From the IMG/VR virus record IMGVR_UViG_3300032322_002195, positions 32,001 through 96,000 of that record: a stretch of 64,000 bases of DNA, one strand, 5' to 3'. Source of the DNA: a virus. The notes beneath the pieces are model-generated. The model did not search any database, was not told where the DNA came from, and worked only from the letters and a program-made list of their open reading frames with translations. Shown one piece after another: positions 1 to 64,000 of this stretch. Within the stretch, counting starts at the first letter, position 1, and every line of letters starts with the position of its first letter. The translations under genes and the position numbers were made by a program.

Positions 1-42
1 ATTCACAGAAGAAACTAACAACTTAATTAAATAATATTAACA

Positions 43-840
43 ATGGAAAAAACAAATATTTCGGTTATTTTAGCAGTACACGAATTAACTGATGAAACAA
101 AAAATTTATTCACCAACGCTGTTCAAAGTGTAAAAGAACAGTTAGTAAGACCAGACGAATTGGTTATCGTTGTCCCAAAAAATAGTGACGCTGCATCATA
201 TGTAAAAGCGTTTGATTTTGGTGATTATAAATCATCAGTTACAATTGCTGAAAATGAAGGTGAAACCGATTTCGCATCACAAACAAATTATGGTGTTAGC
301 GTAGCAAAATCTGATTGGATTAGCTTTTTAGAAATGGATGATGAGTATGCTAAAATTTGGTTTAAAAATGCGGTTAAATATCGTGAAGCCCACCCAGAAG
401 TTGAAATATTCATGCCTATAGTTGTTGACGTAGATTCAAACAATCAATTCATTGGTTTGACAAATGAAGCTGTTTGGGCCCAAAGTTTTTCTGATGAGCT
501 TGGTATTTTAGATAACAACGCTCTGTTAGCTTACCAGAATTTCAATATTGATGGAATCGTAATGAAAAAATCTATTTATCAAGATTTTGGCGGTTTTAAA
601 CCAAGCATAAAACTAACATTCATTTATGAGTTTTTGCTTCGCATGACCTTCAAAGCTATTAAAGTTATGGTTATCCCTAGATTTGGTTACAAACATATGA
701 ATCAAAGACCAGATTCTTTATTCTCGTCTTATAAAGAGTATATGACACCAGTAGAGGCAAAATGGTGGTTGGCTCAAGCTAAAAAAGAATACTACTTCAC
801 AAAAGATAGAAACATAACATATATAGAACAAACTGTTTAA
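43..840 (+). CDS. glycosyltransferase family 2
   Basis: N-terminal ISVILAVH strand, SVKEQ..PDELVIV, and WISFLEMDDE (DxD-like) of the GT-A fold. Confidence 0.8.
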   Translation: MEKTNISVILAVHELTDETKNLFTNAVQSVKEQLVRPDELVIVVPKNSDAASYVKAFDFGDYKSSVTIAENEGETDFASQTNYGVSVAKSDWISFLEMDDEYAKIWFKNAVKYREAHPEVEIFMPIVVDVDSNNQFIGLTNEAVWAQSFSDELGILDNNALLAYQNFNIDGIVMKKSIYQDFGGFKPSIKLTFIYEFLLRMTFKAIKVMVIPRFGYKHMNQRPDSLFSSYKEYMTPVEAKWWLAQAKKEYYFTKDRNITYIEQTV

Positions 841-842
841 TT

Positions 843-1565
843 GTGAGAAGAGGACGCAAAAGAAAAGATGAAATGTATTTTGGTCCAAATGAGGAAGAAG
901 CAGTAATTAAATTTTTAGAATCGACAAACGAAGAAGAAAGGAATCAAGTTTTTAACGAGTGGCTTAGAGGGCCACTCGATAAAATGATTGAATCGATAAT
1001 TAGAAGGTACAAATTATATAGAAAAGGTGAAACATTTGAAGATTTACATCGTGACACCATTTCATTTTTAATGACAAAAGTACATAAGTTTGAAAGCGGT
1101 AGAGGAAAAAAGGCTTATTCATATTTTGGAACTATTAGTAAAAATTACATATTAGGTTTATTAATAAAAGACGAAAAATATGTGAAGCAAAACGCTTCAT
1201 ATGAGGATATGTATGATGATTTAGAAGAAAGGTCTGATTTAACATATGTAATTGATGGGGACACATTTTTAATGGAAGACTTTATTTACAAAGTTACCAA
1301 TAAAATAAAAGAAGAATTAAACGATGAAAACCAACCAACAAAAAATAAATTAAACGAAAATGAAAAAAAAGTTGGTTATGCTTTAATTGATATTCTAGAA
1401 AATTGGGAAACAGCTTTTCAATCTATGGATGGTGGCTCCAAATACAATAAAAATTCTGTCTTAGAAACCATGCGTAACTATACCAATTTATCAACCAAAG
1501 ATATTCGGTTGGCAATGAAACGTTATAAAGAACTTTATGAATTGTTAAAAAATAATGGTTTGTAA
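843..1565 (+). CDS. phage sigma-factor-like protein (candidate late-transcription sigma)
   Basis: Sigma region-2-like segment FEDLHRDTISFLMTKVHKFESGRGKKAYSYFGTISKNY; GTG start. Confidence 0.65.
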   Translation: MRRGRKRKDEMYFGPNEEEAVIKFLESTNEEERNQVFNEWLRGPLDKMIESIIRRYKLYRKGETFEDLHRDTISFLMTKVHKFESGRGKKAYSYFGTISKNYILGLLIKDEKYVKQNASYEDMYDDLEERSDLTYVIDGDTFLMEDFIYKVTNKIKEELNDENQPTKNKLNENEKKVGYALIDILENWETAFQSMDGGSKYNKNSVLETMRNYTNLSTKDIRLAMKRYKELYELLKNNGL

Positions 1566-1617
1566 AAAATAACAATAAAAACCTTTATTAGAGGTATTTA
1601 TAGTAAAACATACAATC

Positions 1618-2013
1618 ATGCCTAGGAAAAGAAAACAAGATGTAAAAGTAAACGATACAGAATCATTAGAAGGTCTTATGCAAGAGACTTATAATGATGC
1701 TTGTTTACAAATTAATGATGCTCAAAGAACTATAAATGAGCTTGCCACCAGCGCCACACCAACTGATGTTGACGATTTGACAAAGATTGCTAAAGAAAAA
1801 GGTGGTTTACTTAAAATAAAAGATTCGGCCATAAGAATCAAATTAGAATTAGCAAAACTACAAAGTGATATAATCAAAAATCGTGGTGATGCTGATACTG
1901 CTATTTCTGAAAGAACTAGCGGTTCCGCTTCTTTAAGCGATTTCAAATCTATTAGAGAAATGCTTAAAAACACCACTAAAGAAAATGATAATGAATCTGA
2001 AATAGAATTTTAA
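1618..2013 (+). CDS. hypothetical coiled-coil protein
   Basis: 131-aa ORF with a TATTTATA motif upstream; stop overlaps the next start. Confidence 0.7.
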   Translation: MPRKRKQDVKVNDTESLEGLMQETYNDACLQINDAQRTINELATSATPTDVDDLTKIAKEKGGLLKIKDSAIRIKLELAKLQSDIIKNRGDADTAISERTSGSASLSDFKSIREMLKNTTKENDNESEIEF

Positions 2014-3440
2014 TGGCTGTTATAAATAAAAAGAAAAAAGTTTTTGGAAAAATAGCTGCGGCAAAAACTTTAGTTGATGGTATGCCAAAACTAAAGTTAA
2101 GCTCGTCTATGCCATCTATTAATAACAATGGCGATGCAATTACTTTTTTAACAGACCTTATAAAAGTTTTAGTCGGTTTTCAAGCTTTGGTCACAACCGT
2201 AGTTGAAACTTTAACTAATTCATTACCTAAAATAGAATTAGCCATAAAAAAAGCTTTAAAAATTGAATTAAAATCAATTGTAAGTTGTGGCGTTGACCCT
2301 AGTATCCCACCTTGGATTCAATCAAATGGTACTGGTATTGTAATTGAAGTCAGAAAGATAGACTTTTTAGATATGCTTAGAACAGACCCTAATTCTGTTG
2401 CTGGTAGATTAATGTATAATGATGTAACAACACCGCTTACAATTAGTACAGACTTAAACACTTTTTTATATGAGGTTATACAAAACCCAGGAATTCCTTA
2501 TCAATGGCCACAACTAAACCCTATTCTTGATATTACATTTAATGAATTAAGTACTGGTAACCCTAATAATACGTTGACAATAACAGCAACGTTACCATAC
2601 AATACACAAACATTAACAGACCTAAACAATGATTTTATTGATTCATTACAATTGTTAAATTCAGCTAATGTTTTGAATAAAATAATGGATATTATCTATG
2701 GTGCTGTTTCTTCAGTAGCAGGTATTTCTCAAAAAGTATTAGAAACTGAACAAAAAATTAATGGTGTTGTTGATAAAATGGTTAACAATGTTAACGAAGG
2801 ACCAATAAATGATTCTGCTTTTTCTTTTTCAAACGAAGAAACATTAAAACAACAAGCTGAAGCTGCTGCTAGAAAAAGAGGTGTTAAAAATATAAAAACA
2901 ACCAACGATATTCCATCATCAGTTCCTATTTCTAGTCTAACAAATTATAATCAACAATTATCAACAGCAACATCATTAATTCAAACTAAAAATGTTATAT
3001 CGTCTAATTTGAACAATATGGCTAATTTAAGTGTTATAAATGTTCCAAACCCTGTTGATATAGCCTCATCGAAACTTAACTTTATACAACAGATTATAAC
3101 TTCTATAATCAAGTCTATAGTTGGTATAATTCTATCTCCAAAAGTAATTCTTGTTTTCTTGATAAATTATAAAATAGTGTATGGGCAAGCAGCAACTTTT
3201 AGCGACCCAATAGATTTTATAAGAAGAAATAAAAACTTGATTAACGAGATAATGAAAGTTATTGCAGTTGAATTAATCAAGATACTATTGACAATTGCAT
3301 TAAAAGAAATATCTATTCTTGTAGCACAAGCTATTGCTAAAAAACAAATAGAAAAAAACACTAATAAATTAGCACAATTACAATCTTTGATTGGAATTTC
3401 ACCTAACTTAATAAGAAATTTACTAGATAATTTATTATAA
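2013..3440 (+). CDS. hypothetical protein, probably virion structural
   Basis: 475-aa ORF, translationally coupled within the operon that leads to the baseplate-like gene. Confidence 0.6.
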   Translation: MAVINKKKKVFGKIAAAKTLVDGMPKLKLSSSMPSINNNGDAITFLTDLIKVLVGFQALVTTVVETLTNSLPKIELAIKKALKIELKSIVSCGVDPSIPPWIQSNGTGIVIEVRKIDFLDMLRTDPNSVAGRLMYNDVTTPLTISTDLNTFLYEVIQNPGIPYQWPQLNPILDITFNELSTGNPNNTLTITATLPYNTQTLTDLNNDFIDSLQLLNSANVLNKIMDIIYGAVSSVAGISQKVLETEQKINGVVDKMVNNVNEGPINDSAFSFSNEETLKQQAEAAARKRGVKNIKTTNDIPSSVPISSLTNYNQQLSTATSLIQTKNVISSNLNNMANLSVINVPNPVDIASSKLNFIQQIITSIIKSIVGIILSPKVILVFLINYKIVYGQAATFSDPIDFIRRNKNLINEIMKVIAVELIKILLTIALKEISILVAQAIAKKQIEKNTNKLAQLQSLIGISPNLIRNLLDNLL

Positions 3441-3871
3441 TGGCAGACATAAAACCAATACCAACATCTGGCTTCAATTTCTCATCAATAAATGGAGTTT
3501 TAAATTTAATTCTAAGTGCATTCTCAACTCCTGAGCCACCAATTGAACCATTACCACCACCATTAATAATGATTGGTGCAAAACTAAGACCTGGGATTTC
3601 AGCACAAAGCATAGCATCCGAAATAATAAGTAAACAATCAGATTCTGGTAGGGTTGTTGGTGATGTGTTTGCCGATGGACCAAATGTTGAAGAAGCTATG
3701 GAATTAATAAGAGTTCAACAAATAGTAAGCACCATATTAAATGAAGCTAAAGTTGATGTCGTAATCCCTCCAGGTATTGCCATAACAGCTGTTGGTGGTA
3801 ATGCAGGTGGTCCAGTTGTTTGTCAAGGTTTTACTACCAGCATGGGTATAGGTGATGGTATAATTCGTTAA
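3440..3871 (+). CDS. hypothetical protein, probably baseplate-associated
   Basis: 143 aa, Gly/Pro-rich C-terminus, coupled to the upstream ORF. Confidence 0.6.
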   Translation: MADIKPIPTSGFNFSSINGVLNLILSAFSTPEPPIEPLPPPLIMIGAKLRPGISAQSIASEIISKQSDSGRVVGDVFADGPNVEEAMELIRVQQIVSTILNEAKVDVVIPPGIAITAVGGNAGGPVVCQGFTTSMGIGDGIIR

Positions 3872-3885
3872 AAAAATTTAATATT

Positions 3886-4062
3886 ATGAATGACTTAGAA
3901 AATATGTCAAACAATGAAATTTTGTTTGAAATTAAAAAAATGGAAGCCGACCACGAAGCTTTAAAATTAAAAATGATTCAAGATTTTGATAAATTGATTG
4001 AAATTGAAAAACGCTTTGATGATGCCAATAAAATATTAATTAAAAGATTAAAAGGGGATTAG
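3886..4062 (+). CDS. small coiled-coil protein (58 aa, not in ORF track)
   Basis: ATG at 3886 reads MNDLENMSNNEILFEIKKMEADHEALK...LKGD to TAG, filling the gap between genes. Confidence 0.65.
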   Translation: MNDLENMSNNEILFEIKKMEADHEALKLKMIQDFDKLIEIEKRFDDANKILIKRLKGD

Positions 4063-4063
4063 T

Positions 4064-5065
4064 ATGCTTAATAGTTCTAATAAAACACAAAGAAATGAAG
4101 GTAGTGTTTATGATGGTATAAATGCTGGTACGAATATAAAATATGGTGTTGTAAGAGTATTAGAAGACGAAACTGGACCAGAACAAAATAAAGGTTTAGG
4201 TAGAATAAAAGTATATATAAAAGGCCCTATAGCAACTGGTGGTGACGCTGATAGGACTGACGCTGAATTACCATGGTGTTTTCCTTTCCTTCCAAAACAT
4301 TTACAAGTTCAACCTAAAGTAGGTGAAGCTGTTATGATTTTAACTTTTAGCAACCAACAACAACACGCAGATAGATTGTATATTGGTCCAATAGTTTCAC
4401 AATTACCTCTTTTAGATAAAGACCCTTATTTATATTCAGCTTTAAATGGTTTTACATTTGCGCTTTCTTCACCATCAATAAACCCATCACAAATAGCTGA
4501 ATTAAATGGTGTATTTCCAAAACCAGACGATGTTTCAATACAAGGTAGATATAACACAGAAATAACTCAAAAAAGGAATGAAGTAGTTATTAGAGCTGGT
4601 AAATTTGTTGAATCAACCCCAAATAAAAACAATCCTTACTCTTTCAAATATAACCCAACAACCCAAGCTTACATTCAATTAAAAAATGATGTTGTAACAA
4701 ACCCAGCAACTAATCAACAAGCTGCTCTTAGAGGTACGGTAGCCAATATAGTTGCAAATAAGATTAATCTTATTACACATAGAGATGGAAGCCCTAGATT
4801 TAATATAACAGACCCAGACATTCTTATAACTGACGATGAATTAACCAAAATACTATCAGAAGCCCATCAAGTTCCTTTTGGGGATGTTTTATTACAATAT
4901 TTAAGACTACTTAAAGACGCATTTTTATCACATGTTCATAATGGCAGCGGAAACCCAGCAACAGATTTAACGATATCAGGAAACAAACAAGCTGTTGCTT
5001 TATTTAAAACAAAAGCAGATGATTTAGAAAAGTCAATGTTATCGAAAAATGTGCGTATTAATTAA
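4064..5065 (+). CDS. baseplate hub/spike protein (gp5/VgrG OB-fold-like)
   Basis: GLGRIKV...LPWCFPFLP..LQVQPKVGEAV OB-fold signature; C-terminal HVH metal-binding spike motif. Confidence 0.65.
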   Translation: MLNSSNKTQRNEGSVYDGINAGTNIKYGVVRVLEDETGPEQNKGLGRIKVYIKGPIATGGDADRTDAELPWCFPFLPKHLQVQPKVGEAVMILTFSNQQQHADRLYIGPIVSQLPLLDKDPYLYSALNGFTFALSSPSINPSQIAELNGVFPKPDDVSIQGRYNTEITQKRNEVVIRAGKFVESTPNKNNPYSFKYNPTTQAYIQLKNDVVTNPATNQQAALRGTVANIVANKINLITHRDGSPRFNITDPDILITDDELTKILSEAHQVPFGDVLLQYLRLLKDAFLSHVHNGSGNPATDLTISGNKQAVALFKTKADDLEKSMLSKNVRIN

Positions 5066-5095
5066 TGTTTTAGAATATTTATAATAAAAACAAAG

Positions 5096-6502
5096 ATGGT
5101 AATTCATACATTTTTCGATAAAAATAATACTATTGTCAGCAACCAATATGTTAATACTGGATTAAACCCAGTTACTGAATTATTTTATGGTGGCGCAATA
5201 GGCGAACAAAAATATAGCCGATTCTTATTTCATTTTGATGAAACTAGATTAAGAGCTTTATATACTGGTGGTACGTTTACTGATTTAAGTAAATTAAAAC
5301 ATACATTAAGACTTACAAATACAGGTTCTTTTGATACCGAATTGTTAAATGGAACAATGGCTGGCATGGATAGAACCACATCTTTTGATTTACTTCTATT
5401 CAAAATAAATCAAAATTGGGATAACGGAGTTGGTTACGATTATAATGTACCAATATTAGTAACTGGTGAAGGCGCTTACTACAACGGACCTTCAAATTGG
5501 ATTGAACCTAGGACTGGTGAATTTTGGTCTGGTGGTTCTGGTGTTTATTCTGGTTCAGCGTCTGCAATTACCGTAACAACACAACATTTTGATAAGGGTA
5601 ATGAAAATATTGAAATGGATATCACAAATTATGTGAATGGCTTATTAACAGGTAATACAAACTATGGTTTAGGAATAGCTTATACCAGACCATTTGAGTT
5701 GATGAACACAACTAGATTACAATATGTTGGTTTCTTCACAAACAACACACAAACGTTCTATGAACCATATGTTGAAAGCATCTATGATAATCATATAAAA
5801 GACGATAGAAATAACTTTTTTCTAGACAAACCAAGTAAATTATATTTATACGTAAATATAGCTGGAAACCCAACAAATCTAGATACAAAACCATACGTCA
5901 ATGTGTATAATAATGATGGTAATTTGTTTTCAGCATATACACCTTCAAATGTTAAACATGTAACGTTAGGTGTTTATTCAATTGATATATTGGTTCCAAC
6001 TTCAGCATCAAATATAGAGACAATGTATAATGATGTATGGACTGGTATTACTTTAAATGGGGTGGCAAGACCAAATATAAACCTTTATTTTGTTGTTAAA
6101 GATTCTATGGGATATTATAACATAGGTGATAATGATATGCTACCCAAAAAAGTAGCTGTTAATGTAAGCGGAATTCAAAATAAAGAAAAAATAAAACGTG
6201 GTGATATTAGAAAAGCTATTGTTTCGGCTAGAATACCATTTACTGTTGAACAAACCCAAAATATCAATAATTTACAATATAGGATATATGTTTTAGAAGG
6301 TAGTAACGAATTAACAGTAATAGATTATCAGCCAGTAGAAATGTCTAACAACTATTATTATTTCTTAATAGACACACTAAGTTTTATACCAAACACATAT
6401 TATATAGATATTCTAGCTTATTCAAATCTAGAAGTAACTACACTTAAAAATGTTTTAGAATTTGAAATAATAAATCAAGTAGAATTGCGTAAGTCCCAAT
6501 AA
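5096..6502 (+). CDS. putative virion structural protein, beta-rich
   Basis: 468 aa, Asn/Thr/Tyr-rich; TATTTATA motif upstream. Confidence 0.55.
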   Translation: MVIHTFFDKNNTIVSNQYVNTGLNPVTELFYGGAIGEQKYSRFLFHFDETRLRALYTGGTFTDLSKLKHTLRLTNTGSFDTELLNGTMAGMDRTTSFDLLLFKINQNWDNGVGYDYNVPILVTGEGAYYNGPSNWIEPRTGEFWSGGSGVYSGSASAITVTTQHFDKGNENIEMDITNYVNGLLTGNTNYGLGIAYTRPFELMNTTRLQYVGFFTNNTQTFYEPYVESIYDNHIKDDRNNFFLDKPSKLYLYVNIAGNPTNLDTKPYVNVYNNDGNLFSAYTPSNVKHVTLGVYSIDILVPTSASNIETMYNDVWTGITLNGVARPNINLYFVVKDSMGYYNIGDNDMLPKKVAVNVSGIQNKEKIKRGDIRKAIVSARIPFTVEQTQNINNLQYRIYVLEGSNELTVIDYQPVEMSNNYYYFLIDTLSFIPNTYYIDILAYSNLEVTTLKNVLEFEIINQVELRKSQ

Positions 6503-6507
6503 TTAAT

Positions 6508-7230
6508 ATGAAACAATTTATCAAGCATAGAATTAGAACTATTCTGGAATCAATGGCAGATGAACATCTAGGAACTATTTCAATGAATATACCATTTAGT
6601 TCATTAATTTTGGACAGAGTTAATTTAGGGTGGGCTATTGAAAACATAAAAGAAAAAAGACCATCTAGAAGCAAAGCCAAGCCTATGCAAGTGGCTATGA
6701 GTTATGATAGGAAATATTATTTACTAGACGGTTATCACAGATTGGTTGAAGCTGTTTTAGCTGGAGAAACATCAGCCAAAGTTATGTTACTAAATAAGAC
6801 CTATGAAAATTTAAAAAAGAACAATCAAATCGGTGTTGCTTGTAATGGCGGTTCTGGTGATGAATTTTGTAATAATTTTAAAACACTAGGGTCCATTGAT
6901 ATGATTAAACAAGAATTGAATGAAGAAATGATTGATGGACAAAACATGACACCAGCAATGAAATTTGCTTGTAATAAAATGACAATTGGTAGTTATGAAG
7001 AAGCCCTAAAACTTACAAAAGCAGCTATTGCTCATTTGGATGATGAAACAAAAAATAAAATAATGATGAAACTCCATAAACCACTTGAAAGTTTAAGACA
7101 AGAAGAAATTCAATTAGACGATGAAGTGACTAGATATCATATGACTGTAGATTCATTACCAGATGAAGCTGATACTTATTGGCACCAAATTCAATCAACT
7201 ATTTGCGAATTAGGACCCAGTTTTCAGTAA
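6508..7230 (+). CDS. ParB/Srx-like domain protein
   Basis: YYLLDGYHRLVEA motif. Confidence 0.6.
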   Translation: MKQFIKHRIRTILESMADEHLGTISMNIPFSSLILDRVNLGWAIENIKEKRPSRSKAKPMQVAMSYDRKYYLLDGYHRLVEAVLAGETSAKVMLLNKTYENLKKNNQIGVACNGGSGDEFCNNFKTLGSIDMIKQELNEEMIDGQNMTPAMKFACNKMTIGSYEEALKLTKAAIAHLDDETKNKIMMKLHKPLESLRQEEIQLDDEVTRYHMTVDSLPDEADTYWHQIQSTICELGPSFQ

Positions 7231-7370
7231 AAACACTTGACAAAAAATCTTTTATTAGTATATTTATTATTGCGTTAACTACGTATTAGCCCCGACCATT
7301 AAAACGGTTTAGAGTTGTTTAGGCAACAAAGGTGTTGGTACAATAACAATAAAATTAAAAGTTAATAAAA

Positions 7371-8261
7371 ATGAAAAAAACCTACTGGACAGAAACTGTT
7401 CCAACAGCTTACATTGCTGTAAACAAGAGCAGACTTAAGCTCTACGACAAAGATGGCGAGATGCCAACTTTCTATTTATCAAAACAAACGGAATTTCAAA
7501 TTGAAATCTTCAACCCAACATCAGATGTAATTTTAGCAAAAATTCATTTAAATGGCAAAGCCATATCTCAAGGTGGTTTGGTGTTAAACCCAGGACAACG
7601 TGTATTCCTAGACCGTTATTTTGATGTTGCAAAAAAATTCTTATTTGACACATATGAAGTTGAAAATACTAATGGAGTTAAAAAAGCTATTGAAAATAAT
7701 GGTGATTTAAAAGTAGAATTTTATAAGGAACGTATAGAAACTCTACCACTTATAACAACACCAGATTGGACTTATAGACCATATATCTATTACAATAATA
7801 CTAATAATTTGGGTAATTATAATATTGGTACTGACCCTAAGTATTTACGCAGCACCACATATGGCACAGCATCAATTAAAACTTTGGGTTTATTTGATAC
7901 CACATCAGTATCTTCATCTTTTCAAGATACAACTAGCAATACTTTTAAATATGATGCTACAATAGATTCTTCTTTAAATTTTGATGATTTAGATAATGTA
8001 AAAAACCAACCAAGAAGTAAAAAATCTAAATCAATTGAAACTGGTAGAGTTGAAAAAGGTTCGAATTCAAACCAAGAATTTAAGACAGTAAACAAAAGTT
8101 TTGAATATATTCCATTCCACGTAATTGAATACAAATTATTACCAATTTCTCAAAAAATAAACACATTAGAAGATGTTAATATTAAAAGATATTGCACAAA
8201 TTGTGGTCACAAATTGGGAAAGACTGACAAATTTTGTGGTCAGTGTGGGACTAAAGCCTAA
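7371..8261 (+). CDS. hypothetical protein with C-terminal zinc ribbon
   Basis: CTNCG...FCGQCG at the C-terminus. Confidence 0.7.
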   Translation: MKKTYWTETVPTAYIAVNKSRLKLYDKDGEMPTFYLSKQTEFQIEIFNPTSDVILAKIHLNGKAISQGGLVLNPGQRVFLDRYFDVAKKFLFDTYEVENTNGVKKAIENNGDLKVEFYKERIETLPLITTPDWTYRPYIYYNNTNNLGNYNIGTDPKYLRSTTYGTASIKTLGLFDTTSVSSSFQDTTSNTFKYDATIDSSLNFDDLDNVKNQPRSKKSKSIETGRVEKGSNSNQEFKTVNKSFEYIPFHVIEYKLLPISQKINTLEDVNIKRYCTNCGHKLGKTDKFCGQCGTKA

Positions 8262-8284
8262 AAAATAAATTAAAAGTTAACGCA

Positions 8285-8321
8285 AAAAAAACCTGAAGAA
8301 CTTGCATCTTCGGGTTTTTTA
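8285..8321 (+). terminator. intrinsic terminator
   Basis: aaaacctgaaga-acttgca-tcttcgggtttttt hairpin with a T tract. Confidence 0.7.
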
Positions 8322-8345
8322 TTGTATATTTGTGAAAAAAATATT

Positions 8346-8540
8346 ATGGAAAAAGAATTATTAGAGGCATTCTTATTAGATGTTAAGCAAATGGTTACAA
8401 ATAACCCTAATGATGTTGATTTGGGTAAAACACTTAGAATTTATTTTAACAATTTACCAAATTTAATTAAAGATTTTAAACAACAATTAGATAAAGATTA
8501 TTATCTTGGTCCTTTAGATGATTTATCTAATAATAGTTAA
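8346..8540 (+). CDS. hypothetical protein
   Basis: ORF; the ATG at 8346 follows a TAnnTTTG box. Confidence 0.55.
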   Translation: MEKELLEAFLLDVKQMVTNNPNDVDLGKTLRIYFNNLPNLIKDFKQQLDKDYYLGPLDDLSNNS

Positions 8541-8560
8541 TAAAGTCAAGTATATAAAAC

Positions 8561-8590
8561 AAAAAAGGTGGAATAAATCCCACCTTTTAA
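8561..8590. terminator. bidirectional terminator after the major capsid gene
   Basis: aaaaaaggtgg-aataaatc-ccacctttt. Confidence 0.7.
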
Positions 8591-8609
8591 GTTTATAGTT
8601 TAGAAAAGA

Positions 8610-10517
8610 TTATCTCAATTCAGCAACATTGAATGTAGGTACACCGTCTACTCTAACATGCCCGTAGAACCTGTTGTTTACGACCTTCTTAGCGTAACGA
8701 GTCATGATACCTTTAACTGGAGCAAAGTTGAAAGGATTGTACATAGTTGGTGTAAGTTGCAAAGGCACGTATGGTGCGTAGATGTAACCAGTATCCAACA
8801 ATGATTTACCTTTATGACCGATGATTACAGAGTAAGCTGGTGCATATGGGTCACGGAATACTTGATAACGTCCACCCAATGTACCGATTCTTTCGATACC
8901 CATGTTATATTGGTCTTGCTCAGGGTTAGCATCAGACACGTGGAAGTATTCTAAATCATCGAATACAGCTGAAATTTCAGAAGATACAACGATAAAGTTA
9001 GCACCACCACGAAGTGTTGATTTGTGGATTTGAGCAGAGATTTGGTTAATCTTAGTGATAAGAGTTTGGTTCCAGTCCTTTTGAGTGTAAGGGCTAGCAG
9101 CAGAAGAAGCTCTTCTCCATCCGTTGTAGTCCCAACGCAATTGCCATGCAGCAGCTTTACGAAGGTCTCTAAGGATTTCACGGTCAATTTCCGCAGCAAC
9201 TTGCTCTGACAACATAGCTGTCAATTCAGCTTCAGCGTCAATGTTGTGGAATGCACTAACATCTTGAGCCAATTCTGGTGACCAAGTAGCACGTAATTTT
9301 CTTTCTTCAACGGCAACAACAACTTCATCAAGTCTGAAAGAAACTTCATTCAATTCAGTTTCCAATTCTAGAGAAGCGTATTCAGCCCATGCAAATACAA
9401 AGTTATAAGCAGTAACAGCTGATACAGTTGAAGCTGAAGCACCTATATAACCATCATAAGTAGCTGTACCAGCAGCAGCAGCACCAGTTCCAGCAGTAGT
9501 ACCTACAGGGTGAGTCAAGTCAAGCTCAACATACATAACACCATTAGGAGTAGTCAATACAGGATAAGTTTGACCATTAGATGTAAAAGTATTTGTTGTT
9601 TGAACAATACCTTGACCGTATTTTTGAGTAACCAAACGGAATGGAACTTCTTGGTTAGCAGCGATAATGGTATTACCGTTAGCGTCAAGGATAGCATTTG
9701 TAGTTACGCAATGCAAAGAAGCTAAGAATGATTCAGTATCCATTACGTTACCATCAGGACCAGTCAATACTTCACGACCACCACCACTATTAGTTGGGTT
9801 GAAACCACTCATGCTAAACATAGCGTATCTCAATGAACCATCATTAGCAGTTGGGAAAGAAGTCGTTCCAGCAGGGCTTAGAACAACAAACTGACCATCT
9901 GAATTTAATCTAACAGCGTTGTTGTTAGCTAAAGTATAAGTTCTGATAGTAAGTGTACCTTTAGATTGGTCAAACATACCATCGTTGTAGAAAATATCAT
10001 ATAAGTTCTTAGCCATAAATGGAGTTGTAGCGCATGAACCATTAGCTGGAAGAACGCAAGATGGAATGCCAGTAGAAGCAAATGATGTGTGAGCTGAATA
10101 CTGAGTAAGATAAGTATCGTTAGTTGGGCTAGTACCAGCATAGTCATTACCAGCAACAGGAGGTGTAGAACCGTCTACACGGCTAGATGTAAGAGGTACG
10201 AAATAGAACAATTTACCGATAGGCATGTTCATAGCTTGAACAGACACGATGTCGTTAGCTAATAATTTAGAGAAAACACGTCTTACGATAGGGAATACTA
10301 CTGTTTCGAATGAACCAGAAGAAGTTGAAGTTGTAGTCTCAGTCAACAAAGTTGAAGCTTGGTTTTCATACAACTGAGCGATGTTTTCTTTTACGTGGCC
10401 TTTAAGACCTTCAAGGAAGCCTAAGCTTTCCCATTTTGATTGGGTTTCTTTACGGATAGCCTTCATGTGGTTTAATCCGATGTTACCCACTTGTCCAGAT
10501 GTTAATAAATGTGACAT
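8610..10517 (-). CDS. gp23: major capsid protein (T4 gp23-like) with a large insertion
   Basis: VSVQAMNMPIGKLFY, RKLRATWSPELAQDVSAFHNIDAEAEL, GYIYAPYVPL and PVKGIMTRY motifs. Confidence 0.97.
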   Translation of the reverse strand: MSHLLTSGQVGNIGLNHMKAIRKETQSKWESLGFLEGLKGHVKENIAQLYENQASTLLTETTTSTSSGSFETVVFPIVRRVFSKLLANDIVSVQAMNMPIGKLFYFVPLTSSRVDGSTPPVAGNDYAGTSPTNDTYLTQYSAHTSFASTGIPSCVLPANGSCATTPFMAKNLYDIFYNDGMFDQSKGTLTIRTYTLANNNAVRLNSDGQFVVLSPAGTTSFPTANDGSLRYAMFSMSGFNPTNSGGGREVLTGPDGNVMDTESFLASLHCVTTNAILDANGNTIIAANQEVPFRLVTQKYGQGIVQTTNTFTSNGQTYPVLTTPNGVMYVELDLTHPVGTTAGTGAAAAGTATYDGYIGASASTVSAVTAYNFVFAWAEYASLELETELNEVSFRLDEVVVAVEERKLRATWSPELAQDVSAFHNIDAEAELTAMLSEQVAAEIDREILRDLRKAAAWQLRWDYNGWRRASSAASPYTQKDWNQTLITKINQISAQIHKSTLRGGANFIVVSSEISAVFDDLEYFHVSDANPEQDQYNMGIERIGTLGGRYQVFRDPYAPAYSVIIGHKGKSLLDTGYIYAPYVPLQLTPTMYNPFNFAPVKGIMTRYAKKVVNNRFYGHVRVDGVPTFNVAELR

Positions 10518-10547
10518 AGTTTTTTGTATTTATTTTTTTGGTTATTG

Positions 10548-11864
10548 TTATTTGTTTTCAACTCTTTGAATCAAATCAAGGATTCTTTTAGTTGATGGGT
10601 CAACATAGGCAGTGCTTTCGTTTAATTGTTTAGAGCTGCCAGTGGTACCCTCTTTTATTATTTTTCTTTCTATTGCTTCAGTGATTGGCTTTCTAGAAGC
10701 TAATTCATTTGCAATAGTTCTGTATAACTTTTTAGACTCCTTAAGGTTTGTAACTCCTTCATCAAATCTTTTGATGATACTTTGTTTTTCAGCCTTGGTT
10801 GTCGCATGTTCCATAAACAATCTTGTTACGTAAGTCAAGTTGCTATTGAACACTACTGTTTCTACCAACTTTGTTCTAAATTCTTTTAAAGCTTTTCTAA
10901 ACTCTTCGTTTTCAGTTTTTAATTTTTTAGACTCAGTCAATAAAGTATTGTATTTTTTTGCAGTTTCAGAAACTAGTTTTTTAGCGATTACAGATTCTTT
11001 AAGATTATCAGCGCCAGCACCTTTAGGTTGACCTATGTTTGCTTTTCCTGGTAATCTATGAGCTTGACCAGAACCAACAGGGATGGCCTCTTCAATAGTT
11101 TCTTCCTCCTCGCCTTTTTCCTCTTCACCTTCTTCGTCATCTACATCAGATAAATCAGAAGGTTCACCTTCTTCATCATCCATTTCAATTTCGTAGTCTA
11201 CGTCATCACCACCTTCAATGTCATCAACATCAATGTCAACATCTTCAACATTACCAGCCATTTCATCATCCATGTCATCACCCATGTCTAGGTCTGAAGT
11301 TTTGATTACGTATTCTCCTGGTTCAGAGACAGTTAGGTGAATTTCGTCACCTACGATTTCGATTTCGTCATCACCGCTTAATTTTTTGTAAACTGCGATT
11401 ACGTCATCGTCAGACGCTTGGGTCATGTCCAATTCTTCTGATGCCATTGCATCCATTCCTTCTTCGTACATACCTTCTTCCATTTCTTCTTCGTACATAC
11501 CTTCGTACATACCTTCTTCCATTTCTTCTTCGTACATACCTTCTGTTGGCATTTCACCTTCGGTCATTTTTGATTCAGATTTGGTTTCTGATTTTTCTTT
11601 TTTCTCAGTACCACCTTTGCCATGTTCTTTCTTTTCCTCCGCTGGAGTTTCAGATTTCTCATGTTCTTCATGTGATACTTCGTTTAAAGAGTCTTCAACC
11701 TCTTCTTCCACATAAGCCTCTTTAGTTAGAGACTCTTTCACCACACCATCAATTTCTTCTTTAGCTACGCTACGAAGTATTTCTTTAGTGTTGGCATTGA
11801 GAGCACTTTGAATATTTTTAATATCCAAAAGAGCTTCTTCAAGTATTGATTTTTTGTCTGCCAT
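10548..11864 (-). CDS. prohead scaffolding/core protein
   Basis: Very acidic, coiled-coil C-terminus, lies between protease and capsid genes; EGMYEEEME repeats. Confidence 0.8.
   Translation of the reverse strand: MADKKSILEEALLDIKNIQSALNANTKEILRSVAKEEIDGVVKESLTKEAYVEEEVEDSLNEVSHEEHEKSETPAEEKKEHGKGGTEKKEKSETKSESKMTEGEMPTEGMYEEEMEEGMYEGMYEEEMEEGMYEEGMDAMASEELDMTQASDDDVIAVYKKLSGDDEIEIVGDEIHLTVSEPGEYVIKTSDLDMGDDMDDEMAGNVEDVDIDVDDIEGGDDVDYEIEMDDEEGEPSDLSDVDDEEGEEEKGEEEETIEEAIPVGSGQAHRLPGKANIGQPKGAGADNLKESVIAKKLVSETAKKYNTLLTESKKLKTENEEFRKALKEFRTKLVETVVFNSNLTYVTRLFMEHATTKAEKQSIIKRFDEGVTNLKESKKLYRTIANELASRKPITEAIERKIIKEGTTGSSKQLNESTAYVDPSTKRILDLIQRVENK
11455..11543. repeat. coding tandem repeat (EGMYEEEME) in the scaffold gene
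   Basis: Repeated cttcgtacataccttcttccatttctt units. Confidence 0.8.
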
Positions 11865-11983
11865 TTTGTGTTTGTTTGTGTTTTATTATTAGATAAATAA
11901 TACAATATCTATCTTATTTGATAATAAATATGTCTAGTTTTACGAAAAGACAAGCTATATAAAAAAATTTATAAAAAAAATGC

Positions 11984-12706
11984 TTATTCTGATAAAAAAT
12001 TGTCTAATTTATCTTTTAAGCTTTCTTTAATTATACTAGATTTTTTTTCGATGCTTTCAACATAAGGTTTAGCTTCAGTCACATCTCTAAAAATCCAAGC
12101 GTCTGGTGTTGATGGTGCTGTAACAACATCCCAACAAATTATTTCAAAATCATCTTGAACAATTTGTTCACCACTTTTTCCCTCTTTAAGAGAACCAACA
12201 CCTCTAGATGAAACACCAATTTTAATTCTATTTCTTAAAAGATTCGCAACTTCATCACCTTTGGTGGAAACGATACCATAGTTTATAAAACCAGGTGTCA
12301 TCAGAATTTCCATTTTACCCATAAGAGTTTTACCTTCCCACCATGTTTCAATAATATTGTGTGAAATTCTATCACCAGCGATAATGCTAGATTCTGGATG
12401 GTCTAATTCACCAACCGCACTACGTTCTCTAATAGCTTTTTGGTATATTTCGTTTTGTTTTTTTAAAACTTGTTCTGGATATACCCTACCATTACGATTA
12501 AGAACACCGTATTTTTGTAAAATAACATAAACTACCAAAGGTTCTGCTATTATTATTTTTCCGCTGTCAAGTTTTTTTATTTCATTTATGAACGCTTGGT
12601 TCCTAGGTTCATCAGGACTAATATAACCAGCGTCATGTTCGATTAAATAACCGAAGCCAGTTTCTCCACGTCTAAGCGTTTTTATTTTATTATAATTTAT
12701 ATCCAT
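11984..12706 (-). CDS. gp21: prohead core protease (T4 gp21-like)
   Basis: NRNGRVYP, GELDHP, GVSSRGVGS and WDVVTAPSTPDA motifs. Confidence 0.95.
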   Translation of the reverse strand: MDINYNKIKTLRRGETGFGYLIEHDAGYISPDEPRNQAFINEIKKLDSGKIIIAEPLVVYVILQKYGVLNRNGRVYPEQVLKKQNEIYQKAIRERSAVGELDHPESSIIAGDRISHNIIETWWEGKTLMGKMEILMTPGFINYGIVSTKGDEVANLLRNRIKIGVSSRGVGSLKEGKSGEQIVQDDFEIICWDVVTAPSTPDAWIFRDVTEAKPYVESIEKKSSIIKESLKDKLDNFLSE

Positions 12707-12777
12707 ATTTGCTAGCTTATAGATATAAATATCGTATGTAAATAAAAAAACCCCAGAATTATCTGGGGTCTTTATTT

Positions 12778-13212
12778 TTATCGTTTTCTTTTATAAAAGT
12801 CAAATGTATCACATTGCTCAAAAACCTTATCAATCAATTCTTGAGCAACGTTATTTAAGTTTGTTTTCATTTCTTCAGAATTTACTGGTATTTCAACATT
12901 TAAATAAAATGTTACTTCACAACTCATGAAGCTTCTCTTTCCTTTTCTTATACCAGATTCTCTCAAATCTAAATCAACAATTGTCATTTCTTTGTTTAAA
13001 TTTAAATTTGATGAATAATTAAATAACGTTTGTTTTATTTTCTTGATTAAATTTCTAATAGCTCTGTTGTAATTTCCGTCACAATCTTCTTTTGGTTGGG
13101 ACCATGCAGAAACGTTTAAATAAACTGATTTTGGGTTTTTGTTATTTACGCTCCCAAAAATAACGTTAAAGTCGTTAAAAATACTAGATTTTATTTCTTT
13201 TCCTGTTTTCAT
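12778..13212 (-). CDS. hypothetical protein
   Basis: 144-aa ORF followed by a terminator hairpin at about 12744-12772. Confidence 0.7.
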   Translation of the reverse strand: MKTGKEIKSSIFNDFNVIFGSVNNKNPKSVYLNVSAWSQPKEDCDGNYNRAIRNLIKKIKQTLFNYSSNLNLNKEMTIVDLDLRESGIRKGKRSFMSCEVTFYLNVEIPVNSEEMKTNLNNVAQELIDKVFEQCDTFDFYKRKR

Positions 13213-13269
13213 ATTTACCTGGTTTTTTATAACACAAGTATAATGAAAAAAAATGAATGTGTCAAGCGA

Positions 13270-13608
13270 TTATTTTAGCTTATCCCACAAAGCAATTGTA
13301 ATACCGATTGCTATTTGAACAAATGTAATTATAGCTATTGCAGCTGCCCAACGATTCTTTTGCCTATATATTTCGTCTTTAGCCTCTTTCATTTGACTAG
13401 GAGACCAAACATCATTAACCTTTTCAATCCATTTAGCATGTGTATCTACTTTTCCTTCAACATTTTTAACCTCAGTAAGTTTTTGGTTCAACTCAGAAAA
13501 ACGAGTATCCATGTCAGTTCTCATTCTGTCATAGTTTTCATTAAGCCTCTCAAGTTCTTTTAAAACTAGCTTACTGTAATCACCCCAAGTTCCTGTTTCT
13601 TCACTCAT
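13270..13608 (-). CDS. coiled-coil protein with C-terminal transmembrane helix
   Basis: WAAAIAIITFVQIAIGITIALW hydrophobic tail. Confidence 0.65.
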   Translation of the reverse strand: MSEETGTWGDYSKLVLKELERLNENYDRMRTDMDTRFSELNQKLTEVKNVEGKVDTHAKWIEKVNDVWSPSQMKEAKDEIYRQKNRWAAAIAIITFVQIAIGITIALWDKLK

Positions 13609-13610
13609 GA

Positions 13611-13829
13611 TTATAATTTAACGTTGTTTAGTATATTAGTTATTTTTAAACACATTTTTTCGTAACACTTTATTTTAGTTACTGATGATTTTGATTCCGA
13701 TATTTCATCTTTACCTTCTTCAATGATATTTTTTAATTCTTTTAAAATTAAAAAATTTTCATCTTTATGAGTTGTTTCACAAATTTTTTGTGTTAATTCT
13801 CTTAATTTTAAAATATTTTCATTATACAT
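13611..13829 (-). CDS. hypothetical protein
   Basis: 72-aa ORF within the operon. Confidence 0.55.
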   Translation of the reverse strand: MYNENILKLRELTQKICETTHKDENFLILKELKNIIEEGKDEISESKSSVTKIKCYEKMCLKITNILNNVKL

Positions 13830-13837
13830 TGGCGTTA

Positions 13838-14629
13838 TTAATTTTCTTTTAAAGTATTCTTAAGGTCTATAATTTTAGAAATATTTTTTATAAAATCCTC
13901 GTTTATTTCTTGTTTATCATTTAATAATCTGTCTTTAACCCTTAAAAGTTTGTCTTTTGTTTCTAAATCAGAACCATCTAGTTTCTCATTAATCAAATCA
14001 ATACACTCTCTTACAACTTTACCATAAACCTCTTTTTTCTGTTCATCAGTAGATTCGATTATAACTTTAAGAATTTGTTTTTCTGATTTATCCAAAGTGC
14101 TGTATTTTTGATTGTATTTCTCGACCATGATAGTAGTCAACATACTATTAGGTAATTCTATACTTTCAGAAATTACTTTTTCTTTGTTATTTACGATATA
14201 ATCAATTATTTTGCTAGTTGCTTCAACAATCACATCAATATTCTCTGGAGATTTACTTGTGAATATAAGAGTAGAAATACTTTCATAAAGTTCTTTTTTA
14301 TCGTCTAGTACATCTTTTTCAAATAAAAGATTTTGCACCAATTTTGAATTTGCTTCAAATATTTCTTTTTTATCGTATTTAGAAAACAAATCAATATTTT
14401 CTTTTACAAACATATTAGCTTTATTGATATCTTTTTCTACTTTTTGCTCAATGTTGGTGTAAACTAAAAATTGAGTTTTAAGTATCTCGTTTTCTTTTAA
14501 AGACTTAACATAGTTTTTAAACAAGTCTTTTTTTGGCTTATCCTCTGACATAACGCTTTCGGCCAAAAGTGTGTTATAAACACTTTTTATGTGACCAAAA
14601 TTTTTTGTTATTTGACTTAAATTTGTCAT
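13838..14629 (-). CDS. hypothetical head-module protein
   Basis: 263-aa helical ORF directly downstream of the portal gene. Confidence 0.7.
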   Translation of the reverse strand: MTNLSQITKNFGHIKSVYNTLLAESVMSEDKPKKDLFKNYVKSLKENEILKTQFLVYTNIEQKVEKDINKANMFVKENIDLFSKYDKKEIFEANSKLVQNLLFEKDVLDDKKELYESISTLIFTSKSPENIDVIVEATSKIIDYIVNNKEKVISESIELPNSMLTTIMVEKYNQKYSTLDKSEKQILKVIIESTDEQKKEVYGKVVRECIDLINEKLDGSDLETKDKLLRVKDRLLNDKQEINEDFIKNISKIIDLKNTLKEN

Positions 14630-14674
14630 ACCTTTAATTTACTTAATAAATATTGTTATTTTATGCAAAAGAAT

Positions 14675-16759
14675 TTATTCTCCTAACATTTTATCGATTC
14701 CATTTATCATGTCATCAACATCTTTGTTTATTTTTACGTTTTTGTCGTAAATTTTTACTCTTTCGTTAATTTCTTTTTTTATCGGGTTTATAGATTCTAG
14801 CAAAGCATCAACAAATCTACCTTGATAATGTTTGGTTCTATCATCTAACTTTTTAGCTAACATTTTTTTCTGTTCTTTCAATATTTTATTAACCTTTTTA
14901 ACAGATTCAGTTACTTCAGTTGGAGCAGCCTCTTCAGCTCCAGCCTCTGTACCAGCTTCTTCAGCTCCAGCTATTTCAGCACCTGTTTCGGCTTCACCCC
15001 CAGCTTCGGTAGCGGCTTCACTTTCACCACCTTCTTCACCACCAAAATCTAAGTCTTCACCACCTACTCCTCCACCACCAAAAGAGCCACCTAATCCTCC
15101 ACCACCGCCAGTTGAACCACCAGATTCACCTTCAGCCCCACCAGCAGCCTCACCACCTTCTCCACTACCACCTTTAAGTGCTAATTTAAAATCACCGTAA
15201 ACTCTATCCACGATATCAAACATACCAGTATGTTTGATAACATTTGCTGAATTGGCCAATTCAGCAGCAGCAGCTTTTTCAAGCCTTTGTTCTAACAAAT
15301 CTTTTTTGATTTCATCATCAGACATACCAAGAACATCTCTTTTTGCACGAGTCATTGACATCGCAGCAAAGCCATTACCAGCATCAGAAACTGCGTCTTT
15401 ATAAAGAGTAACTTTGCTTTGTAAGTGTTCTACTTTAAGCATTTCTGCTTGAGTAGATGGATTATTAAGAGTAAGTGTAAAGTTATCAAAATCTTCGTCA
15501 AAACCTAACAAATACAAATGAATAATAGCTATCTTATTAAGTTCTTGAAGCATTGATTGTTGTATGCGATTAATAGTCCTTGAAAAACGTATATCTTGCA
15601 ATGCAAGGTTTTTACCTTCACCAGCTGTCTCATCAAAACCTAAAAATGGTTTTGGAACACGCAAAGCAGTGAATAGATTATTCCTCAAATATTCAATATC
15701 AGCAATTTGGTCCAAGTTAGAAGCACCAGGAAGTGTATCAATTGGATTTGGTGCATCTTCAGTACGAACAGGGATGAAAAAATCTTGGTCATTTGATAAC
15801 TGATTGTATCTAAGGTCCATTTGACCAGTTTGTGGGTCGGTAATTGGAATTCGTTTAAACCTATCAGCTATTTCATTTACATATGCTGGTACGTCTGCGT
15901 CTTCAATATTACCAACATATATTTTATAAACACGTCTTTCTGGTGCACGAGTAACACGATATACCAACATAGAGTCTTCTGATAAAATAAGTTGTTTCCA
16001 AATACGTCTGGCTTTCTCTAACATACTCGTACCATAAGGCAAACGTCTATCATCACCAGTTAATCTAAAGTGAGCTATTTGCCAAGAATTAAATTCAACA
16101 TCACGACCTCTCCAATAAAATTTTACTTTATCAGCAACCGCAACATTTCCGTTTGGTGTTTCTCTACCAGTAATCATATCAAACAAACCGCTTTCCCTTC
16201 TTTCCATTTCATAGTTTGGCATTTGTTTTCCGCCAGTTACTCCGTGAACATCATCAATATTTAAAAACACAAAGTTATCACCATATTTTACAGTATTCCT
16301 TGTCCACATTGGTAACGATGTATGTATATCTAATCTATTAAAAAATAAATCTTCTAATATCCCCTTAACACGACTACTATCAGAATAAACATTCAATACT
16401 TTTCCCTTGTCATTAAGAGTTGTTGATTCTTCAGCCATTATATCTAATGCAGCAGCAATAATTGGATAAAACTCCATAGCCTCAAAATCTGAGTAAGAAC
16501 CAATACGAGTTGTTTCATAGTTTATTGATTGTTGAAAAAGTCCGCTCTCAACCTTTTTCCACATCTGAGACAAATACTTGTTTTGTTGCGCTTGCAACTT
16601 AGCTCTTTCAAAATCAACTTTATTATCTGTTTTAAGCAACACATCGTTACCCATATTGTAACGTTGTGGTTGTGGTTGACTTTGGTTTAGTTTTGCTGAA
16701 TCAGGACCTAATATTTGTCCCAATCTTTGAAATATAGTTAAATTTTTATTTTCTGCCAT
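14675..16759 (-). CDS. gp20: portal protein (T4 gp20-like)
   Basis: EDSMLVYRVTRAPERRVYKIYVGN, DFFIPVR, IDTLPGASNL and ALRVPK motifs; Gly/Glu-rich C-terminal extension. Confidence 0.95.
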   Translation of the reverse strand: MAENKNLTIFQRLGQILGPDSAKLNQSQPQPQRYNMGNDVLLKTDNKVDFERAKLQAQQNKYLSQMWKKVESGLFQQSINYETTRIGSYSDFEAMEFYPIIAAALDIMAEESTTLNDKGKVLNVYSDSSRVKGILEDLFFNRLDIHTSLPMWTRNTVKYGDNFVFLNIDDVHGVTGGKQMPNYEMERRESGLFDMITGRETPNGNVAVADKVKFYWRGRDVEFNSWQIAHFRLTGDDRRLPYGTSMLEKARRIWKQLILSEDSMLVYRVTRAPERRVYKIYVGNIEDADVPAYVNEIADRFKRIPITDPQTGQMDLRYNQLSNDQDFFIPVRTEDAPNPIDTLPGASNLDQIADIEYLRNNLFTALRVPKPFLGFDETAGEGKNLALQDIRFSRTINRIQQSMLQELNKIAIIHLYLLGFDEDFDNFTLTLNNPSTQAEMLKVEHLQSKVTLYKDAVSDAGNGFAAMSMTRAKRDVLGMSDDEIKKDLLEQRLEKAAAAELANSANVIKHTGMFDIVDRVYGDFKLALKGGSGEGGEAAGGAEGESGGSTGGGGGLGGSFGGGGVGGEDLDFGGEEGGESEAATEAGGEAETGAEIAGAEEAGTEAGAEEAAPTEVTESVKKVNKILKEQKKMLAKKLDDRTKHYQGRFVDALLESINPIKKEINERVKIYDKNVKINKDVDDMINGIDKMLGE

Positions 16760-16805
16760 AATATTGTTTTATTATAATTTAAGTTTTAATTCTAAAAAAT
16801 AAAGA

Positions 16806-17039
16806 TTACTGCACGTAATCACATTCTACGTATGCTAATCTTTCTTGCTCACCAATAGGACTAACTGCTAAAGTATAAACATAATTGGTTATCCAATCTT
16901 GACCTTGACTTCCTGATATTGCATTACAGAAAAACGGTTTTTTTGTAATGTTTTGTTTTTTTATGATATTTGATTGAATTGGTGACCATTTATAAAGTAT
17001 TGGACCATATGTTTTAAGTACAAATGTATTTTTTGCCAT
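16806..17039 (-). CDS. hypothetical protein
   Basis: 77-aa ORF between terminase and portal. Confidence 0.6.
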   Translation of the reverse strand: MAKNTFVLKTYGPILYKWSPIQSNIIKKQNITKKPFFCNAISGSQGQDWITNYVYTLAVSPIGEQERLAYVECDYVQ

Positions 17040-17050
17040 TTTATTTAGAT

Positions 17051-18832
17051 TTATTTCATTCCATTAAATAACCACATGTATTGACCTAAAGGGTCTTGCA
17101 TATTTTTAGAAATAGCTGGGTTAAATTTAGGTTTTGGCGTTGTCGCCTTATTTCTGTTTTCTTTGCTAACAAAACTACCAGAAGCTGGTTCTTCTTTTAC
17201 CGATGGTGAACCAACCACCCAACTACTTAGCATAGCTTTGTTTTGTTTTTCTAATCTTTCTAGATTTTTAAAAGAATGTTCTACAACCCATAAACACATA
17301 GCCATTGCCATTAGCAAATCGTCATGATAACCATCCATGTGGTCTGGTCTACCATTTTTGTAAATAAATGTTTTCATCTCAGATGTCATTCTAACCGAAC
17401 GAATTTTAACAGCGTCCGTTCTAATTTTAAATTCTAAGTTTGAAATCATTGGTAGACGAACTGATGTTGCGTGAAAACCTGGTATTTTATTATCTTTATT
17501 ATAACTAGTTAATTCTCTTTGTTTAGAAGATAAAACTTTTCCATTTTGGCTATCATAGTGTAATCTTTTATAATTAAATTCTAGTAATTTAAGAATAGTT
17601 GAAACACCCATACCACCAGTTGCATCCACCACAGTGTAAGCCTTGTATAAATTTCCATATTCTTCAACAATTTGAGCCAATAAATCTGGTTGTATCTTTC
17701 CTTGATATTCTACGACTTGCTCCATGGTTGTAAAATCCAATATAACCATTGTTGAAGAATCCTCTCCATCACCTCTGGATACGTCCACACCCATTATGTA
17801 TTGATGTCCCTCTTGTGGCTCATCCCAAATCCATATTTCACCCTCTGGGCCAGCGGTATATAACGGTTCTCTTACGTTGTTTTTGTTTTGGAATTCAATG
17901 TGTTCTTCGTCAATAACGTTACCACCTGAACCAATGAAAGACACGTCCAATTCTTGTGCAATCATCTTAGCATCATTATTCATACCACGACACATTTCTT
18001 CATACCATGAAGATGTTGGTTTCCAACCTCCCAAAATTCTTTTTTCGTAAGAATTAAAAGTAAATTCAACCTCATCTTCTGTCACTTCATCTTTGACCCA
18101 ACGTAAATCTTTATTGTAACGCAAGTCTTCATACCATTTCATTTCAATAATATTGAAATTGTTTTCCTTTTTCCTAGCTTGGTCATATGTTTTGTAATAA
18201 AGTGCGTCCATACCACGAGGTGTTGATATAAGAGTTGCTTTGCCACCAGTACCCAAAGCCGTCAAAGCAGCACCAAATACTTCGGCACCATTATCAATAT
18301 ATGCGGCTTCATCCATAACTAAGTAAGTTGGAGTGAAACCACGCAACGCATCTTTAGATGTAGCAACCGCTTTTACACGACTACCATTAGGTAATTTTAT
18401 TTCTTTTTTAGAGTCAGTAAGGAATATTGACTTTTCTTCATTTTTTTGATTACCATAGTATTCAGAACCCCAAACCCATCTTGGTAATTGAGAAACAAAC
18501 TCTTTAATTTTTGCCAAAAATTCAAACGCCAACTCTTGTTTGTTGGCAATGATAAGAACAGCTTCTGGGTTTTCAGCATCAGCAAAACCAACCTTTATTG
18601 CCATATAAGCTGCCGTTGTCGTTGATACCCCAGCCTGTCTTGGTTTTGTGATTAAATTAAACCTATGCTTTTCATAAGCATAGATTATTTCTTTTTGTCT
18701 TGGGAATAGCTTAAACGGTACAAACCCTTCTTGAGTTTTATCAAATGTTTCCAAATAAGTCTCAATACCATATATCGGACTTGTTAAACATTTGGCATAT
18801 TCTTTAAATATTTCTGTTTTTGTTAATAGCAT
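17051..18832 (-). CDS. gp17: terminase large subunit (T4 gp17-like)
   Basis: KPRQAGVSTT Walker A, LVMDEAA Walker B, GVDVSRGDGEDSS and HDDLLMA nuclease motifs. Confidence 0.95.
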   Translation of the reverse strand: MLLTKTEIFKEYAKCLTSPIYGIETYLETFDKTQEGFVPFKLFPRQKEIIYAYEKHRFNLITKPRQAGVSTTTAAYMAIKVGFADAENPEAVLIIANKQELAFEFLAKIKEFVSQLPRWVWGSEYYGNQKNEEKSIFLTDSKKEIKLPNGSRVKAVATSKDALRGFTPTYLVMDEAAYIDNGAEVFGAALTALGTGGKATLISTPRGMDALYYKTYDQARKKENNFNIIEMKWYEDLRYNKDLRWVKDEVTEDEVEFTFNSYEKRILGGWKPTSSWYEEMCRGMNNDAKMIAQELDVSFIGSGGNVIDEEHIEFQNKNNVREPLYTAGPEGEIWIWDEPQEGHQYIMGVDVSRGDGEDSSTMVILDFTTMEQVVEYQGKIQPDLLAQIVEEYGNLYKAYTVVDATGGMGVSTILKLLEFNYKRLHYDSQNGKVLSSKQRELTSYNKDNKIPGFHATSVRLPMISNLEFKIRTDAVKIRSVRMTSEMKTFIYKNGRPDHMDGYHDDLLMAMAMCLWVVEHSFKNLERLEKQNKAMLSSWVVGSPSVKEEPASGSFVSKENRNKATTPKPKFNPAISKNMQDPLGQYMWLFNGMK

Positions 18833-18911
18833 ATTATTTTAACTATAAATATGCCAAAACACAATAAAAACAATTAAGACCCCAATTGGAGCCTTAATTC
18901 ATTTGTTTTTA

Positions 18912-20174
18912 TTATTTAAACAAGTCTTCAAAATCAAACCCTTCATCCAAATCATCATCTGGCTTACCACCCATTAACTCGTCCAAATCAAAGCCTTCGT
19001 CTTTTATTTCATGATGAGTGTTTATTTCATTCATCGCTTCGTTAAATTCATCGTTTTGTATTTCTTTTTTGATTTCTTTAACAATGGTTTCTATTATAAT
19101 TTTACCCTCTTTGGTACCAGCCATAATTTCTCTCATCTTTGTATTGAACTCTTTAACAGGCAAAGCCGCTAAATCGCAGTAAATTTGATGTTTTAAATGA
19201 AAATCATCTGGCTCAATCATTGAAGCAAATCGACCCCATAGACTTGGACCTAGCCTCATATCCCATGGCTCAGCTGCTAAAAAATCAGCTTTATTTATAA
19301 CATATTCACCAATTCTTTTTTCTTTTGGTAAACCATGTGCCGATATAAGTTCCATAACACCCTTTACTAATTCATGAATAAGAACTGGAAATACCATTGC
19401 TTGAGCATATATTACTGCTTTTGGGTTTGATTGAGTTGGAAATTGAACTCTTACAACACCACCGTTAACACCATTATCCATTTCTGGTATAATATAATAC
19501 ATATAGTCAGCAGCGGACATCATTTTAGCGTATTTGTTTGGTAAGCGTGGGTCAAAATTAGTCAATTCATCATCAACCATATGGTACATGTGGTTGGTTT
19601 TTTTAGCAGCACCTTGTATCATTGCATTCAAAAACCTACGCTTATAAACTTCTTCGTTAGCGCCAACCATTTCATCATGATTCATAAACTCAACTTCCAT
19701 GGCCATTGGTTTTGGATTCTTTTTGGTTCCAACCATAGTTATCTCTGTTGTCAATTCAGCATGAATTTCAACAATATCTTCACTCATATCAAACTCTTCA
19801 CGAATCATTTTTTCAGCCAATTTCTCCAAAGCTTTTTTATGTTTTGCTTCTATACCGATGGTTTCATATACCATCGGCATCATTTCTTTCAAAACATTTG
19901 AATTATTTATTACATCAACATCGTGAGCTCTTTTATAGCGATTGGCAACTTCTTTAAAACGTTCACCCATTATTTTCTCTTCAAAAGTAGATTCATCATT
20001 TTCTGGGAAAATAGGGTGTTTACCCAAAGAATGTTTTCTCAAAACCAAATCTTCTTCAAGTTTTGGGTGCATTCTTTCAGTTAACCCTTCTGGATATAAA
20101 ACACCCTCGTTTAACGTTTTAGGTTTGTTACTTTGTTTAAGTGCGTTTTCAACTATTTTTCTGTAGTTACTCAT
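18912..20174 (-). CDS. hypothetical protein
   Basis: 420 aa; LIHELVKGVME resembles a metal-binding helix. Confidence 0.7.
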   Translation of the reverse strand: MSNYRKIVENALKQSNKPKTLNEGVLYPEGLTERMHPKLEEDLVLRKHSLGKHPIFPENDESTFEEKIMGERFKEVANRYKRAHDVDVINNSNVLKEMMPMVYETIGIEAKHKKALEKLAEKMIREEFDMSEDIVEIHAELTTEITMVGTKKNPKPMAMEVEFMNHDEMVGANEEVYKRRFLNAMIQGAAKKTNHMYHMVDDELTNFDPRLPNKYAKMMSAADYMYYIIPEMDNGVNGGVVRVQFPTQSNPKAVIYAQAMVFPVLIHELVKGVMELISAHGLPKEKRIGEYVINKADFLAAEPWDMRLGPSLWGRFASMIEPDDFHLKHQIYCDLAALPVKEFNTKMREIMAGTKEGKIIIETIVKEIKKEIQNDEFNEAMNEINTHHEIKDEGFDLDELMGGKPDDDLDEGFDFEDLFK

Positions 20175-21078
20175 TATTTATATTTTTTACTTTGATAATT
20201 CTTTTTGTTTTACCCTCAGATAATTGAGCGTTTTGTTGTTCTGGTTTAACTTTAGACATGTCTTTTAATCCACTTATTAATTGTGATAAACCATTTCTAG
20301 GCACACCAATCATTTCAGCAAAAGCTGCTATAACCTCTCTTTTAGCTACTGGTGTTTTTATAGTTGTAATAACATTTGAAGGAATTCTTTTTTGTATTAA
20401 ATCCATTAATTTTTTTGCTTTGATATTCATTTCTTCATCACTTTCCTCACCAGTTGGCGTAACTTCGTTTACAACATGTTTTTTAGGTCCAAATACCTTT
20501 CCTTCAAAGTATTTTTTAAACTCCCTAATTCCCATGTATCTCTCCTCGTCAAGCATATTTGCTTTAGCCAATTCTTCTATTGTTTTAAACTTTCTAAATT
20601 TTCCAGTTTTCTCATTAACAATATAATGCCTGAATTCACCAAGACCTAATGTTTTATTTTCATTGGCTGTTTCTTCTTTTACCTCCATCGCCTCTTTCAT
20701 AGGTTTTGCAATATTTTCTTCAAAATATTGCATATCATGAATTATATTGTCACCATTATCATCAACGTCATCATAACAATAAACCGCTAAAACAACTTCT
20801 TTATTTGGCATTAACCCTCTAACCATTTGATATCTTTTATCACCGATAGAAAATGGTTGTGATATTTCACCAGTTTTAGAATCTTTAACATTTGATAAAT
20901 ATTGTATTGTTGATTGGTCTTGTGGTTGAATAACGTTATCGATTTCAGTTATTTTTTTATCTATAGGTAGAATATTAACTTTTTGACCTTTTAAATCAGA
21001 AATAGTTTGTTTTAGTTCTGATTTAGGAATCATAATAGTTGGCGTTTCAACTTCTTTTATTTTATTTTGTTTCTCCAT
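20167..21078 (-). CDS. hypothetical protein
   Basis: 303-aa ORF overlapping both neighbours. Confidence 0.7.
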   Translation of the reverse strand: MEKQNKIKEVETPTIMIPKSELKQTISDLKGQKVNILPIDKKITEIDNVIQPQDQSTIQYLSNVKDSKTGEISQPFSIGDKRYQMVRGLMPNKEVVLAVYCYDDVDDNGDNIIHDMQYFEENIAKPMKEAMEVKEETANENKTLGLGEFRHYIVNEKTGKFRKFKTIEELAKANMLDEERYMGIREFKKYFEGKVFGPKKHVVNEVTPTGEESDEEMNIKAKKLMDLIQKRIPSNVITTIKTPVAKREVIAAFAEMIGVPRNGLSQLISGLKDMSKVKPEQQNAQLSEGKTKRIIKVKNINNE

Positions 21079-21475
21079 GATATTGTTGGTTATAATTTAA
21101 TATTAGGTCTTTTTCATATAACTTTTCTTCAACTTCTTTTATTTTTTCTCCAAATTTAAAACAAAGTCTTTTTTCTGGATATGAGTCATAAGCATTAATG
21201 TTTTCCCATGCCAATGCAATAACACCATCAACAGCATCCCATACGGCAAATGTGTCACTGTTTTGAATAACATCTAATTTTAATTCAGACTCCAAACGTC
21301 CAACTTTTTTAATAAAATTGTCATGAGGGGCTTGTGGTCTACCAGAAGCTGGAAAAGTATCCCATTCTTCACCATCAATATTTTTACTTGTATCTGAAAA
21401 TATAAATTCAAACAAGTAATTACCTTGATAGTTTTTGCCAACCATGTTAACATATATGAGATACAAATCTTTCAT
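21062..21475 (-). CDS. hypothetical protein
   Basis: 137-aa ORF, translationally coupled. Confidence 0.7.
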   Translation of the reverse strand: MKDLYLIYVNMVGKNYQGNYLFEFIFSDTSKNIDGEEWDTFPASGRPQAPHDNFIKKVGRLESELKLDVIQNSDTFAVWDAVDGVIALAWENINAYDSYPEKRLCFKFGEKIKEVEEKLYEKDLILNYNQQYHGETK

Positions 21476-23061
21476 TATTTTTCAGCTTTTGGGTCTGGTT
21501 GAACGTTAGGCATTGGAAGAAAAGGTTTATTTTTTCTACTTGGTATGTTTGGTTCACTAGGTTTGGTTTCAGGTGTTACTTTAGGTTTGACAACTGGTTC
21601 AATAGTAGGCTCTATCATAATATCATCTTCTCTGAATGTTTCTCTTAACATATTTTTAATAATGTTTTTAGGTTCAAATATACTTAAATTTTCTGATATA
21701 GACAAGTTCTCGTTGCTCTTTTTCCCCCAACTTTTACCTTTTTTAGGTGTACCACATGCTGAAGGTGTTGGCCTACAAGCTGGATATTTTCTATTTTCAC
21801 CTTCTTTTCTACCACAAGGTTTGCATTTTTTCCTACCAGTTTTCTCATCTGTTCTACATGTGTTGCAATCTACCCAACCTTGTGATTTTCCTTCACCACC
21901 TTGTCTAGAAAACCACCCATGAAGACCCTGTTCTTTTTCTTTAGAAAAATCAGTCTTTTTAGACTCATTCATTTTTTCATCTTTGGCTAAAAATGCATCA
22001 ATCCACGCTTGCAATTCATGAACATCTGGCGCATATTCCTTTCCCTTTTTTCTAGTGATAGCACTATGAGCCAAATTAATTAATTCTTTGGTGTATTCTT
22101 CAGATTCATTTGTTTTTTTTCTACCTTGACAATGTGCTCTTTGGCTAAATCCTTTTGGATTGTTGCAATCTATGCTTCTTTTGTATTTTTCAGACCATTT
22201 TTCTTCAATTGAGGCTTCTTTCAAAACAGAGATATCGTCATAATCTGAATTTAAAATTTTTATTTGTGTGTTTTTAGCAATTACATTATGTTTATCATCA
22301 ACATAAATAAAAGGACTAGTCCATAAAATTAAATCCCCTAAATACATCACCATTTGGAAATGATTTGTTGGATTTTTAGATTTATTTTTAAACTCCACTT
22401 CTTCAACCCCACCAACTAAATCATTTGATATCTGATATAATAAATGACGAGCCACGTTTTCATTTATATCAGCCAAATTATCATCATAGTCAATTTTCCA
22501 CATAGGAATCCACTCTGTTTTCATTCTTTCATTGAATTTTTTGAATGGGATTTTATATGATTTTATTTTTTCAATTATTCCTTTTATTGTTTCATCTTCA
22601 GACTCATTGGTTTTATTTCCCCAATTAGCAGCACCGACCTTACGACATTGAACTAGCGAACCTGAACCGTAGGCACTTGGCCATACATCATATCTAGCTC
22701 TAACTTTATAATAACAAGCGTCTTTTTTACCTTTTTTCTTTTTTCCTTCTTCAATTGCTTCATAAACAACCAAATCATCATCAAACTTTGTTTCAATAAT
22801 TTCCACCATCAAATCACCAGAACCCTTAATAACTCTATGAAAAGTATTCTTAGGAATAAAAAATTCTTCATTAACATTTAATTTTTTTGGTAACTCATTG
22901 TCAAATTGTACCAACCAATCGTTTTCATTTAAAGGAATTACAATTCTGTCTTCTTTATCACGATGCCATACCAATTCATCACTTTCAACAAGATTTGAGA
23001 AAGTTCTTCTAATCACATTACCATTTTTTTCTTCACTATATGGTTTCATATTACTTTTCAT
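21475..23061 (-). CDS. modular protein: N-terminal cupin-like domain plus several small basic Cys-containing modules
   Basis: VWHRD...FHRVIKG cupin-like segment; modules separated by NES/IEE linkers. Confidence 0.7.
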   Translation of the reverse strand: MKSNMKPYSEEKNGNVIRRTFSNLVESDELVWHRDKEDRIVIPLNENDWLVQFDNELPKKLNVNEEFFIPKNTFHRVIKGSGDLMVEIIETKFDDDLVVYEAIEEGKKKKGKKDACYYKVRARYDVWPSAYGSGSLVQCRKVGAANWGNKTNESEDETIKGIIEKIKSYKIPFKKFNERMKTEWIPMWKIDYDDNLADINENVARHLLYQISNDLVGGVEEVEFKNKSKNPTNHFQMVMYLGDLILWTSPFIYVDDKHNVIAKNTQIKILNSDYDDISVLKEASIEEKWSEKYKRSIDCNNPKGFSQRAHCQGRKKTNESEEYTKELINLAHSAITRKKGKEYAPDVHELQAWIDAFLAKDEKMNESKKTDFSKEKEQGLHGWFSRQGGEGKSQGWVDCNTCRTDEKTGRKKCKPCGRKEGENRKYPACRPTPSACGTPKKGKSWGKKSNENLSISENLSIFEPKNIIKNMLRETFREDDIMIEPTIEPVVKPKVTPETKPSEPNIPSRKNKPFLPMPNVQPDPKAEK

Positions 23062-23503
23062 TTTTTTCTTGCCATTTATATGAAATAGAATCTTCTTTAA
23101 TAGGTCCTCCTTTAGCCCATGTTCTACAGCTTCTAGCCGAATGACACTTAAAATGATGCATCCAACAATACCCTAATCTTCCATCTTCATCAGAAACTGG
23201 CCCTGGCATGCAATCATCCATTCTCGGAGATATATCAAAAGCAACGCAATTTCCACATTTAGATTCCATAGCTGCTTCAACGCTAGTATTCCAATGGTCG
23301 GCTATCTTTTCCCAAAAATCAGCTGGTTCATCAACATTTAATGGACCATACTGAATATGTGGTTCGTTTATCGCAGCATCTCTATTTTTGGTGTTTAATT
23401 CCAAATCTTGAGTTGCTTCAGGACATTCCATTTCTGGTTTGCCCAAAAGTTGTCTGTTTTTACGTTCAATTAAACGTTGTTTTTGTTTTGATATTCTGTT
23501 CAT
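23051..23503 (-). CDS. Cys/His-rich hypothetical protein
   Basis: CGNC...C...GYCWMHHFKCHSARSC; likely start MNRISK at 23503. Confidence 0.7.
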   Translation of the reverse strand: MNRISKQKQRLIERKNRQLLGKPEMECPEATQDLELNTKNRDAAINEPHIQYGPLNVDEPADFWEKIADHWNTSVEAAMESKCGNCVAFDISPRMDDCMPGPVSDEDGRLGYCWMHHFKCHSARSCRTWAKGGPIKEDSISYKWQEKNEK

Positions 23504-23517
23504 AATTAATATTTTTT

Positions 23518-25059
23518 TTACCACCATGTACCACCACCAGCTAAACCTAATGATTTAGCATATCTTGGTAAACGACATGCCCAGTAGCCTGGAGATGTTC
23601 TATCAGTCTTTGAAGGACAGTTATGTCTATCAGAAAAAGCTTTTCTAGCTTTAGGGTCTCTTAATTTAACAGCCAAGTTACCACCACCAGATTTAGCACC
23701 GAAAGAAACTTTTTTAATGTTACCAGACTGAGGGTCTCTTACATAAACATAAAATTTCTTTGAACCACCTCTTTTAGGTTTACCTAGTTGAACTTTTTTA
23801 CCTTTGTACTTGGCTTCATTTAAAGTTCTATTATTCTCATAATTTTTTAAATCGCCAATAACAACATGTTTACCGTTTTCAGCATTATATTTAACTATAA
23901 GCGTTTCATTCCCTTTATCATCATCACCTATAAAATAGTTTACATTATCATTGCTCAAACTAAAATATAAATTTCTACCATAATCGTCTTCTTCACCTGT
24001 CATTACTTTATCCCCAGACGCTGATTCGATAGCTGATTTAATCCAGTCAAAACTCTCCTCAAACTCTTCATAAATAAAGTTCATTTTTATCTTCTTACCT
24101 TCAATTATGATATATTGATTATCAAATTCGTTAACAATAAAACCATCATTCTCATTAAGTTTGATTAAACCTTTTGAATATAAAGCTTTAACTTCTTTAA
24201 TTAAATTGAAAAATTTTTCAGAACCAATTCTATATATCGTTTCATTCAAAGGTATTTCATTTTCAATATGGTATTTTAAATCATCTGAAATTGGTGTTTC
24301 TGTATGCAATTCCATTGGTGCCGACCATTCATCTTCTGAATCTACGTGATAATCGTTCAATCTACCCTCAATAAAGTGATAAACTTCTTCAACATCATCA
24401 GCTGAAGTCGCTATGTGGTCCAAAGCCCAACCATGTCCATCTGATAATAAAGCATCAACCTCATCATAATTCATTTTTAATAATTCACCAGCAGCGTGAT
24501 GGATTGTTTTTAGATTTTGCCAAAACATGTAATTGTTTGATTCTCTTTCAATTGGATTGTGTGTTTTTTGATATTCAGCCTCTTCGCTACCTTCTGGCGC
24601 AAATATGCTTAATTTTTTAGGGTTTATTGTCATCATATTTTCTTCAATCCCCTCTTCTCCACCAAAATCTAAATTTTCATCATCCGATGGCTCTTCTGCT
24701 GGTTGCTCATCATCCATAGGCTCTTCCGCTGGTTGTTCATCATCCATAGGCTCTTCTGCTGGTTGCTCAGATGACATATCATCATCTTTACCAGAAGATT
24801 TAACTTTATTAATAATGTCTTTTTGGTCTTCAGCATCCATTTCAGACGTATGGGTAGCTGATAATAACGAGTTAATTGCAAATTTTTCTAATTCAAAATC
24901 TGGTTGACCTTGTTCCTCATTATATTTTCTGAGTGATTGACCTAACTTTCCAGTTAGTTGTTGGATAAATTTCTTTGGGTCTGATTCCTCGTCTGCCTCA
25001 ACACCAGCATCAAATGGCTCATCATCAAATGGTTTATCATTTGATTTAGGTTGCTCCAT
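23518..25059 (-). CDS. modular acidic/basic protein; probable C-terminal part of a -1 frameshift fusion with 25203-26111
   Basis: Frame stays open upstream to the A10 run at 25209-25218; EQPAEEPMDD repeats; C-terminal basic module ending PGYWACR. Confidence 0.75.
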   Translation of the reverse strand: MEQPKSNDKPFDDEPFDAGVEADEESDPKKFIQQLTGKLGQSLRKYNEEQGQPDFELEKFAINSLLSATHTSEMDAEDQKDIINKVKSSGKDDDMSSEQPAEEPMDDEQPAEEPMDDEQPAEEPSDDENLDFGGEEGIEENMMTINPKKLSIFAPEGSEEAEYQKTHNPIERESNNYMFWQNLKTIHHAAGELLKMNYDEVDALLSDGHGWALDHIATSADDVEEVYHFIEGRLNDYHVDSEDEWSAPMELHTETPISDDLKYHIENEIPLNETIYRIGSEKFFNLIKEVKALYSKGLIKLNENDGFIVNEFDNQYIIIEGKKIKMNFIYEEFEESFDWIKSAIESASGDKVMTGEEDDYGRNLYFSLSNDNVNYFIGDDDKGNETLIVKYNAENGKHVVIGDLKNYENNRTLNEAKYKGKKVQLGKPKRGGSKKFYVYVRDPQSGNIKKVSFGAKSGGGNLAVKLRDPKARKAFSDRHNCPSKTDRTSPGYWACRLPRYAKSLGLAGGGTWW

Positions 25060-25202
25060 AGGGGCGCTATCAACAGATGCTGGCTCTTCAGCTGGGGCTT
25101 CAGCTGGGGCTTCAGCTGGTTCTTCAACTGAAGCCTCTACATCTGGTTGACTAGACGCTGGTAACTTTAATTTGTATTTTGTTTCTTCGTCTAAATTACT
25201 TT

Positions 25203-26111
25203 TTAGACTTTTTTTTTTACTTCACCTTCGGTAAGTCTATCAATGATTGCGTCCATATTTTTAAGTGCGTTAAAAATACTTAGTTTGGATTCTTTAACCT
25301 CACTTTTTTTTGCACCAGCAATCTTATCAGCGTAAGTAATTTTGTCTTTTGGTTCAGCTAAAGCTGCAAATTCTTTTTCTTTTGCAGTCATTTCTTCGCC
25401 TTCTCCCATATCAATCATCTCATCAATAGCTTTTTCAGCTTCAGTCATTTCAACCTCATCCATATAAGCTTCTTCATACATAGATTCATACATAGATTCG
25501 TCCATTGCTTCATCCATCCCATTTTTTTTCTTAACGTCCATTACACATGCTTCATACTTGTCTTTGTTTTCTCTACCAACACTAGCTGTGCAAATAGCCC
25601 ATGGATTATTTTTCTTTTTTGCCTCATCCATATACATTTCATCCATAGGGGTGTTTTCTTCCAAATTTCCATGACCTGTAAACCCATTGCCTTTCATTTC
25701 AGAAAAACCACCAGCCATAGGCATGTTTTCAGTCAAAAGATTGTCATTTAAAAAAACATTTATTTCACCATCATAGTTATACGCTTCAGCAAGACTTCTG
25801 AACTTAAGATTCAAATGCTTTATAGCTTTTGCGTAAGAAGGATAAGCTTCTTGTTTTTTATTTTGTAAACCGCCAATATACTTGAAATCTTCAGCAACCA
25901 AATTTTTGATTTTATCAGATTTTTTAATATACCATTCGTGGTTTTCTCTTACAATAGCATAAGCATTCCCATCTGGTCCAACCTTTGTCAATTCCACTAC
26001 GATATTAGATTTGTTTTCATTGATTGGTTTTATCCCCATCAATTGTTTCATACGCTCATTTATTTCATGACCCTTTAACCCTATTGGATTAATTAGTATA
26101 TTTTTTTTCAT
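25203..26111 (-). CDS. hypothetical head-associated protein ending at a slippery site
   Basis: Ends GTA AAA AAA AAA GTC TAA. Confidence 0.75.
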   Translation of the reverse strand: MKKNILINPIGLKGHEINERMKQLMGIKPINENKSNIVVELTKVGPDGNAYAIVRENHEWYIKKSDKIKNLVAEDFKYIGGLQNKKQEAYPSYAKAIKHLNLKFRSLAEAYNYDGEINVFLNDNLLTENMPMAGGFSEMKGNGFTGHGNLEENTPMDEMYMDEAKKKNNPWAICTASVGRENKDKYEACVMDVKKKNGMDEAMDESMYESMYEEAYMDEVEMTEAEKAIDEMIDMGEGEEMTAKEKEFAALAEPKDKITYADKIAGAKKSEVKESKLSIFNALKNMDAIIDRLTEGEVKKKV

Positions 26112-26168
26112 ATTTTTAAGTCTATTTTTATCTTTTATTTTAAATAAATATCTTATCTTTTTTAAAAA

Positions 26169-26438
26169 TTATCTAACATCAGTGTCTCCATACCTATCAA
26201 CAACAGAGCTTCCTTGATAAACATCATTTTTATCACCCAAAAGAAAACATCCAGTCCCACCACTTATACTTCTTACCAAGATTGATACTGTTGATGAAGC
26301 ACCGACAGATACGCTGGTTCCGTTTACAACAACTGAGCACCCAGCATTTCCACCATATATCTCACTATATGTGTGTGCACTAAAAATAGGTGTTTGAGCA
26401 GGTACGATTATTGAATATACATTATTAAATTTTGGCAT
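26169..26438 (-). CDS. small beta-rich protein, possibly virion decoration
   Basis: 89 aa, Ser/Gly/Val-rich; TATTTATA motif upstream. Confidence 0.6.
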   Translation of the reverse strand: MPKFNNVYSIIVPAQTPIFSAHTYSEIYGGNAGCSVVVNGTSVSVGASSTVSILVRSISGGTGCFLLGDKNDVYQGSSVVDRYGDTDVR

Positions 26439-26533
26439 ATTTAAAATATTTTCTTATAAATATCTGTAAAAATAAAAAAGCACCTAAATTAGGTGCTTTT
26501 AAAAAATATCATACAATTATTTTTACAAAATGT

Positions 26534-27769
26534 TTAATTAGATAAAGGTAAATTTATTTTTGGGTGAGATTTATAATTTTCAAGGGTAAAATCTGTATTA
26601 TCTAAATGTGTTATTAAACTTAAATCCTCAGTTAACGATTTGAAAAAGGAATCCGTTTTACCAAAAATCAATTTTGGTAGTGGGTATGGTTCTCTAGTTC
26701 TTTTCGGAACGTTCAAATTATCAAATAAATCATGTGACGGAAAAGTTACGTTTAATAAACGTTTAGTGTCTTTTTCGTTTATTTCATACATCCGTTCAAT
26801 TCGCTCATCCAAAGTCAACTTCCTACCAATCTGTTCTTTTAACCCGTCTATATGATTTAAATATATATGACAATCACCTAAATTACCAATTAATTCGTCA
26901 GGAACCATGTTTACCATCTTCGCAATTATTTCTAATAGCAAACCATAACTAGCTATATTAAAAGGTAGACCAAGACCTGTATCCACTGAACGTTGATTCC
27001 ACATTAAAGAGATTGCTCTAGTTGGAATTTCACAATCATTCATTATTTTAATGTTCAAATCTTTTATATATGAATTTGTTTCAGTTCTAAAATTCTTAGT
27101 ATTGGGTTTAAATATATCGCATCTTTCTTCATAACTCAACTCTCTTGTATAAAATTGAAAAAAGTTATGACAAGGTGGAAGTACGCATTGGTCTAATTCT
27201 CCAACATTCCAAGCTGATACAAGAAGTCTCCTAGAATCTGGGTTTGTTTTAATTTCATTGATTAGGTTTGCGATTTGGTCTATCGAATATTCGTCATAGA
27301 CTCCATTCACTTTTGTATTACTCTCGTAACCAGTCCAATTTCTCCACTGCTTACCATAAATTGGACCTAATTCACCCCACTTTTTAGCAAACTCATCATC
27401 TGTTTTGATTTTGTTGATGAACTCTTCTTGAGATAACGGATTGATATAAATAGGTCCTTCACCAATAGGTTTCCAATTATTAAACCAATTCTTATATGCG
27501 TCACCCACCCAAATAGTATTACCTTGTTCTAACAACCATTTTAAATCAGTTCTACCTTGTAAAAACCAAAGCAACTCAGTTACTACTGATTTGAAATGAA
27601 TTTTCTTGGTTGTAAGCAATGGAAAGCCATCTTTCATAGAATGTCTTATCTGTCTACCGAATACAGATAGAGTGTCACCATTTCTTGTTTCTTTTTTAGT
27701 ACCATTATCAAGAATGTCTTGACATAGTGCTAAATAATCTTTATCTAATTTATTATTCATAACTTCCAT
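26534..27769 (-). CDS. thyA: thymidylate synthase with in-frame insertions
   Basis: FPLLTTKK, ELLWFL, LGPIYGKQWR, LPPCH and QRSVDTGLGLPFNIASY motifs. Confidence 0.96.
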   Translation of the reverse strand: MEVMNNKLDKDYLALCQDILDNGTKKETRNGDTLSVFGRQIRHSMKDGFPLLTTKKIHFKSVVTELLWFLQGRTDLKWLLEQGNTIWVGDAYKNWFNNWKPIGEGPIYINPLSQEEFINKIKTDDEFAKKWGELGPIYGKQWRNWTGYESNTKVNGVYDEYSIDQIANLINEIKTNPDSRRLLVSAWNVGELDQCVLPPCHNFFQFYTRELSYEERCDIFKPNTKNFRTETNSYIKDLNIKIMNDCEIPTRAISLMWNQRSVDTGLGLPFNIASYGLLLEIIAKMVNMVPDELIGNLGDCHIYLNHIDGLKEQIGRKLTLDERIERMYEINEKDTKRLLNVTFPSHDLFDNLNVPKRTREPYPLPKLIFGKTDSFFKSLTEDLSLITHLDNTDFTLENYKSHPKINLPLSN

Positions 27770-27800
27770 AATTTATTTTATTTTTATTTGTTTATTTATT

Positions 27801-28007
27801 TTAATAACTGTTAAGTTTTAATAGTTCGTCTTTCTCATATGATATTTCAAATTCTCTATAATTGGCACAATCATCTATTGAATTTAATTGATAAAGATAA
27901 TAATCATTTGTGTATACTGTGATTGAAATTATAATTTTAGGATTCTGTTCTTTATCGGTTTTGATATAAACATTGTCACCTATATTATATTTTGTATTAA
28001 TTTTCAT
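27801..28007 (-). CDS. hypothetical SH3/KOW-like small protein
   Basis: KYNIGDNVYIK start. Confidence 0.6.
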   Translation of the reverse strand: MKINTKYNIGDNVYIKTDKEQNPKIIISITVYTNDYYLYQLNSIDDCANYREFEISYEKDELLKLNSY

Positions 28008-28407
28008 AACTTTCTATTGTTTTATCGTTGTATGTTATTGTTATTAGTTTGGTTGGGGTTGTTGTGTAATATTCATTATCAAACTCAGGAGTATTGCTTT
28101 CATCATATTCCATTCCTGTCTCATAATTGTTTCCGAACCAAAGTTTATACCTTTCTGAATACGTTAAATTTCTTTCTTCAATTTTTAATCCCCAACTTTC
28201 AGAGAATTCTTTATTGGTTTTGATTCGGTAGATGAATTCTTCTTGAGTAAGAATAGTTAATGTTTCAGGATTACTAAACATCATATCAATATGAGGTTGT
28301 GAACCGATAATATCACCACATTCATAACCATCTTTAATCTCAGATGCATTAAGCAAAAAATTATTGTAAACTTCGTGAATAATCTGATTGTATTTATCTT
28401 TATTCAT
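27997..28407 (-). CDS. protein resembling the ThyA insertion segments
   Basis: LTQEEFIYRIKTNKEFSESWG matches ThyA LSQEEFINKIKTDDEFAKKWG. Confidence 0.65.
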   Translation of the reverse strand: MNKDKYNQIIHEVYNNFLLNASEIKDGYECGDIIGSQPHIDMMFSNPETLTILTQEEFIYRIKTNKEFSESWGLKIEERNLTYSERYKLWFGNNYETGMEYDESNTPEFDNEYYTTTPTKLITITYNDKTIESYEN

Positions 28408-28419
28408 AGTTTGCTACGG

Positions 28420-28899
28420 TTAATCGTTAGCAGATGTAGGCTCTGGGTTAGACGCTTTGTTGTATTCACCTATCCGAGCTTCAACTTTGTTCAACAAAGA
28501 AGCGTCAATTTTACCAGTTGAAATATAAGAACCAATCAATACGTTCATAGCCTCAAGCATTGTTTTGGTCTTAACTTCAGTTGAAACGCTATCCTCAGCT
28601 GCTTTCAATTCATCAACTTCTTTTAAGATTAAGGCCAAAGAAGCGTCACTTAATTTGTCAAGTTTTTCAAAAATTGTATATTTTTTCTTGATGTGAGCAT
28701 TAAAAACCGACCCGTTGCTATCAGCGGTTTCAAATCTCATGTAATCACTCGATGCAACATCAGGATACTTGTACTGACCACCATTATTGAAGATAACTGT
28801 TAGTTCTTTTGTTGCAGTATCATAAACTGAACCGCAAATAGTAGAAGACGAATACATCGCCTTAATTTTTCCGTTTTTTTCTTGTCTTTTAAGAATCAT
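28420..28899 (-). CDS. KTSC-domain protein
   Basis: SSTICGSVYD...ELTVIFNNGGQYKYPDV...ADSNGSVFNAHIK. Confidence 0.8.
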   Translation of the reverse strand: MILKRQEKNGKIKAMYSSSTICGSVYDTATKELTVIFNNGGQYKYPDVASSDYMRFETADSNGSVFNAHIKKKYTIFEKLDKLSDASLALILKEVDELKAAEDSVSTEVKTKTMLEAMNVLIGSYISTGKIDASLLNKVEARIGEYNKASNPEPTSAND

Positions 28900-28914
28900 T
28901 TTGTTTTAATTTAT

Positions 28915-29139
28915 TTATTGTGCATGTGTTTTGTAAGCTTCAATATCTTTTAATTGAAAAATTTTACCAGTGCTAGTCAACGAACCGTTTATTTCATCAC
29001 GCTCGTCAACCACAACGATAATGTAATCACCAGTTATCATAAGACCACAGTCATTAAAAGTTAACTTTATATTAGATAGATTATTTTTTTGACTTGCCTT
29101 AACAAGCAATTCAACTTTTCCAAATTTTGGGGCTGTCAT
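28915..29139 (-). CDS. hypothetical protein
   Basis: 74-aa ORF with a Bacteroidota-type promoter at about 29155. Confidence 0.6.
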   Translation of the reverse strand: MTAPKFGKVELLVKASQKNNLSNIKLTFNDCGLMITGDYIIVVVDERDEINGSLTSTGKIFQLKDIEAYKTHAQ

Positions 29140-29234
29140 TATTTACATTTTATACAAAGATACAAATATTTATTCATACAATCAAGTGTTGTAAGTTTAA
29201 AAATAATTTAGTATATTTGCCAAAAGCCGAACAG

Positions 29235-31733
29235 ATGAACAGAGATGTATATCCTAAAGTAAAGATTATTATTAACGAATCTATGAAAGAAGCTAAAACC
29301 TTCAATGATTCAAAAGTAAGACCAGAACATTTGGTTTTATCTATCTTAATGGATTATGATAATGAATGTGTTAAAGCGTTAAATTTTTTAAATGTAAATA
29401 CATCAGAATTATATGATAGATTATCTGACCACCTTAAAAGAAGCGATATAAATCCTAGAATAAATGTATATTTAAAAAAAACCATTCCATTTTCAGATGA
29501 AACAAAAGTTATCATAAAATCTTTGGATGAAGAATGTGAAAAATTAAATGACAATATGATTGATACGATTCATATTATGTTGGCCATTTTGATTAAAAAA
29601 AATGAAATAAGTGAAATGTTAAATGAATTTTATGGTGTTACATATGATAGTTTTAAAAATGTTATAAAAAATATGAAAGAAGAATACAACAACGCATATG
29701 AAGGTGACGAAATAAATGATGAGAATGAATCATTCAAAAAGAAACCAAAGCAAAATGATAACAAAAGTAAAACCCCAGTTTTAGATAATTTCTGTAGAGA
29801 CGTATCAAAGGCTGTTGAAAAGGGTGAAATAGACCCAGTTGTTGGGCGTACTGTTGAAATAAAACGTGTTTCACAAATTCTTTCTAGAAGAAAAAAGAAC
29901 AACCCAATTTTGATTGGTGAACCAGGCGTAGGTAAAACCGCTATTGTAGAAGGTCTGGCTCAATTAATAAAAGATGGTAACGCACCTAGAACACTAATTT
30001 ATAAAAGAATTTTTACATTAGATTTGGCTTCATTGGTTGCTGGTACAAAATATCGTGGACAATTTGAAGAGAGGATGAAAGCCGTTTTGGAAGAATGCAA
30101 GGCCAACCCAGATATAATTCTTTTTATTGATGAATTACACACTATTGTTGGTGCTGGAAATGCTTCTGGGTCATTAGACGCTTCAAACATATTCAAACCA
30201 GCTTTAGCACGTGGTGAAATACAAATTATTGGTGCTACCACATTGGATGAATATAGAGAAAATATTGAAAAAGATGGTGCGCTTACCAGACGCTTTCAAC
30301 AAGTATTGGTTGAAGAACCTACATTGGAAGAAACAAAAACCATTCTAATGAACATCAAAGAAAAATATGAGAAACACCATAAAGTAACTTATACTGAAGA
30401 AGCTATTGATGAATGTGTTAAACTATCAGCTAGATATATAATGGATAGGTCTATGCCAGATAAAGCAATTGATGTTTTGGATGAAGCTGGTGCAACAACA
30501 AATGTTGTTTTAGAAAAACCAGAAAAAATTAAAGAATTAGAAATAAAGAAAAATCAAATTTTAGAAAAGAAAAAAGAAGTTGTCTTAAAACAAAAGTATG
30601 AAGAAGCTGCTAAGCTTAGGGATGATGAAAGGAAAACTCTAGACCAACTTCAATTAGCTATGAATGAATGGAATGAGTCTTTAGATAAAAAAACAACTGT
30701 TGTTGGTGTTGAATTAATCTCTGAAGTTGTATCAATGATGACAGGAATTCCTTTAACAAAGATTTCAATTCAAGAAAGCAAAAGATTGATTAATCTAGAT
30801 AAAGAATTAACTGGTAAGATTATAGGTCAAGATGATGCTGTTATTAAAGTAGTTAAAGCAATTAAACGTAATAGAATTGGAATCAAAGATAAAAATAAAC
30901 CTGTTGGAACCTACATTTTCCTTGGTCCCAGCGGGGTTGGTAAAACTTTATTAGCAAAATTGTTGGCTGAACATGTCTATGGGGATTCTGATGCTCTTAT
31001 TAGAATGGATATGTCTGAATATATGGAAAAACATTCTGTTTCTAGAATGGTTGGAGCCCCTCCAGGTTACGTTGGTTATGAACAAGGTGGACAATTAACT
31101 GAAAAAGTTAGAAGAAAACCTCATTGTGTTATTCTATTCGATGAAATTGAAAAAGCACATGAGGACGTATTCAACCTACTTCTTCAACTACTAGATGAAG
31201 GTCACTTGACTGATGGTTTGGGTAGAAAGATTAATTTTAAAAATGCTTTGATAATAATGACATCAAACATCGGTGTTAAAGAAGTAAACTCTTTTGGTAA
31301 AACTTTAGGTTTTGAAACGGCTGCTTCTATTGTCAACGAAGAAAATAAAGCTCGTGATATCATTGAAAAAGCTTTGAAGAAAAAATTTAGACCAGAATTT
31401 TTAAACCGTATTGATGAAGCTATTATTTTCAGGGGTTTAACTGAAGAGGATATTCATAAAATAATTTATCTAGAAGTTGAAAGTTTAGAAAAAAGATTAA
31501 ATGAATTGAATTTTAAACTTAAAATAAGTAACGAAGCTGTTGAATTTTTAGCAAAACAAGGATACGATGAAGCTTATGGTGCTAGACCCTTGGCCAGAGC
31601 AATACAACACTATGTAGAAGACGCTATTGCGGATGAAATACTAAACGAAACAATAAAAGAAGGTGAAACAATTTCAATAGGTTTAGATAAAGAAAAAATA
31701 ACGATAAAATCAATAAAATCAAAAACAAAATAA
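29235..31733 (+). CDS. clpC: ATP-dependent Clp protease ATPase subunit
   Basis: Clp-N repeats, two AAA+ modules ([16 protein letters not shown]) and UVR motif [11 protein letters not shown]; likely ATG at 29235. Confidence 0.92.
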
Positions 31734-31775
31734 TTAAGGGCCAGAATTTTCTGGCTCTTTTTTATATTTATTGAT

Positions 31776-32507
31776 ATGATTGAGGATATTCTAAAAGATA
31801 AGTATGGTAATTATTTAGTTGGCTTAGACATCTATGAAAATAGAGGTAGTCTTAGATTGTCTAGAATTATTATAAAACCAGAATATATGGGTAAAGGTAT
31901 TGGTAGCAAAATTATGGAAGATTTGGTAGAGTATGCTGACAATAATAAAAAAATAATCGTTCTGACCCCATCAAGTGATTTTGGCGGTAATAAAAACCGT
32001 TTGATACAATTTTATAAACGTTTTGGTTTTAAACACAACAAAGGCCACCATAAAAGTTTTGAATTTATGGACTCTATGATTAGATATCCAAATTTAAATG
32101 AAACTATGAAACCATTTATAAAAACTTTACTTAGAGAAAGTTTGATGACTAAAGAAGATTCTGTTATTAGACAAGTTGTTGATTTTGTTAATTTTTCTAA
32201 AGAATTCTTAGGTATTGACGATGATATTAAAGTTAAATTGGCATTTGAAAGGACACCAGATTTAAAAACAACAGCTTATTACAGCACCAATGGTTTTGTG
32301 GTCGTATACGCAAAAGATAGAGCCATAATAGATGTTTGCCGTTCAATAGCTCATGAGCTAGTTCATCATAAACAAAACTTGGATGGGAGACTTAGAGATG
32401 CTGCTCGTGATGGTGAAGACGGTTCACCAATAGAAAATGAGGCAAACGCTATTTCTGGTATTATAATTAGAAAATACGGTAGACTTAATCCAGAGATTTA
32501 TGTGTAA
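31776..32507 (+). CDS. GNAT acetyltransferase fused to a zincin-like (HELVH) domain
   Basis: YMGKGIGSKIM and FYKRFGF GNAT motifs; IAHELVHHKQ...IENEANA. Confidence 0.75.
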   Translation: MIEDILKDKYGNYLVGLDIYENRGSLRLSRIIIKPEYMGKGIGSKIMEDLVEYADNNKKIIVLTPSSDFGGNKNRLIQFYKRFGFKHNKGHHKSFEFMDSMIRYPNLNETMKPFIKTLLRESLMTKEDSVIRQVVDFVNFSKEFLGIDDDIKVKLAFERTPDLKTTAYYSTNGFVVVYAKDRAIIDVCRSIAHELVHHKQNLDGRLRDAARDGEDGSPIENEANAISGIIIRKYGRLNPEIYV

Positions 32508-33357
32508 CACAAAACAACTTTTACGAGAAGAACTTTATTTACACAATAGAAAAAAACTATTGTCTGAACAATCTCTATTGATTATACAAGATGATTTTTA
32601 CGTCAAAACAACATTAGGTATCGATAAATTCCTTTATGAAAATAATTTATTTGAATACAAAAAATTAATAATTGAACAACAAATAATTATAGAATCAATG
32701 CTAGTTTCTATAAACAATTATTTAGGTAATATGGTTCAAAAAGGTAAAGAAAAATCTTTGCAGTTAATGAATGATATTAAAAATGTTAAAGATTTAGCAA
32801 TATTATTTAAAAATATTTTACTGGACCCAAAATTGATGGAAGAAGCTATTGAAAATGTTAAAAATGCTATTAATAATCAGTTGGATAGAATTAAATTGTT
32901 GATAGAAAAAGTTATTCAAGTTATTTCTGTAAATTTGGTTGGTTTTACAGATAAATTAAAAACTTTTTTAGATAATGTTTTAAAATATGGTAAAGAATTC
33001 CTTGATAAAAAAGGCTGGGTTGGCTTTATAATGGGGTTAGGATTAGCCGTGTTATTAACATGGGTTAATAAAAATTGGTTGGAAAAATTAGGGGGTGTAG
33101 TTTTGGACAAAACGATAGAGCAAATTAAAAACATTGAGTCAGTTATAAATATTTTCAATAGCTTAAAAGATTTGTCATCATACGTTGCCAGTAACTTAGG
33201 TATTGAAAACATCCTAAAATGGTTTATAAATTTTGGTACTAAGACTCAATTAATTGGTGTAACGTTTTTAGCAGCTGAAATAATCAAAATAATTTACGAT
33301 ATTTTAGTCCCAACGGTTAGAGACGTAAAAACAAGATTTAATTTGTCAAAAACTTAA
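32500..33357 (+). CDS. hypothetical membrane-associated protein
   Basis: Hydrophobic GWVGFIMGLGLAVLLTW segment. Confidence 0.65.
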   Translation: MCNTKQLLREELYLHNRKKLLSEQSLLIIQDDFYVKTTLGIDKFLYENNLFEYKKLIIEQQIIIESMLVSINNYLGNMVQKGKEKSLQLMNDIKNVKDLAILFKNILLDPKLMEEAIENVKNAINNQLDRIKLLIEKVIQVISVNLVGFTDKLKTFLDNVLKYGKEFLDKKGWVGFIMGLGLAVLLTWVNKNWLEKLGGVVLDKTIEQIKNIESVINIFNSLKDLSSYVASNLGIENILKWFINFGTKTQLIGVTFLAAEIIKIIYDILVPTVRDVKTRFNLSKT

Positions 33358-33367
33358 TAAACTGCTC

Positions 33368-33535
33368 ATGTATAATAAAAAAACTATATTAGAATCTCTA
33401 AAAAGATTATTAGAAGCCAATAAAAATAAAGTTGATATTGGTGATGAAATACATTTACCAGACCTTACGATGAAGAAAAAAGATTTATTAAAATATCTAA
33501 AAAATACTTATAACATAATTCTTAAAGAAGATTAA
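33368..33535 (+). CDS. small hypothetical protein (55 aa, not in ORF track)
   Basis: MYNKKTILESLKRLLE...ILKED fills the gap between genes. Confidence 0.5.
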   Translation: MYNKKTILESLKRLLEANKNKVDIGDEIHLPDLTMKKKDLLKYLKNTYNIILKED

Positions 33536-33536
33536 A

Positions 33537-34175
33537 ATGAACACAATTAAAGGTGGTAAAGCAGATAAAATGTCTGTTGAAAACATTGCAAATAAATTCA
33601 ACGTATCTGTTGAAAAAGTTAAGGCACAAATTAAAAAAGGTGTTGAGATTGAAAAAGAACACACCAATGATAAAGAAAAAGCAACAGAAATAGCCATGGA
33701 CCACGTATCTGAATTTCCAGATTACTACGATAGAATAGAAAAAATGGAAAAGGATGCTAAGAAAAAATGGGAAGTTAATGAATCAAAACTTATTATTAAG
33801 AGTTTATTAAAAGAAGGTCTTACTAGAAAAGAAATTATTGATTTTTTCTTGGAATTAGGTTTTTTCTTGTCTTTAAATTTAGCAAAAGTTCAACAAGAGG
33901 CAAAAGATTCTAACTCATTAACCGAATTAAATCTAATGATGCAAACTATTAGTAAACCATTGATAAACGGTAAAAATATTTTTGAGTTAAATAAAGAAAT
34001 CAGTTCAATAGTTAATAACCCTAAAATGTTGTCGGCACTATTAGGGCAAGTAAAAAATTTGATAGAATATGTTGAACCTAGAATAAAAAAATACGTTAAA
34101 GATAGTGATAAAAAAAATATATGGCTTAAAAAAATGGATAATTTTAAAACCATATATTTGAATATAATTAAATAG
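33537..34175 (+). CDS. two-module protein with a DUF5661-like N-terminus
   Basis: GVEIEKEHTND..ATEIAMDHVSEFPDYYDRI. Confidence 0.6.
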   Translation: MNTIKGGKADKMSVENIANKFNVSVEKVKAQIKKGVEIEKEHTNDKEKATEIAMDHVSEFPDYYDRIEKMEKDAKKKWEVNESKLIIKSLLKEGLTRKEIIDFFLELGFFLSLNLAKVQQEAKDSNSLTELNLMMQTISKPLINGKNIFELNKEISSIVNNPKMLSALLGQVKNLIEYVEPRIKKYVKDSDKKNIWLKKMDNFKTIYLNIIK

Positions 34176-34590
34176 TGATTTCACCAACATACTCGTGACT
34201 AAAACAAATTCGTTTGTTGTCAAAGTAATGTTCCTTGTACATATTCTTAACCGTAACATCCTTACGCAATTTTCTATTTTTGCTGGTGCCAACCCAAAGT
34301 GGTGACTTCTCCCTGTAATGGCCCATGCGTGGATGACTAGTTCTAGAAAAATATCTGTGACCTTGGTCAATATGAATCTGACCAATCGCATCTGAAAATC
34401 TCACTCCAATTCCCATACCTTGATAATCTGGAAGAATAACCGTTCGATGACCACGCCATGCATTTTTTAATGTACCGCTAGGCAAAGTTAAAGTTGCTCC
34501 AAATGCAACAACTTGGTTTTCCCAAACCCCTACATAACATCTAGCTGCTTTATTTATATTTCCATCTAAATAGTGATGGTCTTTAAACAT
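34168..34590 (-). CDS. Mom-like GNAT acetyltransferase domain (probable frameshift fusion partner)
   Basis: FKDHHYL and RTVILPDYQGMGIG motifs; frame open upstream to the T9 run. Confidence 0.75.
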   Translation of the reverse strand: MFKDHHYLDGNINKAARCYVGVWENQVVAFGATLTLPSGTLKNAWRGHRTVILPDYQGMGIGVRFSDAIGQIHIDQGHRYFSRTSHPRMGHYREKSPLWVGTSKNRKLRKDVTVKNMYKEHYFDNKRICFSHEYVGEITI

Positions 34591-35255
34591 TCCCCAACTA
34601 TCATAGTTTGTGCGATATATTTTGATAGTGATTTTTGGTCGGACAAAAAAAAACCGTGAAGCAATTCACCAGTATCCGTATTTAAAACCCAATCAGGTTC
34701 CAACCAATCAATGATGTCATAATGACATGTTGATAGAACAACATTTTCAATATCATTACTTTTGATATATTTTGATAAAGCTACGCTAGCTGCTTTTGCT
34801 ACGTTACGGTCAACAACGCTGGTATATTCATCAATAACAGCACCAGTTTTAAGCTTTCTGGCTAAGTCAGCTCTGAATTTCTCACCATTGGATAAAACAT
34901 CATATGGCTTATACCACGAAGGGATTGAATTAAAACCAACAGAGCTAAGTCTGTTGACACCATTGTCTGGTGTGTCAAAATGTGATATGACTGCTTTCTT
35001 AGATTCCCAAATAGGGTTCTCTTCTGAACCAAAATGCCGTAATAAAGTTGATTTTCCAGACCCTGAAGAACCTACAATCACACCTAATTTAAAACTTTTA
35101 GGCAATTTTTTTGGAAATTTCCATGGATAAAATTTTGAAGTGCCGTCAAATCGGCAATCGAATGCCGTTTCTGTTGCCGAAATAAATTCATCTTTATTAA
35201 CTGAGCAAATCAAAGGCTCAGATTCTTTTTCCAATTTCTCAATCAAGTTATCCAT
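34566..35255 (-). CDS. ABC-type ATPase domain
   Basis: GSSGSGKST Walker A, LSNGEKFRA signature, IDEYTSVVDR Walker B, STCH H-loop. Confidence 0.85.
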   Translation of the reverse strand: MDNLIEKLEKESEPLICSVNKDEFISATETAFDCRFDGTSKFYPWKFPKKLPKSFKLGVIVGSSGSGKSTLLRHFGSEENPIWESKKAVISHFDTPDNGVNRLSSVGFNSIPSWYKPYDVLSNGEKFRADLARKLKTGAVIDEYTSVVDRNVAKAASVALSKYIKSNDIENVVLSTCHYDIIDWLEPDWVLNTDTGELLHGFFLSDQKSLSKYIAQTMIVGECLKTITI

Positions 35256-35353
35256 ATGTCACAAAAATATATTAAATTTGTGACAAGTAAAGACAAAAAA
35301 ATGGCTAGACATTTTGAAAAAAATGCCCAGCCATTAATATTTTAATAGTGTGA

Positions 35354-35566
35354 TTATTTCTTTTTAACCTCAGTCAAAGATTTGACAGCAGCCTCTAATT
35401 TAGCAATTTTACTTTCCAGTACTGTTGCTTTATCTGATTTATTTTTAGCTTGTTCGTTAATCCACTCTTGTTTTTTTACAGCAACAGCTTCGTTAACAAT
35501 TTTGTCAATCAAATCGACTAATTCACTCTCTTTAATCTTAACTGTTTTTTTTGCTACTTTTGACAT
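35354..35566 (-). CDS. small coiled-coil protein
   Basis: KIKESELVDLIDKIVNE; TATTTATA motif upstream. Confidence 0.65.
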   Translation of the reverse strand: MSKVAKKTVKIKESELVDLIDKIVNEAVAVKKQEWINEQAKNKSDKATVLESKIAKLEAAVKSLTEVKKK

Positions 35567-35644
35567 TTGTTTGAGTTTTATAAAATCTTATTATTACTAT
35601 AAATATATCGAATTTATAAAAAAGATTCATATCGTTTAAAAATC

Positions 35645-35800
35645 TTACTCGTCAACTCTAACCACATCAAATATAGTAAGTAAATCGTATAAATTAAGTC
35701 TTTTAATTTTGGAAAAATATTCCTGAGCTTCTATTAGTGAATTAGCTATCGTGTAAGTTATTGTCTCACCAAAACTGTTTTTAAGTGCGTATTTATTCAT
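35645..35800 (-). CDS. small hypothetical protein (51 aa, not in ORF track)
   Basis: MNKYALKNSFGE...VVRVDE. Confidence 0.5.
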   Translation of the reverse strand: MNKYALKNSFGETITYTIANSLIEAQEYFSKIKRLNLYDLLTIFDVVRVDE

Positions 35801-35824
35801 TTTTAATTTTTATTATTAAATAAG

Positions 35825-36355
35825 TTAACATAATTTATCAGCACATGATGAACTAGCGTAAGCATCTGGTTTTATTTTAAAATCATAACCCATTCCAAGT
35901 ATATAACCAACAGCATGTTGTAATGCTTTATTTGAATCATATGTTGGATTTGGATTGATATCAGCATGAATTTCAAGTTTAACTCCATAAGAATCCAATA
36001 AGCTTGCTATACTGTAAGCAGCTTCAATAGATTTACCAACTTCATAAACCATTCTTTCATTTATGATTTCTTTATCTGCTAATTTTCTATTAGTTTGTTT
36101 TGTTTTAAATGTGTGCATATGAGTGTGAGATATCACAATACCACCACGACCAACAATAACACCACCACCTAAATCCTCAAAAGTTGAAATTAAAATTACA
36201 GTAACAAAATTATATTTTGGACCACTAATTTTTTGAGAGTCAGTCCCAATTGAAACCTTTAATGTGTATCCCTTTTCAACTTCTTCTATTATAATACTTT
36301 CTAAGTAATCATTAATAGGTACTGTAATTTTTTTGTTGTTTCTTTTCCATTCCAT
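35825..36355 (-). CDS. RNase H-like YkuK (DUF458) family protein
   Basis: IGTDSQ, EVGKS, EIHADIN and KPDAYASSSCAD motifs. Confidence 0.8.
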   Translation of the reverse strand: MEWKRNNKKITVPINDYLESIIIEEVEKGYTLKVSIGTDSQKISGPKYNFVTVILISTFEDLGGGVIVGRGGIVISHTHMHTFKTKQTNRKLADKEIINERMVYEVGKSIEAAYSIASLLDSYGVKLEIHADINPNPTYDSNKALQHAVGYILGMGYDFKIKPDAYASSSCADKLC

Positions 36356-36416
36356 TTTATTTAGTTTTTAATTTTGTTATTAATAAAAAAAACCCCAGTT
36401 AATTCTGGGGTTAAAT

Positions 36417-37829
36417 TTAGTTTATTAAAGTTTGTGGTAACAAACTTTTTAATTTTCTATAATTTTCCACCCCTATATCTTCTTCTCTTACCCCTAGTCT
36501 ATGTAACGAACCACCGTTACTTTTATCCAAATAAGAAATTTCATACGGTATATCTTTAATTATATTTCCAGTTAGGTTCAAAAAAACAAGATTTTTAAGA
36601 TTGCCAATTTCACTTGGCAATTTTTTTATTTTATTGTCCGTCAGAACCAACATTTCTAGAGTTGTCAAATTACCTATAGATGGATGTAAATCAACCAATC
36701 CAGCTCCAGTTATAATAAGCTGGTCGATTAATTTAAATTTACTCATGTCTGGTAATTTTGGTACTTCTCTTCTCATAATTTTTATTGTCGGTACATTCTC
36801 ATGATACATTTCAAACAAACTCTCAGAAAAACCAAACTTGATTAGAAAGTCTAAATATTTGTTTGAATCTAATCCCTTTTTGTAATCTTTAGCCATTCCC
36901 ATCAATTCCTCATAAAAGAAATTACTTAATCCTTCGCTTTCCACCAAAACATTTTCATAAATTCCAACATTTTGTGCGTTCTTTCTGTCTTTTAATTGAC
37001 CCGTTTCAAAATGTATTTGAAACAACTCATCCGATTCTTTTGTAAAAAATTTGTTATTTATTATAATATAAATATCAGAGTTTTCACCGTTTGGTTTTTT
37101 ATAATTTTGAGTGTAATTCTTAAACATACCATTGCCTTCTTTAGCCGTACACCAGTTGGCAAATTTATCAAATATAACATTTGCAGATGTTGTCTTTGGA
37201 ATAAATAATGTAAATTTTCTATCCCTTACTGGTATTTCAGCTTGCCCAGACTCAACAAATTTATTCATGGTCCTCTCAACAGCGCTTGGTTCTCTTTCAA
37301 TAAATGGGTCCACAGCATCAAAAAGTTGAGCCAATGACTTGTATTGATTGATATTAGTCGGGTCGCTAATGTGTTTAAGACTATAACTAGCAGAACATAA
37401 TTCCTTAAATTTCTTTTTTCGTTTGTTGTCTTCAAACATAACAAGATAAGTTTTGGCTTGTGGCAAATCTTCAGTTACAAACCTAGAAGCTTGCGCCATT
37501 TCTTTTTCAGAACCTGTTTTGATGTACCTAGTAAAAGTGTTTAACATCCATTGCAAATACATTTTGTTTTCCGTTGGGTCTGCAACAACCATATCAGCAA
37601 ACACATTTGAAGCAACACTAATCTTTTTTAAGATTCTACCCTTTTCATTAAACCTAGTAGAGTTAATAGCAATAACTTCTCCACTATTTGTTAAAATAGG
37701 GTTGCCTTGAAAACCTAATTCTAAAAGTTCTTTTAACTTTAAATTAGTTCTTTCAACATCAATGTTTTCAAAAACATCAAACTGCTCAGCCAAAAAAGTT
37801 AATCTATCTGTTATATTAGACTCTTTCAT
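36417..37829 (-). CDS. leucine-rich-repeat protein
   Basis: C-terminal LHPSIGNLTTLEMLVLTDNKIKKLPSEIGNLKNL repeats; NWCTA motif. Confidence 0.85.
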   Translation of the reverse strand: MKESNITDRLTFLAEQFDVFENIDVERTNLKLKELLELGFQGNPILTNSGEVIAINSTRFNEKGRILKKISVASNVFADMVVADPTENKMYLQWMLNTFTRYIKTGSEKEMAQASRFVTEDLPQAKTYLVMFEDNKRKKKFKELCSASYSLKHISDPTNINQYKSLAQLFDAVDPFIEREPSAVERTMNKFVESGQAEIPVRDRKFTLFIPKTTSANVIFDKFANWCTAKEGNGMFKNYTQNYKKPNGENSDIYIIINNKFFTKESDELFQIHFETGQLKDRKNAQNVGIYENVLVESEGLSNFFYEELMGMAKDYKKGLDSNKYLDFLIKFGFSESLFEMYHENVPTIKIMRREVPKLPDMSKFKLIDQLIITGAGLVDLHPSIGNLTTLEMLVLTDNKIKKLPSEIGNLKNLVFLNLTGNIIKDIPYEISYLDKSNGGSLHRLGVREEDIGVENYRKLKSLLPQTLIN

Positions 37830-37876
37830 AACACATTTTAAATCAAAGATACGAAAATATTTTTAACAAGACAAGA

Positions 37877-38218
37877 CTATGGTAAAAATCTTTTCATCAA
37901 ATCATCGTCCAAATATTCCTCAACCCTACGCTTTAAAAACCAAGTTAAATTATCAAAACTGTCAGAATCCCTATTTATAACATCTAATAAAACTATGTTT
38001 GGATTTTCACCGTCAGTTAACCTATATTTTATCTCGTCTATAACGTCTGTACGATTATAACTCATAAGTTGTTGTAATATAACACCATAAGTTTCCCATC
38101 TAGCCTCTTCATCCTCATTCAATGTTTTCACAATATTATTCACATGCTTTTGGTACGCTTTATCCAGTGTAGTTTTTTTTCCTTTTGTGGGTATTATTAA
38201 CAAATTAAAATCCCTCAT
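37877..38218 (-). CDS. hypothetical protein
   Basis: 113-aa ORF; TATTTATA motif upstream. Confidence 0.65.
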   Translation of the reverse strand: MRDFNLLIIPTKGKKTTLDKAYQKHVNNIVKTLNEDEEARWETYGVILQQLMSYNRTDVIDEIKYRLTDGENPNIVLLDVINRDSDSFDNLTWFLKRRVEEYLDDDLMKRFLP

Positions 38219-38259
38219 AAGCGTATTTTAAATAGAATCGTTATTTACTATAAATATCT

Positions 38260-39297
38260 TTAAAGTCCCATTTCACCAAGCTTTTGAATAACATCTTCTA
38301 CTTTTGTCTGAGCATCAATCGAATAATTTACTCTATCTAAATCTTCAACACAAAATCGAGTGATATTTGTTTGAAATTCATGCCATTTAGGTGTAACATC
38401 GCTAACCATAACTACATGAGTACCAAGGGCCCAAGCCAACCAACTTAGCCCAGAACTAACCCCTAAATGAGCTTTAGCGTGATATATGTCTAACGCCCTT
38501 TTTTCCAAAGATATATCGCCAGTCAAATCAATTACATTTCTTAAATTTGTTGGTTCTTTTGAAATAACCAAAACTTGGTAGTCTTTTGAACCCAAATAAT
38601 CAACAACTTTTTGCCACCCATCTACATCTTTCCATTTTTTTATATCTGAACTCCCATGTTCGGACAACGTCACGTAATTACCTTTTATTCTTGGCGATAA
38701 ATGCTTACATAAAATACTCAAATCTGGCCTAATTTCAACACGGTCCAACCCCAATGTGTCAGTTGCAACTATTTGTAATGGTACTTTGCTAACTTTAACA
38801 GGGCAATAATATGGGTTGTCATCATCACTGGCCCCAATGTAATATTGGGTATAAACATTGTCAATTTGTGTATTTGGTTTTACAAATAAAATTTCTGGAT
38901 ATGCATCTATAAATAAATTATTATAAAAAGTAGAACAAATAACTGTACATTGATGTTTCTTTCTGAATTCTTCAACATATGGCATCCAAGCAATGTTATC
39001 ACCCAAAGCATATGCGTCAAATTTAATAAATATTTTTTTACCATTTGGATTAAAAAATTCATGATAAACAGGTGTACCATCCTCATCATCAATAATTATT
39101 AACCAATTGGTAAACCATTGTTTTGTTTTTGCTACAATCGTTTGATTTGTTTGACATGAACCAGAACTAACCAATCCTTTATTAAACTCATAAAAGAAAA
39201 CATTATATTTTTTAGGTATGTCCCCAATAATGCTAACCCTAGGTGCATTACCTTCTTTTGGTAATGTCGTTACATAACTAACTTTAAAACAATTCAT
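38260..39297 (-). CDS. autotransporter O-heptosyltransferase-like glycosyltransferase (Aah/TibC, GT9-like)
   Basis: ALGDNIAWMPYVEEFRKKHQC and HLGVSSGLSWLAWALG motifs. Confidence 0.75.
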   Translation of the reverse strand: MNCFKVSYVTTLPKEGNAPRVSIIGDIPKKYNVFFYEFNKGLVSSGSCQTNQTIVAKTKQWFTNWLIIIDDEDGTPVYHEFFNPNGKKIFIKFDAYALGDNIAWMPYVEEFRKKHQCTVICSTFYNNLFIDAYPEILFVKPNTQIDNVYTQYYIGASDDDNPYYCPVKVSKVPLQIVATDTLGLDRVEIRPDLSILCKHLSPRIKGNYVTLSEHGSSDIKKWKDVDGWQKVVDYLGSKDYQVLVISKEPTNLRNVIDLTGDISLEKRALDIYHAKAHLGVSSGLSWLAWALGTHVVMVSDVTPKWHEFQTNITRFCVEDLDRVNYSIDAQTKVEDVIQKLGEMGL

Positions 39298-39298
39298 T

Positions 39299-39619
39299 TT
39301 AAAAATTTTTAATCTTATAATATAATCTTTCTAATTCTGGTGTAAACACCTTTACATCTTCAATTGTCTCGATAATCGAATCATTAGTGCTATTTTCTTC
39401 TGTCAATATATATTGAAGTTCTTTAACTTTTAACATGTCTTTTATGGAATGTTTGAGTTCTAAAACTACTTGATTGTACGTGGCCCAAACTTTTCTTTTT
39501 TCTGTTGATTTGGCCATAAGGTTTTCAGTGACTTTAATTTCGTATTCGTGTTCTAAATTAGATTTAAACCCACCATACTGTTCATCAAGAACTTTCCTTA
39601 TTTTAGCCTTTAAGTCCAT
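39299..39619 (-). CDS. hypothetical protein
   Basis: 106-aa ORF. Confidence 0.65.
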   Translation of the reverse strand: MDLKAKIRKVLDEQYGGFKSNLEHEYEIKVTENLMAKSTEKRKVWATYNQVVLELKHSIKDMLKVKELQYILTEENSTNDSIIETIEDVKVFTPELERLYYKIKNF

Positions 39620-39623
39620 ATCA

Positions 39624-39962
39624 CTAATTCATAGCCACATTCTTTGACAAATTATAGTTATCATCAATGTTCCCAAAAACCCAATCTTTAATAACTTGTT
39701 GTGTAAATTCTTCACCCATCTTGTACTTGTATTTCATATACTCATACAAAGATTTGGGTGAAATAACCTCACCATCAGCCCTAACCTCAATCATGGGTGT
39801 TTCGTAATATTCACCACCTTCACGAACAAATTTTTGAACAGCTTCATAATTCATGTCTAAATCCTTTTTCATCTTTTTAACCATGTTTGAATGAGCACTT
39901 TCGTTCAGAGTTTGTTTTAAACGATTAAATTGTCCCTCTGTTATTATAATCTTCTTTTTCAT
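39624..39962 (-). CDS. hypothetical protein, putative head-packaged
   Basis: MKKKIIITEGQFNRLKQTLNE N-terminus. Confidence 0.65.
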   Translation of the reverse strand: MKKKIIITEGQFNRLKQTLNESAHSNMVKKMKKDLDMNYEAVQKFVREGGEYYETPMIEVRADGEVISPKSLYEYMKYKYKMGEEFTQQVIKDWVFGNIDDNYNLSKNVAMN

Positions 39963-40011
39963 ATCTATAAATATCTATTCACAATAAAAAAGGGCTCATA
40001 TGAGCCCTTAA

Positions 40012-40335
40012 TCACAATAACAAATTATTTATTTTTTGTTCTATTTCATTTTTAGGTTTAAAACCACTGAATCTATCAATTATTTCACCGTTTTTGATGA
40101 AAATTAAGGTAGGGATACCCCTTATACCGTATTTAACAGCTGCTCCAGAATTCTCATCAACATTTATCTTACCAATGTTAATTTTATCATTATCTTTGAA
40201 TTCTGTAGAGAGTTCATCAATTATTGGGGTTAACATTCTACATGGACCGCACCATGGTGCCCAAAAATCCAATACGGTTATCTCTTTTTCTTTTAAAACA
40301 CTTTCTAATGTGTTATCAGTTACTTCTAATGCCAT
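40012..40335 (-). CDS. trxA: thioredoxin
   Basis: DFWAPWCGPCRM active site. Confidence 0.95.
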   Translation of the reverse strand: MALEVTDNTLESVLKEKEITVLDFWAPWCGPCRMLTPIIDELSTEFKDNDKINIGKINVDENSGAAVKYGIRGIPTLIFIKNGEIIDRFSGFKPKNEIEQKINNLLL

Positions 40336-40395
40336 TTACTTAAGTTTTATTTTTTGTTATAATTATAAATATACAAAACAATTTTGAAATAATCA

Positions 40396-40647
40396 ATGTC
40401 CGATTCAGAAATTATTTGGAAGTACCTAGACCGTGAATACCCTAATGACCATTTGGTTATTTATTTGTATGTTTGTGGGAATGTTAGGAGTAATAAAAAA
40501 GCTCTAACAAGTGTCTGCGATTCAATCAAAACTATATTTAGCCCACCAATTAATGAATCAATTATTAAATCAACAGTCACTGGGTTTTTAGAAAATAAAC
40601 TTAAACTATATAAAAAAGGTGAGATTCAAGTAAAGTCTTTATATTAA
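40396..40647 (+). CDS. hypothetical protein
   Basis: 83-aa ORF. Confidence 0.55.
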   Translation: MSDSEIIWKYLDREYPNDHLVIYLYVCGNVRSNKKALTSVCDSIKTIFSPPINESIIKSTVTGFLENKLKLYKKGEIQVKSLY

Positions 40648-40958
40648 ATAATATCACCACAATTTGGAAAAAATTCTTTTACCAATCTGACAGGTTCTTC
40701 AAACTTTTCAAATTTACGCAATGAAAAAAAGTTTAATATATATACCCCACATTCTTCATTACTAAAAGAAAATATATCAGTTAACATCCTAGAAATAATT
40801 GATATATGGCTAATTTCTTGTTTTGACAAAACCCTATCATTTAAAGAAGCTGCCATCAATCTACAATAACTAAAATGAGTCATGCAATTTGTTTGTTTGT
40901 AAAGTTTTAAAGTTACTTCACAAATTAATAAATAAACATGGTTATCAAATTTTTTCAT
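40644..40958 (-). CDS. hypothetical protein
   Basis: Likely start MKKFDNH. Confidence 0.5.
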   Translation of the reverse strand: MKKFDNHVYLLICEVTLKLYKQTNCMTHFSYCRLMAASLNDRVLSKQEISHISIISRMLTDIFSFSNEECGVYILNFFSLRKFEKFEEPVRLVKEFFPNCGDII

Positions 40959-40983
40959 TATGTTTGATGTAATATTTATAAAT

Positions 40984-41232
40984 ATGTGTACTGATATAGA
41001 CAAAAATCTCGTAAAAAAATTTTTAGTATTAAATTATCCAGTTTCTAGGATAAAACATAATCTAAGATTTAGACGAGCTATAATTTTAGATGATGGAAGT
41101 TTTTTTATACTAGGTGAAAACAATCAACAAACACTAAAGTATAAATTATTAGAATCACTTAAAATAGTGTTTAATTACGAAGATTCAGACCTATTAAAAA
41201 TATTGGATACTTTATTTCCATCCAAATCTTGA
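40984..41232 (+). CDS. hypothetical protein
   Basis: Likely start MCTDID after TATTTATA; resembles 40396-40647 (LVKKFLVLNYP vs IWKYLDREYP). Confidence 0.55.
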   Translation: MCTDIDKNLVKKFLVLNYPVSRIKHNLRFRRAIILDDGSFFILGENNQQTLKYKLLESLKIVFNYEDSDLLKILDTLFPSKS

Positions 41233-41832
41233 TTACCAATACTCAATCTTTTTTAACGTTAATTGTGTCCAATAATGACAATTGTACCCATCTATGCTAC
41301 CCTCAACTTCTTGTATCTGAATAGCAACCAAACTATCTTGTTCACTTATTGTTTGACCGCTAAAAGGTCTAGCAGAACCACCCATTAACGATTGACCAAA
41401 AACTGGGTCCTCAACTATTCTATGGTCGTATCCAACATAATAAACAGCGTATTGTTTAGTTGTATCATCATTTAAGATGAAATCACCGTAGCCTGGGAAA
41501 TTAATGGGTTTGTAAAAAGAATATGTTGTGTAATTCCTAATGATAACCTCTATATCAAACATTGGACCACCCCACCTTAAACTTGAAGTGTCCTTGTTAT
41601 CACCAAAATGTCTATAAACCTTTCTTTCCCCAGTTTCATTGTTGTCAACATACATAACCCCATCAACAACCAAAAATTTACCCCACATACTGATTCCAGT
41701 AATGCTGTCAAATTTAGGCTCCTTAAAAGGATATTCATCTGTTGGTAAAACTTCTTTATGACAAGAATTAAAACCTAAAACTAAAAATAAACTAATTAAT
41801 TTAAAATACTTTTTCATATTTGCTTTTTGCAA
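41233..41832 (-). CDS. putative lipoprotein
   Basis: MKKYFKLISLFLVLGFNS-C lipobox-like signal. Confidence 0.65.
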   Translation of the reverse strand: MQKANMKKYFKLISLFLVLGFNSCHKEVLPTDEYPFKEPKFDSITGISMWGKFLVVDGVMYVDNNETGERKVYRHFGDNKDTSSLRWGGPMFDIEVIIRNYTTYSFYKPINFPGYGDFILNDDTTKQYAVYYVGYDHRIVEDPVFGQSLMGGSARPFSGQTISEQDSLVAIQIQEVEGSIDGYNCHYWTQLTLKKIEYW

Positions 41833-41872
41833 AGGTATGAAAAATATTTTAAAAAACCAAACTTTTTATAAT

Positions 41873-42325
41873 TTACAAAGTAAATACAGTTATTTTTGCC
41901 AATTTAACCATTAAATTTCCTTCATTGTCATTAGCCAAATCAACCTCAACAGCATCGTCAATAGTTATAATTCCACGTCCATTTTCTAACTCCAATTCTA
42001 CATTATCCCAATTAACATTTAATTTTATTATTTCACTATTGGTGTCTTCATTGGTCACAAAAAAACTAATCTCAGTCTCTAATTCTTCAGGTCCTTCAAC
42101 ACTGTATAGTGATATATCTTTGATTCCCCAGCTTCTTCCATCTATTTCTATATCATAAAATAAACGTATTTTAACAGGTTCAATGTAATCAATATCATTA
42201 CCCTTGTATTTCAAACCATAACTGTTAAAACTTACATTAACGTCTTTGTTATATTTGTTTGAAGTAGCCTCATTCAAACTTGATTTAATCATTTCTAATT
42301 GACCTTCTGTAATCTTTATTCTCAT
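41873..42325 (-). CDS. hypothetical protein, putative head-packaged
   Basis: MRIKITEGQLEMIKSSLNE N-terminus. Confidence 0.65.
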   Translation of the reverse strand: MRIKITEGQLEMIKSSLNEATSNKYNKDVNVSFNSYGLKYKGNDIDYIEPVKIRLFYDIEIDGRSWGIKDISLYSVEGPEELETEISFFVTNEDTNSEIIKLNVNWDNVELELENGRGIITIDDAVEVDLANDNEGNLMVKLAKITVFTL

Positions 42326-42379
42326 AACTTTTTATAAATAAATATCTTTATTTTTTTTAAAATTTTAGTATATTTGTAT

Positions 42380-42832
42380 ATGGCTAATCTTAATTTTAAA
42401 GATGATTTGATTCTTTCTCAAACTGGTGAAATAAAAACCATAAACTTTTTGGAACAAAAAGGATTAAAATACCTCTCATCAAACAACGATAATAAATATG
42501 ATTTGATGATGGGTAAAGATGAAAAAGTCTTTACATACGAAGTAAAAACTGATTTTAAATGTGCACCACTATTCGATACGGGAAATTTATTTGTTGAATT
42601 TGAATGCAGAAAACACCCTTCTGGAATATCTGTAACAAAATCAGATTGGTTTGTTACATATTTTATATACCTTGATGAATTATGGTTTATTAAAAGTGAA
42701 AACTTAAAAAAACTTATAAATGATAATGATTTTCAAATATTTATTGATGCTGGAGATATCAACAGCGAAACAAAAGGTTATCTGATAAACAGAAAGAAAT
42801 TCAAAAAACATTTTCATGTCTACAAAGTCTAA
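42380..42832 (+). CDS. PD-(D/E)XK nuclease-like protein
   Basis: YDL...YEVKTD...TGNLFVEF..PSGI. Confidence 0.65.
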   Translation: MANLNFKDDLILSQTGEIKTINFLEQKGLKYLSSNNDNKYDLMMGKDEKVFTYEVKTDFKCAPLFDTGNLFVEFECRKHPSGISVTKSDWFVTYFIYLDELWFIKSENLKKLINDNDFQIFIDAGDINSETKGYLINRKKFKKHFHVYKV

Positions 42833-43403
42833 CAAAAAACCAAAACTTTTAATTGAACTTATCCCAACAACCTGCCATTATAGTAATGTAAGAACAACCG
42901 TTAAAAAAAAAGAATGGGACAAAATAAGATTTATTTCCTATGAATCGGCCAATAATAAATGCGAAATATGTGGCGATATTGGCAAAAATCAAGGTTATAA
43001 CCACAACGTTGAATGTCATGAAATATGGGAATATGACGATGAAAATAAAATACAAAAACTGGTTGGCCTAATATCACTTTGCCCAACTTGCCACCAAGTT
43101 AAACACATAGGTCGAGCCATAGCAATAGGTAAACATAAACAAGCCTATGCTCAACTCATGAAAGTTAACAAATGGACCCAAAAACAAGTAGAAGAACATA
43201 TTTTAGAATCATTTGAAATCCATAAAGAAAGGTCAAAACATGAATGGGAACTAAACCTATCAATACTCACTGAAGAACCATACAATATAAAAATAAAAAA
43301 CTATACAACAAGAATATTTGAAGCGAAAAAAATTAAAAGAAAAAGAAAACGCTCAAAAACTATTCTAAAGAAAAAACCAAATAAAAGACCACCAAAAAAT
43401 TGA
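42816..43403 (+). CDS. HNH endonuclease-like protein
   Basis: CEICG...ECHEIW...LCPTCHQVKH. Confidence 0.8.
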   Translation: MSTKSNKKPKLLIELIPTTCHYSNVRTTVKKKEWDKIRFISYESANNKCEICGDIGKNQGYNHNVECHEIWEYDDENKIQKLVGLISLCPTCHQVKHIGRAIAIGKHKQAYAQLMKVNKWTQKQVEEHILESFEIHKERSKHEWELNLSILTEEPYNIKIKNYTTRIFEAKKIKRKRKRSKTILKKKPNKRPPKN

Positions 43404-43408
43404 TGCTT

Positions 43409-44131
43409 TTAATGGTAATTAATTATAAACCATTCACCTTCATACGTCTCAACCAAAGCCGTCTTTGATTCAACCCAATCACCAGAATTCATATAATTGA
43501 TACCATCTATAACACTAATCTCAGCTTTATGAATATGACCACATATAACACCGTCATAACCATTTTGTTTTGCATATGTAACCATATGGTTTTCAAAATC
43601 CCCAACATACTTTGTAGCTTGTTTAACACTATCCTTTATAACCTTAGATAAAGAAAAATACTCCATCCCAACAAACTCACGATATTTGTTATACCACTTG
43701 TTTAACCATAAACATAAATCATAACCAATGCTACCTATCTTAGCCAACCATTTCATGTCATTTATAAAAACATCAAAAATATCACCATGTATAACCAAAT
43801 AACGCTTGCCATCAATACCAATATGCTCCATATCCCTTTTTATAAAAACATTGCCAATGTTAAAAGGAATAAAATTAGCTAAAAAATCATCATGATTACC
43901 CATCACCCAAATAACATCATTCTCTTGAGCAATTTCTAATATCTTTCTAATACATTTCATGTGATTCTCATCCCATTTAGAACCCCTATTTAAAGCCCAA
44001 CCATCAATAATATCACCATTTAATATTAATTTCTCACACTTGTTATCCCTTAAAAAATTAACCACATCATTAGCCCTAGAATATTGAGACCCTAAATGTA
44101 TGTCTGATAAAATAATTGTTTTGTAATTCAT
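43409..44131 (-). CDS. UDP-2,3-diacylglucosamine hydrolase-like metallophosphoesterase
   Basis: SDIHLG, GDIIDGW, GNHD, HGD, CGHIH and NSGDWVES motifs. Confidence 0.85.
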   Translation of the reverse strand: MNYKTIILSDIHLGSQYSRANDVVNFLRDNKCEKLILNGDIIDGWALNRGSKWDENHMKCIRKILEIAQENDVIWVMGNHDDFLANFIPFNIGNVFIKRDMEHIGIDGKRYLVIHGDIFDVFINDMKWLAKIGSIGYDLCLWLNKWYNKYREFVGMEYFSLSKVIKDSVKQATKYVGDFENHMVTYAKQNGYDGVICGHIHKAEISVIDGINYMNSGDWVESKTALVETYEGEWFIINYH

Positions 44132-44820
44132 GACCAATAACCTATGTCTTTTTTAAAATATTCCTTATTATTTTTATTTAATAAATTTTTGATAAAATAA
44201 ATTATAAAATTAGCAAACCCAAATTTTTTAAACCTCCTGTCATCAAAATAAACACTTTTTTTAACTACATAAAATTTATTTGGATTTACCTCTCTACTTA
44301 AAAAATAATCCTCACAATGCATCAATTCAACATCAAAACCACCTATTGACCAAAAAACATCCTTTTTAATCATAAAAAATCCACCAACAACAAATGGTTT
44401 GTCTAATTTAGAACACATCACTATTAAATTAGTAATATAATACGCTAACTTTACCCTTAAATTACTTCTGCTATCCAATAAAACCCCAACCAAATCATTC
44501 CCACCAATAATAGATTTAATACACTCAAAAATAATAAACTTATCATCAAAATAACAATCCGCATCCAAAAAAAGAAAAATATCACCAGACGCAACCCTAG
44601 CACCATTGTTCCTACCAAAACTAGGTAAACCTCCCTCAATAACTTTTATAGGTAAAACATCCCTATATTTATCAATTACCAATAAAGTCTTATCACTAGA
44701 ATTAGCATCGGCAATAATAATCTCATACTCTATAGGCATCTCTTGAACCAAAATAGAATCCAATAATTTACCAATATACCGCTCCTCATTTTTACAAGGT
44801 ATTATAATAGATAACTCCAT
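44128..44820 (-). CDS. glycosyltransferase family 2
   Basis: LSIIIPCKNEE, GRNNGA, FLDAD and GGFD..HCED motifs. Confidence 0.9.
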   Translation of the reverse strand: MELSIIIPCKNEERYIGKLLDSILVQEMPIEYEIIIADANSSDKTLLVIDKYRDVLPIKVIEGGLPSFGRNNGARVASGDIFLFLDADCYFDDKFIIFECIKSIIGGNDLVGVLLDSRSNLRVKLAYYITNLIVMCSKLDKPFVVGGFFMIKKDVFWSIGGFDVELMHCEDYFLSREVNPNKFYVVKKSVYFDDRRFKKFGFANFIIYFIKNLLNKNNKEYFKKDIGYWS

Positions 44821-44925
44821 AACAATAAATACAAGTTACATCATATAACTGTGTTAAGAAATTAATATCTTTAAAACTTAGCACAATTCGTTTTTTAAAA
44901 TATTTATAAATAAATCCATACCCAA

Positions 44926-45786
44926 ATGAAATTTTTTAGACTAGAAAAAACATTATTGTTTGAAAACAAACCAATCAATCGCCCAATACAACAATTGGAC
45001 GAAATAGATGCATTGGCCTCAACAATAGACGATAATATCTCCAAAGAAGCAAATATACCAAAAGATGTTTTAAATAGTTTTAAAATAAAAGATAATTTAA
45101 ATCAAGATATTTGGTCAGAAGATAAACTGAACCCAAAAATTAAAAAAAAATTAATCAATATAGCCAAAGATTTCTTGAAAGATATAGAACTACCAAAAGG
45201 TATCAAAATAAATGATATTATCTTTACTGGTAGCCTAGCAAATTATAATTGGTCAAAATTTTCAGATATAGATTTACATATTGTAATAGACTTTAAACAA
45301 TTTGAAGCTGATGAAAAAATGGTGGAAGATTATTTCTACGCCCAAAAATCAATCTGGAACCAAGAACATGATATAACCGTATTTGATTACCCAGTAGAAC
45401 TATATGTACAAGATGTAAATCATGAACTAGTAGCCAACGCTGTTTATTCAGTTCTTCGTGATAAATGGTTAAAAAAACCAAAACGTGAAGAATTTGACGT
45501 AGATAGAAAAGCAATCAAAGATAGCGCTGAAAAATATATTCATTACCTTAAAGATATTCGCCAAGACTATAAAGATAAACATTACCAAAAAGTCATTGAT
45601 AAAGTAACCAAGCTAAAAAATAAAATAAAAAATATGAGAAAAGCTGGTTTGGAAAGCGGAGGCGAATATAGCCACGAAAATTTGGTTTTTAAAGTACTTA
45701 GACGAACACAATTTATGGATATATTAGATAGCTTCAAATCAAAAGCATATGATAATCTCATGTCTATATCAGAACCTATGAAATAA
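44926..45786 (+). CDS. nucleotidyltransferase (Pol-beta superfamily)
   Basis: FTGSLANYNWSKFSDIDLHI (GS...DxD) and PVELYVQD. Confidence 0.75.
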   Translation: MKFFRLEKTLLFENKPINRPIQQLDEIDALASTIDDNISKEANIPKDVLNSFKIKDNLNQDIWSEDKLNPKIKKKLINIAKDFLKDIELPKGIKINDIIFTGSLANYNWSKFSDIDLHIVIDFKQFEADEKMVEDYFYAQKSIWNQEHDITVFDYPVELYVQDVNHELVANAVYSVLRDKWLKKPKREEFDVDRKAIKDSAEKYIHYLKDIRQDYKDKHYQKVIDKVTKLKNKIKNMRKAGLESGGEYSHENLVFKVLRRTQFMDILDSFKSKAYDNLMSISEPMK

Positions 45787-45798
45787 ATCTTATATAAT

Positions 45799-46560
45799 AT
45801 GAAAGATTTTATCAGAAAAAAACTTCACGAAGCAATAAAATATTTGCCATATAGTGACAAAGAAGAATTAAAAGCAGGTGGCCCTTACTCAAGCCTTAGT
45901 AACCCGTCCTATAAACTAGACATAAATAAAATTAGATATAGAATGGCAAAAGCCGCTAGCATCGCCAATGAATATAAACAAAAAACTGGTGATGATAAAT
46001 ACTTCATGCTCCCAGATGATGGTGAAGGCTTCTATCAAGTAGAATTTAAACATGATGGTCAAATAAAAACAAAACATATCAGAGCCAGTGCCGATATGCA
46101 ACAAATTGACCAACCATTCAGACCCACCGATGTAGGAACCTGTAATTCATTTCAAAATATCGCTAGATACTGTTTCGTAAAAGCTGGTAAAAAATTGCCA
46201 GATGGTAAATTTAGCGCTGGCGCTAGCCCAGCTGAAGATGCCGCTAATAAAGCCCTGCTAATATTTAAACACGAAATCCTAGATTTCTACAGTGACGCTG
46301 GTTATGGTGATGAAAAATCAGCCCAAATATCCAAAGAAAAAATGACCGACAAACAAGCACAACATAAACTTAAAAAAGACCTAGAAACCAAAATAGGTAG
46401 AAGACTTAGAGATGTTGAATGGTTCAAATACCTACAAACTGGTGAAGAACCAAAACAAAAACAAACCCTGTCAATAGACCAAGAAAAAGCTGACGAATTT
46501 GAAAAAAGACAACAAGCAGCAATGAATAGAAGAGCAACCGCACTGGCAAGATTAAAATAA
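45799..46560 (+). CDS. hypothetical protein, putative head-packaged
   Basis: MKDFIRKKLHE N-terminus. Confidence 0.65.
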   Translation: MKDFIRKKLHEAIKYLPYSDKEELKAGGPYSSLSNPSYKLDINKIRYRMAKAASIANEYKQKTGDDKYFMLPDDGEGFYQVEFKHDGQIKTKHIRASADMQQIDQPFRPTDVGTCNSFQNIARYCFVKAGKKLPDGKFSAGASPAEDAANKALLIFKHEILDFYSDAGYGDEKSAQISKEKMTDKQAQHKLKKDLETKIGRRLRDVEWFKYLQTGEEPKQKQTLSIDQEKADEFEKRQQAAMNRRATALARLK

Positions 46561-47928
46561 ACCTATATCCACACCCAATTCATTAACCTCCATATGTACC
46601 TTGTTGTAATTACCCACATACCCTTTTTCCTCAGCTTCAACCAAACCCATTTCTTCGCTAACCATAAAATCAATTAACTTTTTGTTAACCAATTTAACCA
46701 ACTCTTCAGGTGCGTTAATATTGTATTTGCCCTTAAACTGAACATTTTTTAATATCTTCTTCTCAACATTTCTATACTGAGGAATCTGTCCATCAATACT
46801 CTCTTTAATTTTAAATGACTCAGTAACATGTGAAAGCTCCAATGTATAACCATCAACATGATATATCGCACAAGCCCCTCTATCAACTTTATTCATATAT
46901 GTGCCAACACAATGATTCTGAACCATACCCTCAGCCAACATGTCTTTGTTGGTCGATAATAACTTGAATCCAGAAAAATTGGCAAATGCTTTGAATATTG
47001 GCCGTACATTTAATTCAACCTCCAACTCACTTTCTAACAAAATGTTGGTTATCTCTCTGGCCCAAATATCATGCTCAGTCTTTAATCTATTTAAACTCCA
47101 CCTACAATTTACCCTCCTACCAAGTATCCTAGCCATTCTACATGTGTCATAAAAATATTCCGAATTCAACATTTCCTCAGTCAAATGCTCAACCCCATCC
47201 AATATCTTCATAAAACCCCTCCAAATAACAATACCTTTTTTACCACCTGTAACAATTTGACCAAATCTTTTACTACTTAAAATAATCTCACCCAATTTGT
47301 GATGAACTCCAAGCACTGCCAAACTCATATCTTTTAACTTGAATATCTCATCCTTGACAATTTTGTTGAATGTCAACCTATAAGAAACTTTGCTCTCATA
47401 AACTGTCTTGAACCAATGAAAACGTTTTTTAAAATATTGAAAAATTTTAGAACCTAAAATCCTTTCACTGGTCTTATTAACATAAACTGATATATTCTCA
47501 CAATCACCTATGAAACCTCTTAAAAGTTCAAACGTTAATGGTTGAATTTTTTTATTATTGGTATACCAAAATTTTTCCTTTCGATATATAACACTAGATA
47601 TCTTTTTTTGAGAACTGTAAATTTTATTGGTCGTGCTTATACCAAAATAATTTATAAAATGACTAATTTCAAATTCACCATTCTCAAATTCAAATAAAAC
47701 AACTCTGTTAAATGAAAAATTATTTTTTCCCTTGTTAAAAAATTTAACCCTAGCTCTAAAAGGAGACTCCTTGTAAACCCTAAACAATTCGGAAACATTT
47801 GTCTTGTCAGACTCGTAAATTAATGTGTATGTTGGCTTAACCAAAACCCTATCCTTCTTGCACCTTTTCTTTATAGGTTTATCTTTTATCTCAGTTATAA
47901 CCCTAGGCTCATTAAAAAGTTTTATCAT
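46552..47928 (-). CDS. PcfJ-like domain protein
   Basis: LAEGMVQNHCVGTY...AIYH...TLEL...QFKGKYN. Confidence 0.75.
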   Translation of the reverse strand: MIKLFNEPRVITEIKDKPIKKRCKKDRVLVKPTYTLIYESDKTNVSELFRVYKESPFRARVKFFNKGKNNFSFNRVVLFEFENGEFEISHFINYFGISTTNKIYSSQKKISSVIYRKEKFWYTNNKKIQPLTFELLRGFIGDCENISVYVNKTSERILGSKIFQYFKKRFHWFKTVYESKVSYRLTFNKIVKDEIFKLKDMSLAVLGVHHKLGEIILSSKRFGQIVTGGKKGIVIWRGFMKILDGVEHLTEEMLNSEYFYDTCRMARILGRRVNCRWSLNRLKTEHDIWAREITNILLESELEVELNVRPIFKAFANFSGFKLLSTNKDMLAEGMVQNHCVGTYMNKVDRGACAIYHVDGYTLELSHVTESFKIKESIDGQIPQYRNVEKKILKNVQFKGKYNINAPEELVKLVNKKLIDFMVSEEMGLVEAEEKGYVGNYNKVHMEVNELGVDIGLF

Positions 47929-47973
47929 AAAATTTTATTTATCTACAAAGGTATACAAAAGATTTAAATTTAC

Positions 47974-48154
47974 AAAATTTTCCCAAAAAAAAATTTTTTC
48001 AAAAAAGGGTATCCTTATTCTTAACTTAAAATTTCCCCAAAAAATTTTTTTCAAAAAAGGGGTGACCATATTTTTAAGTCAAAATTTCCAGAAAAAAATT
48101 TTTTTTAAAAAAGGGGTATCCTTATTCTTAACTTAAAATTTCCAGAAAAATTTT
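47974..48154. repeat. about 3.4 tandem copies of a ~54-bp A/T-tract unit
   Basis: aaaattt(t)cc..aaaaattttttt.aaaaaaggg(g)t.. units starting at about 47974, 48028, 48081 and 48135. Confidence 0.85.
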
Positions 48155-48167
48155 AAACGGATAATCG

Positions 48168-48256
48168 TACCCCCTTTATAGGGGGGTCAAAAAACCCTAC
48201 GGGAGGGGGGTAACGGGGGAGGGGGTACGGAGGGGGTCCTATACGGGGGGAGGGGT
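48168..48256 (+). repeat. G-tract cluster (G-quadruplex-prone)
   Basis: Repeated acggg(gg)agggggt units in an otherwise AT-rich genome. Confidence 0.75.
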
Positions 48257-48467
48257 TAGATTGTTATGATGGTGCAAAGGTAGTAAAAATATCCATATAA
48301 ACAAACTTTTTTGAAAATATTTTTATCTTTGTTAAACAATGTATTTTAAAGCGTTTTAAGCGTGTTTCATATTGTTTTGGGGTATTGATATAGGTGAGGG
48401 GTTAAAAGTTGCTATAAAGCAAAAAAACCGCCTTTTTGGGGCGGTTTCTTTGTTTGGTTTGGTTTGC

Positions 48468-49352
48468 TTAGTTTAATTCGGCATAAACCAATTGGTGGGC
48501 TGTTTCGTTCATTTTTGCAGCACTTGCAAAAAGAATTGTTTCTTGGTCACCTTCTGCGAGGTTGTGAGTAGTGTACCTTGTAACACCTTGCAATAGGCTG
48601 AAAAGGTTTGCGCCTGTATTTTGCATTTCAATTGCTACTGATTGATTGATAGCATCCAAAATGTTACGTTTGCGGGTATTAAGGTCGTTGTATTCTTTAA
48701 CATCATAGCCTGTCAAAGCAGTCAAAAAGGTATCAATATCTTTTTGTTTTACTGATTTCAAAACTGATTGGTTAAGTAGTTCCACATGGTTTCTAGTCAT
48801 TTCGGCAGCTTTCAAAATTTCATTGGTGAAATAAGATACTTTGATAACATTGCCTTTGGTATTTTTCATAGAAAGGTCAACGTCTTTTTGCCAATTTTTA
48901 GCACCATTTGCACACCACAAGCGAAGGGAATAGAAACCGAGGGAAATTTTTGTTTTTCCATCAAAACCTGTTCTGAATTCCAAAGCCGTTTCCAAGGCAT
49001 CGCCTACCATTGGGGTTTTAAGTTCGTATTTTTTGAAAGGGATACGGAAAGCTACTTTTGAACCGCCACGATATTCTGTATAGGTCAATTTTGAAAGGTC
49101 AAGATTAAGATTAGACTGCAATACAGAGTGCTGAATTGAATCCAAAAACAAGTGTAAATCCATTGGTTCAAAATCTTTACCAACAACACCCAAGGCATTG
49201 CCTCCGTTTGATTTATAGATACCATAGGCATCGGGTGAATTGTAACCATCAATACCTGAATGCAATTGGATTTTTTTGGCTACCAATACTTGGCTTTTAA
49301 GGTTTTCAAATGAATTCATTTGGTTTTCGATTGTTGAAAGGATGTTTTCCAT
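48468..49352 (-). CDS. DUF932-family protein
   Basis: LGVVGKDFEP, TGFDGK, LRLWCANG and NLFSLLQGVTRYTTH motifs. Confidence 0.75.
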   Translation of the reverse strand: MENILSTIENQMNSFENLKSQVLVAKKIQLHSGIDGYNSPDAYGIYKSNGGNALGVVGKDFEPMDLHLFLDSIQHSVLQSNLNLDLSKLTYTEYRGGSKVAFRIPFKKYELKTPMVGDALETALEFRTGFDGKTKISLGFYSLRLWCANGAKNWQKDVDLSMKNTKGNVIKVSYFTNEILKAAEMTRNHVELLNQSVLKSVKQKDIDTFLTALTGYDVKEYNDLNTRKRNILDAINQSVAIEMQNTGANLFSLLQGVTRYTTHNLAEGDQETILFASAAKMNETAHQLVYAELN

Positions 49353-49701
49353 TTTTTAAATATTTAATTGATTAATGATGGGGCAAAGGTAGTAAAAAAA
49401 TTGAAACTACCAAATTTTATTTTAATTAATTTGAAAAAGTTTATTAACAATTAGGTTGTTAATAACTTTATTTGGTAGATTGAAAAATTTTTATTATATT
49501 ACGCACGTGTGTATGTGTATAAAAAAATATAAGGCAGGTTGGAGTATACTCTTCCGTTGTTTTTTGAACCCCAGCCCGTTGTTTTTGAATTATCAACGGG
49601 ACAAAGATAGGGAATAAATTTGTAACTACCAAATTTATTTTAATTTATTTATAAAAAAAAAGCACCCTATTAATAGAGTGCTTTTTTGTGGTGTGTTTAT
49701 G

Positions 49702-50220
49702 TTATTCAGCGAACATAATTTTCGCACCGCATTTGATTTCTTTGATACCTGACAATTTGACAGTTCTCACAATAATATCATTTTCAAGTTCTTGGTTTGT
49801 TGCTTTGCTTGGTGCTGGTTTAAATTTCTTTATAGTGGAAATTTGCTCGTCTGTTGCTTCAATACCATCTACGAAGTATTTTAGCGTTTTAGCGTTATTA
49901 CAAGCGAAAAACAAATATAAAGCGGTTGTATCTTTTTTATTGCAAACGATTGAGCCGTTAAAGCCATCATTCACTTTCTGAAACCAATTTTCTTTGGCTT
50001 CAAAATCTGCTTCTTTACCTTCTTTCTCTCTGCGATTGTTTACCATATTGGTATAATTCGCATTAAGGAGCATATTGTAATTAACCATTTTGGTAATTTT
50101 GGCAGTTGCCAATGGATTGCCCCTTTTCAGTTGCTTTTCTTCTACGATTGCGGTCATTTGTGCGAAAGTAGCAGAACCGCCATCATTGATAAGGGTTTCG
50201 ATAATTGATTGTTTGTTCAT
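49702..50220 (-). CDS. hypothetical protein
   Basis: 172-aa ORF with its own promoter and terminator. Confidence 0.75.
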   Translation of the reverse strand: MNKQSIIETLINDGGSATFAQMTAIVEEKQLKRGNPLATAKITKMVNYNMLLNANYTNMVNNRREKEGKEADFEAKENWFQKVNDGFNGSIVCNKKDTTALYLFFACNNAKTLKYFVDGIEATDEQISTIKKFKPAPSKATNQELENDIIVRTVKLSGIKEIKCGAKIMFAE

Positions 50221-50526
50221 ACGTTTGTTTGTTTAATTGTTTAACGATGATGCAAATAAAGGAATTATTTTTGACATTACCAAATTTAAATGAATTTATT
50301 TTAAGTTAGTTTATCAACATTTTTTTGTTGATAACTTAATTTGGTAGTATGGAATTTTTTTTGTACTTTTGCAAACTTTTTTCGGATATGTATAAAAAAA
50401 ATATAAGGTAGGTCGGAGTATACCTTCCGTTACCTTGTGAGCAACGTCCCGTCTGATTGACACTGCAAATATAAAAAAAAGGTTTGAGATTACCAAACCT
50501 TTTTGAAAATAAATTTGTTAAATTTT

Positions 50527-50766
50527 TTACCACCTATCATACCACTTTGAAGCATAGTAGTTTCTTGCTTTTTTATGGCTTTGTTTTTTAGGTTTCACAT
50601 AGTAGGGTGTTTTGCTTGCTTTCTGTCCCCAAACTACTTCCGTTCCTCTTGATATGGGTGTTGGCGCACCTTTACCCATAGAAACTGAATAGCAAGGTGA
50701 TGTAGTGCTGCAAGAGCTAATAAAGAGGGTAAGAGCTGCGAGGGTTGATAATACGATTGTTTTCAT
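50527..50766 (-). CDS. small putative lipoprotein
   Basis: MKTIVLSTLAALTLFISS-C. Confidence 0.6.
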   Translation of the reverse strand: MKTIVLSTLAALTLFISSCSTTSPCYSVSMGKGAPTPISRGTEVVWGQKASKTPYYVKPKKQSHKKARNYYASKWYDRW

Positions 50767-50859
50767 GTTTGTTTGTTTTAGTGATGCAAAGATAGACAAG
50801 TTTTTGATATTTCCAAATTTTAAATGAATTTATTTTATAAAAAAATTTTTGGTAGAAAA

Positions 50860-50891
50860 TTTGGTAGATTGAAAAAAAGTTTGTATATTTG
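50860..50891 (+). promoter_or_regulatory. Bacteroidota-type promoter driving the ncRNA cluster
   Basis: tttg-gtagattgaaaaaaagtttg-tatatttg. Confidence 0.8.
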
Positions 50892-50966
50892 CAGTGTTGT
50901 AAATGGTTCACAAGGTGTCTGAAAGTGGACTAACCAAATACGCAGGTCAATCGACATTTACAACAT

Positions 50967-51066
50967 AGTCAGAGAAGCATGATTAGGTTATATGCCCTAC
51001 TTGGGTTGAAGTAGTTACTTCGTAATTCCGCATGGGTGATAGCAGGTTCGAATCCTGTCCTGACTA
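50967..51066 (+). ncRNA. tRNA-like RNA with atypical interior
   Basis: Acceptor AGTCAGA/CCTGACT and T arm GCAGG-TTCGAAT-CCTGT; no recognisable D or anticodon arm. Confidence 0.6.
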
Positions 51067-51152
51067 CTAATTAGACCAACCTCCTTCCCATTAGAACAGG
51101 ACGCTCAGGATTTAAGTAGGGTTTGATTCCCCTTAATTAATTGGTCAATTTT

Positions 51153-51231
51153 GGTTAAATGGCGTAGCTGGATAGCGCAAGGATAGTGGCAGACCCCACC
51201 CTTTACACAGGTTCGAATCCTGTTTTAACCA
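51153..51231 (+). ncRNA. tRNA-like RNA with aberrant anticodon arm
   Basis: Acceptor GGTTAAA/TTTAACC, D arm GCG..GG..CGC, T arm ACAGG-TTCGAAT-CCTGT; bulged anticodon stem with a 6-nt loop. Confidence 0.65.
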
Positions 51232-51330
51232 CGAATGCAGTTCAAATCTGCTCGTTGACTGAGGTTATGGTAAGTAGACTATTGAGGTACGCACTCAACT
51301 TAGAAATAAGGTAGAATGAAGTGAACAGTC

Positions 51331-51363
51331 AAAAAAAAGGGGTTGCTAATGCACCCCTTTTTT
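51331..51363. terminator. bidirectional intrinsic terminator
   Basis: aaaaaaagggg-ttgctaatgca-ccccttttt. Confidence 0.8.
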
Positions 51364-51386
51364 ATTTATATGTACGCAAATGTGTA

Positions 51387-51542
51387 CTATTTTTTTAGGT
51401 TAATGAATCTATTTTTTGTTTCACCTTTTAATCGGTAATTAAATTTGAATCCAGAGCCATCTTCAAATTCAATCATTTGAATTGGGAGTTGGAAAGAGAA
51501 GTGGTTTTTTTCTATTTCTGATATTGCTTGTTGAAGTTTCAT
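51387..51542 (-). CDS. small hypothetical protein (51 aa, not in ORF track)
   Basis: MKLQQAISEIEKNH...EFEDGSGFKFNY. Confidence 0.55.
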   Translation of the reverse strand: MKLQQAISEIEKNHFSFQLPIQMIEFEDGSGFKFNYRLKGETKNRFINLKK

Positions 51543-51828
51543 ATTAATTTATTTAAATGTTATTGAATATAAGAGCCACATAAAGCAGAGTAAATAGGGA
51601 ACCCAAAAAGATTATTGGGTAATAGAACTCTAATGGATTTGATTTCCTTTTTTGGTTTAGGGATGATAAAACTTGTTTCATTGTTTTGATTATTTAATTG
51701 ATAGGACAAAGATAAGCAAATTAATTTAAACTACCAAATTTATTTTGAATTTTGAAGACCTACTCAAATATTTTATTAAAAACCAATTGGTTGCAAAAAG
51801 GTATGTATATATGATAGTTATAGGTAAT

Positions 51829-51999
51829 TTAAAAACTGACCATGTGCCAAATTTTACATTCTATATCTAATTTAAGTTGTTGCTCTTTAATTTTGCTTTC
51901 ATTAGCCCAGTAATATTTCCAAAATTCATCATCTGATTGAAATTGTCCTATTTTTATTTCTTTCGTTTCAGCAAAATTAAACATAAAGTACTGTTTCAT
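51829..51999 (-). CDS. 56-aa ORF inside attC-type cassette A (not in ORF track)
   Basis: MKQYFMFNFAETKE...WHMVSF; the stop lies in the cassette terminal repeat. Confidence 0.55.
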   Translation of the reverse strand: MKQYFMFNFAETKEIKIGQFQSDDEFWKYYWANESKIKEQQLKLDIECKIWHMVSF

Positions 52000-52019
52000 A
52001 ATTCAGTTTTTAAACATAC

Positions 52020-52115
52020 CTATAACAAAGTGTATAAGTAATGTGGCTAAATAAATTTAGTTCTAAGTTGAAAGTATGTGCAAAGCCACACTACTCATAC
52101 ACTCAACCGTTAGCG
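52020..52115 (+). mobile_element. attC-like integron recombination site 1
   Basis: R'' CTATAAC and R' GTTAGCG; inner arms gtgtataagtaatgtggct / agccacactactcatacac. Confidence 0.75.
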
Positions 52116-52121
52116 GTAATC

Positions 52122-52382
52122 TTAAAGACACTCCGCATATTCAATATATTCTTTATGCCTTTGTCTAAAATGATTGAGATGCCATTTAGACCTTTCAATA
52201 AATTCTTTCGGTGCATTTTTACTTTCGAGCCAATAAAGGTGGTTCTTTTCCTTTTCAATCATTCTTTCGACAAAAGGTATTATATCGTTTACCATTTGCT
52301 CCTTGAAAGAAAGACTACCGCTAACAACAGGTTTATTCAATGCGGGTTTTCTGCTCCCAAATAACATTTTTAGTAATTTCAT
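52122..52382 (-). CDS. 86-aa ORF of cassette B, starting inside attC site 2
   Basis: The N-terminal PALNKPVVSGS is the antisense reading of the attC arm. Confidence 0.6.
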   Translation of the reverse strand: MKLLKMLFGSRKPALNKPVVSGSLSFKEQMVNDIIPFVERMIEKEKNHLYWLESKNAPKEFIERSKWHLNHFRQRHKEYIEYAECL

Positions 52383-52448
52383 ATTTTCTGCTTTTAAGTT
52401 AATTTATCTGTTAATTCTAGCACTAAATAAACCTGCGGTACGTTAGCA
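52319..52448 (+). mobile_element. attC-like integron recombination site 2
   Basis: R'' CGCTAAC and R' GTTAGCA; inner arms caggtttattcaatgc / gcactaaataaacctg. Confidence 0.75.
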
Positions 52449-52459
52449 GAAAAAGTTTG

Positions 52460-52750
52460 CTAAAACCTCTTTCCACAATTATTGCAGTGATAACCTCTAT
52501 GAGTTCGTACTCTGTCTTGGGTACTGTGAAAGCAAACTTCATCTGCTAACACAGTACATAACTTTTTTTTTAGGTATTTAATTACATCAGCCCAATATTC
52601 ATCATTAGGAGAAAAACCTATATTTGATGCTATTTTTTCGGCACACCAAATTGCTATCCTTATCGAAATGGCTTCTTTTGTTCCTCCTGAAGATGGTGCA
52701 TATTCATACGCTTCATCAATTAGTTTTTCTGCTTGTTGTTCTACTGTCAT
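52460..52750 (-). CDS. hypothetical protein whose C-terminal CxxC tail comes from cassette C
   Basis: Reads through the TGCTAAC box at 52544-52550. Confidence 0.6.
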   Translation of the reverse strand: MTVEQQAEKLIDEAYEYAPSSGGTKEAISIRIAIWCAEKIASNIGFSPNDEYWADVIKYLKKKLCTVLADEVCFHSTQDRVRTHRGYHCNNCGKRF

Positions 52751-52806
52751 TACTTGTCGTTTTTAACTAATCATAATTGATTATTTGATAAGACAAAGAT
52801 AAGCAA

Positions 52807-53064
52807 TTAATTTGAATCTTCCAAATAAAATTTTACAAAAGGTTCCATCTTAAATTCCTTTACAAATTCGTATTGTTGGTCTTTTGGGATTACATCCAAT
52901 AATTCTCTTATTCTTGGTGTATCGTTAATTAAAAAACCACCAGTCATAAATTGTTGTCCATCTTTTTCAATAGCTGCTAAACTATTTGTTTTATTGATAG
53001 CATTGGCCAACAATATAACTTCTTCATATCCATTTGTGTCAGGTGTAATGTGTAAAATTTTCAT
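52807..53064 (-). CDS. hypothetical early protein
   Basis: Own promoter repeat; ends inside the next repeat (YLEDSN). Confidence 0.7.
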   Translation of the reverse strand: MKILHITPDTNGYEEVILLANAINKTNSLAAIEKDGQQFMTGGFLINDTPRIRELLDVIPKDQQYEFVKEFKMEPFVKFYLEDSN

Positions 53065-53128
53065 TTGTTTTGATTATTTAATTGATAGGACAAAGATAAG
53101 CAAATTAATTTAAACTACCAAATTTATT

Positions 53129-53377
53129 TCAATCGTCATCTCTCTCAAATTGCGATAAAAAATTTTGTACCTTATCGTTTAAATCTTTATGTTCTTTTTT
53201 TAATTTAGAATGATAACTTTGATAATAGTTTAAACCATCAATAAGAGCTTGTTGTTCGCTTTTGGCATGAATTGCTATATTAAAACCAGCTACGTTATCC
53301 CAAAGATAATACCCATCCGTACATTCTGTCAAAATTAGTCTATCAGTTTTAAATACATTTCTAATTGCTTTTCCCAT
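53129..53377 (-). CDS. hypothetical early protein
   Basis: Own promoter repeat. Confidence 0.7.
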   Translation of the reverse strand: MGKAIRNVFKTDRLILTECTDGYYLWDNVAGFNIAIHAKSEQQALIDGLNYYQSYHSKLKKEHKDLNDKVQNFLSQFERDDD

Positions 53378-53409
53378 GATTGATTTTTTGATAGGGCAAA
53401 GATAAGTAA

Positions 53410-53619
53410 TTAATTTGAATCTACCAAATAAAATTTGATATTATTTTTATTTACTGGGGTTACATAACCTTTTAAATAAATTAATTCATTTTCTATTTTG
53501 ATTGGAACAAATATTCCACCATTAATATAAACCCTGCCAACAATCCTATATGGTTTATTTAATTCAATGTTTTCTATTGGTGTTTTGGTTGCCAATAAAT
53601 AAGCAGCTGTCATACTCAT
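53410..53619 (-). CDS. hypothetical early protein
   Basis: Own promoter repeat; ends YLVDSN inside the next repeat. Confidence 0.65.
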   Translation of the reverse strand: MSMTAAYLLATKTPIENIELNKPYRIVGRVYINGGIFVPIKIENELIYLKGYVTPVNKNNIKFYLVDSN

Positions 53620-53717
53620 AATTGATTATTTGATAGGACAAAGATAAGTAATTAAATTGATATAAACAAAAAAGGGTGAAAATATTTTCACCCAATTTAT
53701 CATCAATCAAAACGCTT

Positions 53718-53912
53718 TTATAATGTTGGATATTTTTCTAGGAATTCGGTATAAACTTCATTAGGATTAATTTCAACGCTGGTATCTTTATATTTCATTA
53801 CCAAATATTTCACAAAATTAATTTTATGATTGATAAATGAATTATCATTGCCAGCAATTATTTCTTGAATATCATTTAAATGTGATGCGATGATTAGAGA
53901 TACTTTTGCCAT
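53718..53912 (-). CDS. hypothetical early protein
   Basis: Own promoter repeat. Confidence 0.65.
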   Translation of the reverse strand: MAKVSLIIASHLNDIQEIIAGNDNSFINHKINFVKYLVMKYKDTSVEINPNEVYTEFLEKYPTL

Positions 53913-53966
53913 GTTGTTTAATTATTTGATAGGACAAAGATAAGTAATTAATTTAAACTACCAAAT

Positions 53967-54233
53967 TTATTTTTGTGGAATAGTTACTCTTGTTAAGATA
54001 AATTCTTCTTGAAAATCTCCATTATCCCATTTGATTTTTGTTAATTGGAATTGTTCTTCTTTTGGTCTAAGGGAATTCAAGTATTCAACACGACCCATTT
54101 TAACACCTTGTGAATTTTTTCCTGAGTGACCAATTCGGTTAAATTCATTTAATTCCTCTTCGCTTAAGAAATCTAACGTTTTACCATTAACATGACCCAA
54201 TGAGGTGCTTATTCTAAAATTTTCTATTATCAT
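53967..54233 (-). CDS. hypothetical early protein
   Basis: Own promoter repeat. Confidence 0.7.
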   Translation of the reverse strand: MIIENFRISTSLGHVNGKTLDFLSEEELNEFNRIGHSGKNSQGVKMGRVEYLNSLRPKEEQFQLTKIKWDNGDFQEEFILTRVTIPQK

Positions 54234-54309
54234 TTGTTTTGATTATTGATAAGACAAAGATAAGTATAAAAAACGAAACCACCAAATTTCTTTGATGGTT
54301 TCTTTTAAA

Positions 54310-54606
54310 TTAGTTTAAGATTTCTTGAATGCTCGGCTTATCCAATTCTGCCTTATAATCTGCCAAAATCTTTTCAAATTCGGGAAGACATTCAGCAGCC
54401 GTTTTTCCTTTTAAACCATAATAGTCTTTTAAATCTTTTAGCTTAATTCCTTTGAATTTCATTCCAAGTGAAAGGATTTTAAGATTATAGCGGTGTGTAG
54501 CCAATTGATAACCAAAGTAATCTATTTTTTTGTTACCCATTGAAACACTTGGTGTACTTAATTCACCATTTCTAACTTGTTGTTGTGCTTGTTCGAATTT
54601 TGTCAT
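54310..54606 (-). CDS. hypothetical early protein
   Basis: Own promoter repeat. Confidence 0.7.
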   Translation of the reverse strand: MTKFEQAQQQVRNGELSTPSVSMGNKKIDYFGYQLATHRYNLKILSLGMKFKGIKLKDLKDYYGLKGKTAAECLPEFEKILADYKAELDKPSIQEILN

Positions 54607-54851
54607 TGTTTTAATTATTGATAGGGCAAAGATAAGTAAATTAATTTAAACTACCAAATTTTTATTTAGAATTTTTTTTGTCACCCTCAAAGACAAACCC
54701 ACTGGAAAACCACCATAGAGCCAACCTGAAAGACCAATAAATATTTCTACCATGATTACGCCCATTGATATAACATTCATAGGCTTTTTTTACTCTGTAT
54801 TTTGTAATTTTCATACTGCAAAGATAAGTAAATTAATTTAAACTACCAAAT

Positions 54852-55103
54852 TTATTTTTTTCCCACCGCACTACTGATAACTTCTAAATCTGAAATTCGT
54901 TCCATTAAGGCATCAATCTCATGTTGCATTTTGTCCTTATCGTCTTCAAGTTCTACAACCGCTGCGATTAGGTCATCAATCTCATGTTGCATTTTGTCCT
55001 TATCGCCTTCAAGTTCTTCAATCTCTGCGATTAGGTCATCAATGATGCTTTCAAAATCTCTTTTGGCGATATCAACTCGCCTTGATAAACGTGTATTATC
55101 CAT
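54852..55103 (-). CDS. acidic coiled-coil protein with an internal 21-aa duplication
   Basis: IDDLIAEIEELEGDKDKMQHE / IDDLIAAVVELEDDKDKMQHE. Confidence 0.7.
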   Translation of the reverse strand: MDNTRLSRRVDIAKRDFESIIDDLIAEIEELEGDKDKMQHEIDDLIAAVVELEDDKDKMQHEIDALMERISDLEVISSAVGKK

Positions 55104-55204
55104 TTTAAAATTTGTTATTGATTATTGATAAGGCAAAGATAAGTAATTATTTTGAATTTACCAAATTTATTTCAAAAAAAAAGGGAGAAATTTCTCCCTT
55201 TTAT

Positions 55205-55543
55205 TTAGTATGCACTTGTTGGCATATTTTGATTTTGTTCGTAGCTTTGGCTTTCCCATTCAGAATCTGGGTTTGTAAGGCTATGGTAGTATTGTTTAAG
55301 TTGTTCAGCTATTTTATCTAACTTAACTTGTTGTTTGTCGGTGCAAGGTTTTCGGTAAGCGTTTATTGTGTTATCCGAACAAACCCTACCAAGCAAACCA
55401 CCACCTAAGTAATTCTGATAACTTGTCATTTTTTCACCCTTAAATCCGAGAGTATCCAAAGATATTTCAATTCCACCACCACGTGAAGTAATTTGTGAAC
55501 GTAGTGTGATTTTTTCAAAGTCGATTTGTTTTGCTTTTGCCAT
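55205..55543 (-). CDS. hypothetical early protein
   Basis: Own promoter repeat and terminator. Confidence 0.7.
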   Translation of the reverse strand: MAKAKQIDFEKITLRSQITSRGGGIEISLDTLGFKGEKMTSYQNYLGGGLLGRVCSDNTINAYRKPCTDKQQVKLDKIAEQLKQYYHSLTNPDSEWESQSYEQNQNMPTSAY

Positions 55544-55663
55544 TGTTTAATTATTGATAGGGCAAAGATAAGTAATTCATTTTAATCTACCAAATTTATT
55601 TTCAAAAAAAAAAAAGGATTGCATTTCTGCAACCCTTTCTCATCATCAATCAAACAAACTTAT

Positions 55664-56338
55664 TTAACTTTCAGCAACAAGTAGTGTTTTATACTCTTTT
55701 TCTGTTAAGTGTCTTGGTGTTTCCAATTCTTTGTAACTACCTTTTGGTTTAATCAAAATACAATCACCTTGTCGGATAATCTTTTCAATCTTTCCTTTTG
55801 GCACATTCGTTTGAATAGTCCACGCAATACATTGAATAGCGTTTACTTTATTTATTTCGTAATTCCAACTATTCTCGTTATTCGTGTTATACACACTACG
55901 AGGTTCAACCCAAATAAGATATTCTCTGTCGGTTGATGTATCTTTGCATTTCACATAATATGAATTTTGCATTTTTTGCCAACCCTCTAACCCTTCACTA
56001 AATACTTCACCACTCACTTCATAAAGTTCATAGGTATCATTGAATGTATGTTCAACAACTTCACCATTCTCTGTTACCCAAGTGGTTGATTTTGTCAGCG
56101 TTTTTGAACTAAGTAATTTAGGGTTTACTTCTTTAACTAACCTATCCAACCCAAAGATAAGCATACCAACCCTTCTTTGTTCCAAATTAGGCAACCCAGC
56201 AATTTGTTTAAAAGATAGTGGTTTGATGTCTGCCCAAATGTCTTCAAGTTCGGGGAAAGGACAATTTTCGTGTTTCAGTTTAAGTAAACCACACCCTAAA
56301 TCATAAGGGAATTTTGTGTTGTTGATAACGATTTGCAT
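55664..56338 (-). CDS. DUF6745-like protein
   Basis: NLEQRRV...VKCKDTSTDREYLIWV...AIQCIAWT; family recalled from memory. Confidence 0.5.
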   Translation of the reverse strand: MQIVINNTKFPYDLGCGLLKLKHENCPFPELEDIWADIKPLSFKQIAGLPNLEQRRVGMLIFGLDRLVKEVNPKLLSSKTLTKSTTWVTENGEVVEHTFNDTYELYEVSGEVFSEGLEGWQKMQNSYYVKCKDTSTDREYLIWVEPRSVYNTNNENSWNYEINKVNAIQCIAWTIQTNVPKGKIEKIIRQGDCILIKPKGSYKELETPRHLTEKEYKTLLVAES

Positions 56339-56409
56339 ATTGTTTAATTTTTATTTAAGACAAAGATAAGGGGAATTTTTCAATTCCCCAAATATTTTTC
56401 TGTTTTTTT

Positions 56410-57048
56410 TTAATCACTATCTCTGTAAATTGTGTATTCTCTACTCACCGTCAAAGTAAGGTCATTACCAACAAGCACCAAATCTTCGTTATCTTCATTT
56501 GTAGTGAAAACAAACCAATCAGTAGCTTCACCTTCTGCATCTTCGGGTTCAAAGGCATAGCAAGATTGAATGATTTTTTCTTCCAAACTTTCAACCAATT
56601 TTTCTTGTTTGTCAGTTAAGATAAAATCTTTTTTGTAATTGATAGTGAAATTACCTTCTTCACCATTGAGGTTATCAACAAATTCAGAAACAAAAGCAGC
56701 TTCTTCATCAGTTAATGAAACTTTTGTTTTACCATCAAATCTTTCACTCCACTCACTTTGAGCATTTTTTATGTAATAAAAATCATCTTCATCTTCATTT
56801 AAAGTAATTTCAACGCAACCACTTTCACCTTGATAGTGTCCGTCTGAATTTACATAAAATTCAACATTGTTGTAAGTTTTTCTGTCAAAATAATCAACCA
56901 ATTCTTGATTTTCAACCCATTCATTTTCTTTGTCAAAAATCTCAATGTCGGTATCGCCCATACTATCTCCACCGCAATTAAATTTAAAATTGATGTGGTC
57001 AATACCCAACTCTTTCCAAAGTTTTACGATTTTTTCTGTTTGTTCCAT
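56410..57048 (-). CDS. DUF6878-like acidic protein
   Basis: FNCGGDSMG motif; adjacent to the DUF6915-like gene. Confidence 0.5.
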   Translation of the reverse strand: MEQTEKIVKLWKELGIDHINFKFNCGGDSMGDTDIEIFDKENEWVENQELVDYFDRKTYNNVEFYVNSDGHYQGESGCVEITLNEDEDDFYYIKNAQSEWSERFDGKTKVSLTDEEAAFVSEFVDNLNGEEGNFTINYKKDFILTDKQEKLVESLEEKIIQSCYAFEPEDAEGEATDWFVFTTNEDNEDLVLVGNDLTLTVSREYTIYRDSD

Positions 57049-57105
57049 TTTTTATTTGATTTTTAATTTACAGCAAAGATAAACATTATTTTTGAATTAC
57101 CAAAT

Positions 57106-57501
57106 TTATTGTCTTATTTTTTCCAAAAATTCTTTTGCGGTTAGTTCCGATTCGGGATTGTCAATGTTTTTAACTCCGTTACACATCCACGCTTGAACTT
57201 CCAAATGTTTCAAATAGTCTTGTGGTGTTGGCACAAATCTCATTTTAAAATCTTCTGCGATATGCAACATAGCAATATCAACCGTATCAACACTTTTGCC
57301 ATCGGAATTTACAATGTTATACCCAAAGATTTTAGGTATGATAGTGTAAGCAAACCAAGTGTTATGTGTTAATAACCTTGATGAATTGTTATTCATTGTA
57401 GCCTTTGGGCTATCAAGTAATTCGTGAATTGGTAAGTAACATTCAACACTACCACCCCACCTTTTAACCGAACTCTTTGCGTGTATCATTGGATTTGCCA
57501 T
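57106..57501 (-). CDS. DUF6915-like protein
   Basis: MANPMIHAKSSVKRWGG..YLPIHELLDSPK..HNTW..HIAED..VPTPQDYL. Confidence 0.65.
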   Translation of the reverse strand: MANPMIHAKSSVKRWGGSVECYLPIHELLDSPKATMNNNSSRLLTHNTWFAYTIIPKIFGYNIVNSDGKSVDTVDIAMLHIAEDFKMRFVPTPQDYLKHLEVQAWMCNGVKNIDNPESELTAKEFLEKIRQ

Positions 57502-57567
57502 AATTGTTTGTTTATTTGTTATTGATTATGGTGCAAAGATAATAAATTATTTTGAACTACCAAATTT

Positions 57568-57810
57568 TTATTTAGAATTTTTTAATACCTCTCCAATAGC
57601 TATATGCAAATCTTTTAATTGTTCTCTTGTCATATAAGGTATCATCATTGTATGATAGTACAAATTCCTACGTTCTGAACGACTATCGTGGTCTGGATAT
57701 AGATTATTATCTTCAATGCTAATATAACCAACATTACCAGTTAAACCAACATATATCTTATGCCCATTAGCATAGGTAAATCTTTGTGCAAGTTTTTGTT
57801 GTTTTGCCAT
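57568..57810 (-). CDS. hypothetical protein
   Basis: 80-aa ORF. Confidence 0.65.
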   Translation of the reverse strand: MAKQQKLAQRFTYANGHKIYVGLTGNVGYISIEDNNLYPDHDSRSERRNLYYHTMMIPYMTREQLKDLHIAIGEVLKNSK

Positions 57811-57897
57811 TTTAAATTACTTTATTTAAAAATAAAAATGGGTTGTTTCCAACCCATTTACCCCCCATACTGAATCATCTACTGAAATCCATACTGC

Positions 57898-58164
57898 TTA
57901 ATCCCAAACTCTACTAATAGTTGCATTAAACGGATTGTATTCAATTTGTTTCCCAAGAACCCAATTTCCTTGTTCAACTTGCAAACCTTTGTGTTCAGCA
58001 AAATTGCCATTAGGTTCTTCGTGTTTCAATACACTATTTTCTTTTACAGAAATCTCTGCAAAATCTGTTAGCGTATCTTCCGTTGAAAAGCTACCATATA
58101 AGGTATGTTGGTTTGCACCTTCACCTTTTAGGATTGTCTGTTTTGTTTTTTTACGTTTTGCCAT
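57898..58164 (-). CDS. His-rich small beta protein
   Basis: LKGEGANQH..LKHEE..EHKGL..KQIEYNP. Confidence 0.65.
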   Translation of the reverse strand: MAKRKKTKQTILKGEGANQHTLYGSFSTEDTLTDFAEISVKENSVLKHEEPNGNFAEHKGLQVEQGNWVLGKQIEYNPFNATISRVWD

Positions 58165-58356
58165 TTTGTTTAATTTTATGCAAAGATAAGAAAAAAATTT
58201 TAATCTACCAAATTTATTTTGAAATTAATTTAAATAAACTCCATCCAATAAAATCTGATAAGCCAGACTCAATTCGTTTGGTCTATTGAGACGCAAATTA
58301 AATTCGGTTGAAATCAATTTCAATTGTGGTAAAAGCATGGAAAATTTCATTTTACT

Positions 58357-58530
58357 TTATTTAAAAGTTTCGTAAAGTTTTTGAATTTCAGAACCTGTCA
58401 ACCATTTAGGTAATCTGTCTTGAGAACCAATAAGGTTTGATTTTCTTAGGATTTTAATCTGCTCCTCTTGTGTTTTAGCCCTCCACCATTGAAGGGCTAA
58501 ACTTCTATCTTCGTTGCTAATATTATCCAT
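58357..58530 (-). CDS. small hypothetical protein (57 aa, not in ORF track)
   Basis: MDNISNEDRSLALQWW..., preceded by a promoter repeat. Confidence 0.6.
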   Translation of the reverse strand: MDNISNEDRSLALQWWRAKTQEEQIKILRKSNLIGSQDRLPKWLTGSEIQKLYETFK

Positions 58531-58579
58531 TTTTTTATTATTGAATGCAAAGATAAGTAAATTAATTTAATCTACCAAA

Positions 58580-58786
58580 TTAATTTTCAATTTCTTCAAC
58601 TGAACAATAATCGGCAATATCCACCAATGGAATTCTACCATAATCACGAGAAGAATAATGCCCTTGACTTTCGTAGCGTTTTACGAACTTCTTGATTTCA
58701 CTTTGGAGTTGGCTTTCAGTATAGGTTAGTTTATCCATACGGATATCAAAACCATCAGGTGAAAGAATACGGAATCTTTTTTTCAT
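58580..58786 (-). CDS. hypothetical early protein
   Basis: 68-aa ORF with a structured leader. Confidence 0.65.
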   Translation of the reverse strand: MKKRFRILSPDGFDIRMDKLTYTESQLQSEIKKFVKRYESQGHYSSRDYGRIPLVDIADYCSVEEIEN

Positions 58787-58926
58787 TTTAATTTATTTTA
58801 AATTTAACAAAATGTGATAAGGCATTAACATAATGTTGGGACTAAACCTCACTTCTTATGTATATTTACTTCGTTATCTCCTTATCACACTATGCAAAGA
58901 TAGTAATTATTTTGAATCTACCAAAT

Positions 58927-59154
58927 TTATGCGTAAATTATTTCACCATTCCATTGTGGGTGTGAATACATTTCGGGGCACAAATAACAATCGTACCCTC
59001 TTTCTTCAAGGTCATCAATGTATTGGTCATATTGGTCAGCCAAGATTTGAACGTGCGTTCCCTTGTCAAATACTCGTACAGGCGATTTGTCGGTCTTATC
59101 TTCGTGTGAAGTATCCCAAGTTCCGTTGATAAAGATGTTGATTAATGTGTTCAT
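58927..59154 (-). CDS. hypothetical early protein
   Basis: Likely start MNTLINIF after the promoter repeat. Confidence 0.65.
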   Translation of the reverse strand: MNTLINIFINGTWDTSHEDKTDKSPVRVFDKGTHVQILADQYDQYIDDLEERGYDCYLCPEMYSHPQWNGEIIYA

Positions 59155-59206
59155 GTTTTGATTATTTTGATAGGACAAAGATAGTAATTATTTTGAATCT
59201 ACCAAA

Positions 59207-59527
59207 TTAATTTGATATTCTTTTTTCTGTTTTAATTTGTTCAGTTTCATATTGCTCGGCAACAAATAATATTTCTTCCAACACATCCTTTGACAAATTC
59301 TCATACGCAACTTCGTAATCGTGTATGCTGTCGCTACCCATACTGCTACAATCATATACTCTAACTTCAACTGATTTATAGTTAAAGTATTCTGCCAATG
59401 CAATCAAATCACCCATTTCATTTACAACTGGGCTGTTACTTGGTTCTACTTCACCGCTACCAAAAGGTTCAAACTCTCTAATAATGGTTTTAATTTGTTT
59501 GATGATTGATTTCTTAGTCTTAGCCAT
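59207..59527 (-). CDS. hypothetical early protein
   Basis: Own promoter repeat. Confidence 0.7.
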   Translation of the reverse strand: MAKTKKSIIKQIKTIIREFEPFGSGEVEPSNSPVVNEMGDLIALAEYFNYKSVEVRVYDCSSMGSDSIHDYEVAYENLSKDVLEEILFVAEQYETEQIKTEKRISN

Positions 59528-59560
59528 GTTTTAATTATTTTGATAGGGCAAAGATAGTAA

Positions 59561-59833
59561 TTATTTTGAATCTGCCAAATCTTTTTTCAATTTTTTTATC
59601 ACATTTAAATCAGCCTCAATCGGACCAGCTACAGCTGCAATGGAATCCTTAACACTCAAACCCCAAAAATCTTTATTCCAAATTTCAGTACGGAATTTAT
59701 CAATTACGCTTTCACAAGCTGAAAGACTTTCTTTATCCAAACCCTTATAAGTTTTGGAAGGCTTTAACCCAAATAGGGTAAAGAAATAATGTTGCTTAAC
59801 AAGCTTAATTGAATTACGAAAATCCTGTTCCAT
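59561..59833 (-). CDS. hypothetical early protein
   Basis: Ends LADSK inside the next repeat. Confidence 0.65.
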   Translation of the reverse strand: MEQDFRNSIKLVKQHYFFTLFGLKPSKTYKGLDKESLSACESVIDKFRTEIWNKDFWGLSVKDSIAAVAGPIEADLNVIKKLKKDLADSK

Positions 59834-59837
59834 GATT

Positions 59838-60014
59838 TTAATCTAATTTTTCTAAATTCTTATAAAGAAAGATAACTTCATCTTGTTCTTGTTCGGTTAA
59901 TGAATCCCCAAGAATTTCAAGCTTATCAGCTAATTCTTGTGATGCTTGACCTTTCTCTTCAATTTCTTGGTTAACCAAATTTTGAAGTTCAATAAATTCT
60001 AATGCTTTGCTCAT
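59838..60014 (-). CDS. hypothetical early protein
   Basis: Likely start MSKALEF. Confidence 0.6.
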   Translation of the reverse strand: MSKALEFIELQNLVNQEIEEKGQASQELADKLEILGDSLTEQEQDEVIFLYKNLEKLD

Positions 60015-60091
60015 GTTTGATTGATTTGATAAGACAAAGATAAGAATAAAAAACGAAACCACCAAATTTATTTTGATGGTTTCATTGAATT

Positions 60092-60529
60092 TTATTTTAT
60101 TTCATTGGTTTGATAAATCACTCGTTTATATAACTGGCCTTCATGTCTTGGAGTTGCAACAATCACATCAACGATTTGATATGTTTCATCCTTAGCCAAA
60201 TAAATAAATTCAGTTAGAACATTACTTTCAACTTTTTGTTTGCGATTACGATTGTAAAAATCGGTTATGTCAGTTTCAACAATTACAATTTCTGCATCTT
60301 CAACAGATACAATAAATCTTGGATTAATTTCAATATTACCACCTTCTACCAATAACAATTCCCAAAAACCATTTAATGCCTGTTCCTTATTAATCTTAGT
60401 AGTATAATAAGTATCTGTTGAACCACCTAAACCACCACCATAACTCACAAGTATTTTTTTAACTTTTTTGGTTCTATGAGATAAAATTCTTGCTGGAGAG
60501 CAAGGTACACCAATTTGTATTGTTTTCAT
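60092..60529 (-). CDS. hypothetical early protein
   Basis: Own promoter repeat. Confidence 0.7.
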   Translation of the reverse strand: MKTIQIGVPCSPARILSHRTKKVKKILVSYGGGLGGSTDTYYTTKINKEQALNGFWELLLVEGGNIEINPRFIVSVEDAEIVIVETDITDFYNRNRKQKVESNVLTEFIYLAKDETYQIVDVIVATPRHEGQLYKRVIYQTNEIK

Positions 60530-60672
60530 TTTTAATTATTTTTTGATAAGGCAAAGATAGTAATTATTTTGAATCTACCAAATTTATTTCAAAAAAAAAA
60601 ATTATAAATAAAGTAAAATAAATTTGTTTATATCAATATTTTATCTATCTTTGCCCTATCAATTTAAAACAA

Positions 60673-60930
60673 ATGTCAAAACAAACTCAACGTAGCATTA
60701 GCGAAATCGCTCTAGAAATTCGCAAAGATTGGAAAGCAACTTCCAAAAATGGTATCTATTTTGGTGCTAAACCTTATTTAGAAGCTATGGAAATGCTTAC
60801 CGATAAAACAAGCCGTTATGGTTATGATTCAGCTTCTAGCATTATAAACTACTTCTTAGCTAATGCTTCAACTTATCGTGGAACCAAAGCAAAAGAATTA
60901 AAAGCTGAATTGAAAGCGATAATCAAATAA
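60673..60930 (+). CDS. hypothetical early protein (inverted unit)
   Basis: Plus-strand promoter repeat at about 60623-60653 and terminator at about 60945-60974. Confidence 0.75.
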   Translation: MSKQTQRSISEIALEIRKDWKATSKNGIYFGAKPYLEAMEMLTDKTSRYGYDSASSIINYFLANASTYRGTKAKELKAELKAIIK

Positions 60931-61040
60931 AGTAGTATAAAATTAAGGCTCCAGATAATCTCTGGAGCTTTTTTATTTTCAGTACTTTTAAATGAATTTG
61001 TTTACAGTGATATATTTACTGTAAACTAATTTATTTAAAC

Positions 61041-61343
61041 ATGGAACAAAAATACTTCTTCGGTTGGGATAATATCAAATGGTTTATCTCAGAAATTTGC
61101 AAAATCTATTCATCACAACCTTCTTTCTTTTCTAAGAAAAGAATTGAATCTGGAATCGCTTTTATTATTGCTCAATGGGGAATGATTTATTTCCTAGTTA
61201 CTCACTCATCAGCTTTAACGATGGGTGAATTTTTATTATGGGCGACCACTGAATTTGCCGTATCAGGTTATATAATCAATCAAATTCAGAAAGAAAAAAA
61301 AGAAATCGTTTCGGAAGAAAATCCACAACAACTTAATGATTAA
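61041..61343 (+). CDS. small membrane protein (holin-like)
   Basis: SKKR followed by two hydrophobic helices. Confidence 0.55.
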   Translation: MEQKYFFGWDNIKWFISEICKIYSSQPSFFSKKRIESGIAFIIAQWGMIYFLVTHSSALTMGEFLLWATTEFAVSGYIINQIQKEKKEIVSEENPQQLND

Positions 61344-61384
61344 CGGAGCTTAGCTGAATCCATGTACACAAACGTGTACACCAT

Positions 61385-61843
61385 ATAAAATAGCCAAACC
61401 CCTGTCCACATTTCGGGCTCAGGGGTTGACTTTTTCTAATAATTGGCCGCATATAAGCTGCCTTCGGTTGTTAATGCGGGCATAGCCGCCCGCTGGCTGA
61501 ATTAAGAGGTGAGAGCCCACCCCAATCAATCGGCTCAAACTGATTGAGATGTCACCACTTTTTGGCTCAATGGGATGCCTTCCCACCGACTTACGTCCCT
61601 TGGCAGGGAACCTTTTTCGGATGTTTGGGTACACAGTGCCAATCTGCCTTTCGGGAGGGGCTGATGTCCCATTTTTAATATAAGGTTTGACCGACCTTAG
61701 TTAATCCTTTTCAGGGGATACGGATGGTGCATTAGCATACATATCACTATGATGTTTTTTGTAATCCTAGGACAGCTACCACAGTCTACATCCTAGGTAC
61801 TCAACGCTTTTATAACTAATGTGTAAGTTAAGCGTAAACTTAC
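61385..61843 (-). ncRNA. large structured non-coding RNA of unknown class
   Basis: Own promoter (-7 box 61848-61855), GC-rich, many hairpins, no credible ORF; ends approximate. Confidence 0.65.
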
Positions 61844-61898
61844 AAGACAAAGGTAAGAAATAAATTTGATATTACCAAATTTATTTTCAATTTTTTTG

Positions 61899-62022
61899 CG
61901 GTCATAATTGGACTCGAACCAATAAGATGATGCTTATATGTCGTTATTCCTAGCAAATTGGTATTTATCATTTCCAAGTTGCCGCTATCTGATTAATCTC
62001 TAGCTTTACGACTAATATGACC
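61899..62022 (-). ncRNA. tRNA-like RNA with a large structured insert
   Basis: Acceptor GGTCATA/TATGACC and T arm ATTGG-TTCGAGT-CCAAT; own promoter at 62049. Confidence 0.65.
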
Positions 62023-62268
62023 AAGTATTAATTTCAATGAACGTGAGACAAAGGTAAGAAATAATTTTGATATTACCAAATTTATTTTACCTTTTCAATG
62101 GCTGAAGATATTATCGTTCCTAATATAATTAATAATGATTGGGTACCGATAATTTTTAAATAAATTTCGTTTTTATCACTCCAAAGAGCAAGTACGGCTA
62201 TTGGAAACATACTAAGTAATATCAACCCAAGAATAGCGTTAATAGTTTTTTTCATTTTTTTGTTTTTG

Positions 62269-62342
62269 TGCGCCCTGCTGGGCTCGAACCAGCGACCTAT
62301 TGATTATGAGTCAATTGCTCTGACCAACTGAGCTAAGGGCGC
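62269..62342 (-). tRNA. tRNA with CAT anticodon, probably tRNA-Ile2 (lysidine type); CCA not encoded
   Basis: GCGCCCT-TAGCTCAGTTGGTCAGAGC-A-ATTGA-CTCATAA-TCAAT-AGGTC-GCTGG-TTCGAGC-CCAGC-AGGGCGC-A; resembles ileX-type tRNAs. Confidence 0.92.
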
Positions 62343-62356
62343 AAATAATTATATCA

Positions 62357-62614
62357 TTATTTACTTTCTTGAATAATAAACTTCCCTTCGATAAGTCCAT
62401 ACTTGGATTTTTCTTGATAAGAATAAACCTCAACTGAATCGGTTGATTTCATCGGTTTTGTCAATATCCAAAGTTGGTCATCTTTCCAAGAACAATTCAT
62501 CAATTTTTGATTTTTTTCTAAGGTAAATGTTTGGGTTTGTCCATACTTTTTAACCAATACGTTATCGCAACTGGTTAAGGAAATTATTCCAATAAGTAAT
62601 AATAGTTTTTTCAT
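62357..62614 (-). CDS. small lipoprotein
   Basis: MKKLLLLIGIISLTS-C lipobox. Confidence 0.7.
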   Translation of the reverse strand: MKKLLLLIGIISLTSCDNVLVKKYGQTQTFTLEKNQKLMNCSWKDDQLWILTKPMKSTDSVEVYSYQEKSKYGLIEGKFIIQESK

Positions 62615-62628
62615 GTTTTATAATTGTT

Positions 62629-62835
62629 TTATTTTTTATTTGTTTTATGCCACTTGTCAACGTTTTCCCAATTTAGCATAGCTAATGCACCTAGAAGTGA
62701 TTTATCACGTGGTTTTTGCAATCTTGCATATGTTTCAACATTATCAATCATAACCTGAATGATTTGATGATGCTCAAGTGTTTGAGCCGTTTCAATCGAC
62801 TTATGTATTTTTATGGTTGCTTTAACAAAATCCAT
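62629..62835 (-). CDS. hypothetical early protein
   Basis: Likely start MDFVKAT. Confidence 0.6.
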   Translation of the reverse strand: MDFVKATIKIHKSIETAQTLEHHQIIQVMIDNVETYARLQKPRDKSLLGALAMLNWENVDKWHKTNKK

Positions 62836-62871
62836 TTTAATTAGGTTGAATGATAAGACAAAGATAAGCAA

Positions 62872-63111
62872 TTATTTTGAATCTACCAAATTTATTTTTA
62901 ATTGTAAATGGTCGAATCCTTTTATTTTATTGGTTGGTAAACCATTACGTTTCCACATCCCACTAATATAACCCTCATGCAAATTTGGTTTGCCCATATA
63001 AGGACACTTAACCATACCAACAATAATATTATCCAAAGGCAACCACCTTAGATTTTTTACTGGATAACCCTCAATGGTTTCTGTTATTTTATTTAATTCC
63101 TCTGTTTTCAT
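62872..63111 (-). CDS. hypothetical early protein, probably leaderless
   Basis: ATG 4 nt after TATCTTTG; ends NLVDSK inside the next repeat. Confidence 0.65.
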   Translation of the reverse strand: MKTEELNKITETIEGYPVKNLRWLPLDNIIVGMVKCPYMGKPNLHEGYISGMWKRNGLPTNKIKGFDHLQLKINLVDSK

Positions 63112-63177
63112 AAGGCAAAGATAAAAATAAAAAATGAGATTACCAAATGATAACCCCATTTTTTTTTGAAACTTTTT

Positions 63178-63705
63178 TTACTCGGCAAAGTCAGGTTTTA
63201 TTTCAGCATACCCGATTGGTTTCTTGCTTTCAACTGAAATAATATCTCTAGCCCACGTTCCAATGTACTTATTTTCACCTTCAAAGTCACCACCACCCCT
63301 GCCGTTTCCTTCGCACGTAAGCAATGGTAGAGGGTGTATTTTAGTTCCTTTCCACATAGGGATTTCAGAAACCGAAAACTTATCCACAAATTGCTTTTTG
63401 GTGTGGTTTACAATGTAACGTGTTTCAGTTGTGGTAAACCTTTCCGTAGGTTTAACTTTTTCTGTGTCCTTGCAACGGCCATACAAATTTGTTTTTCTGC
63501 CTTTGCATTCATCGGCATAGTCGCCAGCCCATACAACCCTTTGAGGTTTGTTTTTGATTAGGCTTTCAAAGGCACTCACAAAATCATTTCCAATGTCGGA
63601 ATGTTCCATGAGTTTAAGCCCATTGTCGTATTCGTGTGAATACATCCAAGATTTTACTGTTTTTTTGTTTTCAGCAAGCAAAATTGGTTTAAAATACTGT
63701 CCCAT
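63178..63705 (-). CDS. hypothetical phage protein
   Basis: MGQYFK..GLKLMEH..VWAGDYAD..HPLPLLT.EGNGRGGGD..GTWARD. Confidence 0.75.
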   Translation of the reverse strand: MGQYFKPILLAENKKTVKSWMYSHEYDNGLKLMEHSDIGNDFVSAFESLIKNKPQRVVWAGDYADECKGRKTNLYGRCKDTEKVKPTERFTTTETRYIVNHTKKQFVDKFSVSEIPMWKGTKIHPLPLLTCEGNGRGGGDFEGENKYIGTWARDIISVESKKPIGYAEIKPDFAE

Positions 63706-64000
63706 TTTTTTAATTATTTAGTTGATTAGTGATGCAAAGATAGTAAAAAAAATGACACTACCAAATAGTAGTGCCACTTTTTTTGAAACTTTTTTTATCC
63801 GTTGTAAATTGTTTCTAATTGTTCATACAATTTACCCTCGCTTGTACTAAACACAAAGTGCTTAACAACGGCTTTCAAACGCTTAATCATGTGCTTATGA
63901 TTATAGCCCTCTGTTCTAAGCATGAGCTTAATAAGAGCTTCATTCATTTGTCGTGTGTTTGGCACAATTTCAGCACACTCACTCACACAATCAATGAGTT

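Follow-up and report, generated by a model that had tools for sequence, protein, structure and literature searches.

An uncultured freshwater phage carries, on the plus strand of the window analysed here (a 64,000-nt stretch of DNA, positions 32,001 to 96,000 of the 108.8-kb IMG/VR record IMGVR_UViG_3300032322_002195), a non-coding unit that extends from a promoter repeat to the T run of a terminator (50860-51369). Judging from its sequence, this region is probably one unit encoding stable, non-decoding tRNA-shaped RNAs together with a conserved structured RNA, termed here element 5. Five RNAs had been proposed at this place in an earlier note on the same DNA. Three of them (elements 2, 4 and 5) are under selection as RNA and a fourth, element 1, is plausible, but element 3 did not exceed chance level.

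The source record (32% complete according to CheckV) carries portal, terminase and major head genes, and the G+C content of the window is ~31%. Two minus-strand ORFs, one on each side, flank the region 50769-51386. The unit had been described as free of ORFs; ORFs of 31-64 aa do overlap it, but none of them shows signs of coding. Its promoter (50860-50891, +) consists of a -33 TTTG box and a -7 TAnnTTTG box inside a phage promoter repeat of Bacteroidota type, which occurs in 19 copies in the window (0.05 expected), only two of them, including this one, on the plus strand. The host of the phage is probably a member of the Bacteroidota. By analogy with other Bacteroidota promoters, the transcript is predicted to start a few bases past the promoter, at ~50893-50899. 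At the other end, an intrinsic terminator (51333-51369, +) is formed by an 11-bp hairpin (51333-51363; -14.7 kcal/mol, z -3.15) followed by a T run; it points towards the end of the minus-strand ORF 51387-51542 as well. The plus-strand promoter and terminator that had been noted earlier are therefore both in place (repeat at 50861-50891, hairpin with T run at 51333-51363), and together they would delimit a separate transcription unit of ~440 nt, whose transcript would be a precursor that codes for no protein and is predicted to be processed.

The promoter repeats (TTGGTAG, 14-24 bases, TAnnTTTG) span positions 49384-63764 of the window, 17 of the 19 on the minus strand, and each precedes one or two short ORFs. 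One copy belongs to a further tRNA-shaped RNA without an anticodon arm (61895-62010, minus strand), which was not called by ARAGORN or Rfam. Its acceptor measures 7 bp (GGTCATA paired with TATGACC), its T arm is canonical and its middle is ~85 nt long. Adjoining this RNA and a tRNA-Met, a GC-rich, ORF-poor block of ~430 nt (~61400-61835, minus strand) lies directly downstream of a promoter repeat and had no Rfam match at E up to 1.

The whole stretch had no match among cultured phages at E 1e-5. For the array of a relative, the only matches were to tRNA-Leu genes or to DNA without annotation, from a few cyanophages and uncultured phages. In the Rfam scan only element 4 and the tRNA-Met passed the thresholds, and the matches at E up to 10 were terminator or T-arm artefacts; neither ARAGORN nor Rfam identified a tmRNA. 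A search for antisense targets in the 108-kb record found none (best complementarity 13 nt, E 0.58). Among the listed sequencing runs in which the stretch occurs, none is recorded as RNA.

Element 4 (51153-51231, +) has a class I tRNA body without an anticodon loop. Its acceptor is formed by 7 bp (51153-51159 with 51224-51230), its D arm is of class I and its T arm canonical (51207-51223), and where an anticodon arm would be expected there is a bulged hairpin of 25 nt whose loop measures 6 nt. It scored 46.4 bits against the Rfam tRNA model (RF00005; gathering threshold 29) and was reported by ARAGORN as 'tRNA-???', with no readable anticodon, in agreement with its original description as a tRNA-like RNA with a malformed anticodon arm. 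Element 2, which had been described as lacking normal D and anticodon arms, was found at exactly 50967-51066 (+) and is a non-decoding tRNA-shaped RNA of the T5 RNA2 subtype. Its acceptor (50967-50973 with 51059-51065) has six pairs and one A.C mismatch, its T arm (51042-51058) is canonical, its variable loop measures 5 nt, and A73 and C74 are at 51066 and 51067. The D arm is unusual, with a 4-bp stem and an 11-nt loop that holds GG, and the anticodon arm is replaced by a branched insert, whose short stem, located where that arm would be, leads into two hairpins and one single-stranded segment. Element 2 had no match to RF00005 at E up to 10, and with introns allowed and a relaxed threshold ARAGORN drew it as a tRNA-Gln only with a forced 3-nt intron. 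The folding energies of the two RNAs are not unusual for single sequences (z -0.66 for element 2 and -1.07 for element 4). In both, the acceptor could be extended to an 8-bp stem, because the T at 50966 can pair with A73 at 51066 and the T at 51152 with 51231; such T(-1)-A73 pairing may bear on the position of the RNase P cut.

Element 2 led to a wider family. A 21-nt motif, comprising the end of its T arm and the acceptor, was found in >120 IMG/VR contigs among the matches listed, often several times per locus, and from these listed loci we extracted 143 distinct RNAs (65-182 nt, median 102), referred to here as the tRNA-Leu-chassis family. These RNAs are near-invariant at both ends, with the acceptor and a D arm of Leu type on the 5' side and the T arm, acceptor, A73 and C74 on the 3' side; their middles are unrelated, differing in both sequence and length. 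The family acceptor pairs AGTCAGG with CCTGACT, followed by A73 and C74 and preceded by a T at -1; this T is present in 78% of 148 family copies and C74 is kept in 97%, whereas the search pattern itself required A73. The CCA end is not part of the encoded sequence. The Leu-type D arm has a short stem and a loop with AATTGGTAGA or similar. Element 2 forms six of the seven pairs of the family acceptor, with A for G at position 7, and carries the T at -1, A73 and C74; as in the family, its T arm is canonical and joined to the acceptor, and a variable insert replaces its anticodon arm, but it is without the Leu-type D arm. ARAGORN saw a tRNA in 29/143 of the chassis RNAs, with scattered anticodons. 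Extra T-loop hairpins in the inserts are not a general feature (5/143, against 0.5 expected).

The 21-nt motif occurred in 18 of 185,579 species genomes, in every case on a metagenome-bin contig, about half of which are labelled Bacteroidota, in line with a restriction of the motif to phages. The family has no Rfam entry; a sequence search did not find the motif printed in the papers covered, and word and sequence searches of the literature returned no description of the family. A review of jumbo phages mentions only Ro with its tRNA-like partner. At one locus (L129:1485-1568) a true tRNA-Leu(CAG) directly follows the homologue of element 5, and its D and T arms closely resemble those of the chassis family; this similarity suggests that a phage tRNA-Leu gave rise to the chassis. 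At another (L162:881-952, minus strand), the family acceptor sits on an RNA whose anticodon arm is canonical (anticodon CAU in the loop CUCAUAC) and whose T arm differs, so that the conserved acceptor is also found on an apparently working tRNA. The near-invariance of this acceptor across unrelated phages and on different bodies goes beyond what processing needs, and hints at a specific partner or at a DNA-level role in recombination.

The apparently working tRNA at L162 raises the question of whether elements 2 and 4 might decode after all, as frameshift or stop suppressors with unusual anticodon arms or as precursors that need editing or splicing. The score of element 4 above the Rfam tRNA threshold and the tRNA-Gln into which ARAGORN can force element 2 agree with such a role. 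However, neither RNA has the anticodon stem-loop (5-bp stem, 7-nt loop with U33) and both are therefore unable to decode; the loops of the inserts are, moreover, out of register between homologues, and to our knowledge neither short tRNA introns of this kind nor splicing enzymes for them exist in bacteria or their phages. We consider decoding very improbable.

Element 5 (51231-51332, +) is a cloverleaf-like RNA, in which a T-loop hairpin (P0, 51237-51251) is placed outside the cloverleaf, on its 5' side. This hairpin is followed by the 5' strand of the closing helix P1 (51255-51261 with 51326-51332), an invariant 16-nt strand that resembles a D arm, P2 (51282-51298; 5 bp, 7-nt loop), P3 (51299-51310; 4 bp, GNRA loop), a conserved strand of ~16 nt and the 3' strand of P1. 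P0 could be extended by pairing 51231-51234 with 51252-51255, and a D-arm-like hairpin may form at 51262-51280. Copies that have diverged from 51208-51329 are present in contigs of four freshwater DNA metagenomes, where the T-loop hairpin and one further hairpin show paired changes, and pattern scans identified true homologues of the element at eight loci (L128, L129, L137, L144, L151, L156, L162 and L169).

We aligned the window copy with seven of these (L144 is cut and was left out; 7/8 sequences are distinct). In this alignment 91% of the cells of a four-helix model are paired and 9/20 pairs have changed on both sides, a result reached by none of 500 shuffles, with compensatory changes in all four helices. 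RNAalifold recovered the same helices unaided and added the P0 extension, which makes use of A73 and C74 of the upstream RNA, as well as the D-arm-like hairpin, both of them invariant in the aligned sequences. The T-arm hairpin and closing stem proposed for this element are thus backed by covariation, the comparison across related phages having been suggested along with them.

Element 5 is a previously undescribed conserved structured RNA that travels with the chassis family. A permuted tRNA, a piece of tmRNA and a small self-cleaving ribozyme were considered, but none of them is supported: an acceptor strand that would match is missing downstream, and Rfam gave no match. In other phages it lies between two chassis RNAs, and in the window and in L137 before the terminator. 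Its covariance model gave no additional copy in T5 or in ~120 contigs with chassis RNAs, so that element 5 accompanies the family only rarely. Five of the seven distinct homologues have UACG at positions 2-5 of the 7-nt P2 loop, which we take to be the anticodon-loop motif of tRNA-Arg(ACG). The essential deaminase TadA recognises this motif on a bare stem-loop.

Could these RNAs be the decaying remains of a former tRNA cluster? The mismatch in the acceptor of element 2 and its odd D arm would fit pseudogenes, as would element 3, in which a T-loop-like hairpin and a closing stem, both of them weak, recall a ruined tRNA. The even spread of mutations over all arms by which the earlier note would have recognised simple pseudogenes was, however, not seen. 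In the copy of element 2 at L129 (85% identical), the acceptor, D arm and T arm are nearly unchanged and the insert holds the substitutions and indels. The body of element 4 is identical at 60/64 positions (94%) to homologues at L079:4024-4087 and in L130, which carry the chassis-family acceptor where the window copy has another; four of the seven acceptor pairs differ from those of L079 on both strands, and all seven still pair. Such uneven, compensated changes are the opposite of evenly spread decay. The covariation in element 5 and the retention of a promoter and terminator by the unit also argue against decay, as does the degree of conservation: the RNAs are 80-94% identical to copies in phages whose sampled loci share almost no protein with the window phage (the exceptions being the close relative L137 and one weak match in L129), and they are better conserved than the surrounding proteins. 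Decay is accordingly an extremely doubtful explanation. The proposal that these RNAs are selected for tRNA mimicry or as processing punctuation, rather than for translation, is supported by the conserved shapes of elements 2, 4 and 5.

The constant shapes contrast with an exchangeable content. L137, a contig with flanks 91-97% identical to those of the window, keeps the promoter, element 5 and the terminator, but the leader and the spacer between them are others, and the RNAs there are two canonical members of the chassis family. The frame of the operon is therefore constant while its RNAs are swapped, which shows cassette exchange. Element 5 and the terminator are kept together in both L137 and L144. 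Two syntenic relatives, L002 and L003, in which the neighbouring protein is 86% identical, are without the RNA unit at that place and have one tRNA-like RNA elsewhere. Beside the unit, a 90-aa minus-strand ORF with a lipoprotein-like N-terminus (50527-50799; a hydrophobic stretch and then a Cys) is absent from L137, and its presence or absence is a gain or loss of a gene module.

An exchange of this kind between near-identical phages might mean that the constant ends act mainly as DNA, as targets of recombination or of homing endonucleases that drive the swapping of cassettes between co-infecting phages, with the RNA shape being secondary. Constant ends do flank variable middles, the same acceptor is found on different bodies, and HNH endonuclease genes are interspersed in the tRNA region of T5. 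On the other hand, no endonuclease or integrase gene adjoins the unit, the two strands of every acceptor have stayed complementary to each other, and element 5 covaries as RNA. We therefore regard a mainly DNA-level role as improbable; it could also add to selection on the RNA instead of replacing it.

Element 1 (50895-50965, +) forms the leader of the unit. The 10-bp closing stem that had been proposed for it is real and measures 11 bp, all perfect (50895-50905 with 50955-50965), a length reached in only 3 of 300 dinucleotide shuffles, and the folding z-score of the element is -2.0. The helix begins close to where transcription is predicted to start and ends one base short of element 2. An element of this kind is plausible as an RNA; no homologue was found among the fetched loci or by a pattern scan of IMG/VR, and it may be a mere spacer.

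For element 3 (51068-51152, +), located between the two tRNA-shaped RNAs, the letters of the proposed closing stem and T-loop-like hairpin are present, but an RNA gene is not supported. Its ends pair weakly (51069-51079 with 51141-51151, 9/11, of which 6 bp are perfect), shuffles typically yielding helices of 7-8 bp, the folding z-score is +0.10, and the three pairs of the T-loop-like hairpin are no better than chance. No true homologue was found among the fetched loci, the sole match of an IMG/VR pattern scan being a chance match in GC-rich coding DNA, and L137 and L129 carry unrelated spacers at this position. Element 3 is best read as a spacer.

These observations bear on whether the tRNA-shaped parts are punctuation only, that is, cutting marks for RNase P and RNase Z that release elements 1, 3 and 5 as the working products. 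Each of these three has ends that are able to pair, element 5 is conserved, structured and placed between two chassis RNAs in other phages, and in T5, stable RNAs that are not tRNA-like adjoin RNA1 and RNA2. Elements 1 and 3 are nevertheless not conserved, relatives having unrelated spacers there, and the long structured inserts and near-invariant ends exceed what a cutting mark needs. A role as punctuation alone is rather unlikely, and we favour the reading in which the tRNA-shaped RNAs are themselves stable products of the unit, selected for the upper body of a tRNA and not for decoding.

According to this preferred reading, elements 2 and 4 would fold as the upper body of a tRNA, with acceptor stem, T arm and a D loop holding GG, and tRNA-processing enzymes of the host would cut the precursor at these tRNA-shaped parts. 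RNase P would cut at their 5' ends, and RNase Z, or trimming, would act at their 3' ends together with CCA addition, as for phage tRNAs that lack an encoded CCA. Stable tRNA-shaped RNAs would thereby be released, along with leader, spacer and trailer RNAs with paired ends. Processing and stability would come from the tRNA frame, which would also give access to proteins that bind tRNA; the specific activity would reside in the exchangeable middle and in element 5.

Because the unit lies inside an array of small, promoter-driven accessory genes, this activity is most probably aimed at host takeover or counter-defence, a reading for which the evidence is circumstantial. No TROVE, CCA-adding or RtcB domain was found in the 108-kb record, which covers about a third of the genome. 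More tentatively, and with a chance that we put well below even, the unit might be a modular RNA weapon, in which the tRNA frame delivers exchangeable inserts and element 5 is the partner RNA, and which would bind or divert host proteins directed at tRNA, for example defence nucleases, toxins that modify tRNA ends or tRNA-modifying enzymes. The UACG in the P2 loop of element 5 offers a concrete lead in this direction. If the inserts are effectors against host tRNA-directed defences or enzymes, they would constitute a widespread, RNA-based layer of the conflict between phages and their hosts.

RNAs of this kind, phage tRNA-like stable RNAs, are already known from T4 and T5, where they were described in the 1970s and 1980s; what is new is the companion, element 5, together with the specific link to T5 RNA2 and an exchange observed within a single operon. 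In T4, species 1 and 2 (rnaC and rnaD) are small stable RNAs that come from the tRNA gene cluster and share their transcription and processing with the tRNAs. We know of no function found for the stable tRNA-like RNAs of either phage.

As compared with canonical tRNA (RF00005), elements 2 and 4 have the acceptor stem, D arm and T arm in common with it, and differ in that both are without the 5-bp/7-nt anticodon stem-loop; element 2 in addition obtains no score against the model. YrlA, the Y-RNA-like partner of Ro, resembles the RNAs described here in that a tRNA-like module is part of a non-coding RNA. In YrlA, however, the tRNA-like part is internal and the ends of the RNA form the Ro-binding helix. 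An identity with YrlA and Ro is not supported, there being no Rfam match; the lack of a TROVE domain in the record, about a third of the genome, is weak evidence.

The closest parallel is found in T5. In the T5 record (AY543070), the annotation of RNA1 and RNA2 reads 'tRNA-like stable RNA with unknown functions'. Beside them are RNAI, RNAIII, RNAIV and RNA2H, each entered as 'stable RNA with unknown functions', along with tRNAs and genes for HNH endonucleases. RNA1 (30501-30644) is an annotated example of the chassis family, with a Leu-type D arm and an insert of ~70 nt. Element 4 differs from the family in its class I body and, in the window, in its acceptor; its L079 homologue has the family acceptor. 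RNAIV (32838-32940) follows the tRNA-like RNA2 in an arrangement recalling that of element 5, and combines a closing helix with a hairpin whose 7-nt loop resembles an anticodon loop; the element 5 model does not match it.

RNA2 itself (32959-33083) and element 2 have the same tRNA-shaped plan of acceptor, D arm (stem of 4-5 bp), canonical T arm and, where the anticodon arm would be, a branched insert, and both lie in an RNA cluster beside other stable RNAs. They differ in the sequence of the acceptor (7 bp in RNA2, with one mismatch in element 2), in the D arm and in most of the insert, and their 5' halves gave no convincing alignment. Their phages are otherwise unrelated, T5 being an enterobacterial siphovirus and the phage of element 2 an uncultured freshwater one with Bacteroidota-type promoters. 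Yet the two RNAs share a block with 36/40 identical bases (E 6e-9, in a search against 5 kb of T5), which starts 16 nt upstream of the T arm and runs from the junction of the insert (CCGCA) through the variable loop into the T arm; within IMG/VR, this block was found only in T5-like phages and in L129. By sequence, element 2 is thus an RNA2-like body on a chassis-family acceptor, and the block that it shares with RNA2 offers a route from a large family of uncultured phages to a phage that is genetically tractable.

Follow-up and report, generated by a model that had tools for sequence, protein, structure and literature searches.

Integrons are regarded as bacterial devices that rely on one specialised integrase, and the locus described here raises the question of whether a phage can hold a cassette array of the same kind and, if so, which enzyme would move its cassettes. 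The window, that is, the whole 64-kb stretch of DNA that was analysed, belongs to an IMG/VR virus fragment of 108,837 bases (108.8 kb) with a completeness rating of 32%, and its sequence was met again in lake-water metagenomes. An original prediction had described an integron-type array without an integrase, composed of three small units with inverted ends and of hairpins between them, with genes antisense to the polarity of the sites and with an IntI-like recombinase as the enzyme. The stretch probably represents the end of an integron-like array that stands here without its recombinase and whose family is carried by Bacteroidota phages. It is integron-like in its working and not a classical integron, since the recombinase associated with the family lacks the IntI-specific insertion, and an IntI-type integrase is probably not the enzyme.

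Architecture of the cluster

All genes of the region lie on the minus strand, and in this direction the cluster is preceded by a copy (52768–52832) of a direct-repeat family, D1, whose Bacteroidota-type TTTG / TAnnTTTG pattern suggests a promoter role. A resident small gene fused to cassette C follows, with an ORF of 96 aa (52750 to 52460). Cassette C itself, of 109 bp (52550 to 52442), encodes a 30-aa Cys/His peptide, and its terminal inverted repeat pairs 52442–52461 with 52531–52550 at 18 of 20 positions. Next come a long attC-like hairpin site of 124 nt (52445 to 52322), cassette B of 217 bp (52325 to 52109), in which 52109–52123 pairs with 52311–52325 at 14 of 15 positions, a short hairpin site of 90 nt (52112 to 52023), and cassette A of 210 bp (52026 to 51817), in which 51817–51839 pairs with 52003–52026 at 22 of 24 positions with one indel and a gapless core of 19 nt. 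The cluster closes with an attI-like array-end junction (51806–51820), where TAAC is followed by the motif TAYYATATRTA, and the next copy of the promoter-like repeat lies at 51681–51745, on the same strand. All three predicted inverted repeats were present, and the hairpins between them, originally given as 96 and 130 bp, are real, measuring 90 and 124 nt from box to box.

The two hairpins differ in their relation to the genes. The short one has a 20-bp stem, paired at 90%, with two G.T wobbles and a 35-nt loop without a start codon, and the 56-aa ORF of cassette A (51829–51999) has a start codon of its own. In the long hairpin, both the start codon (52382) and the leader of the cassette B protein are located in the loop, the cassette providing the core of an 86-aa ORF (52122–52382), in line with the expectation of an ORF that begins inside a site. 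No hairpin stands ahead of unit C in the gene direction (52551–52570), and the site of cassette C is therefore truncated, as had been proposed. A protein identical to that of the 96-aa ORF is present on a contig of 306 kb. A DNA-level search of a phage collection gave a single match only, of 240 bp and unrelated, and searches of Pfam and PHROGs with the three cassette proteins returned nothing significant, the products of A, B and C fitting no family.

When lake runs were compared as contigs, in which rare excision circles and inversions that raw reads might hold are invisible, those of two other runs joined 51704 to 52792 via 15 shared letters. The resulting presence/absence polymorphism of 1087 bp (51705–52791) is the largest found here, and it ends in promoter repeats, the second being the copy at 51681–51745, and not in boxes. 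Given that this segment is missing in close relatives through a join inside the promoter repeats, two layers of modularity overlap in the locus, one of box-bounded units and one of a segment bounded by promoter repeats.

Structure, covariation and strand preference of the hairpins

A scan for stems enclosed by TAAC and GTTA found only two elements in all 108,837 bases, in comparison to none or one in each of 10 shuffles. Together with the scores of R2, an independent covariance model described below, this comparison excludes a chance origin of the hairpins and rules out chance repeats. Alignment of 28 sites with MAFFT revealed that TAACG and TGTTA are invariant and that the sites share a consensus fold, made of a 5-bp base helix with an invariant G.T at its end, a 4-nt bulge on the 5' side, a stem of 19–20 bp and a loop of about 35 or about 70 nt. 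Compensatory changes occur at 18 of the 24 pairs, and 91.5% of the cells assigned to pairs are paired, in comparison to 65.5% in shuffles and 35–48% when the partners were slid. Covariation amounts to 0.59 against 0.16, the observed value being reached by none of 500 shuffles. In 112 further sites, the AAC and GTT triplets are intact in 111–112, and pairing stands at 93.5% against 60.6% in an alignment that had been fitted to the model.

The wobbles are one-sided, with 40 G.T pairs against 6 A.C pairs, and it is always the 5' arm of the sense strand that supplies the G. Similarly, most cassette end repeats carry a G.T at position 11, their arms being read from the listed repeats. The sense strand is therefore the folding strand, a result with which single-stranded DNA and RNA are both compatible. 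Hairpin orientation consistently agrees with gene orientation. This strict agreement and the wobbles on the sense strand also fit a role at the RNA level.

The R2 model was trained solely on 112 sites from recombinase loci, without those of the window; it is independent in its training data and not in its discovery, as its hits came via an earlier model that included the window sites. With R2, the long hairpin (52322–52445) scored 87.4 bits on the minus strand and 9.0 bits on the plus strand, and the short hairpin (52023–52112) scored 73.5 and 15.6 bits, respectively. Both sites were missed under the default filters and recovered with the filters off, making the omission a filter artefact, and R2 found no further site in the 64-kb window at E ≤ 0.1. 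An Rfam 15 search of 49000–55000 at E ≤ 10 returned nothing over either hairpin. The R2 scores, in combination with the junction motif at 51806–51820, place the window within a hairpin family that is associated with an Xer-like recombinase in its relatives.

Movement of units between contexts

Blocks of DNA common to the window and six relatives (L001–L006) end at boxes. Two of these (L003 and L004) match the window from 52445 to 52108, and another (L006) matches 52447–52314 and then continues into a different cassette with its own inverted ends. A further relative (L001) matches 52769–52562 and does not contain unit C, the homology ending at 52562. In an all-against-all comparison, the long hairpin with cassette B was found in at least seven contexts, always from TAAC to TAAC; in L010 compared with L015 and L016, the pair is 100% identical over 339 bp between unrelated flanks. 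In two independent lake runs (X2 and X3), contigs share exactly 52109–52447 with the window and diverge beyond. The short hairpin was found alone elsewhere, in lake contigs covering 52020–52114, and in the likely source sample the contigs are interrupted at 52014 and 52112. A copy of the short hairpin with cassette A lies in the viral contig L130, at 95% identity over 328 bp and with both flanks different, and the right border of the unit lies immediately past the TAAC box.

Since these box-bounded blocks recur in different flanks, the mobile unit is one hairpin with the gene that comes next on the sense strand. The recurrence with exact box borders bears out the claim that the cassettes are bounded by folding GTT/AAC sites, and the indel and mosaic borders of relatives, which had been set beforehand as a refutation test, fall at GTTA boxes. 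Cassette borders lie between the G and the TT, and the first bases of each cassette complement its own inverse core, a predicted feature that extends here over 15–24 bp. The GTTA and TAAC boxes read identically on both strands and so do not reveal polarity by themselves. The antisense orientation of the genes with respect to site polarity, also part of the original prediction, was derived independently from the joint travel of hairpin and gene and from the placement of docking motif and recombinase in relatives. Viewed on the plus strand of the window, a cassette starts after the G of GTTA, its gene is antisense, and the folding site comes last.

The recombinase link in relatives

A relative rated 94% complete (G003) encodes a 277-aa Xer-like tyrosine recombinase, and a row of at least six cassettes on the same strand stops 50 nt short of its start codon; a second row in this genome ends in the junction motif without a recombinase. 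The catalytic residues of the enzyme are kept in its relatives. As a single query the G003 recombinase retrieved only itself, and an alignment of five close recombinase relatives led to 76 viral loci. A first hairpin model found 168 hairpins in these 76 loci, all but four on the strand of the recombinase, and a stricter scanner counted 104 hairpins upstream of the recombinase and eight downstream (0.29 and 0.017 per kb). Rows of hairpins stand just upstream of the gene, on its strand, in 65 viral loci with close recombinase relatives, the nearest hairpin lying mostly 220–1000 nt away from the start codon. No hairpins adjoin the 11 recombinases under 36% identity. Many contigs stop just upstream of the recombinase gene, as is expected of repeated arrays.

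The last cassette in 43 of 53 close loci is followed by TAAC and then by a TAYTATATGTA-like motif, 55–70 nt before the start codon, and this motif has only 71 matches in the 1.78 Mb searched, both strands included. The same layout of array and recombinase is seen in genome records of Chitinophagales, Pedobacter and Flavobacterium, among them the cultured Flavobacterium urumqiense CGMCC 1.9230, which has a platform with one cassette. Read on the flipped strand, the order of recombinase gene, docking site and cassettes with sites at their far ends is the integron plan, with the genes inverted. In related arrays, the bigger cassettes code for several classes of DNA methyltransferase, for a Mom-family protein, for a PAPS-reductase-like protein and for a GNAT acetyltransferase, a cargo that points to counter-defence.

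In comparison with the integron integrase of Vibrio (VchIntIA, 2a3v), the G003 recombinase aligns in two blocks, with about 24 residues skipped (chain 178–200), and enzymes of its type fall below the cut-offs of TIGR02249 and NF040815. By these comparisons, the associated recombinase is Xer-like and lacks the IntI-specific insertion (the I2 helix). Integron integrases use this insertion to hold folded sites, and it is regarded as indispensable for the recombination of folded single strands. A recombinase without the insertion that holds folded sites counts against the integron-like reading.

The window as an orphan cluster

Within the window, cassette A ends in TAAC with the junction motif directly next to it, and 51806–51820 is the sole perfect match, 0.15 matches being expected at one mismatch or fewer. 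After the motif there is no recombinase gene; what follows is a promoter repeat together with small, unrelated ORFs. Searches of the 108.8-kb record (G000) for tyrosine, serine and Y1 recombinases were all negative, with no match to PF00589, in agreement with the predicted lack of a recombinase nearby, and a tblastn search of the record with the G003 recombinase gave no significant match (best E-value 6). The tyrosine, serine and Y1 families were likewise not found on G001, G002 and G004, neither of the two families searched for on G005 (tyrosine and Y1) was present, and the Y1 transposase profile PF01797 had no match on G000–G005.

Considering that the junction motif is kept and no recombinase gene follows it, the cluster is an orphan, CALIN-like one, representing an array end whose enzyme was lost or was never in cis. 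The enzyme of this phage may be encoded outside the sampled part, the protein of the 96-aa ORF being known from a 306-kb contig, or may be provided in trans; alternatively, the cluster may represent a fossil. A comparable case is G004, a 31.5-kb relative rated 95% complete, which carries at least 14 hairpins and in which searches found no tyrosine recombinase, serine recombinase or Y1 transposase. As an array without any of these three families, it counts against the favoured reading, and the enzyme can accordingly act in trans, be encoded by the host, or differ from the one proposed.

Protein mosaics and fusions

The modular borders are also visible in the proteins. Among 112 clusters related to the 86-aa ORF, many have the core only, joined to varied leaders at VSGS, which is the translated box of cassette B, and eight clusters carry only the leader found in the window, attached to other cores. 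Relatives of the 96-aa ORF (52460–52750) are 63–64 aa in length and match residues 1–64 only, the final 30 or so residues deriving from unit C. The 30-aa Cys/His tail peptide is also found behind unrelated leaders in P0136–P0139. Based on these shorter relatives and on the reappearance of the same tail, cassette C has been grafted in frame onto a resident gene, which accords with the proposal that this gene gained its CxxC tail from the cassette.

Comparison with known systems

The cluster shares several traits with integrons, sedentary chromosomal integrons and CALINs. In each, small cassettes poor in promoters stand in a row, separated by folding imperfect palindromes that are conserved in structure and length, with only the AAC/GTT core fixed in sequence. 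The start of a cassette complements its own inverse core, and one strand folds better than the other. In relatives of the window, the docking site and the tyrosine recombinase gene lie at the end where the cassette has no hairpin of its own, as in integrons, and orphan clusters without an integrase exist in both. However, the recombinase of the present family is Xer-like, 265–290 aa in length and without the IntI insertion. In addition, its site is built from the 5-bp base helix with the invariant G.T, the one-sided 4-nt bulge and fixed G.T wobbles, unlike integron sites with their extrahelical bases and symmetric spacer. The end complementarity of the cassettes is as long as 15–24 bp, the genes run towards the recombinase and antisense to site polarity, and many of the hairpin loops supply the following gene with its start codon and leader.

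Clusters of attC sites without an integrase have been reported in 17 phages, including Polaribacter phage P12002L, where two sites per phage were called with integron tools and read as parts of bacterial integrons (Qi et al., 2023; PMC9892861). Of six sites, P12002L_attC1 was the only one for which no IntI1 recombination junction was verified (Qi et al., 2023). These phage CALINs resemble the present family in host phylum, in methyltransferase cargo and in being carried by phages without an integrase, and the report includes no dedicated Xer-like recombinase, docking motif or protein fusions (Qi et al., 2023). A literature search found no report of these three features, phage CALINs being the only related finding. 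When R2 was applied to P12002L (L023), 12 sites were found on the minus strand at 30–41 kb, one of which is the published attC1 (30000–30064). In comparison to the window, the P12002L sites are shorter and have lower R2 scores (19–55 bits).

In the integration of CTX phage, XerC and XerD act on a folded single-stranded attP at the dif site of the host. This provides a likeness, as the enzyme is of Xer type, has no IntI insertion and recombines a hairpin into which a single DNA strand folds; unlike the units described here, CTX integrates as a whole phage genome, with no cassettes and no arrays. In T4-type phages, modules of a promoter and a stem-loop (PeSL) are shuffled by homologous recombination between direct repeats. 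The locus is similar in that small early genes stand between repeated promoter elements and whole modules are gained or lost, the 1087-bp polymorphism being an example, but PeSL shuffling accounts for neither the box-bounded units, the inverted ends nor the link with a recombinase.

Alternative explanations

One alternative is that the cluster is a classical CALIN, with true attC sites and cassettes from a bacterial integron that were recombined by the IntI integrase of a host. The AAC/GTT core, the self-complementary cassette starts, the homogeneous site lengths and the array layout would all be expected of a CALIN, and phage CALINs have been published, with some phage sites recombined by IntI1 (Qi et al., 2023). 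However, the hairpin family accompanies an Xer-like recombinase that lacks I2, and not IntI, and cassette B has no relative in 185,579 bacterial species genomes. Furthermore, the sites depart from the canonical attC form. The R-box consensus RYYYAAC / GTTRRRY fits only in its TAAC/GTTA part, the inverse cores of the window being CGCTAAC, CTATAAC and TGCTAAC on the minus strand and the cores GTTAGCG, GTTATAG and GTTAGCA. The extrahelical bases and the symmetric unpaired 5/5–6 spacer are missing as well, and a one-sided 4-nt bulge is followed by a continuous stem with G.T wobbles, features that may do the job of the canonical ones. P12002L_attC1, the only published site within this family, is also the one without a verified IntI1 junction. 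Taken together, these points make a classical CALIN improbable, and on the same grounds of enzyme type, site form and cassette distribution the IntI-like enzyme of the original prediction is not supported.

The strand preference allows another explanation, in which the hairpins are RNA elements that serve in processing, stability or translational control of early transcripts, and ordinary recombination at short conserved boxes, whether homologous or illegitimate, shuffles the modules with no need for a specialised recombinase. It would account for fixed G.U-compatible wobbles on the sense strand, for hairpins that are always oriented like the genes, for start codons in the loops and for the 1087-bp indel between promoter repeats. 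It does not explain why hairpin rows end beside a single recombinase clade at a conserved junction motif, why borders fall precisely at a 4-nt core between unrelated flanks, or why cassettes have terminal repeats specific to themselves, which lack an obvious RNA role, and it is accordingly considered unlikely, though the hairpins may have a dual role in DNA and RNA. Retron-like, terminator and RNase III readings were rejected, given that no T-run follows the stems and that the exact borders and the recombinase link are left unexplained.

Mobility through single-stranded DNA could also be attributed to an HUH transposase of the IS200/IS605 type, which would insert the units 3' of TAAC in the manner of PATEs. 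A TAAC before the unit and another at its end, a subterminal hairpin near the 5' end and the strong strand bias are consistent with this idea. Nevertheless, no Y1 (HUH) transposase was found on G000–G005, each unit has a single hairpin rather than one at either end, and the constant neighbour of the arrays is a tyrosine recombinase of Xer type, making membership of IS200/IS605 or PATEs very improbable. Invertons or a shufflon, with units between inverted boxes, were likewise rejected, as cassette B occurs in a single orientation in more than 100 protein relatives and the hairpins follow gene orientation.

Proposed mechanism and significance

In the integron-like reading favoured here, a unit on the gene-sense strand would begin directly after a TAAC with a G, the 4-nt bulge, a stem of about 20 bp, the loop, the returning stem, a T and GTTA. 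It would continue with 10–20 bases specific to the cassette, the gene and the complement of those bases, and end with a TAAC. Folding of the gene-sense strand as single-stranded DNA would pair the ends of the gene segment and bring the two presumed cut sites together at the base of the hairpin. The unit would then leave in circular form and insert at a TAAC site, either at another hairpin or at the docking motif beside the recombinase gene. The candidate catalyst is the Xer-like tyrosine recombinase of 265–290 aa that is encoded directly after the array in relatives; any activity in this phage is putative. As the boxes can be read as codons, such as VSGS in cassette B, an insertion would also fuse reading frames. 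At this locus, translation of cassette B starts from within the loop of the hairpin, and the resident gene has acquired cassette C as its C-terminus.

It appears reasonably likely that Bacteroidota phages run an integron-like capture system of their own with an Xer-type recombinase that lacks the folded-strand segment. The sites of this system would double as in-frame joints, so that the machinery moving counter-defence genes also builds new small proteins, by combining hairpin-loop leaders with cassette cores and by grafts onto resident genes as at 52460–52750. The same logic known from integrons, with folded-strand sites, a docking site and rows of small cassettes, is seen here in phages with a plain Xer-like enzyme. 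If catalysis is indeed due to this enzyme, the recombination of hairpins has either evolved on two occasions or is older than the IntI insertion. Given that the cargo of relatives consists mostly of genes for DNA modification, the system would serve as a rapidly exchanged store of counter-defence functions common to unrelated lake phages, ranging from 31 kb to more than 300 kb. To this family the window adds an orphan cluster with its docking motif kept, a gene translated from within a site and a resident gene remodelled by a cassette. The platform in the cultured F. urumqiense strain makes the system testable.

Cassette arrays in other genomes

The hairpin family, the attC-like folding sites that bound small gene cassettes, was also found in a cultured bacterium, Flavobacterium urumqiense CGMCC 1.9230 (NZ_FNVP01000009.1), where a hairpin, one cassette of 99 amino acids, the junction motif and the Xer-like tyrosine recombinase gene stand in a row (positions 7440-8804 of locus L120), with the sequence upstream partly N-masked. 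Among viral loci encoding the recombinase, the contig ends 50-370 nt upstream of its gene in many cases (L048-L051, L056, L059, L068, L075, L076 and L078), which suggests that assemblies break within the repeated arrays, so that array sizes are underestimated.

In the phage contig G004 (31.5 kb, rated 95% complete), hairpin-bounded cassettes make up about one third of the genome (positions 8400-18300 of locus L028), and tyrosine, serine and Y1 recombinases were all undetected despite the presence of at least 14 hairpin sites. The cultured Polaribacter phage P12002L has 12 sites of the family on the minus strand of its methyltransferase/Mom region (30000-40957 of locus L023), a region in which a published analysis called two attC sites (Qi et al., 2023; PMC9892861); both a relative of the recombinase and the junction motif are absent from this phage. 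In addition, the two sites of Pseudoalteromonas phage PH101 (attC1 and attC2, given as primers in the supplement), which IntI1 did recombine, start with TAACG and end with TTGTTAT (Qi et al., 2023; PMC9892861). Because they share these ends, the frame of the hairpin family may extend past the phages of Bacteroidota.

Module turnover and neighboring features

Around the cassettes of the window, a promoter-like repeat of 65 nt occurs on the minus strand at 51681-51745, 52768-52832, 53065-53129 and 53371-53435, with two copies, spaced 1384 bp apart, being 100% identical. In contigs from other lakes, copies are joined to each other through 1087-bp skips and 1384-bp back-joins, indicating that the modules between repeats are gained and lost via inter-repeat recombination.

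Antisense to cassette B, an open reading frame of 107 amino acids lies on the plus strand (52041-52364); given its low sequence complexity, it is probably not a gene. Elsewhere in the window (51153-51232 and 50895-51363), ARAGORN called a tRNA with an undetermined anticodon, with an Rfam tRNA score of 46 bits, and the plus strand, opposite the neighboring genes, has direct repeats resembling a T-arm (51043 and 51208).

What the first reader, a model, noticed from the sequence alone, without database searches (positions are those of the whole stretch)
61385..61843. Large (about 450-500 nt) structured ncRNA with its own promoter next to tRNA genes
Seen: a markedly GC-rich ORF-poor block directly downstream of a promoter repeat. 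Helices include cctagga/tcctagg (61766-61797), aaggt/acctt (61682-61698), tccct/aggga (61596-61609), ggga/tccc (61571-61583), tcaatc/gattga (61526-61547), gggc/gccc (61478-61491) and aacccctg/caggggtt (61397-61427). It lacks the RNase P, tmRNA and group I/II intron signatures I could recognise. Known: large phage ncRNAs such as GOLLD and ROOL lie near tRNA genes. Inference: a member of such a class, or a new large RNA.
Basis: partly seen in the sequence, partly recalled or inferred. Interest (0 to 1): 0.8.

Follow-up and report, generated by a model that had tools for sequence, protein, structure and literature searches.

The report
New modular folded RNA in lake phage
The flagged stretch is a real stand-alone gene for a folded, non-coding RNA of a giant freshwater phage. 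Only a 125-base core is shared with its few relatives, it matches no catalogued RNA family, and its job is unknown.

Summary
Window 61385-61847 is a GC-rich island (45-54% GC against 31%). It lies on the MINUS strand between a Bacteroidota-type promoter (61879-61848) and a strong hairpin with a U-rich tail (61427-61385).

Rfam gives no match, even at E<=10, so it is not GOLLD, ROOL, RNase P RNA, tmRNA or an intron.

I found four other distinct versions in freshwater viral and metagenome contigs. Only a 123-127-nt module (61623-61501) is shared: three hairpins plus a long bulged arm. A covariance model built without the window finds it at E=2.7e-13. Of the paired cells, 97% pair and 11 of 40 pairs show double changes. 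The 5' domain (95-290 nt) and the 3' extension are swapped between relatives.

The ORF across the core is not under protein-type selection: 10 of 11 variable codons change the residue.

The relatives start with a perfect BoxA anti-termination leader. The same 18-mer abuts tRNA and tmRNA genes in Bacteroidota.

Verdict: a new, narrowly distributed, modular phage stable RNA, probably a protein-binding handle; function unproven.

This scan noted similar BoxA-led modular RNAs in other giant lake phages, but found no look-alike of this stretch outside this genome.

The parts
61848..61879 (-). Bacteroidota-type promoter: -33 TTTG (61879-61876), 20-nt spacer, -7 TACCTTTG (61855-61848). It belongs to the 'TTTGGTAAT.TCAAA...TACCTTTG' subtype, which is shared with the next promoter upstream and with the promoters of the homologues.
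   Evidence: Searches show the motif is far over-represented and almost all on the minus strand. One search shows the same promoter in front of the homologues. The start site about 5-8 nt downstream is inferred.
61624..61847 (-). Window-specific 5' domain of about 225 nt, a string of hairpins. These include a 5'-terminal hairpin (about 61843-61821), cctagga/tcctagg (61797-61766), aaggt/acctt (61698-61682), and a branched hairpin with a GAAA loop (about 61673-61628). It is unrelated in sequence to the 5' domains of L108, L002, L003 and L112, and it has no BoxA.
   Evidence: Near-identical copies were seen only as Logan contigs of freshwater and aquaculture runs (records 6, 14, 15). A 25-mer from this domain is absent from IMG/VR.
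61501..61623 (-). Conserved module that defines the family (123 nt here, 123-127 nt in all five versions).
- H1: weak hairpin.
- H2: 61609-61596, 5 bp with a GCCA loop.
- Linker CGUAAG: 61595-61590.
- H3: 61589-61567, 9 bp with an AGGCA loop.
- Linker GCCAAA: 61566-61561.
- H4: 61560-61552 paired with 61512-61504.
- H5: enclosed by H4, 14 bp, 61551-61538 paired with 61531-61518, with loop UGAGCC at 61537-61532.
- 5-nt bulge GGCUC: 61517-61513.
   Evidence: Model R1, built only from L002, L003 and L112, hits this stretch full-length at 74.3 bits, E=2.7e-13. Pair counts: 97.4% of cells paired and 11 of 40 pairs with changes on both sides, against 34-47% paired in slid controls.
61431..61500 (-). 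3' extension shared only with L108: hairpin GCGGGC/GCCCGC (61493-61476) and a second small hairpin region. The L002, L003 and L112 versions lack it.
   Evidence: The one C-to-U difference in L108 turns a C-G pair into U-G. The same change shows in runs X15 and X6 (place 61488).
61385..61427 (-). End of the gene: an 8-bp GC-rich hairpin (61427-61420 with 61404-61397) followed by UUUGGCUAUUUUAU. It faces the 3' end of the convergent gene 61041-61343, so it probably terminates both.
   Evidence: All five versions end in a hairpin of different sequence at this place. It was not called by the consensus terminator scan, so its terminator function is inferred.
61363..61381 (.). Two TGTACA palindromes 7 nt apart (TGTACAC-AAAC-GTGTACA on the plus strand). 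They lie between the RNA's end hairpin and the stop codon of the convergent gene and are kept in all five versions while the flanks vary. Role unknown: protein-binding site or small hairpin.
61890..62080 (-). Upstream neighbour in the same orientation.
- Second copy of the promoter: 62080-62049.
- BoxA-like GUUCAUUGAAAU: 62042-62031.
- tRNA-like RNA: acceptor stem and T arm, odd centre, about 62022-61899.
No terminator was called between it and the large RNA, so read-through into the large RNA is possible.
   Evidence: One search gives a weak tRNA T-arm/acceptor match. One search shows a Maribacter rrn leader carrying AAGTTCATTGAAATATTG.

Best explanation
Window 61847-61385 (minus strand) is a stand-alone gene for a stable, non-coding, folded RNA of a giant (about 300 kb class) freshwater phage that uses Bacteroidota-type promoters.

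The RNA is modular. A conserved 125-nt handle is fixed in length and shape. It consists of hairpins H2 and H3, joined by the invariant CGUAAG and followed by GCCAAA, and then a 22-24-bp arm (H4 and H5) with a conserved GCUC bulge and a UGAGC loop. The 5' domain and 3' extension around it are interchangeable.

The RNA is made early, from a strong promoter in the phage's array of single-gene early units. In its relatives it is made behind a BoxA anti-termination leader of the kind Bacteroidota place in front of tRNA, tmRNA and rRNA. That is, it is expressed like a host stable RNA.

Most likely mechanism (inferred, not shown): the invariant handle is the docking site for one conserved RNA-binding protein of the host or the phage, which the RNA titrates or scaffolds. 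The variable domains mainly give stability.

Shown: gene boundaries by sequence signals, non-coding nature, conserved fold with compensatory changes, strand, modularity, BoxA in relatives, absence from Rfam and from the host-clade genomes sampled.

Inferred: transcription, stability, protein binding, timing.
For: Gene signals: promoter 61879-61848 and end hairpin. All five versions have the same promoter type and end in a hairpin.

Strand: the module folds at -44.1 kcal/mol (z -2.73) on the minus strand against -33.8 (z -1.09) on the plus strand. For L003 the values are z -5.92 against -2.74. H3 and H5 hold G-U pairs.

Conserved fold: the module is 123-127 nt in all five versions. A model built without the window or L108 finds both full-length, at E 2.7e-13 and 2.3e-16. 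97.4% of cells pair, 11 pairs have double changes, and the covariation score is 0.37 against 0.18 in shuffles (0 of 500 as high). Slid controls pair at 34-47%. Separate MFE folds of the window and L003 modules give the same layout.

Not coding: variable columns fall 7/4/4 by codon position and 10 of 11 variable codons change the residue. L002 and L003 have no start codon before the core, the residues after the core are unrelated, and other frames are equally open. Pfam finds no family.

Modularity: and a contig joint.

BoxA: the leader in L108, L002, L003 and L112 contains GTTCTTTAAAA, which matches the consensus GYTCTTTAANA (PMC5725501). The same 18-mer overlaps by 2 nt the called 5' end of tRNA-Tyr, tRNA-Lys, tRNA-Asp and a tmRNA in Bacteroidota genomes.

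No cis target: the next gene downstream is convergent.

Weak expression hint: one 151-nt contig of a lake metatranscriptome lies on 61418-61549, and nothing lies on the flanking protein genes.
Against: - Only five distinct sequences are known, in effect two deep lineages (window and L108 against L002, L003 and L112). Independent compensatory events are therefore few.
- The alignment used for the pair counts was fitted to the model (caveats).
- H3 and the linkers never vary, so they give no evidence on pairing.
- No strand-specific RNA data exist. The metatranscriptome contig could be contaminating DNA.
- No partner protein is identified. The neighbouring genes are either widespread without the RNA or differ between versions.
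- The window's own copy lacks BoxA.
- A complete 318-kb relative lacks the RNA, so it is dispensable for the phage clade.
- The end hairpin is not a canonical terminator.
Confidence: 0.6

Rival explanations
1. It is one large ornate RNA of the GOLLD/ROOL kind. The whole 450 nt would fold as a unit and self-assemble into an RNA-only multimer, with the module providing the inter-subunit contacts.
For: - It is long, GC-rich and multi-hairpin, lies in a phage near tRNA genes, and has GAAA-type loops.
- The H5 loop (UGAGCC here, UGAGC in L003) is complementary to the bulge at the base of the same arm (GGCUC here, GCUCA in L003) in both lineages. By my own geometric reasoning they cannot pair within one molecule, because the 14-15-bp stem lies between them with no linker. 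Pairing in trans is possible.
- GOLLD, ROOL and OLE are reported to form multimers (bioRxiv 10.1101/2024.12.08.627333, listed).
Against: - No Rfam match to GOLLD, ROOL, OLE, raiA or manA at E<=10.
- The 5' two-thirds of the RNA are replaced wholesale between relatives and vary from 95 to 290 nt. That is hard to reconcile with one fixed global architecture.
- The loop-bulge match rests on four shared base pairs plus one lineage-specific pair. Nothing here tests oligomerisation.
Confidence: 0.1
2. It is a precursor, not a final product. Several independent small RNAs (the 5' hairpin modules, the 125-nt handle, the 3' hairpins) are strung on one transcript. Host RNases cut them apart, as with the stable RNAs and tRNAs of phage T4 tRNA clusters.
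For: - Modules are swapped independently between relatives.
- The module's helices all lie side by side with no enclosing helix in the folds.
- Tandem promoter-RNA units sit directly upstream in the window, L108 and L112.
- In host genomes the BoxA-type leader ends exactly at mature tRNA and tmRNA 5' ends. This suggests the relatives are trimmed at the GG after the leader.
- Earlier notes of this scan describe such module strings in other giant lake phages (unverified leads).
Against: - No processing signal (tRNA-like acceptor, RNase III-type long stem) was identified at the module borders.
- L108's fold pairs the 5' end with the segment just before the module and pairs UCGGU with ACCGA across the module. 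That would tie the parts together.
- No end-mapping data exist.
Confidence: 0.2
3. It encodes a small protein. The frame across the core is open for 63-93 codons in all five versions (71 aa from GTG at 61634 in the window).
For: The frame is open in all five versions, and L108 has an ATG 5' of the core.
Against: - 10 of 11 variable codons change the amino acid, with no third-position bias (7/4/4).
- The changes are instead compensatory in RNA hairpins.
- L002 and L003 have no ATG, GTG or TTG before the core, and the sequence after the core is unrelated between lineages.
- Stop-free runs of similar length occur in other frames and on the other strand.
- No Pfam family matches.
Confidence: 0.03
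4. It is a mimic used against host defence or RNA processing. H2 plus CGUAAGUC resembles a type I CRISPR repeat (GUUC, 5-bp stem, GCCA loop, 8-nt tail), which would make it an RNA anti-CRISPR. Alternatively, H3 plus GCCA resembles a tRNA acceptor minihelix with a G-U at the third pair, which would make it a decoy.
For: - The resemblance is by eye only, from my own recall of I-E and I-F repeats and of tRNA minihelices.
- The phage also carries tRNA-like RNAs with aberrant centres (note e1-6036421).
- The core is invariant at the sequence level, as expected for a mimic of a fixed partner.
Against: - No repeat array or second copy exists in the 108.8-kb record.
- The exact core is absent from 185,579 species' genomes.
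- The model finds nothing in 302 further genomes of two Bacteroidota families, nor in the 5 genomes used as handles.
- The H2 loop varies (GCCA, GGCG, GACA).
- H3 is 9 bp with a 5-nt loop, not a 12-bp acceptor/T stack.
Confidence: 0.05
5. It is a non-functional remnant: a piece of foreign GC-richer DNA or a decaying gene that happens to fold.
For: Narrow distribution. It is absent from 77 related loci and from 5 whole related records.
Against: - A dedicated consensus promoter and an end hairpin are kept in all versions.
- The module length and fold are kept while H5 has changed at 10 of 15 pairs without losing pairing.
- The core of about 55 nt is nearly invariant while the flanks have diverged beyond alignment.
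- It is present in runs of many studies.
Confidence: 0.02

Closest known systems
Small stable RNAs of phage tRNA clusters (T4 species 1 and 2 RNAs, rnaC and rnaD; T5 stable RNAs). Cited from my own knowledge; the same comparison was made in this scan's notes.
   Same: They are phage-encoded, non-coding, folded and of unknown function. They sit among or next to tRNA genes and are expressed like stable RNAs.
   Different: No sequence or structure relation was tested or is expected. This RNA has its own promoter and end hairpin. It is larger (317-463 nt) and is built round a 125-nt handle found only in a few freshwater phages that use Bacteroidota-type promoters.
GOLLD and ROOL large ornate RNAs (Rfam families)
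   Same: They are large, GC-rich, multi-hairpin RNAs carried by phages near tRNA genes. Their function is unknown.
   Different: No covariance-model match at E<=10. This RNA is smaller. Only 125 nt are conserved and the rest is swapped between relatives.
BoxA-led stable-RNA transcription units (rrn leader and the Nus-factor anti-termination complex; BoxA consensus GYTCTTTAANA, PMC5725501)
   Same: The relatives L108, L002, L003 and L112 carry a perfect BoxA about 20 nt after the promoter. The window's upstream tRNA-like RNA carries the GUUCAUUGAAAU variant seen in a Maribacter rrn leader.
   Different: BoxA is a leader signal and does not identify the RNA. The window's own large RNA lacks it. 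Nus-factor dependence was not tested.
Y RNAs / YrlA with Ro60 (Rsr)
   Same: They are modular non-coding RNAs with a conserved protein-binding handle (a bulged helix) and variable, partly tRNA-like payloads. They have been reported next to tRNA-like RNAs in phages (scan notes).
   Different: No Rfam match. No TROVE-domain gene was found in the 108.8-kb record, which is only about 32% of the genome. The handle here is internal and is not formed by the paired 5' and 3' ends.

Membership tests
GOLLD RNA / ROOL RNA (Rfam) | Match to the family covariance model (sequence plus consensus structure). | tested here: not met
   cmscan of the window at gathering thresholds and of 61200-62100 at E<=10 gave no match. 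The homologues L108, L002 and L112 gave none either.
Bacterial RNase P RNA | Conserved P4 core (CR-I/CR-V) as scored by the Rfam models. | tested here: not met
   No match at E<=10.
tmRNA | tRNA-like acceptor/T-arm ends plus a tag reading frame. | tested here: not met
   ARAGORN finds no tmRNA in the window or the whole record. There is no Rfam match.
Group I / group II introns | Catalytic core as scored by the Rfam models; insertion within a host gene. | tested here: not met
   No match at E<=10. The element has its own promoter and end hairpin and interrupts no gene.
Y RNA / YrlA-Ro60 system | Rfam Y-RNA model match, and a Ro60 (TROVE) gene in the genome. | tested here: not met
   No Rfam match. 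PF05731 was not found in the record, although the control genomes gave matches. The record is only about 32% complete, so absence of the protein is not proven.
manA / wcaG phage RNA motifs | Rfam model match. | tested here: not met
   No match in the RNA. The single weak manA-II hit (28 bits against a gathering score of 100, E 0.26) lies elsewhere in L108 and on the other strand.
RNA anti-CRISPR (solitary CRISPR-repeat mimic) | Near-identity to the CRISPR repeat of a host system. | tested here: inconclusive
   The exact core is absent from genome contigs. The model finds nothing in 302 Bacteroidota genomes. The host and its repeats are unknown, and a stand-alone H2-like or H3-like repeat was not searched for.
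BoxA-led stable RNA gene (rrn-type anti-termination leader) | BoxA consensus GYTCTTTAANA in the transcribed leader shortly after the promoter. | tested here: not met
   The window RNA has no match with up to one mismatch in 61385-62100. The feature is met in the relatives L108, L002, L003 and L112. A variant is present in the leader of the window's upstream tRNA-like RNA.
Protein-coding gene (71-aa ORF, 61634-61419) | Excess of synonymous and third-position change, a conserved start, and a conserved protein sequence. | tested here: not met
Phage stable RNAs of tRNA clusters (T4 rnaC and rnaD kind) | A stable, abundant transcript processed from a tRNA-region transcript. | not testable with these tools
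   Only one metatranscriptome contig is available, with no end mapping. The likeness is by context only.

The most novel reading that the evidence does not exclude
The 125-nt handle is the core of an undescribed phage ribonucleoprotein or a self-associating RNA. Its invariant H2-CGUAAG-H3-GCCAAA platform would capture a host stable-RNA processing or defence factor. The complementary H5 loop and H4/H5 bulge would link molecules head-to-tail. The interchangeable 5' domains would be payloads that different phages plug into the same handle.
Probability: 0.12. Interest if true: 0.7.

Novelty: new member of a known kind. Interest (0 to 1): 0.42.

Why it matters
Giant phages of lake Bacteroidota carry islands of RNA genes whose roles are unknown. 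This adds one more uncatalogued family with a clearly selected fold. It also gives a clean example of modular construction: one fixed 125-nt handle with swappable domains.

The work also shows that such phage RNAs are expressed behind the BoxA-type leader that Bacteroidota place directly in front of tRNA and tmRNA genes. This suggests that phages borrow the host's machinery for making long untranslated RNAs.

The family is narrow (five versions), non-essential for the phage clade, and has no assigned function. The immediate impact is therefore modest. Its value is as a defined target for pull-down and structural work and as an entry for RNA family databases.

Tried and rejected
- Rfam at gathering and at E<=10 on the window and three homologues gave nothing relevant.
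- blastn against 50,697 phage records matched only the promoter repeat.
- nhmmer of the RNA against 80 syntenic loci of related phages hit only L002-L004, over about 70 nt. In the other relatives the site holds protein genes.
- IMG/VR pattern scans returned only the same three contigs or chance hits. The patterns were an exact 21-mer, the core with free positions, a gapped core, a stem-agnostic loop pattern, the H3 tail and a 5'-domain 25-mer.
- The one metagenome scan added L108 and L112.
- The core pattern found nothing in genome contigs.
- Model R2 found nothing in 77 related loci, in 5 whole related virus records, in 5 Bacteroidota genomes used as handles, or in 302 further genomes of two Bacteroidota families.
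- A TROVE/Ro60 gene was not found in the record.
- The perfect BoxA consensus was not found upstream of the 16S genes of the two Flavobacteriaceae I checked. Their leaders carry the variant AAGTTCAT... instead.
- Cis pseudoknots between the GCUC bulge and either the H5 loop or the GAGCC linker were considered. I rejected them on geometry, because a zero-length connecting loop would be required.
- Antisense pairing of H5 with the shared early-gene leaders was rejected, because the H5 sequence is not conserved.
- Sequencing runs with small word shares were not used as evidence of habitat beyond the four runs laid.
- The literature search for the leader sequence itself was uninformative.

Full report
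**1. What is there**

The window is part of a 108.8-kb IMG/VR virus record. CheckV puts it at about 32% complete, and a related complete record is 318 kb. The record is 30.7% GC.

From about 47 kb to the end of the window there is an array of short genes. Each sits behind a near-identical promoter of the Bacteroidota type: -33 TTTG, 19-20 nt, -7 TAnnTTTG. That consensus is from my own knowledge of Bacteroides and Flavobacterium promoters. There are 14 matches to the strict pattern against 1.4 expected, and 13 of them are on the minus strand. Dozens more appear with looser spacing.

The flagged block reaches 50-54% GC. It lies directly downstream, in the minus sense, of one such promoter at 61879-61848. 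It ends at an 8-bp GC-rich hairpin (61427-61397) followed by UUUGGCUAUUUUAU. That hairpin faces the 3' end of the convergent gene 61041-61343.

The transcript is therefore about 455-460 nt, on the minus strand, with no gene downstream that it could regulate in cis.

**2. Known families are excluded**

- Rfam 15 gives only the two tRNA genes at gathering thresholds.
- At E<=10 on 61200-62100 it gives nothing in the RNA.
- Three homologues also give nothing.
- ARAGORN finds no tmRNA.

So this is not GOLLD, ROOL, RNase P RNA, tmRNA, a group I or II intron, 6S, Y RNA, manA or any other catalogued family.

**3. Relatives**

The convergent 100-aa membrane-protein gene has 80 relatives in IMG/VR. Only three contigs (two distinct sequences, L002 and L003) have a GC-rich island at the same place. 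In the others the site holds protein genes.

A core pattern added L108 and L112 from JGI metagenomes. That makes five distinct versions. Sampled 31-mers of the stretch occur in runs of 14 studies, mostly freshwater and lake water. Laid contigs show window-type and L108-type copies.

All further pattern scans and two covariance-model searches found no other member. The searches covered IMG/VR, 185,579 species' genomes, five whole related virus records (one of them a complete 318-kb genome), and 302 further genomes from two Bacteroidota families. The family is real but narrow, and it is dispensable for the phage clade.

**4. Anatomy: one fixed handle, swappable surroundings**

Alignment of the five versions shows the same promoter subtype, a 5' domain, an almost invariant core, a variable part and an end hairpin.

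- The 5' domain is 225 nt in the window, about 95 nt in L108 and about 290 nt in L002, L003 and L112. The window's version is unrelated to the others.
- The stretch from just before the core to the end of the long arm is 123-127 nt in all five versions.
- In the window this module runs as follows:
  - H2: 61609-61596, 5 bp.
  - CGUAAG: 61595-61590.
  - H3: 61589-61567, 9 bp, with an AGGCA loop.
  - GCCAAA: 61566-61561.
  - H4: 61560-61552 paired with 61512-61504.
  - H5: inside H4, 14 bp, with loop UGAGCC and a 5-nt bulge GGCUC.

In the L002 lineage H5 has a completely different sequence. It is nevertheless 15 bp long, has a loop containing UGAGC and has a bulge AGCUCA.

A covariance model built only from L002, L003 and L112, with this structure, finds L108 (89.5 bits, E 2.3e-16) and the window (74.3 bits, E 2.7e-13). 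Both hits are full-length.

On the resulting five-row alignment:
- 97.4% of cells are standard pairs.
- 11 of 40 pairs have changes on both sides: one in H2, two in H4 and eight in H5.
- The covariation score is 0.37 against 0.18 in shuffles (0 of 500 as high).
- Sliding the partners by 1-3 columns drops pairing to 34-47%.

Caveats: there are in effect only two deep lineages, and the alignment is fitted to the model. H3 and the linkers never vary and so say nothing about pairing.

Independent MFE folds of the window and L003 modules give the same layout. Both fold better on the minus strand. The G-U pairs in H3 and H5 also fix the strand.

**5. Not a protein gene**

That frame is indeed open in all five versions, for 63-93 codons. 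The evidence against coding is as follows.

- In the alignable 66 nt, the variable columns fall 7/4/4 on codon positions 1/2/3.
- 10 of 11 variable codons change the residue.
- The changes are the compensatory ones of H2 and H4.
- L002 and L003 have no start codon before the core.
- The residues after the core are unrelated between lineages.
- Equally long stop-free runs occur in other frames and on the other strand.
- Pfam finds nothing.

**6. The BoxA leader**

L108, L002, L003 and L112 begin, about 20 nt after the -7 box, with AAGTTCTTTAAAATATTGG. This contains GTTCTTTAAAA, a perfect match to the BoxA consensus GYTCTTTAANA (Baniulyte et al. 2017, PMC5725501).

The same 21-mer heads other ORF-free RNAs of about 430 nt in four further viral contigs (L114-L117). 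These have no Rfam match.

The 18-mer occurs in 76 genome contigs, many of them Bacteroidota. In at least eight of those loci it ends exactly at, or overlaps by 2 nt, the called 5' end of a tRNA (Tyr, Lys, Asp) or a tmRNA gene.

The rrn leaders of two Flavobacteriaceae carry related elements rather than the perfect consensus. Maribacter has AAGTTCATTGAAATATTG and Flagellimonas has AAGTTCATATACATATTG.

The window's large RNA has no BoxA, even allowing one mismatch. The tRNA-like RNA gene directly upstream does: its leader carries GUUCAUUGAAAU (62042-62031), identical over 12 nt to the Maribacter element. That gene has its own copy of the promoter at 62080-62049. No terminator was called between the two genes, so read-through into the large RNA is possible.

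I infer that these RNAs are made as long untranslated stable RNAs that use the host's Nus-factor anti-termination. This is inference from sequence only.

**7. Further structure, less certain**

In L108 the segment after the leader (GGUUCGAUAA) pairs with UUAUCAACC just before the module. The L002 lineage can form the equivalent pairing, GGUUUGAG with CUCAACC, with one compensatory pair (by eye). This helix would enclose the variable 5' domain.

In L108 the fold also pairs UCGGU with ACCGA across the module. For the window no equivalent long-range helix is clear.

The H5 loop and the bulge are complementary in both lineages. By my own geometric reasoning, cis pairing is ruled out, so the match is either a coincidence of descent or a trans contact.

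**8. Expression**

Only contigs could be laid. One 151-nt contig of a lake metatranscriptome lies on 61418-61549. It carries the L108-type variants, and nothing lies on the flanking protein genes. This is a weak hint, not proof.

**9. Interpretation**

Best supported: a stand-alone gene for a modular stable RNA. The conserved 125-nt handle is most plausibly a docking platform for one conserved RNA-binding protein. The reasons are the near-invariant sequence of about 55 nt in H2, H3 and the linkers, the fixed geometry of the arm, and the freely exchangeable periphery.

Rivals:
- A precursor that is cut into several small RNAs.
- A single self-assembling ornate RNA.
- A mimic of a CRISPR repeat or a tRNA minihelix.
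- A small protein.
- A remnant.

The last two are disfavoured by the data above. The others cannot be separated without experiments.

**10. Relation to earlier notes of this scan**

The same stretch was flagged twice on this genome. Other notes describe BoxA-led GOLLD, manA-like, Ro60-associated and 'modular' RNAs in other giant lake phages. None shares sequence with this family. Those notes gave me two leads:
- The precursor rival and the T4 comparison.
- The Ro60 test, which was negative in this incomplete record.

**11. Verdict**

This is a genuine, uncatalogued phage RNA family of a known general kind. It has a well-supported core fold, a narrow distribution and an unknown function.

Noticed in passing
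window 61890-62080 (minus strand): A second copy of the RNA-type promoter (62080-62049) drives a tRNA-like RNA. It has a 7-bp acceptor stem, a canonical T arm and an aberrant centre. Its leader carries GUUCAUUGAAAU (62042-62031), which is identical to the BoxA-like element of a Maribacter rrn leader. At the same place L108 and L112 instead carry an unrelated hairpin RNA of about 100 nt behind a similar leader.
   Followed up: partly
L114:468-1100, L115 (minus strand, around 4179-4199), L116:1127-1760, L117:2023-2300: The exact BoxA-type leader AAGTTCTTTAAAATATTGGTT also heads other ORF-free, moderately GC-rich RNAs of about 430 nt that end in a terminator. They occur in unrelated viral contigs of 75-245 kb. 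There is no Rfam match at gathering thresholds.
   Followed up: partly
L119:3232-3249, L122:6663-6680, L126:2340-2357, L148:6891-6908, L158:118-135, L172:98-115, L174:730-747, L185:5905-5922: In Bacteroidota genomes the 16-nt AGTTCTTTAAAATATT directly abuts the mature 5' end (GG) of tRNA-Tyr, tRNA-Lys, tRNA-Asp and tmRNA genes. So a BoxA-like element appears to serve stable-RNA genes other than rRNA in this phylum.
   Followed up: partly
window 61363-61381: Two TGTACA palindromes 7 nt apart lie between the RNA's end hairpin and the stop codon of the convergent gene. They are conserved in all five versions while the flanks differ. This may be a protein-binding site.
   Followed up: no
window 61513-61517 and 61532-61537 (also 61562-61568): The H4/H5 bulge GGCUC is complementary both to the H5 loop (GAGCC) and to the invariant linker GAGCC after H3. 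The L002 lineage keeps the complementarity with shifted register (GCUCA against UGAGC). By my geometric reasoning cis pairing is excluded. The meaning is unknown.
   Followed up: partly
window 51153-51232 and 50340-51450 (plus strand): ARAGORN calls a tRNA of undetermined type with a two-base 'anticodon'. It lies in a plus-strand, promoter-driven region with mild GC islands (50601-50750, 50991-51280). This looks like a second RNA operon, already noted by another reader.
   Followed up: no
G000 92.0-107.3 kb (window 47.9-75.3 kb): About 60 near-identical Bacteroidota-type promoters each drive one short gene. The two RNA genes use a distinct subtype: TTTGGTAAT.TCAAA...TACCTTTG instead of ...TATCTTTG.
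   Followed up: partly
L108:2748-2906 (plus strand): Weak sub-threshold match to the manA-II motif (28 bits against a gathering score of 100, E 0.26). It lies outside the RNA studied here and on the other strand.
   Followed up: no

What the first reader, a model, noticed from the sequence alone, without database searches (positions are those of the whole stretch)
61899..62022. tRNA scaffold carrying a ~90-nt foreign structured insert
Seen: a perfect 7-bp acceptor stem and canonical T arm (TTCGAGT loop). The D and anticodon arms are replaced by a branched region (gtcgt...acgac enclosing tagc...ttgg...ccaa...gcta). It has its own promoter and sits just upstream of the large ncRNA. Inference: RNase P/Z-type processing would release a stable RNA that presents a cargo domain, comparable to the tRNA-like domains of tmRNA or YrlA Y RNAs. 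It could also be a decoy for anticodon nucleases or uncharged-tRNA sensors.
Basis: partly seen in the sequence, partly recalled or inferred. Interest (0 to 1): 0.7.

Follow-up and report, generated by a model that had tools for sequence, protein, structure and literature searches.

The report
Phage tRNA-derived small RNA, non-decoding
A large uncultured phage carries, under its own promoter, a 124-base RNA gene that keeps the top half of a methionine-type tRNA but has three non-tRNA helices where the decoding arms should be; it is probably a working small RNA of unknown job, like the still unexplained RNAC of phage T4.

Summary
On the minus strand (62022 to 61899) there is a perfect 7-bp acceptor stem joined directly to a canonical 5-bp T arm with loop UUCGAGU. 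This combination occurs 3 times in the 108.8-kb phage record against 0.01 per shuffled genome; the other two are ARAGORN-called tRNAs. It is not a tRNA: ARAGORN finds nothing at default settings, the Rfam tRNA model scores 15 bits against a cut-off of 29, and no other Rfam family matches.

Cutting out any single insert does not restore a tRNA better than shuffled interiors do. A model built from the element picks out tRNA-Met(CAT) genes of related phages, so the frame descends from that lineage. About 68 nt of non-tRNA sequence sit where the D arm should be, and the anticodon arm has decayed.

The gene has its own copy of the phage's repeated promoter and lies just upstream of a ~450-nt ncRNA. 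The only relatives found (three phage contigs) keep the leader, three interior motifs and the ncRNA, but have no T arm.

Best reading (0.5): a stable, non-decoding RNA whose ends are made by tRNA-processing enzymes. Processing and function are inferred, not shown. This scan has noted similar phage RNAs on other DNA. One tool, the look-up of encoding contigs, was closed.

The parts
62049..62080 (-). Private promoter copy (TTTGG-N-TACCTTTG, Bacteroidota -33/-7 type)
   Evidence: A regex scan finds 31 minus-strand copies at 41.8-63.8 kb. Most are followed by an ATG within 4-32 nt; this one is not. It is 31/32 identical to the next copy at 61879-61848.
62023..62048 (-). 26-nt leader. The 11-mer ACGUUCAUUGA (62044-62034) is identical in the sister phages
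   Evidence: The 11-mer occurs once in the own genome. All other IMG/VR matches to -7 box plus 11-mer lie in unrelated sequence.
61899..62022 (-). tRNA-derived small RNA gene, 124 nt (G+1 at 62022, discriminator G at 61899, no encoded CCA)
62016..62022 (-). Acceptor stem, 5' strand GGUCAUA
   Evidence: Seven Watson-Crick pairs with 61906-61900; pair probabilities 0.81-1.0.
61900..61906 (-). Acceptor stem, 3' strand UAUGACC
61907..61923 (-). T arm AUUGG-UUCGAGU-CCAAU
   Evidence: Canonical loop with a G53-C61-type closing pair. It is the only part the Rfam tRNA model aligns with confidence.
62008..62012 (-). Neck helix, 5' strand GUCGU (pairs with 61944-61940)
   Evidence: Present in the optimum fold when acceptor and T arm are enforced. 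Only 12% probability in the free ensemble.
61940..61944 (-). Neck helix, 3' strand ACGAC
   Evidence: ACGAC also occurs in domain 1 of the sister-phage RNA.
61984..62004 (-). Hairpin 1: GCUA / 13-nt loop / UAGC. Carries the conserved blocks UAGAGAUU (62002-61995) and GAUAGC (61989-61984)
   Evidence: Pair probability ~0.7. Both blocks are shared with L002, L057 and L067.
61953..61982 (-). Hairpin 2: 9 pairs with one mismatch, and a 12-nt loop AAAUGAUAAAUA (61973-61962) holding the conserved AAUGAUA
   Evidence: Pair probability 0.9-1.0. The sister RNA has CCC/GGG around a 12-nt loop with the same heptamer.
61924..61945 (-). Probable remnant of a tRNA(CAU) anticodon arm and variable loop (AACGA-CAUAUAA-GCAUC-AUCUU); the stem no longer pairs
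   Evidence: Alignment to tRNA-Met of L056 and L010 and to the L034 element. Suggestive only: the sequence test on the whole interior gave p~0.12.
61385..61879 (-). Context: second promoter copy (61879-61848) and a ~450-nt GC-richer ncRNA with a terminator. It is inherited together with the small RNA
   Evidence: A 54-nt core is 94% identical in L002 and 90% over 60 nt in L067. No Rfam match.
62268..62342 (-). Context: ordinary tRNA-Met(CAT) gene 246 nt upstream
   Evidence: ARAGORN, and Rfam at 74.9 bits.

Best explanation
This is a real, non-decoding small RNA gene that descends from a phage tRNA(CAU) gene. It keeps the 12-bp acceptor/T-arm minihelix and a canonical T loop. The D-arm region is replaced by about 68 nt that, together with the decayed anticodon arm, fold into a 5-bp neck helix carrying two hairpins.

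Proposed mechanism. It is transcribed from its own promoter copy. Host RNase P cuts between U-1 and G+1 and removes the 26-nt leader. The 3' end is trimmed after the discriminator and receives CCA. The result is a stable RNA of about 127 nt with tRNA-like ends. Its working surface is the interior module, whose single-stranded motifs (UAGAGAUU, GAUAGC, and AAUGAUA in a 12-nt hairpin loop) bind an unknown protein or RNA partner.

Shown: the sequence anatomy, the promoter copy, the non-tRNA status, the tRNA(CAU) ancestry of the frame, the motif sharing with sister phages, and the linkage to the ncRNA. Inferred: expression, processing, stability, and any partner.
For: - The minihelix is far beyond chance: 3 observed against 0.01 per shuffle.
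- All 12 stem pairs and the T-loop consensus are intact, while the neighbouring anticodon-arm remnant no longer pairs. That argues for selection on the minihelix (inference).
- It has its own promoter copy and no ATG where the other cassettes start their ORFs.
- A model built from it alone hit 9 other places in 628 kb of related loci. Seven are tRNA-Met(CAT) genes, and one is a 79-nt degenerate CAU-type tRNA-like gene with its own promoter, L034:8395-8473 (tRNA).
- Sister phages (flanking proteins ~80% identical; p175, p95, p100 and p85 syntenic) carry an RNA at the same slot with the same 11-nt leader and three collinear motifs. It also has a hairpin with a 12-nt loop holding AAUGAUA on a different stem (UUGG/CCAA against CCC/GGG), and the same downstream ncRNA.
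- That three-block motif pattern gave only about 24 chance matches in the whole metagenome collection.
- The tRNA-like fold lies within 0.9 kcal/mol of the MFE.
Against: - No expression data.
- Only two sequence variants exist, so there is no covariation statistic.
- The sister RNA has no T arm, so the tRNA shape is not needed for whatever is conserved.
- The thermodynamic model gives the T stem only 5-12% probability. The fold z-score is -2.4 for the 124 nt but -0.09 with flanks.
- Identity over the shared interior stretch is about 55-60% (my count), no higher than third-codon-position identity in flanking genes (0.48-0.58). Only the clustering of matches into exact blocks suggests constraint.
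Confidence: 0.5

Rival explanations
1. It is a decaying tRNA pseudogene: a former tRNA(CAU) gene disrupted in its D-arm region and drifting without function. The promoter persists only because it belongs to the repeated cassette architecture.
For: - The frame derives from tRNA(CAU) and the anticodon arm has decayed.
- The sister phages have lost the T arm.
- L034 carries another degenerate CAU-type copy.
- No wider family was found.
- Interior identity to the sister RNA is about the same as at synonymous sites.
Against: - Twelve of 12 minihelix pairs and 7 of 7 T-loop consensus positions are intact beside an anticodon stem that has lost its pairing.
- The 11-nt leader and three exact blocks survive despite rearrangement.
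- The gene stays linked to the ncRNA, and both use the same TACCTTTG promoter subtype in both lineages.
Confidence: 0.2
2. It is a tRNA mimic or decoy. The top half recruits a host or defence protein that binds tRNA, such as an anticodon nuclease, a modification enzyme or a sensor. Hairpin 2 presents an anticodon-loop-like AUGAUAA (compare CUGAUAA of tRNA-Ile and CUCAUAA of tRNA-Met).
For: - The AAUGAUA heptamer is the block kept in a hairpin loop in both lineages.
- The frame comes from a CAU-type tRNA.
- Phage tRNAs that counter tRNA-targeting defences are known (recalled, not checked here).
Against: - The loop has 12 nt, not 7.
- The sister RNA has the heptamer but no tRNA frame.
- No nuclease, repair or Ro60 gene was found in the fragment.
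- Interior similarity to tRNA cores is not significant, p~0.12.
Confidence: 0.12
3. It is a cis-acting processing module for the downstream ncRNA. Read-through transcripts from the first promoter are cut at the tRNA-like element, as in tRNA-linked transcripts, and this sets the 5' end or the dosage of the 450-nt RNA.
For: - There is no terminator between the element and the ncRNA.
- The first terminator hairpin follows the ncRNA.
- The adjacency is conserved in the sister phages.
Against: - The ncRNA has its own near-identical promoter 20 nt downstream of the element.
- The sister RNA lacks any RNase P/Z-type minihelix.
Confidence: 0.1
4. It is a functional tRNA with an intron, as reported for Lak megaphages; the insert is removed to give a decoding tRNA.
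For: - Lak phages of Prevotella carry tRNA genes with 'enigmatic', conserved introns (PMC6784885).
- ARAGORN in intron mode at an 80% threshold forces a tRNA-Val with a 41-nt intron.
Against: - That ARAGORN setting 'tRNAs' in the 108-kb genome.
- Nothing is called at the default or 90% thresholds.
- Of 2530 single excisions, only 2 give a default call (a weak 92-nt Pro-AGG). In contrast, 75% of 60 shuffled interiors in the same frame give at least one call, and 65% give at least two.
- No group I intron match reached E<=10 on this stretch.
Confidence: 0.04
5. It is a small protein gene: the 45-codon frame 61977-61840.
For: An open frame runs from hairpin 2 through the next promoter. AUG-AUA is shared with the sister RNA.
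Against: - The sister frame is 20 codons long and unrelated after 'MI' (read).
- The frame overlaps the whole next promoter.
- It starts about 75 nt after the promoter, where the other cassettes start at 4-32 nt.
Confidence: 0.02

Closest known systems
Bacteriophage T4 RNAC (species 1 RNA, rnaC) and RNAD (species 2), small stable RNAs of the T4 tRNA region
   Same: - Both are phage-encoded RNAs of about 120-140 nt lying among or next to tRNA genes.
- RNAC carries a canonical T arm (CCGGG-UUCGAAU-CCCGG) next to the 3' strand of a terminal stem, with non-tRNA hairpins inside.
- Its biological role is still unknown (PMC3014915; PMC9697503).
   Different: - There is no specific sequence kinship. 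The model of this element scores rnaC at 12.5 bits, no better than ordinary T4 tRNAs at 9-18 bits.
- This element has a perfect 7-bp acceptor and its own promoter.
- RNAC's terminal stem is imperfect at the annotated coordinates, and it is cut from the tRNA transcript (the latter recalled).
tmRNA (SsrA) tRNA-like domain
   Same: Same topology: the 5' and 3' ends form the acceptor stem, a T arm is present, there is no normal anticodon arm, and a helix leads from the junction to a larger body.
   Different: - Position 3-70 is U-A, not the G-U alanine identity pair.
- The interior is about 92 nt, with no tag reading frame and no pseudoknots.
- ARAGORN's tmRNA mode and Rfam find nothing.
Introns in tRNA genes of Lak megaphages (Devoto et al. 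2019, PMC6784885)
   Same: Oversized tRNA-type genes in large phages of Bacteroidota hosts. The inserts are conserved and unexplained.
   Different: In Lak phages, removing the insert leaves a recognisable tRNA of defined type. Here no single excision does so better than chance.
YrlA / bacterial Y RNAs (tRNA-like module bound with Ro60)
   Same: A non-coding RNA with a tRNA-like T-arm module.
   Different: - In YrlA the RNA ends lie in the Ro-binding stem and the acceptor-like stem is closed by a loop (recalled). Here the ends form the acceptor.
- No Rfam match.
- No TROVE/Ro60 gene in the 108-kb record, which is only about 32% of the genome.

Membership tests
tRNA (Rfam RF00005) | Whole cloverleaf scores at or above the curated cut-off (29 bits), or is called by ARAGORN at default settings | tested here: not met
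   15 bits, with only the 3' 45 nt aligned. ARAGORN default gives no call.
tRNA (Rfam RF00005) | 7-bp acceptor stem stacked on a 5-bp T stem with a UUCRANY loop | tested here: met
tRNA (Rfam RF00005) | D arm with G18-G19, and a 5-bp anticodon stem with a 7-nt loop | tested here: not met
   No such arms appear in the best folds. Hairpin loops are 13 and 12 nt. There is no GG in hairpin 1's loop.
Intron-containing tRNA (Lak-phage type or group I) | Removing one contiguous insert leaves a canonical tRNA | tested here: not met
   2 of 2530 excisions give a weak call; 75% of shuffled interiors give at least one call and 65% at least two. No group I match reached E<=10 on this stretch.
tmRNA | G3-U70 pair, tag-peptide reading frame with resume and stop codons, pseudoknots | tested here: not met
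   Position 3-70 is U-A. ARAGORN -m finds nothing even at an 80% threshold. No Rfam match.
YrlA / Y RNA | Match to the Rfam model, and a neighbouring Ro60 (TROVE) gene | tested here: not met
   No match at E<=10. No TROVE match in the 108-kb record; the record is incomplete.
T4 RNAC-like phage small stable RNAs | Lies in the phage tRNA region, with a T arm next to a terminal stem and a non-tRNA interior | tested here: met
   tRNA-Met lies 246 nt upstream. T4 rnaC was read from NC_000866.
T4 RNAC-like phage small stable RNAs | Sequence or structure homology to rnaC or rnaD | tested here: not met
   The model of this element scores rnaC at 12.5 bits, within the range of ordinary T4 tRNAs.
T4 RNAC-like phage small stable RNAs | Accumulates as a stable RNA processed by RNase P | not testable with these tools
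   Needs RNA from infected cells.

The most novel reading that the evidence does not exclude
The small RNA and the adjacent ~450-nt structured RNA form a two-RNA module. Both are inherited together in the only two lineages that have either, and both are driven by the same promoter subtype. The tRNA(CAU)-derived RNA would then be the partner, substrate or guide of the large RNA (a ribozyme or the core of an RNP). Its tRNA top half would borrow host tRNA enzymes for maturation. That would be a phage RNA machine of a kind not yet described.
Probability: 0.1. Interest if true: 0.8.

Novelty: new variant of a known kind. Interest (0 to 1): 0.45.

Why it matters
Phage tRNA regions are usually read as codon-supply kits. 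This locus is an example of a phage tRNA gene turned into something else. The part that host tRNA enzymes recognise is kept intact, the decoding part is rebuilt, and the gene travels with a large structured RNA.

T4's RNAC and RNAD have had no known function for decades. If tRNA-framed RNAs recur in uncultured phages, as several notes of this scan suggest, they may form a common and unstudied class of phage regulators or counter-defence RNAs. This case adds a traceable origin (the tRNA(CAU) lineage) and a sister form in which the scaffold changed while three motifs stayed. Those motifs are where mutagenesis should start.

Tried and rejected
- **Rfam.** Gathering and E<=10 searches on the window and on the sister locus gave no family.
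- **Intron reading.** Rejected by the excision test against shuffles.
- **Interior as a stretched tRNA-Ile(GAU) body.** The resemblance to L106 tRNA-Ile was noted by eye. The sequence test against 46 phage tRNA cores was not significant: 35 of 300 shuffles scored as well. Dropped as a claim.
- **attP or host tRNA fragment.** The 21-nt T-loop-to-acceptor string has no exact match in 185,579 species genomes or in IMG/VR.
- **More family members.** None found with:
  - exact and gapped patterns in viral, metagenome and genome collections;
  - loci around two flanking proteins, and no relatives of the 57-aa neighbour;
  - nhmmer for the ncRNA;
  - the model search of five whole related phage records, whose two weak long hits lie in coding sequence.
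- **More distant relatives.** They have protein genes in this slot.
- **Small RNA against ncRNA duplex search.** Uninformative; it returned unbounded duplexes.
- **Winogradskyella.** A 26-nt block match in an intergenic region proved to be the promoter region upstream of a SAM-II riboswitch on the other strand. The genus consensus differs from the motifs. Judged to be chance.

Full report
**Setting.** The window is bases 32001-96000 of a 108,837-bp linear IMG/VR phage record that CheckV rates 32% complete, so the phage is probably a jumbo phage. From about 41.8 to 63.8 kb the minus strand carries 31 copies of a Bacteroidota-type promoter (TTTGG, about 20 nt, TAnnTTTG). Most are followed within 4-32 nt by the ATG of a small ORF. 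The finding lies in this array, 246 nt downstream of an ordinary tRNA-Met(CAT) gene at 62342-62268.

- GGUCAUA at its 5' end;
- AUUGG-UUCGAGU-CCAAU followed directly by UAUGACC at its 3' end;
- a discriminator G, U at -1, and no encoded CCA.

This gives a 7-bp acceptor stacked on a 5-bp T stem with a consensus T loop. A script searched for a T arm (G-C closing pair, loop TTCRANY) abutting a 7-nt strand with a perfect Watson-Crick partner 30-170 nt upstream. It found three cases in the record: two ARAGORN-called tRNAs and this element. The mean over 200 dinucleotide-preserving shuffles was 0.01, and only 2 shuffles had any hit. The motif GGTTCRANTCC occurs 3 times against 0.15 expected.

**It is not a tRNA.**
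- ARAGORN at default settings does not call it.
- The Rfam tRNA model gives 15 bits against a cut-off of 29 and aligns only the last 45 nt.
- No other Rfam family reaches E<=10, and ARAGORN's tmRNA mode is silent.

**Fold.** The free MFE is -26.8 kcal/mol and does not form the T arm. With the acceptor and T arm enforced, the optimum is -25.9 kcal/mol. It consists of:
- a 5-bp neck helix, GUCGU (62012-62008) with ACGAC (61944-61940);
- hairpin 1, GCUA / 13-nt loop / UAGC;
- hairpin 2, nine pairs with one mismatch and a 12-nt loop AAAUGAUAAAUA.

The evidence from energy alone is weak. The z-score is -2.4 for the 124 nt and -0.09 with flanks, and the T stem has only 5-12% probability in the unconstrained ensemble. 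Energy models do not count T-loop tertiary contacts.

**Intron test.** Lak megaphages of Prevotella have tRNA genes with unexplained introns (PMC6784885), so this reading was tested. ARAGORN's intron mode calls nothing at default or 90% thresholds. At 80% it forces a tRNA-Val with a 41-nt intron, but that setting also 'tRNAs' in the 108-kb genome. I then deleted every contiguous stretch of 20-74 nt from the interior, 2530 variants in all. Only two gave a default ARAGORN call, a weak 92-nt Pro(AGG). With the same frame and a shuffled interior, 75% of 60 shuffles gave at least one call, many of them dozens. The real interior is therefore no better than random sequence at hiding a tRNA.

**Origin of the frame.** A covariance model built from the element alone was run over 628 kb of related phage loci that contain about 48 distinct tRNAs of many isotypes. 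It returned nine non-self matches (tRNA identities):
- seven tRNA-Met(CAT) genes: L056 at 28.4 bits, L104, the window's own, L040, L106, L125 and L010;
- L034:8395-8473 at 28.1 bits;
- L139:3191-3289.

The L034 element is a 79-nt gene with its own promoter. It has acceptor, D and T arms but only a 4-bp/4-nt hairpin in place of the anticodon arm, and ARAGORN does not call it. Positions 78-99 of the element (AACGA-CAUAUAA-GCAUC-AUCUU) line up with the anticodon arm and variable loop of these CAU tRNAs, although the stem no longer pairs. So the frame descends from a tRNA(CAU) gene, and the non-tRNA segment is about 68 nt, sitting where the D arm should be.

I also asked whether the whole interior is a stretched tRNA body. 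A resemblance to tRNA-Ile(GAU) can be drawn by eye. A test against 46 tRNA cores was not significant, since 35 of 300 shuffles scored as well. I make no such claim.

**Relatives.** Loci were fetched around two flanking proteins. Only three IMG/VR contigs carry the downstream ncRNA: 3300028581_000022, 3300028557_000060 and 3300022752_004048. Their flanking proteins are 77-83% identical and syntenic: p175, p95, the RNA pair, p100 and p85. At the slot of the finding they have a different RNA of about 165 nt, with these features:
- the same promoter subtype, TACCTTTG;
- the same 11-nt leader, ACGUUCAUUGA;
- a first domain closed by an 11-bp stem, with a hairpin abutting its 3' strand;
- a second domain, closed by 13 pairs, that carries UAGAGAUU, GAUAGC and a CCC/GGG hairpin whose 12-nt loop holds AAUGAUA.

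The finding has the same three blocks in the same order, with AAUGAUA again in a 12-nt loop but on a UUGG/CCAA stem. The sister RNAs have no T loop: ARAGORN finds no tRNA in L002, Rfam gives no tRNA match, and the model of the finding does not hit them. The three-block pattern gave only chance hits elsewhere, about 24 in the metagenome collection and 13 in genome contigs, so the sharing at a syntenic slot reflects homology. More distant relatives have protein genes in this slot.

**How strong is the case for function?** Third-codon-position identity between the two lineages is 0.48-0.58, so the divergence is large but not saturated. By my own count, identity over the shared interior stretch is about 55-60%, which is no higher. 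What stands out is that the matches cluster into exact blocks of 11, 8, 6 and 7 nt, between spacers and stems that differ and have been rearranged.

The stronger argument comes from within the element. The anticodon-arm remnant has lost its pairing, while all 12 minihelix pairs and the T-loop consensus are intact. This is hard to reconcile with neutral decay (inference). A private promoter, the absence of a conserved ORF, and conserved linkage to the ncRNA point the same way. The sister frame from the shared AUG-AUA is 20 codons and unrelated, against 45 codons here.

**Mechanism proposed.** Transcription starts at the private promoter. RNase P cleaves at U-1/G+1, the 3' end is trimmed after G73, and CCA is added. 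The product is a stable RNA whose neck-and-two-hairpin module displays the conserved motifs to an unknown partner. Every step after transcription is inferred from what is established for RNase P, RNase Z and CCA-adding enzyme acting on acceptor/T minihelices.

The rival readings, with my confidence in each, are:
- pseudogene, 0.2;
- tRNA mimic or decoy, 0.12;
- processing module for the ncRNA, 0.1;
- intron-bearing tRNA, 0.04;
- small ORF, 0.02.

No Ro60 (TROVE), CCA-adding or RtcB gene occurs in the 108-kb fragment.

[quoted passage not shown] Reading the T4 record shows that rnaC ends in a canonical T arm plus a 9-nt tail, with non-tRNA hairpins inside. There is no specific homology: the model of the finding scores rnaC like any T4 tRNA. 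tmRNA shares the topology but none of its defining features. YrlA differs in topology and context.

Earlier notes of this scan report similar tRNA-framed RNAs in other phages. They are unchecked leads and I do not count them as evidence. One of them pointed me to the Lak paper.

**Verdict.** This is a real, lineage-restricted, tRNA(CAU)-derived small RNA gene of unknown function: a new variant of the little-understood kind represented by T4 RNAC. Interest is moderate.

Noticed in passing
window 61385-61847 (-); L002:10366-10830; L067:4330-4790 (-): A ~450-nt GC-richer ncRNA with its own promoter and terminator. A 54-nt core is 94% identical in L002 and 90% over 60 nt in L067, while the rest is barely alignable. 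No Rfam match at E<=10. It was found only in the lineages that also have the small RNA.
   Followed up: partly
window 62080-62049 and 61879-61848; L002:10130-10165 and 10338-10373: The two promoters of the RNA pair are 31/32 identical to each other in this phage and 27/32 in the sister phage. Each pair is more alike within a genome than between genomes, and both use TACCTTTG where most cassettes have TATCTTTG. This suggests concerted evolution or co-regulation.
   Followed up: partly
L034:8340-8473: A 79-nt tRNA(CAU)-like gene with its own promoter in another phage (IMGVR 3300021430_000416). It has acceptor, D and T arms but only a 4-bp/4-nt hairpin for an anticodon arm. ARAGORN does not call it, and no homologue was found in the other loci.
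   Followed up: partly
window 50967-51066 (+); L139:3191-3289 and 3456-3542: The other oversized tRNA-like RNA of this window shares its acceptor and T arm (AGTCAG.../GCAGG-TTCGAAT-CCTGT-CCTGACT) with two elements in L139. ARAGORN calls one of these an 87-nt tRNA-Ile(GAT) with a long extra arm.
   Followed up: no
window 51153-51232 (+): This tRNA passes the Rfam cut-off (46.4 bits), but ARAGORN reports a two-base 'anticodon'. The anticodon arm looks like a long bulged stem with a 6-nt loop.
   Followed up: no
window 58925-58895, 50497-50466, 49633-49602 (-) and 50860-50891 (+): Further promoter copies with no ATG, or (50860) no obvious ORF start, in the next 45 nt. They may mark other non-coding units or long leaders in the cassette array.
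   Followed up: no
L002:10168-10180 with 10310-10321: In the sister RNA the conserved leader (UUCAUUGAGAGAG) can pair with the 3' end (CUCUCUAUGAGG). This competes with the 13-bp stem that closes domain 2, so two alternative folds are possible.
   Followed up: no
L223:1483-1530 (Winogradskyella sp. HB-48); also L231 and L170: The three interior motifs recur, 26 nt in blocks, in the spacer just upstream of a SAM-II riboswitch on the opposite strand, where they overlap a TAnnTTTG promoter box. The spacer is conserved in about 9 Winogradskyella genomes, but their consensus (TAAAGATT, GATAGA) departs from the motifs. Judged a chance resemblance.
   Followed up: yes
L002:7335-7427: A second, partial copy (31 residues, 77% identical) of the C-terminus of the 175-aa protein lies 0.8 kb downstream of the full gene in the sister phage.
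   Followed up: no
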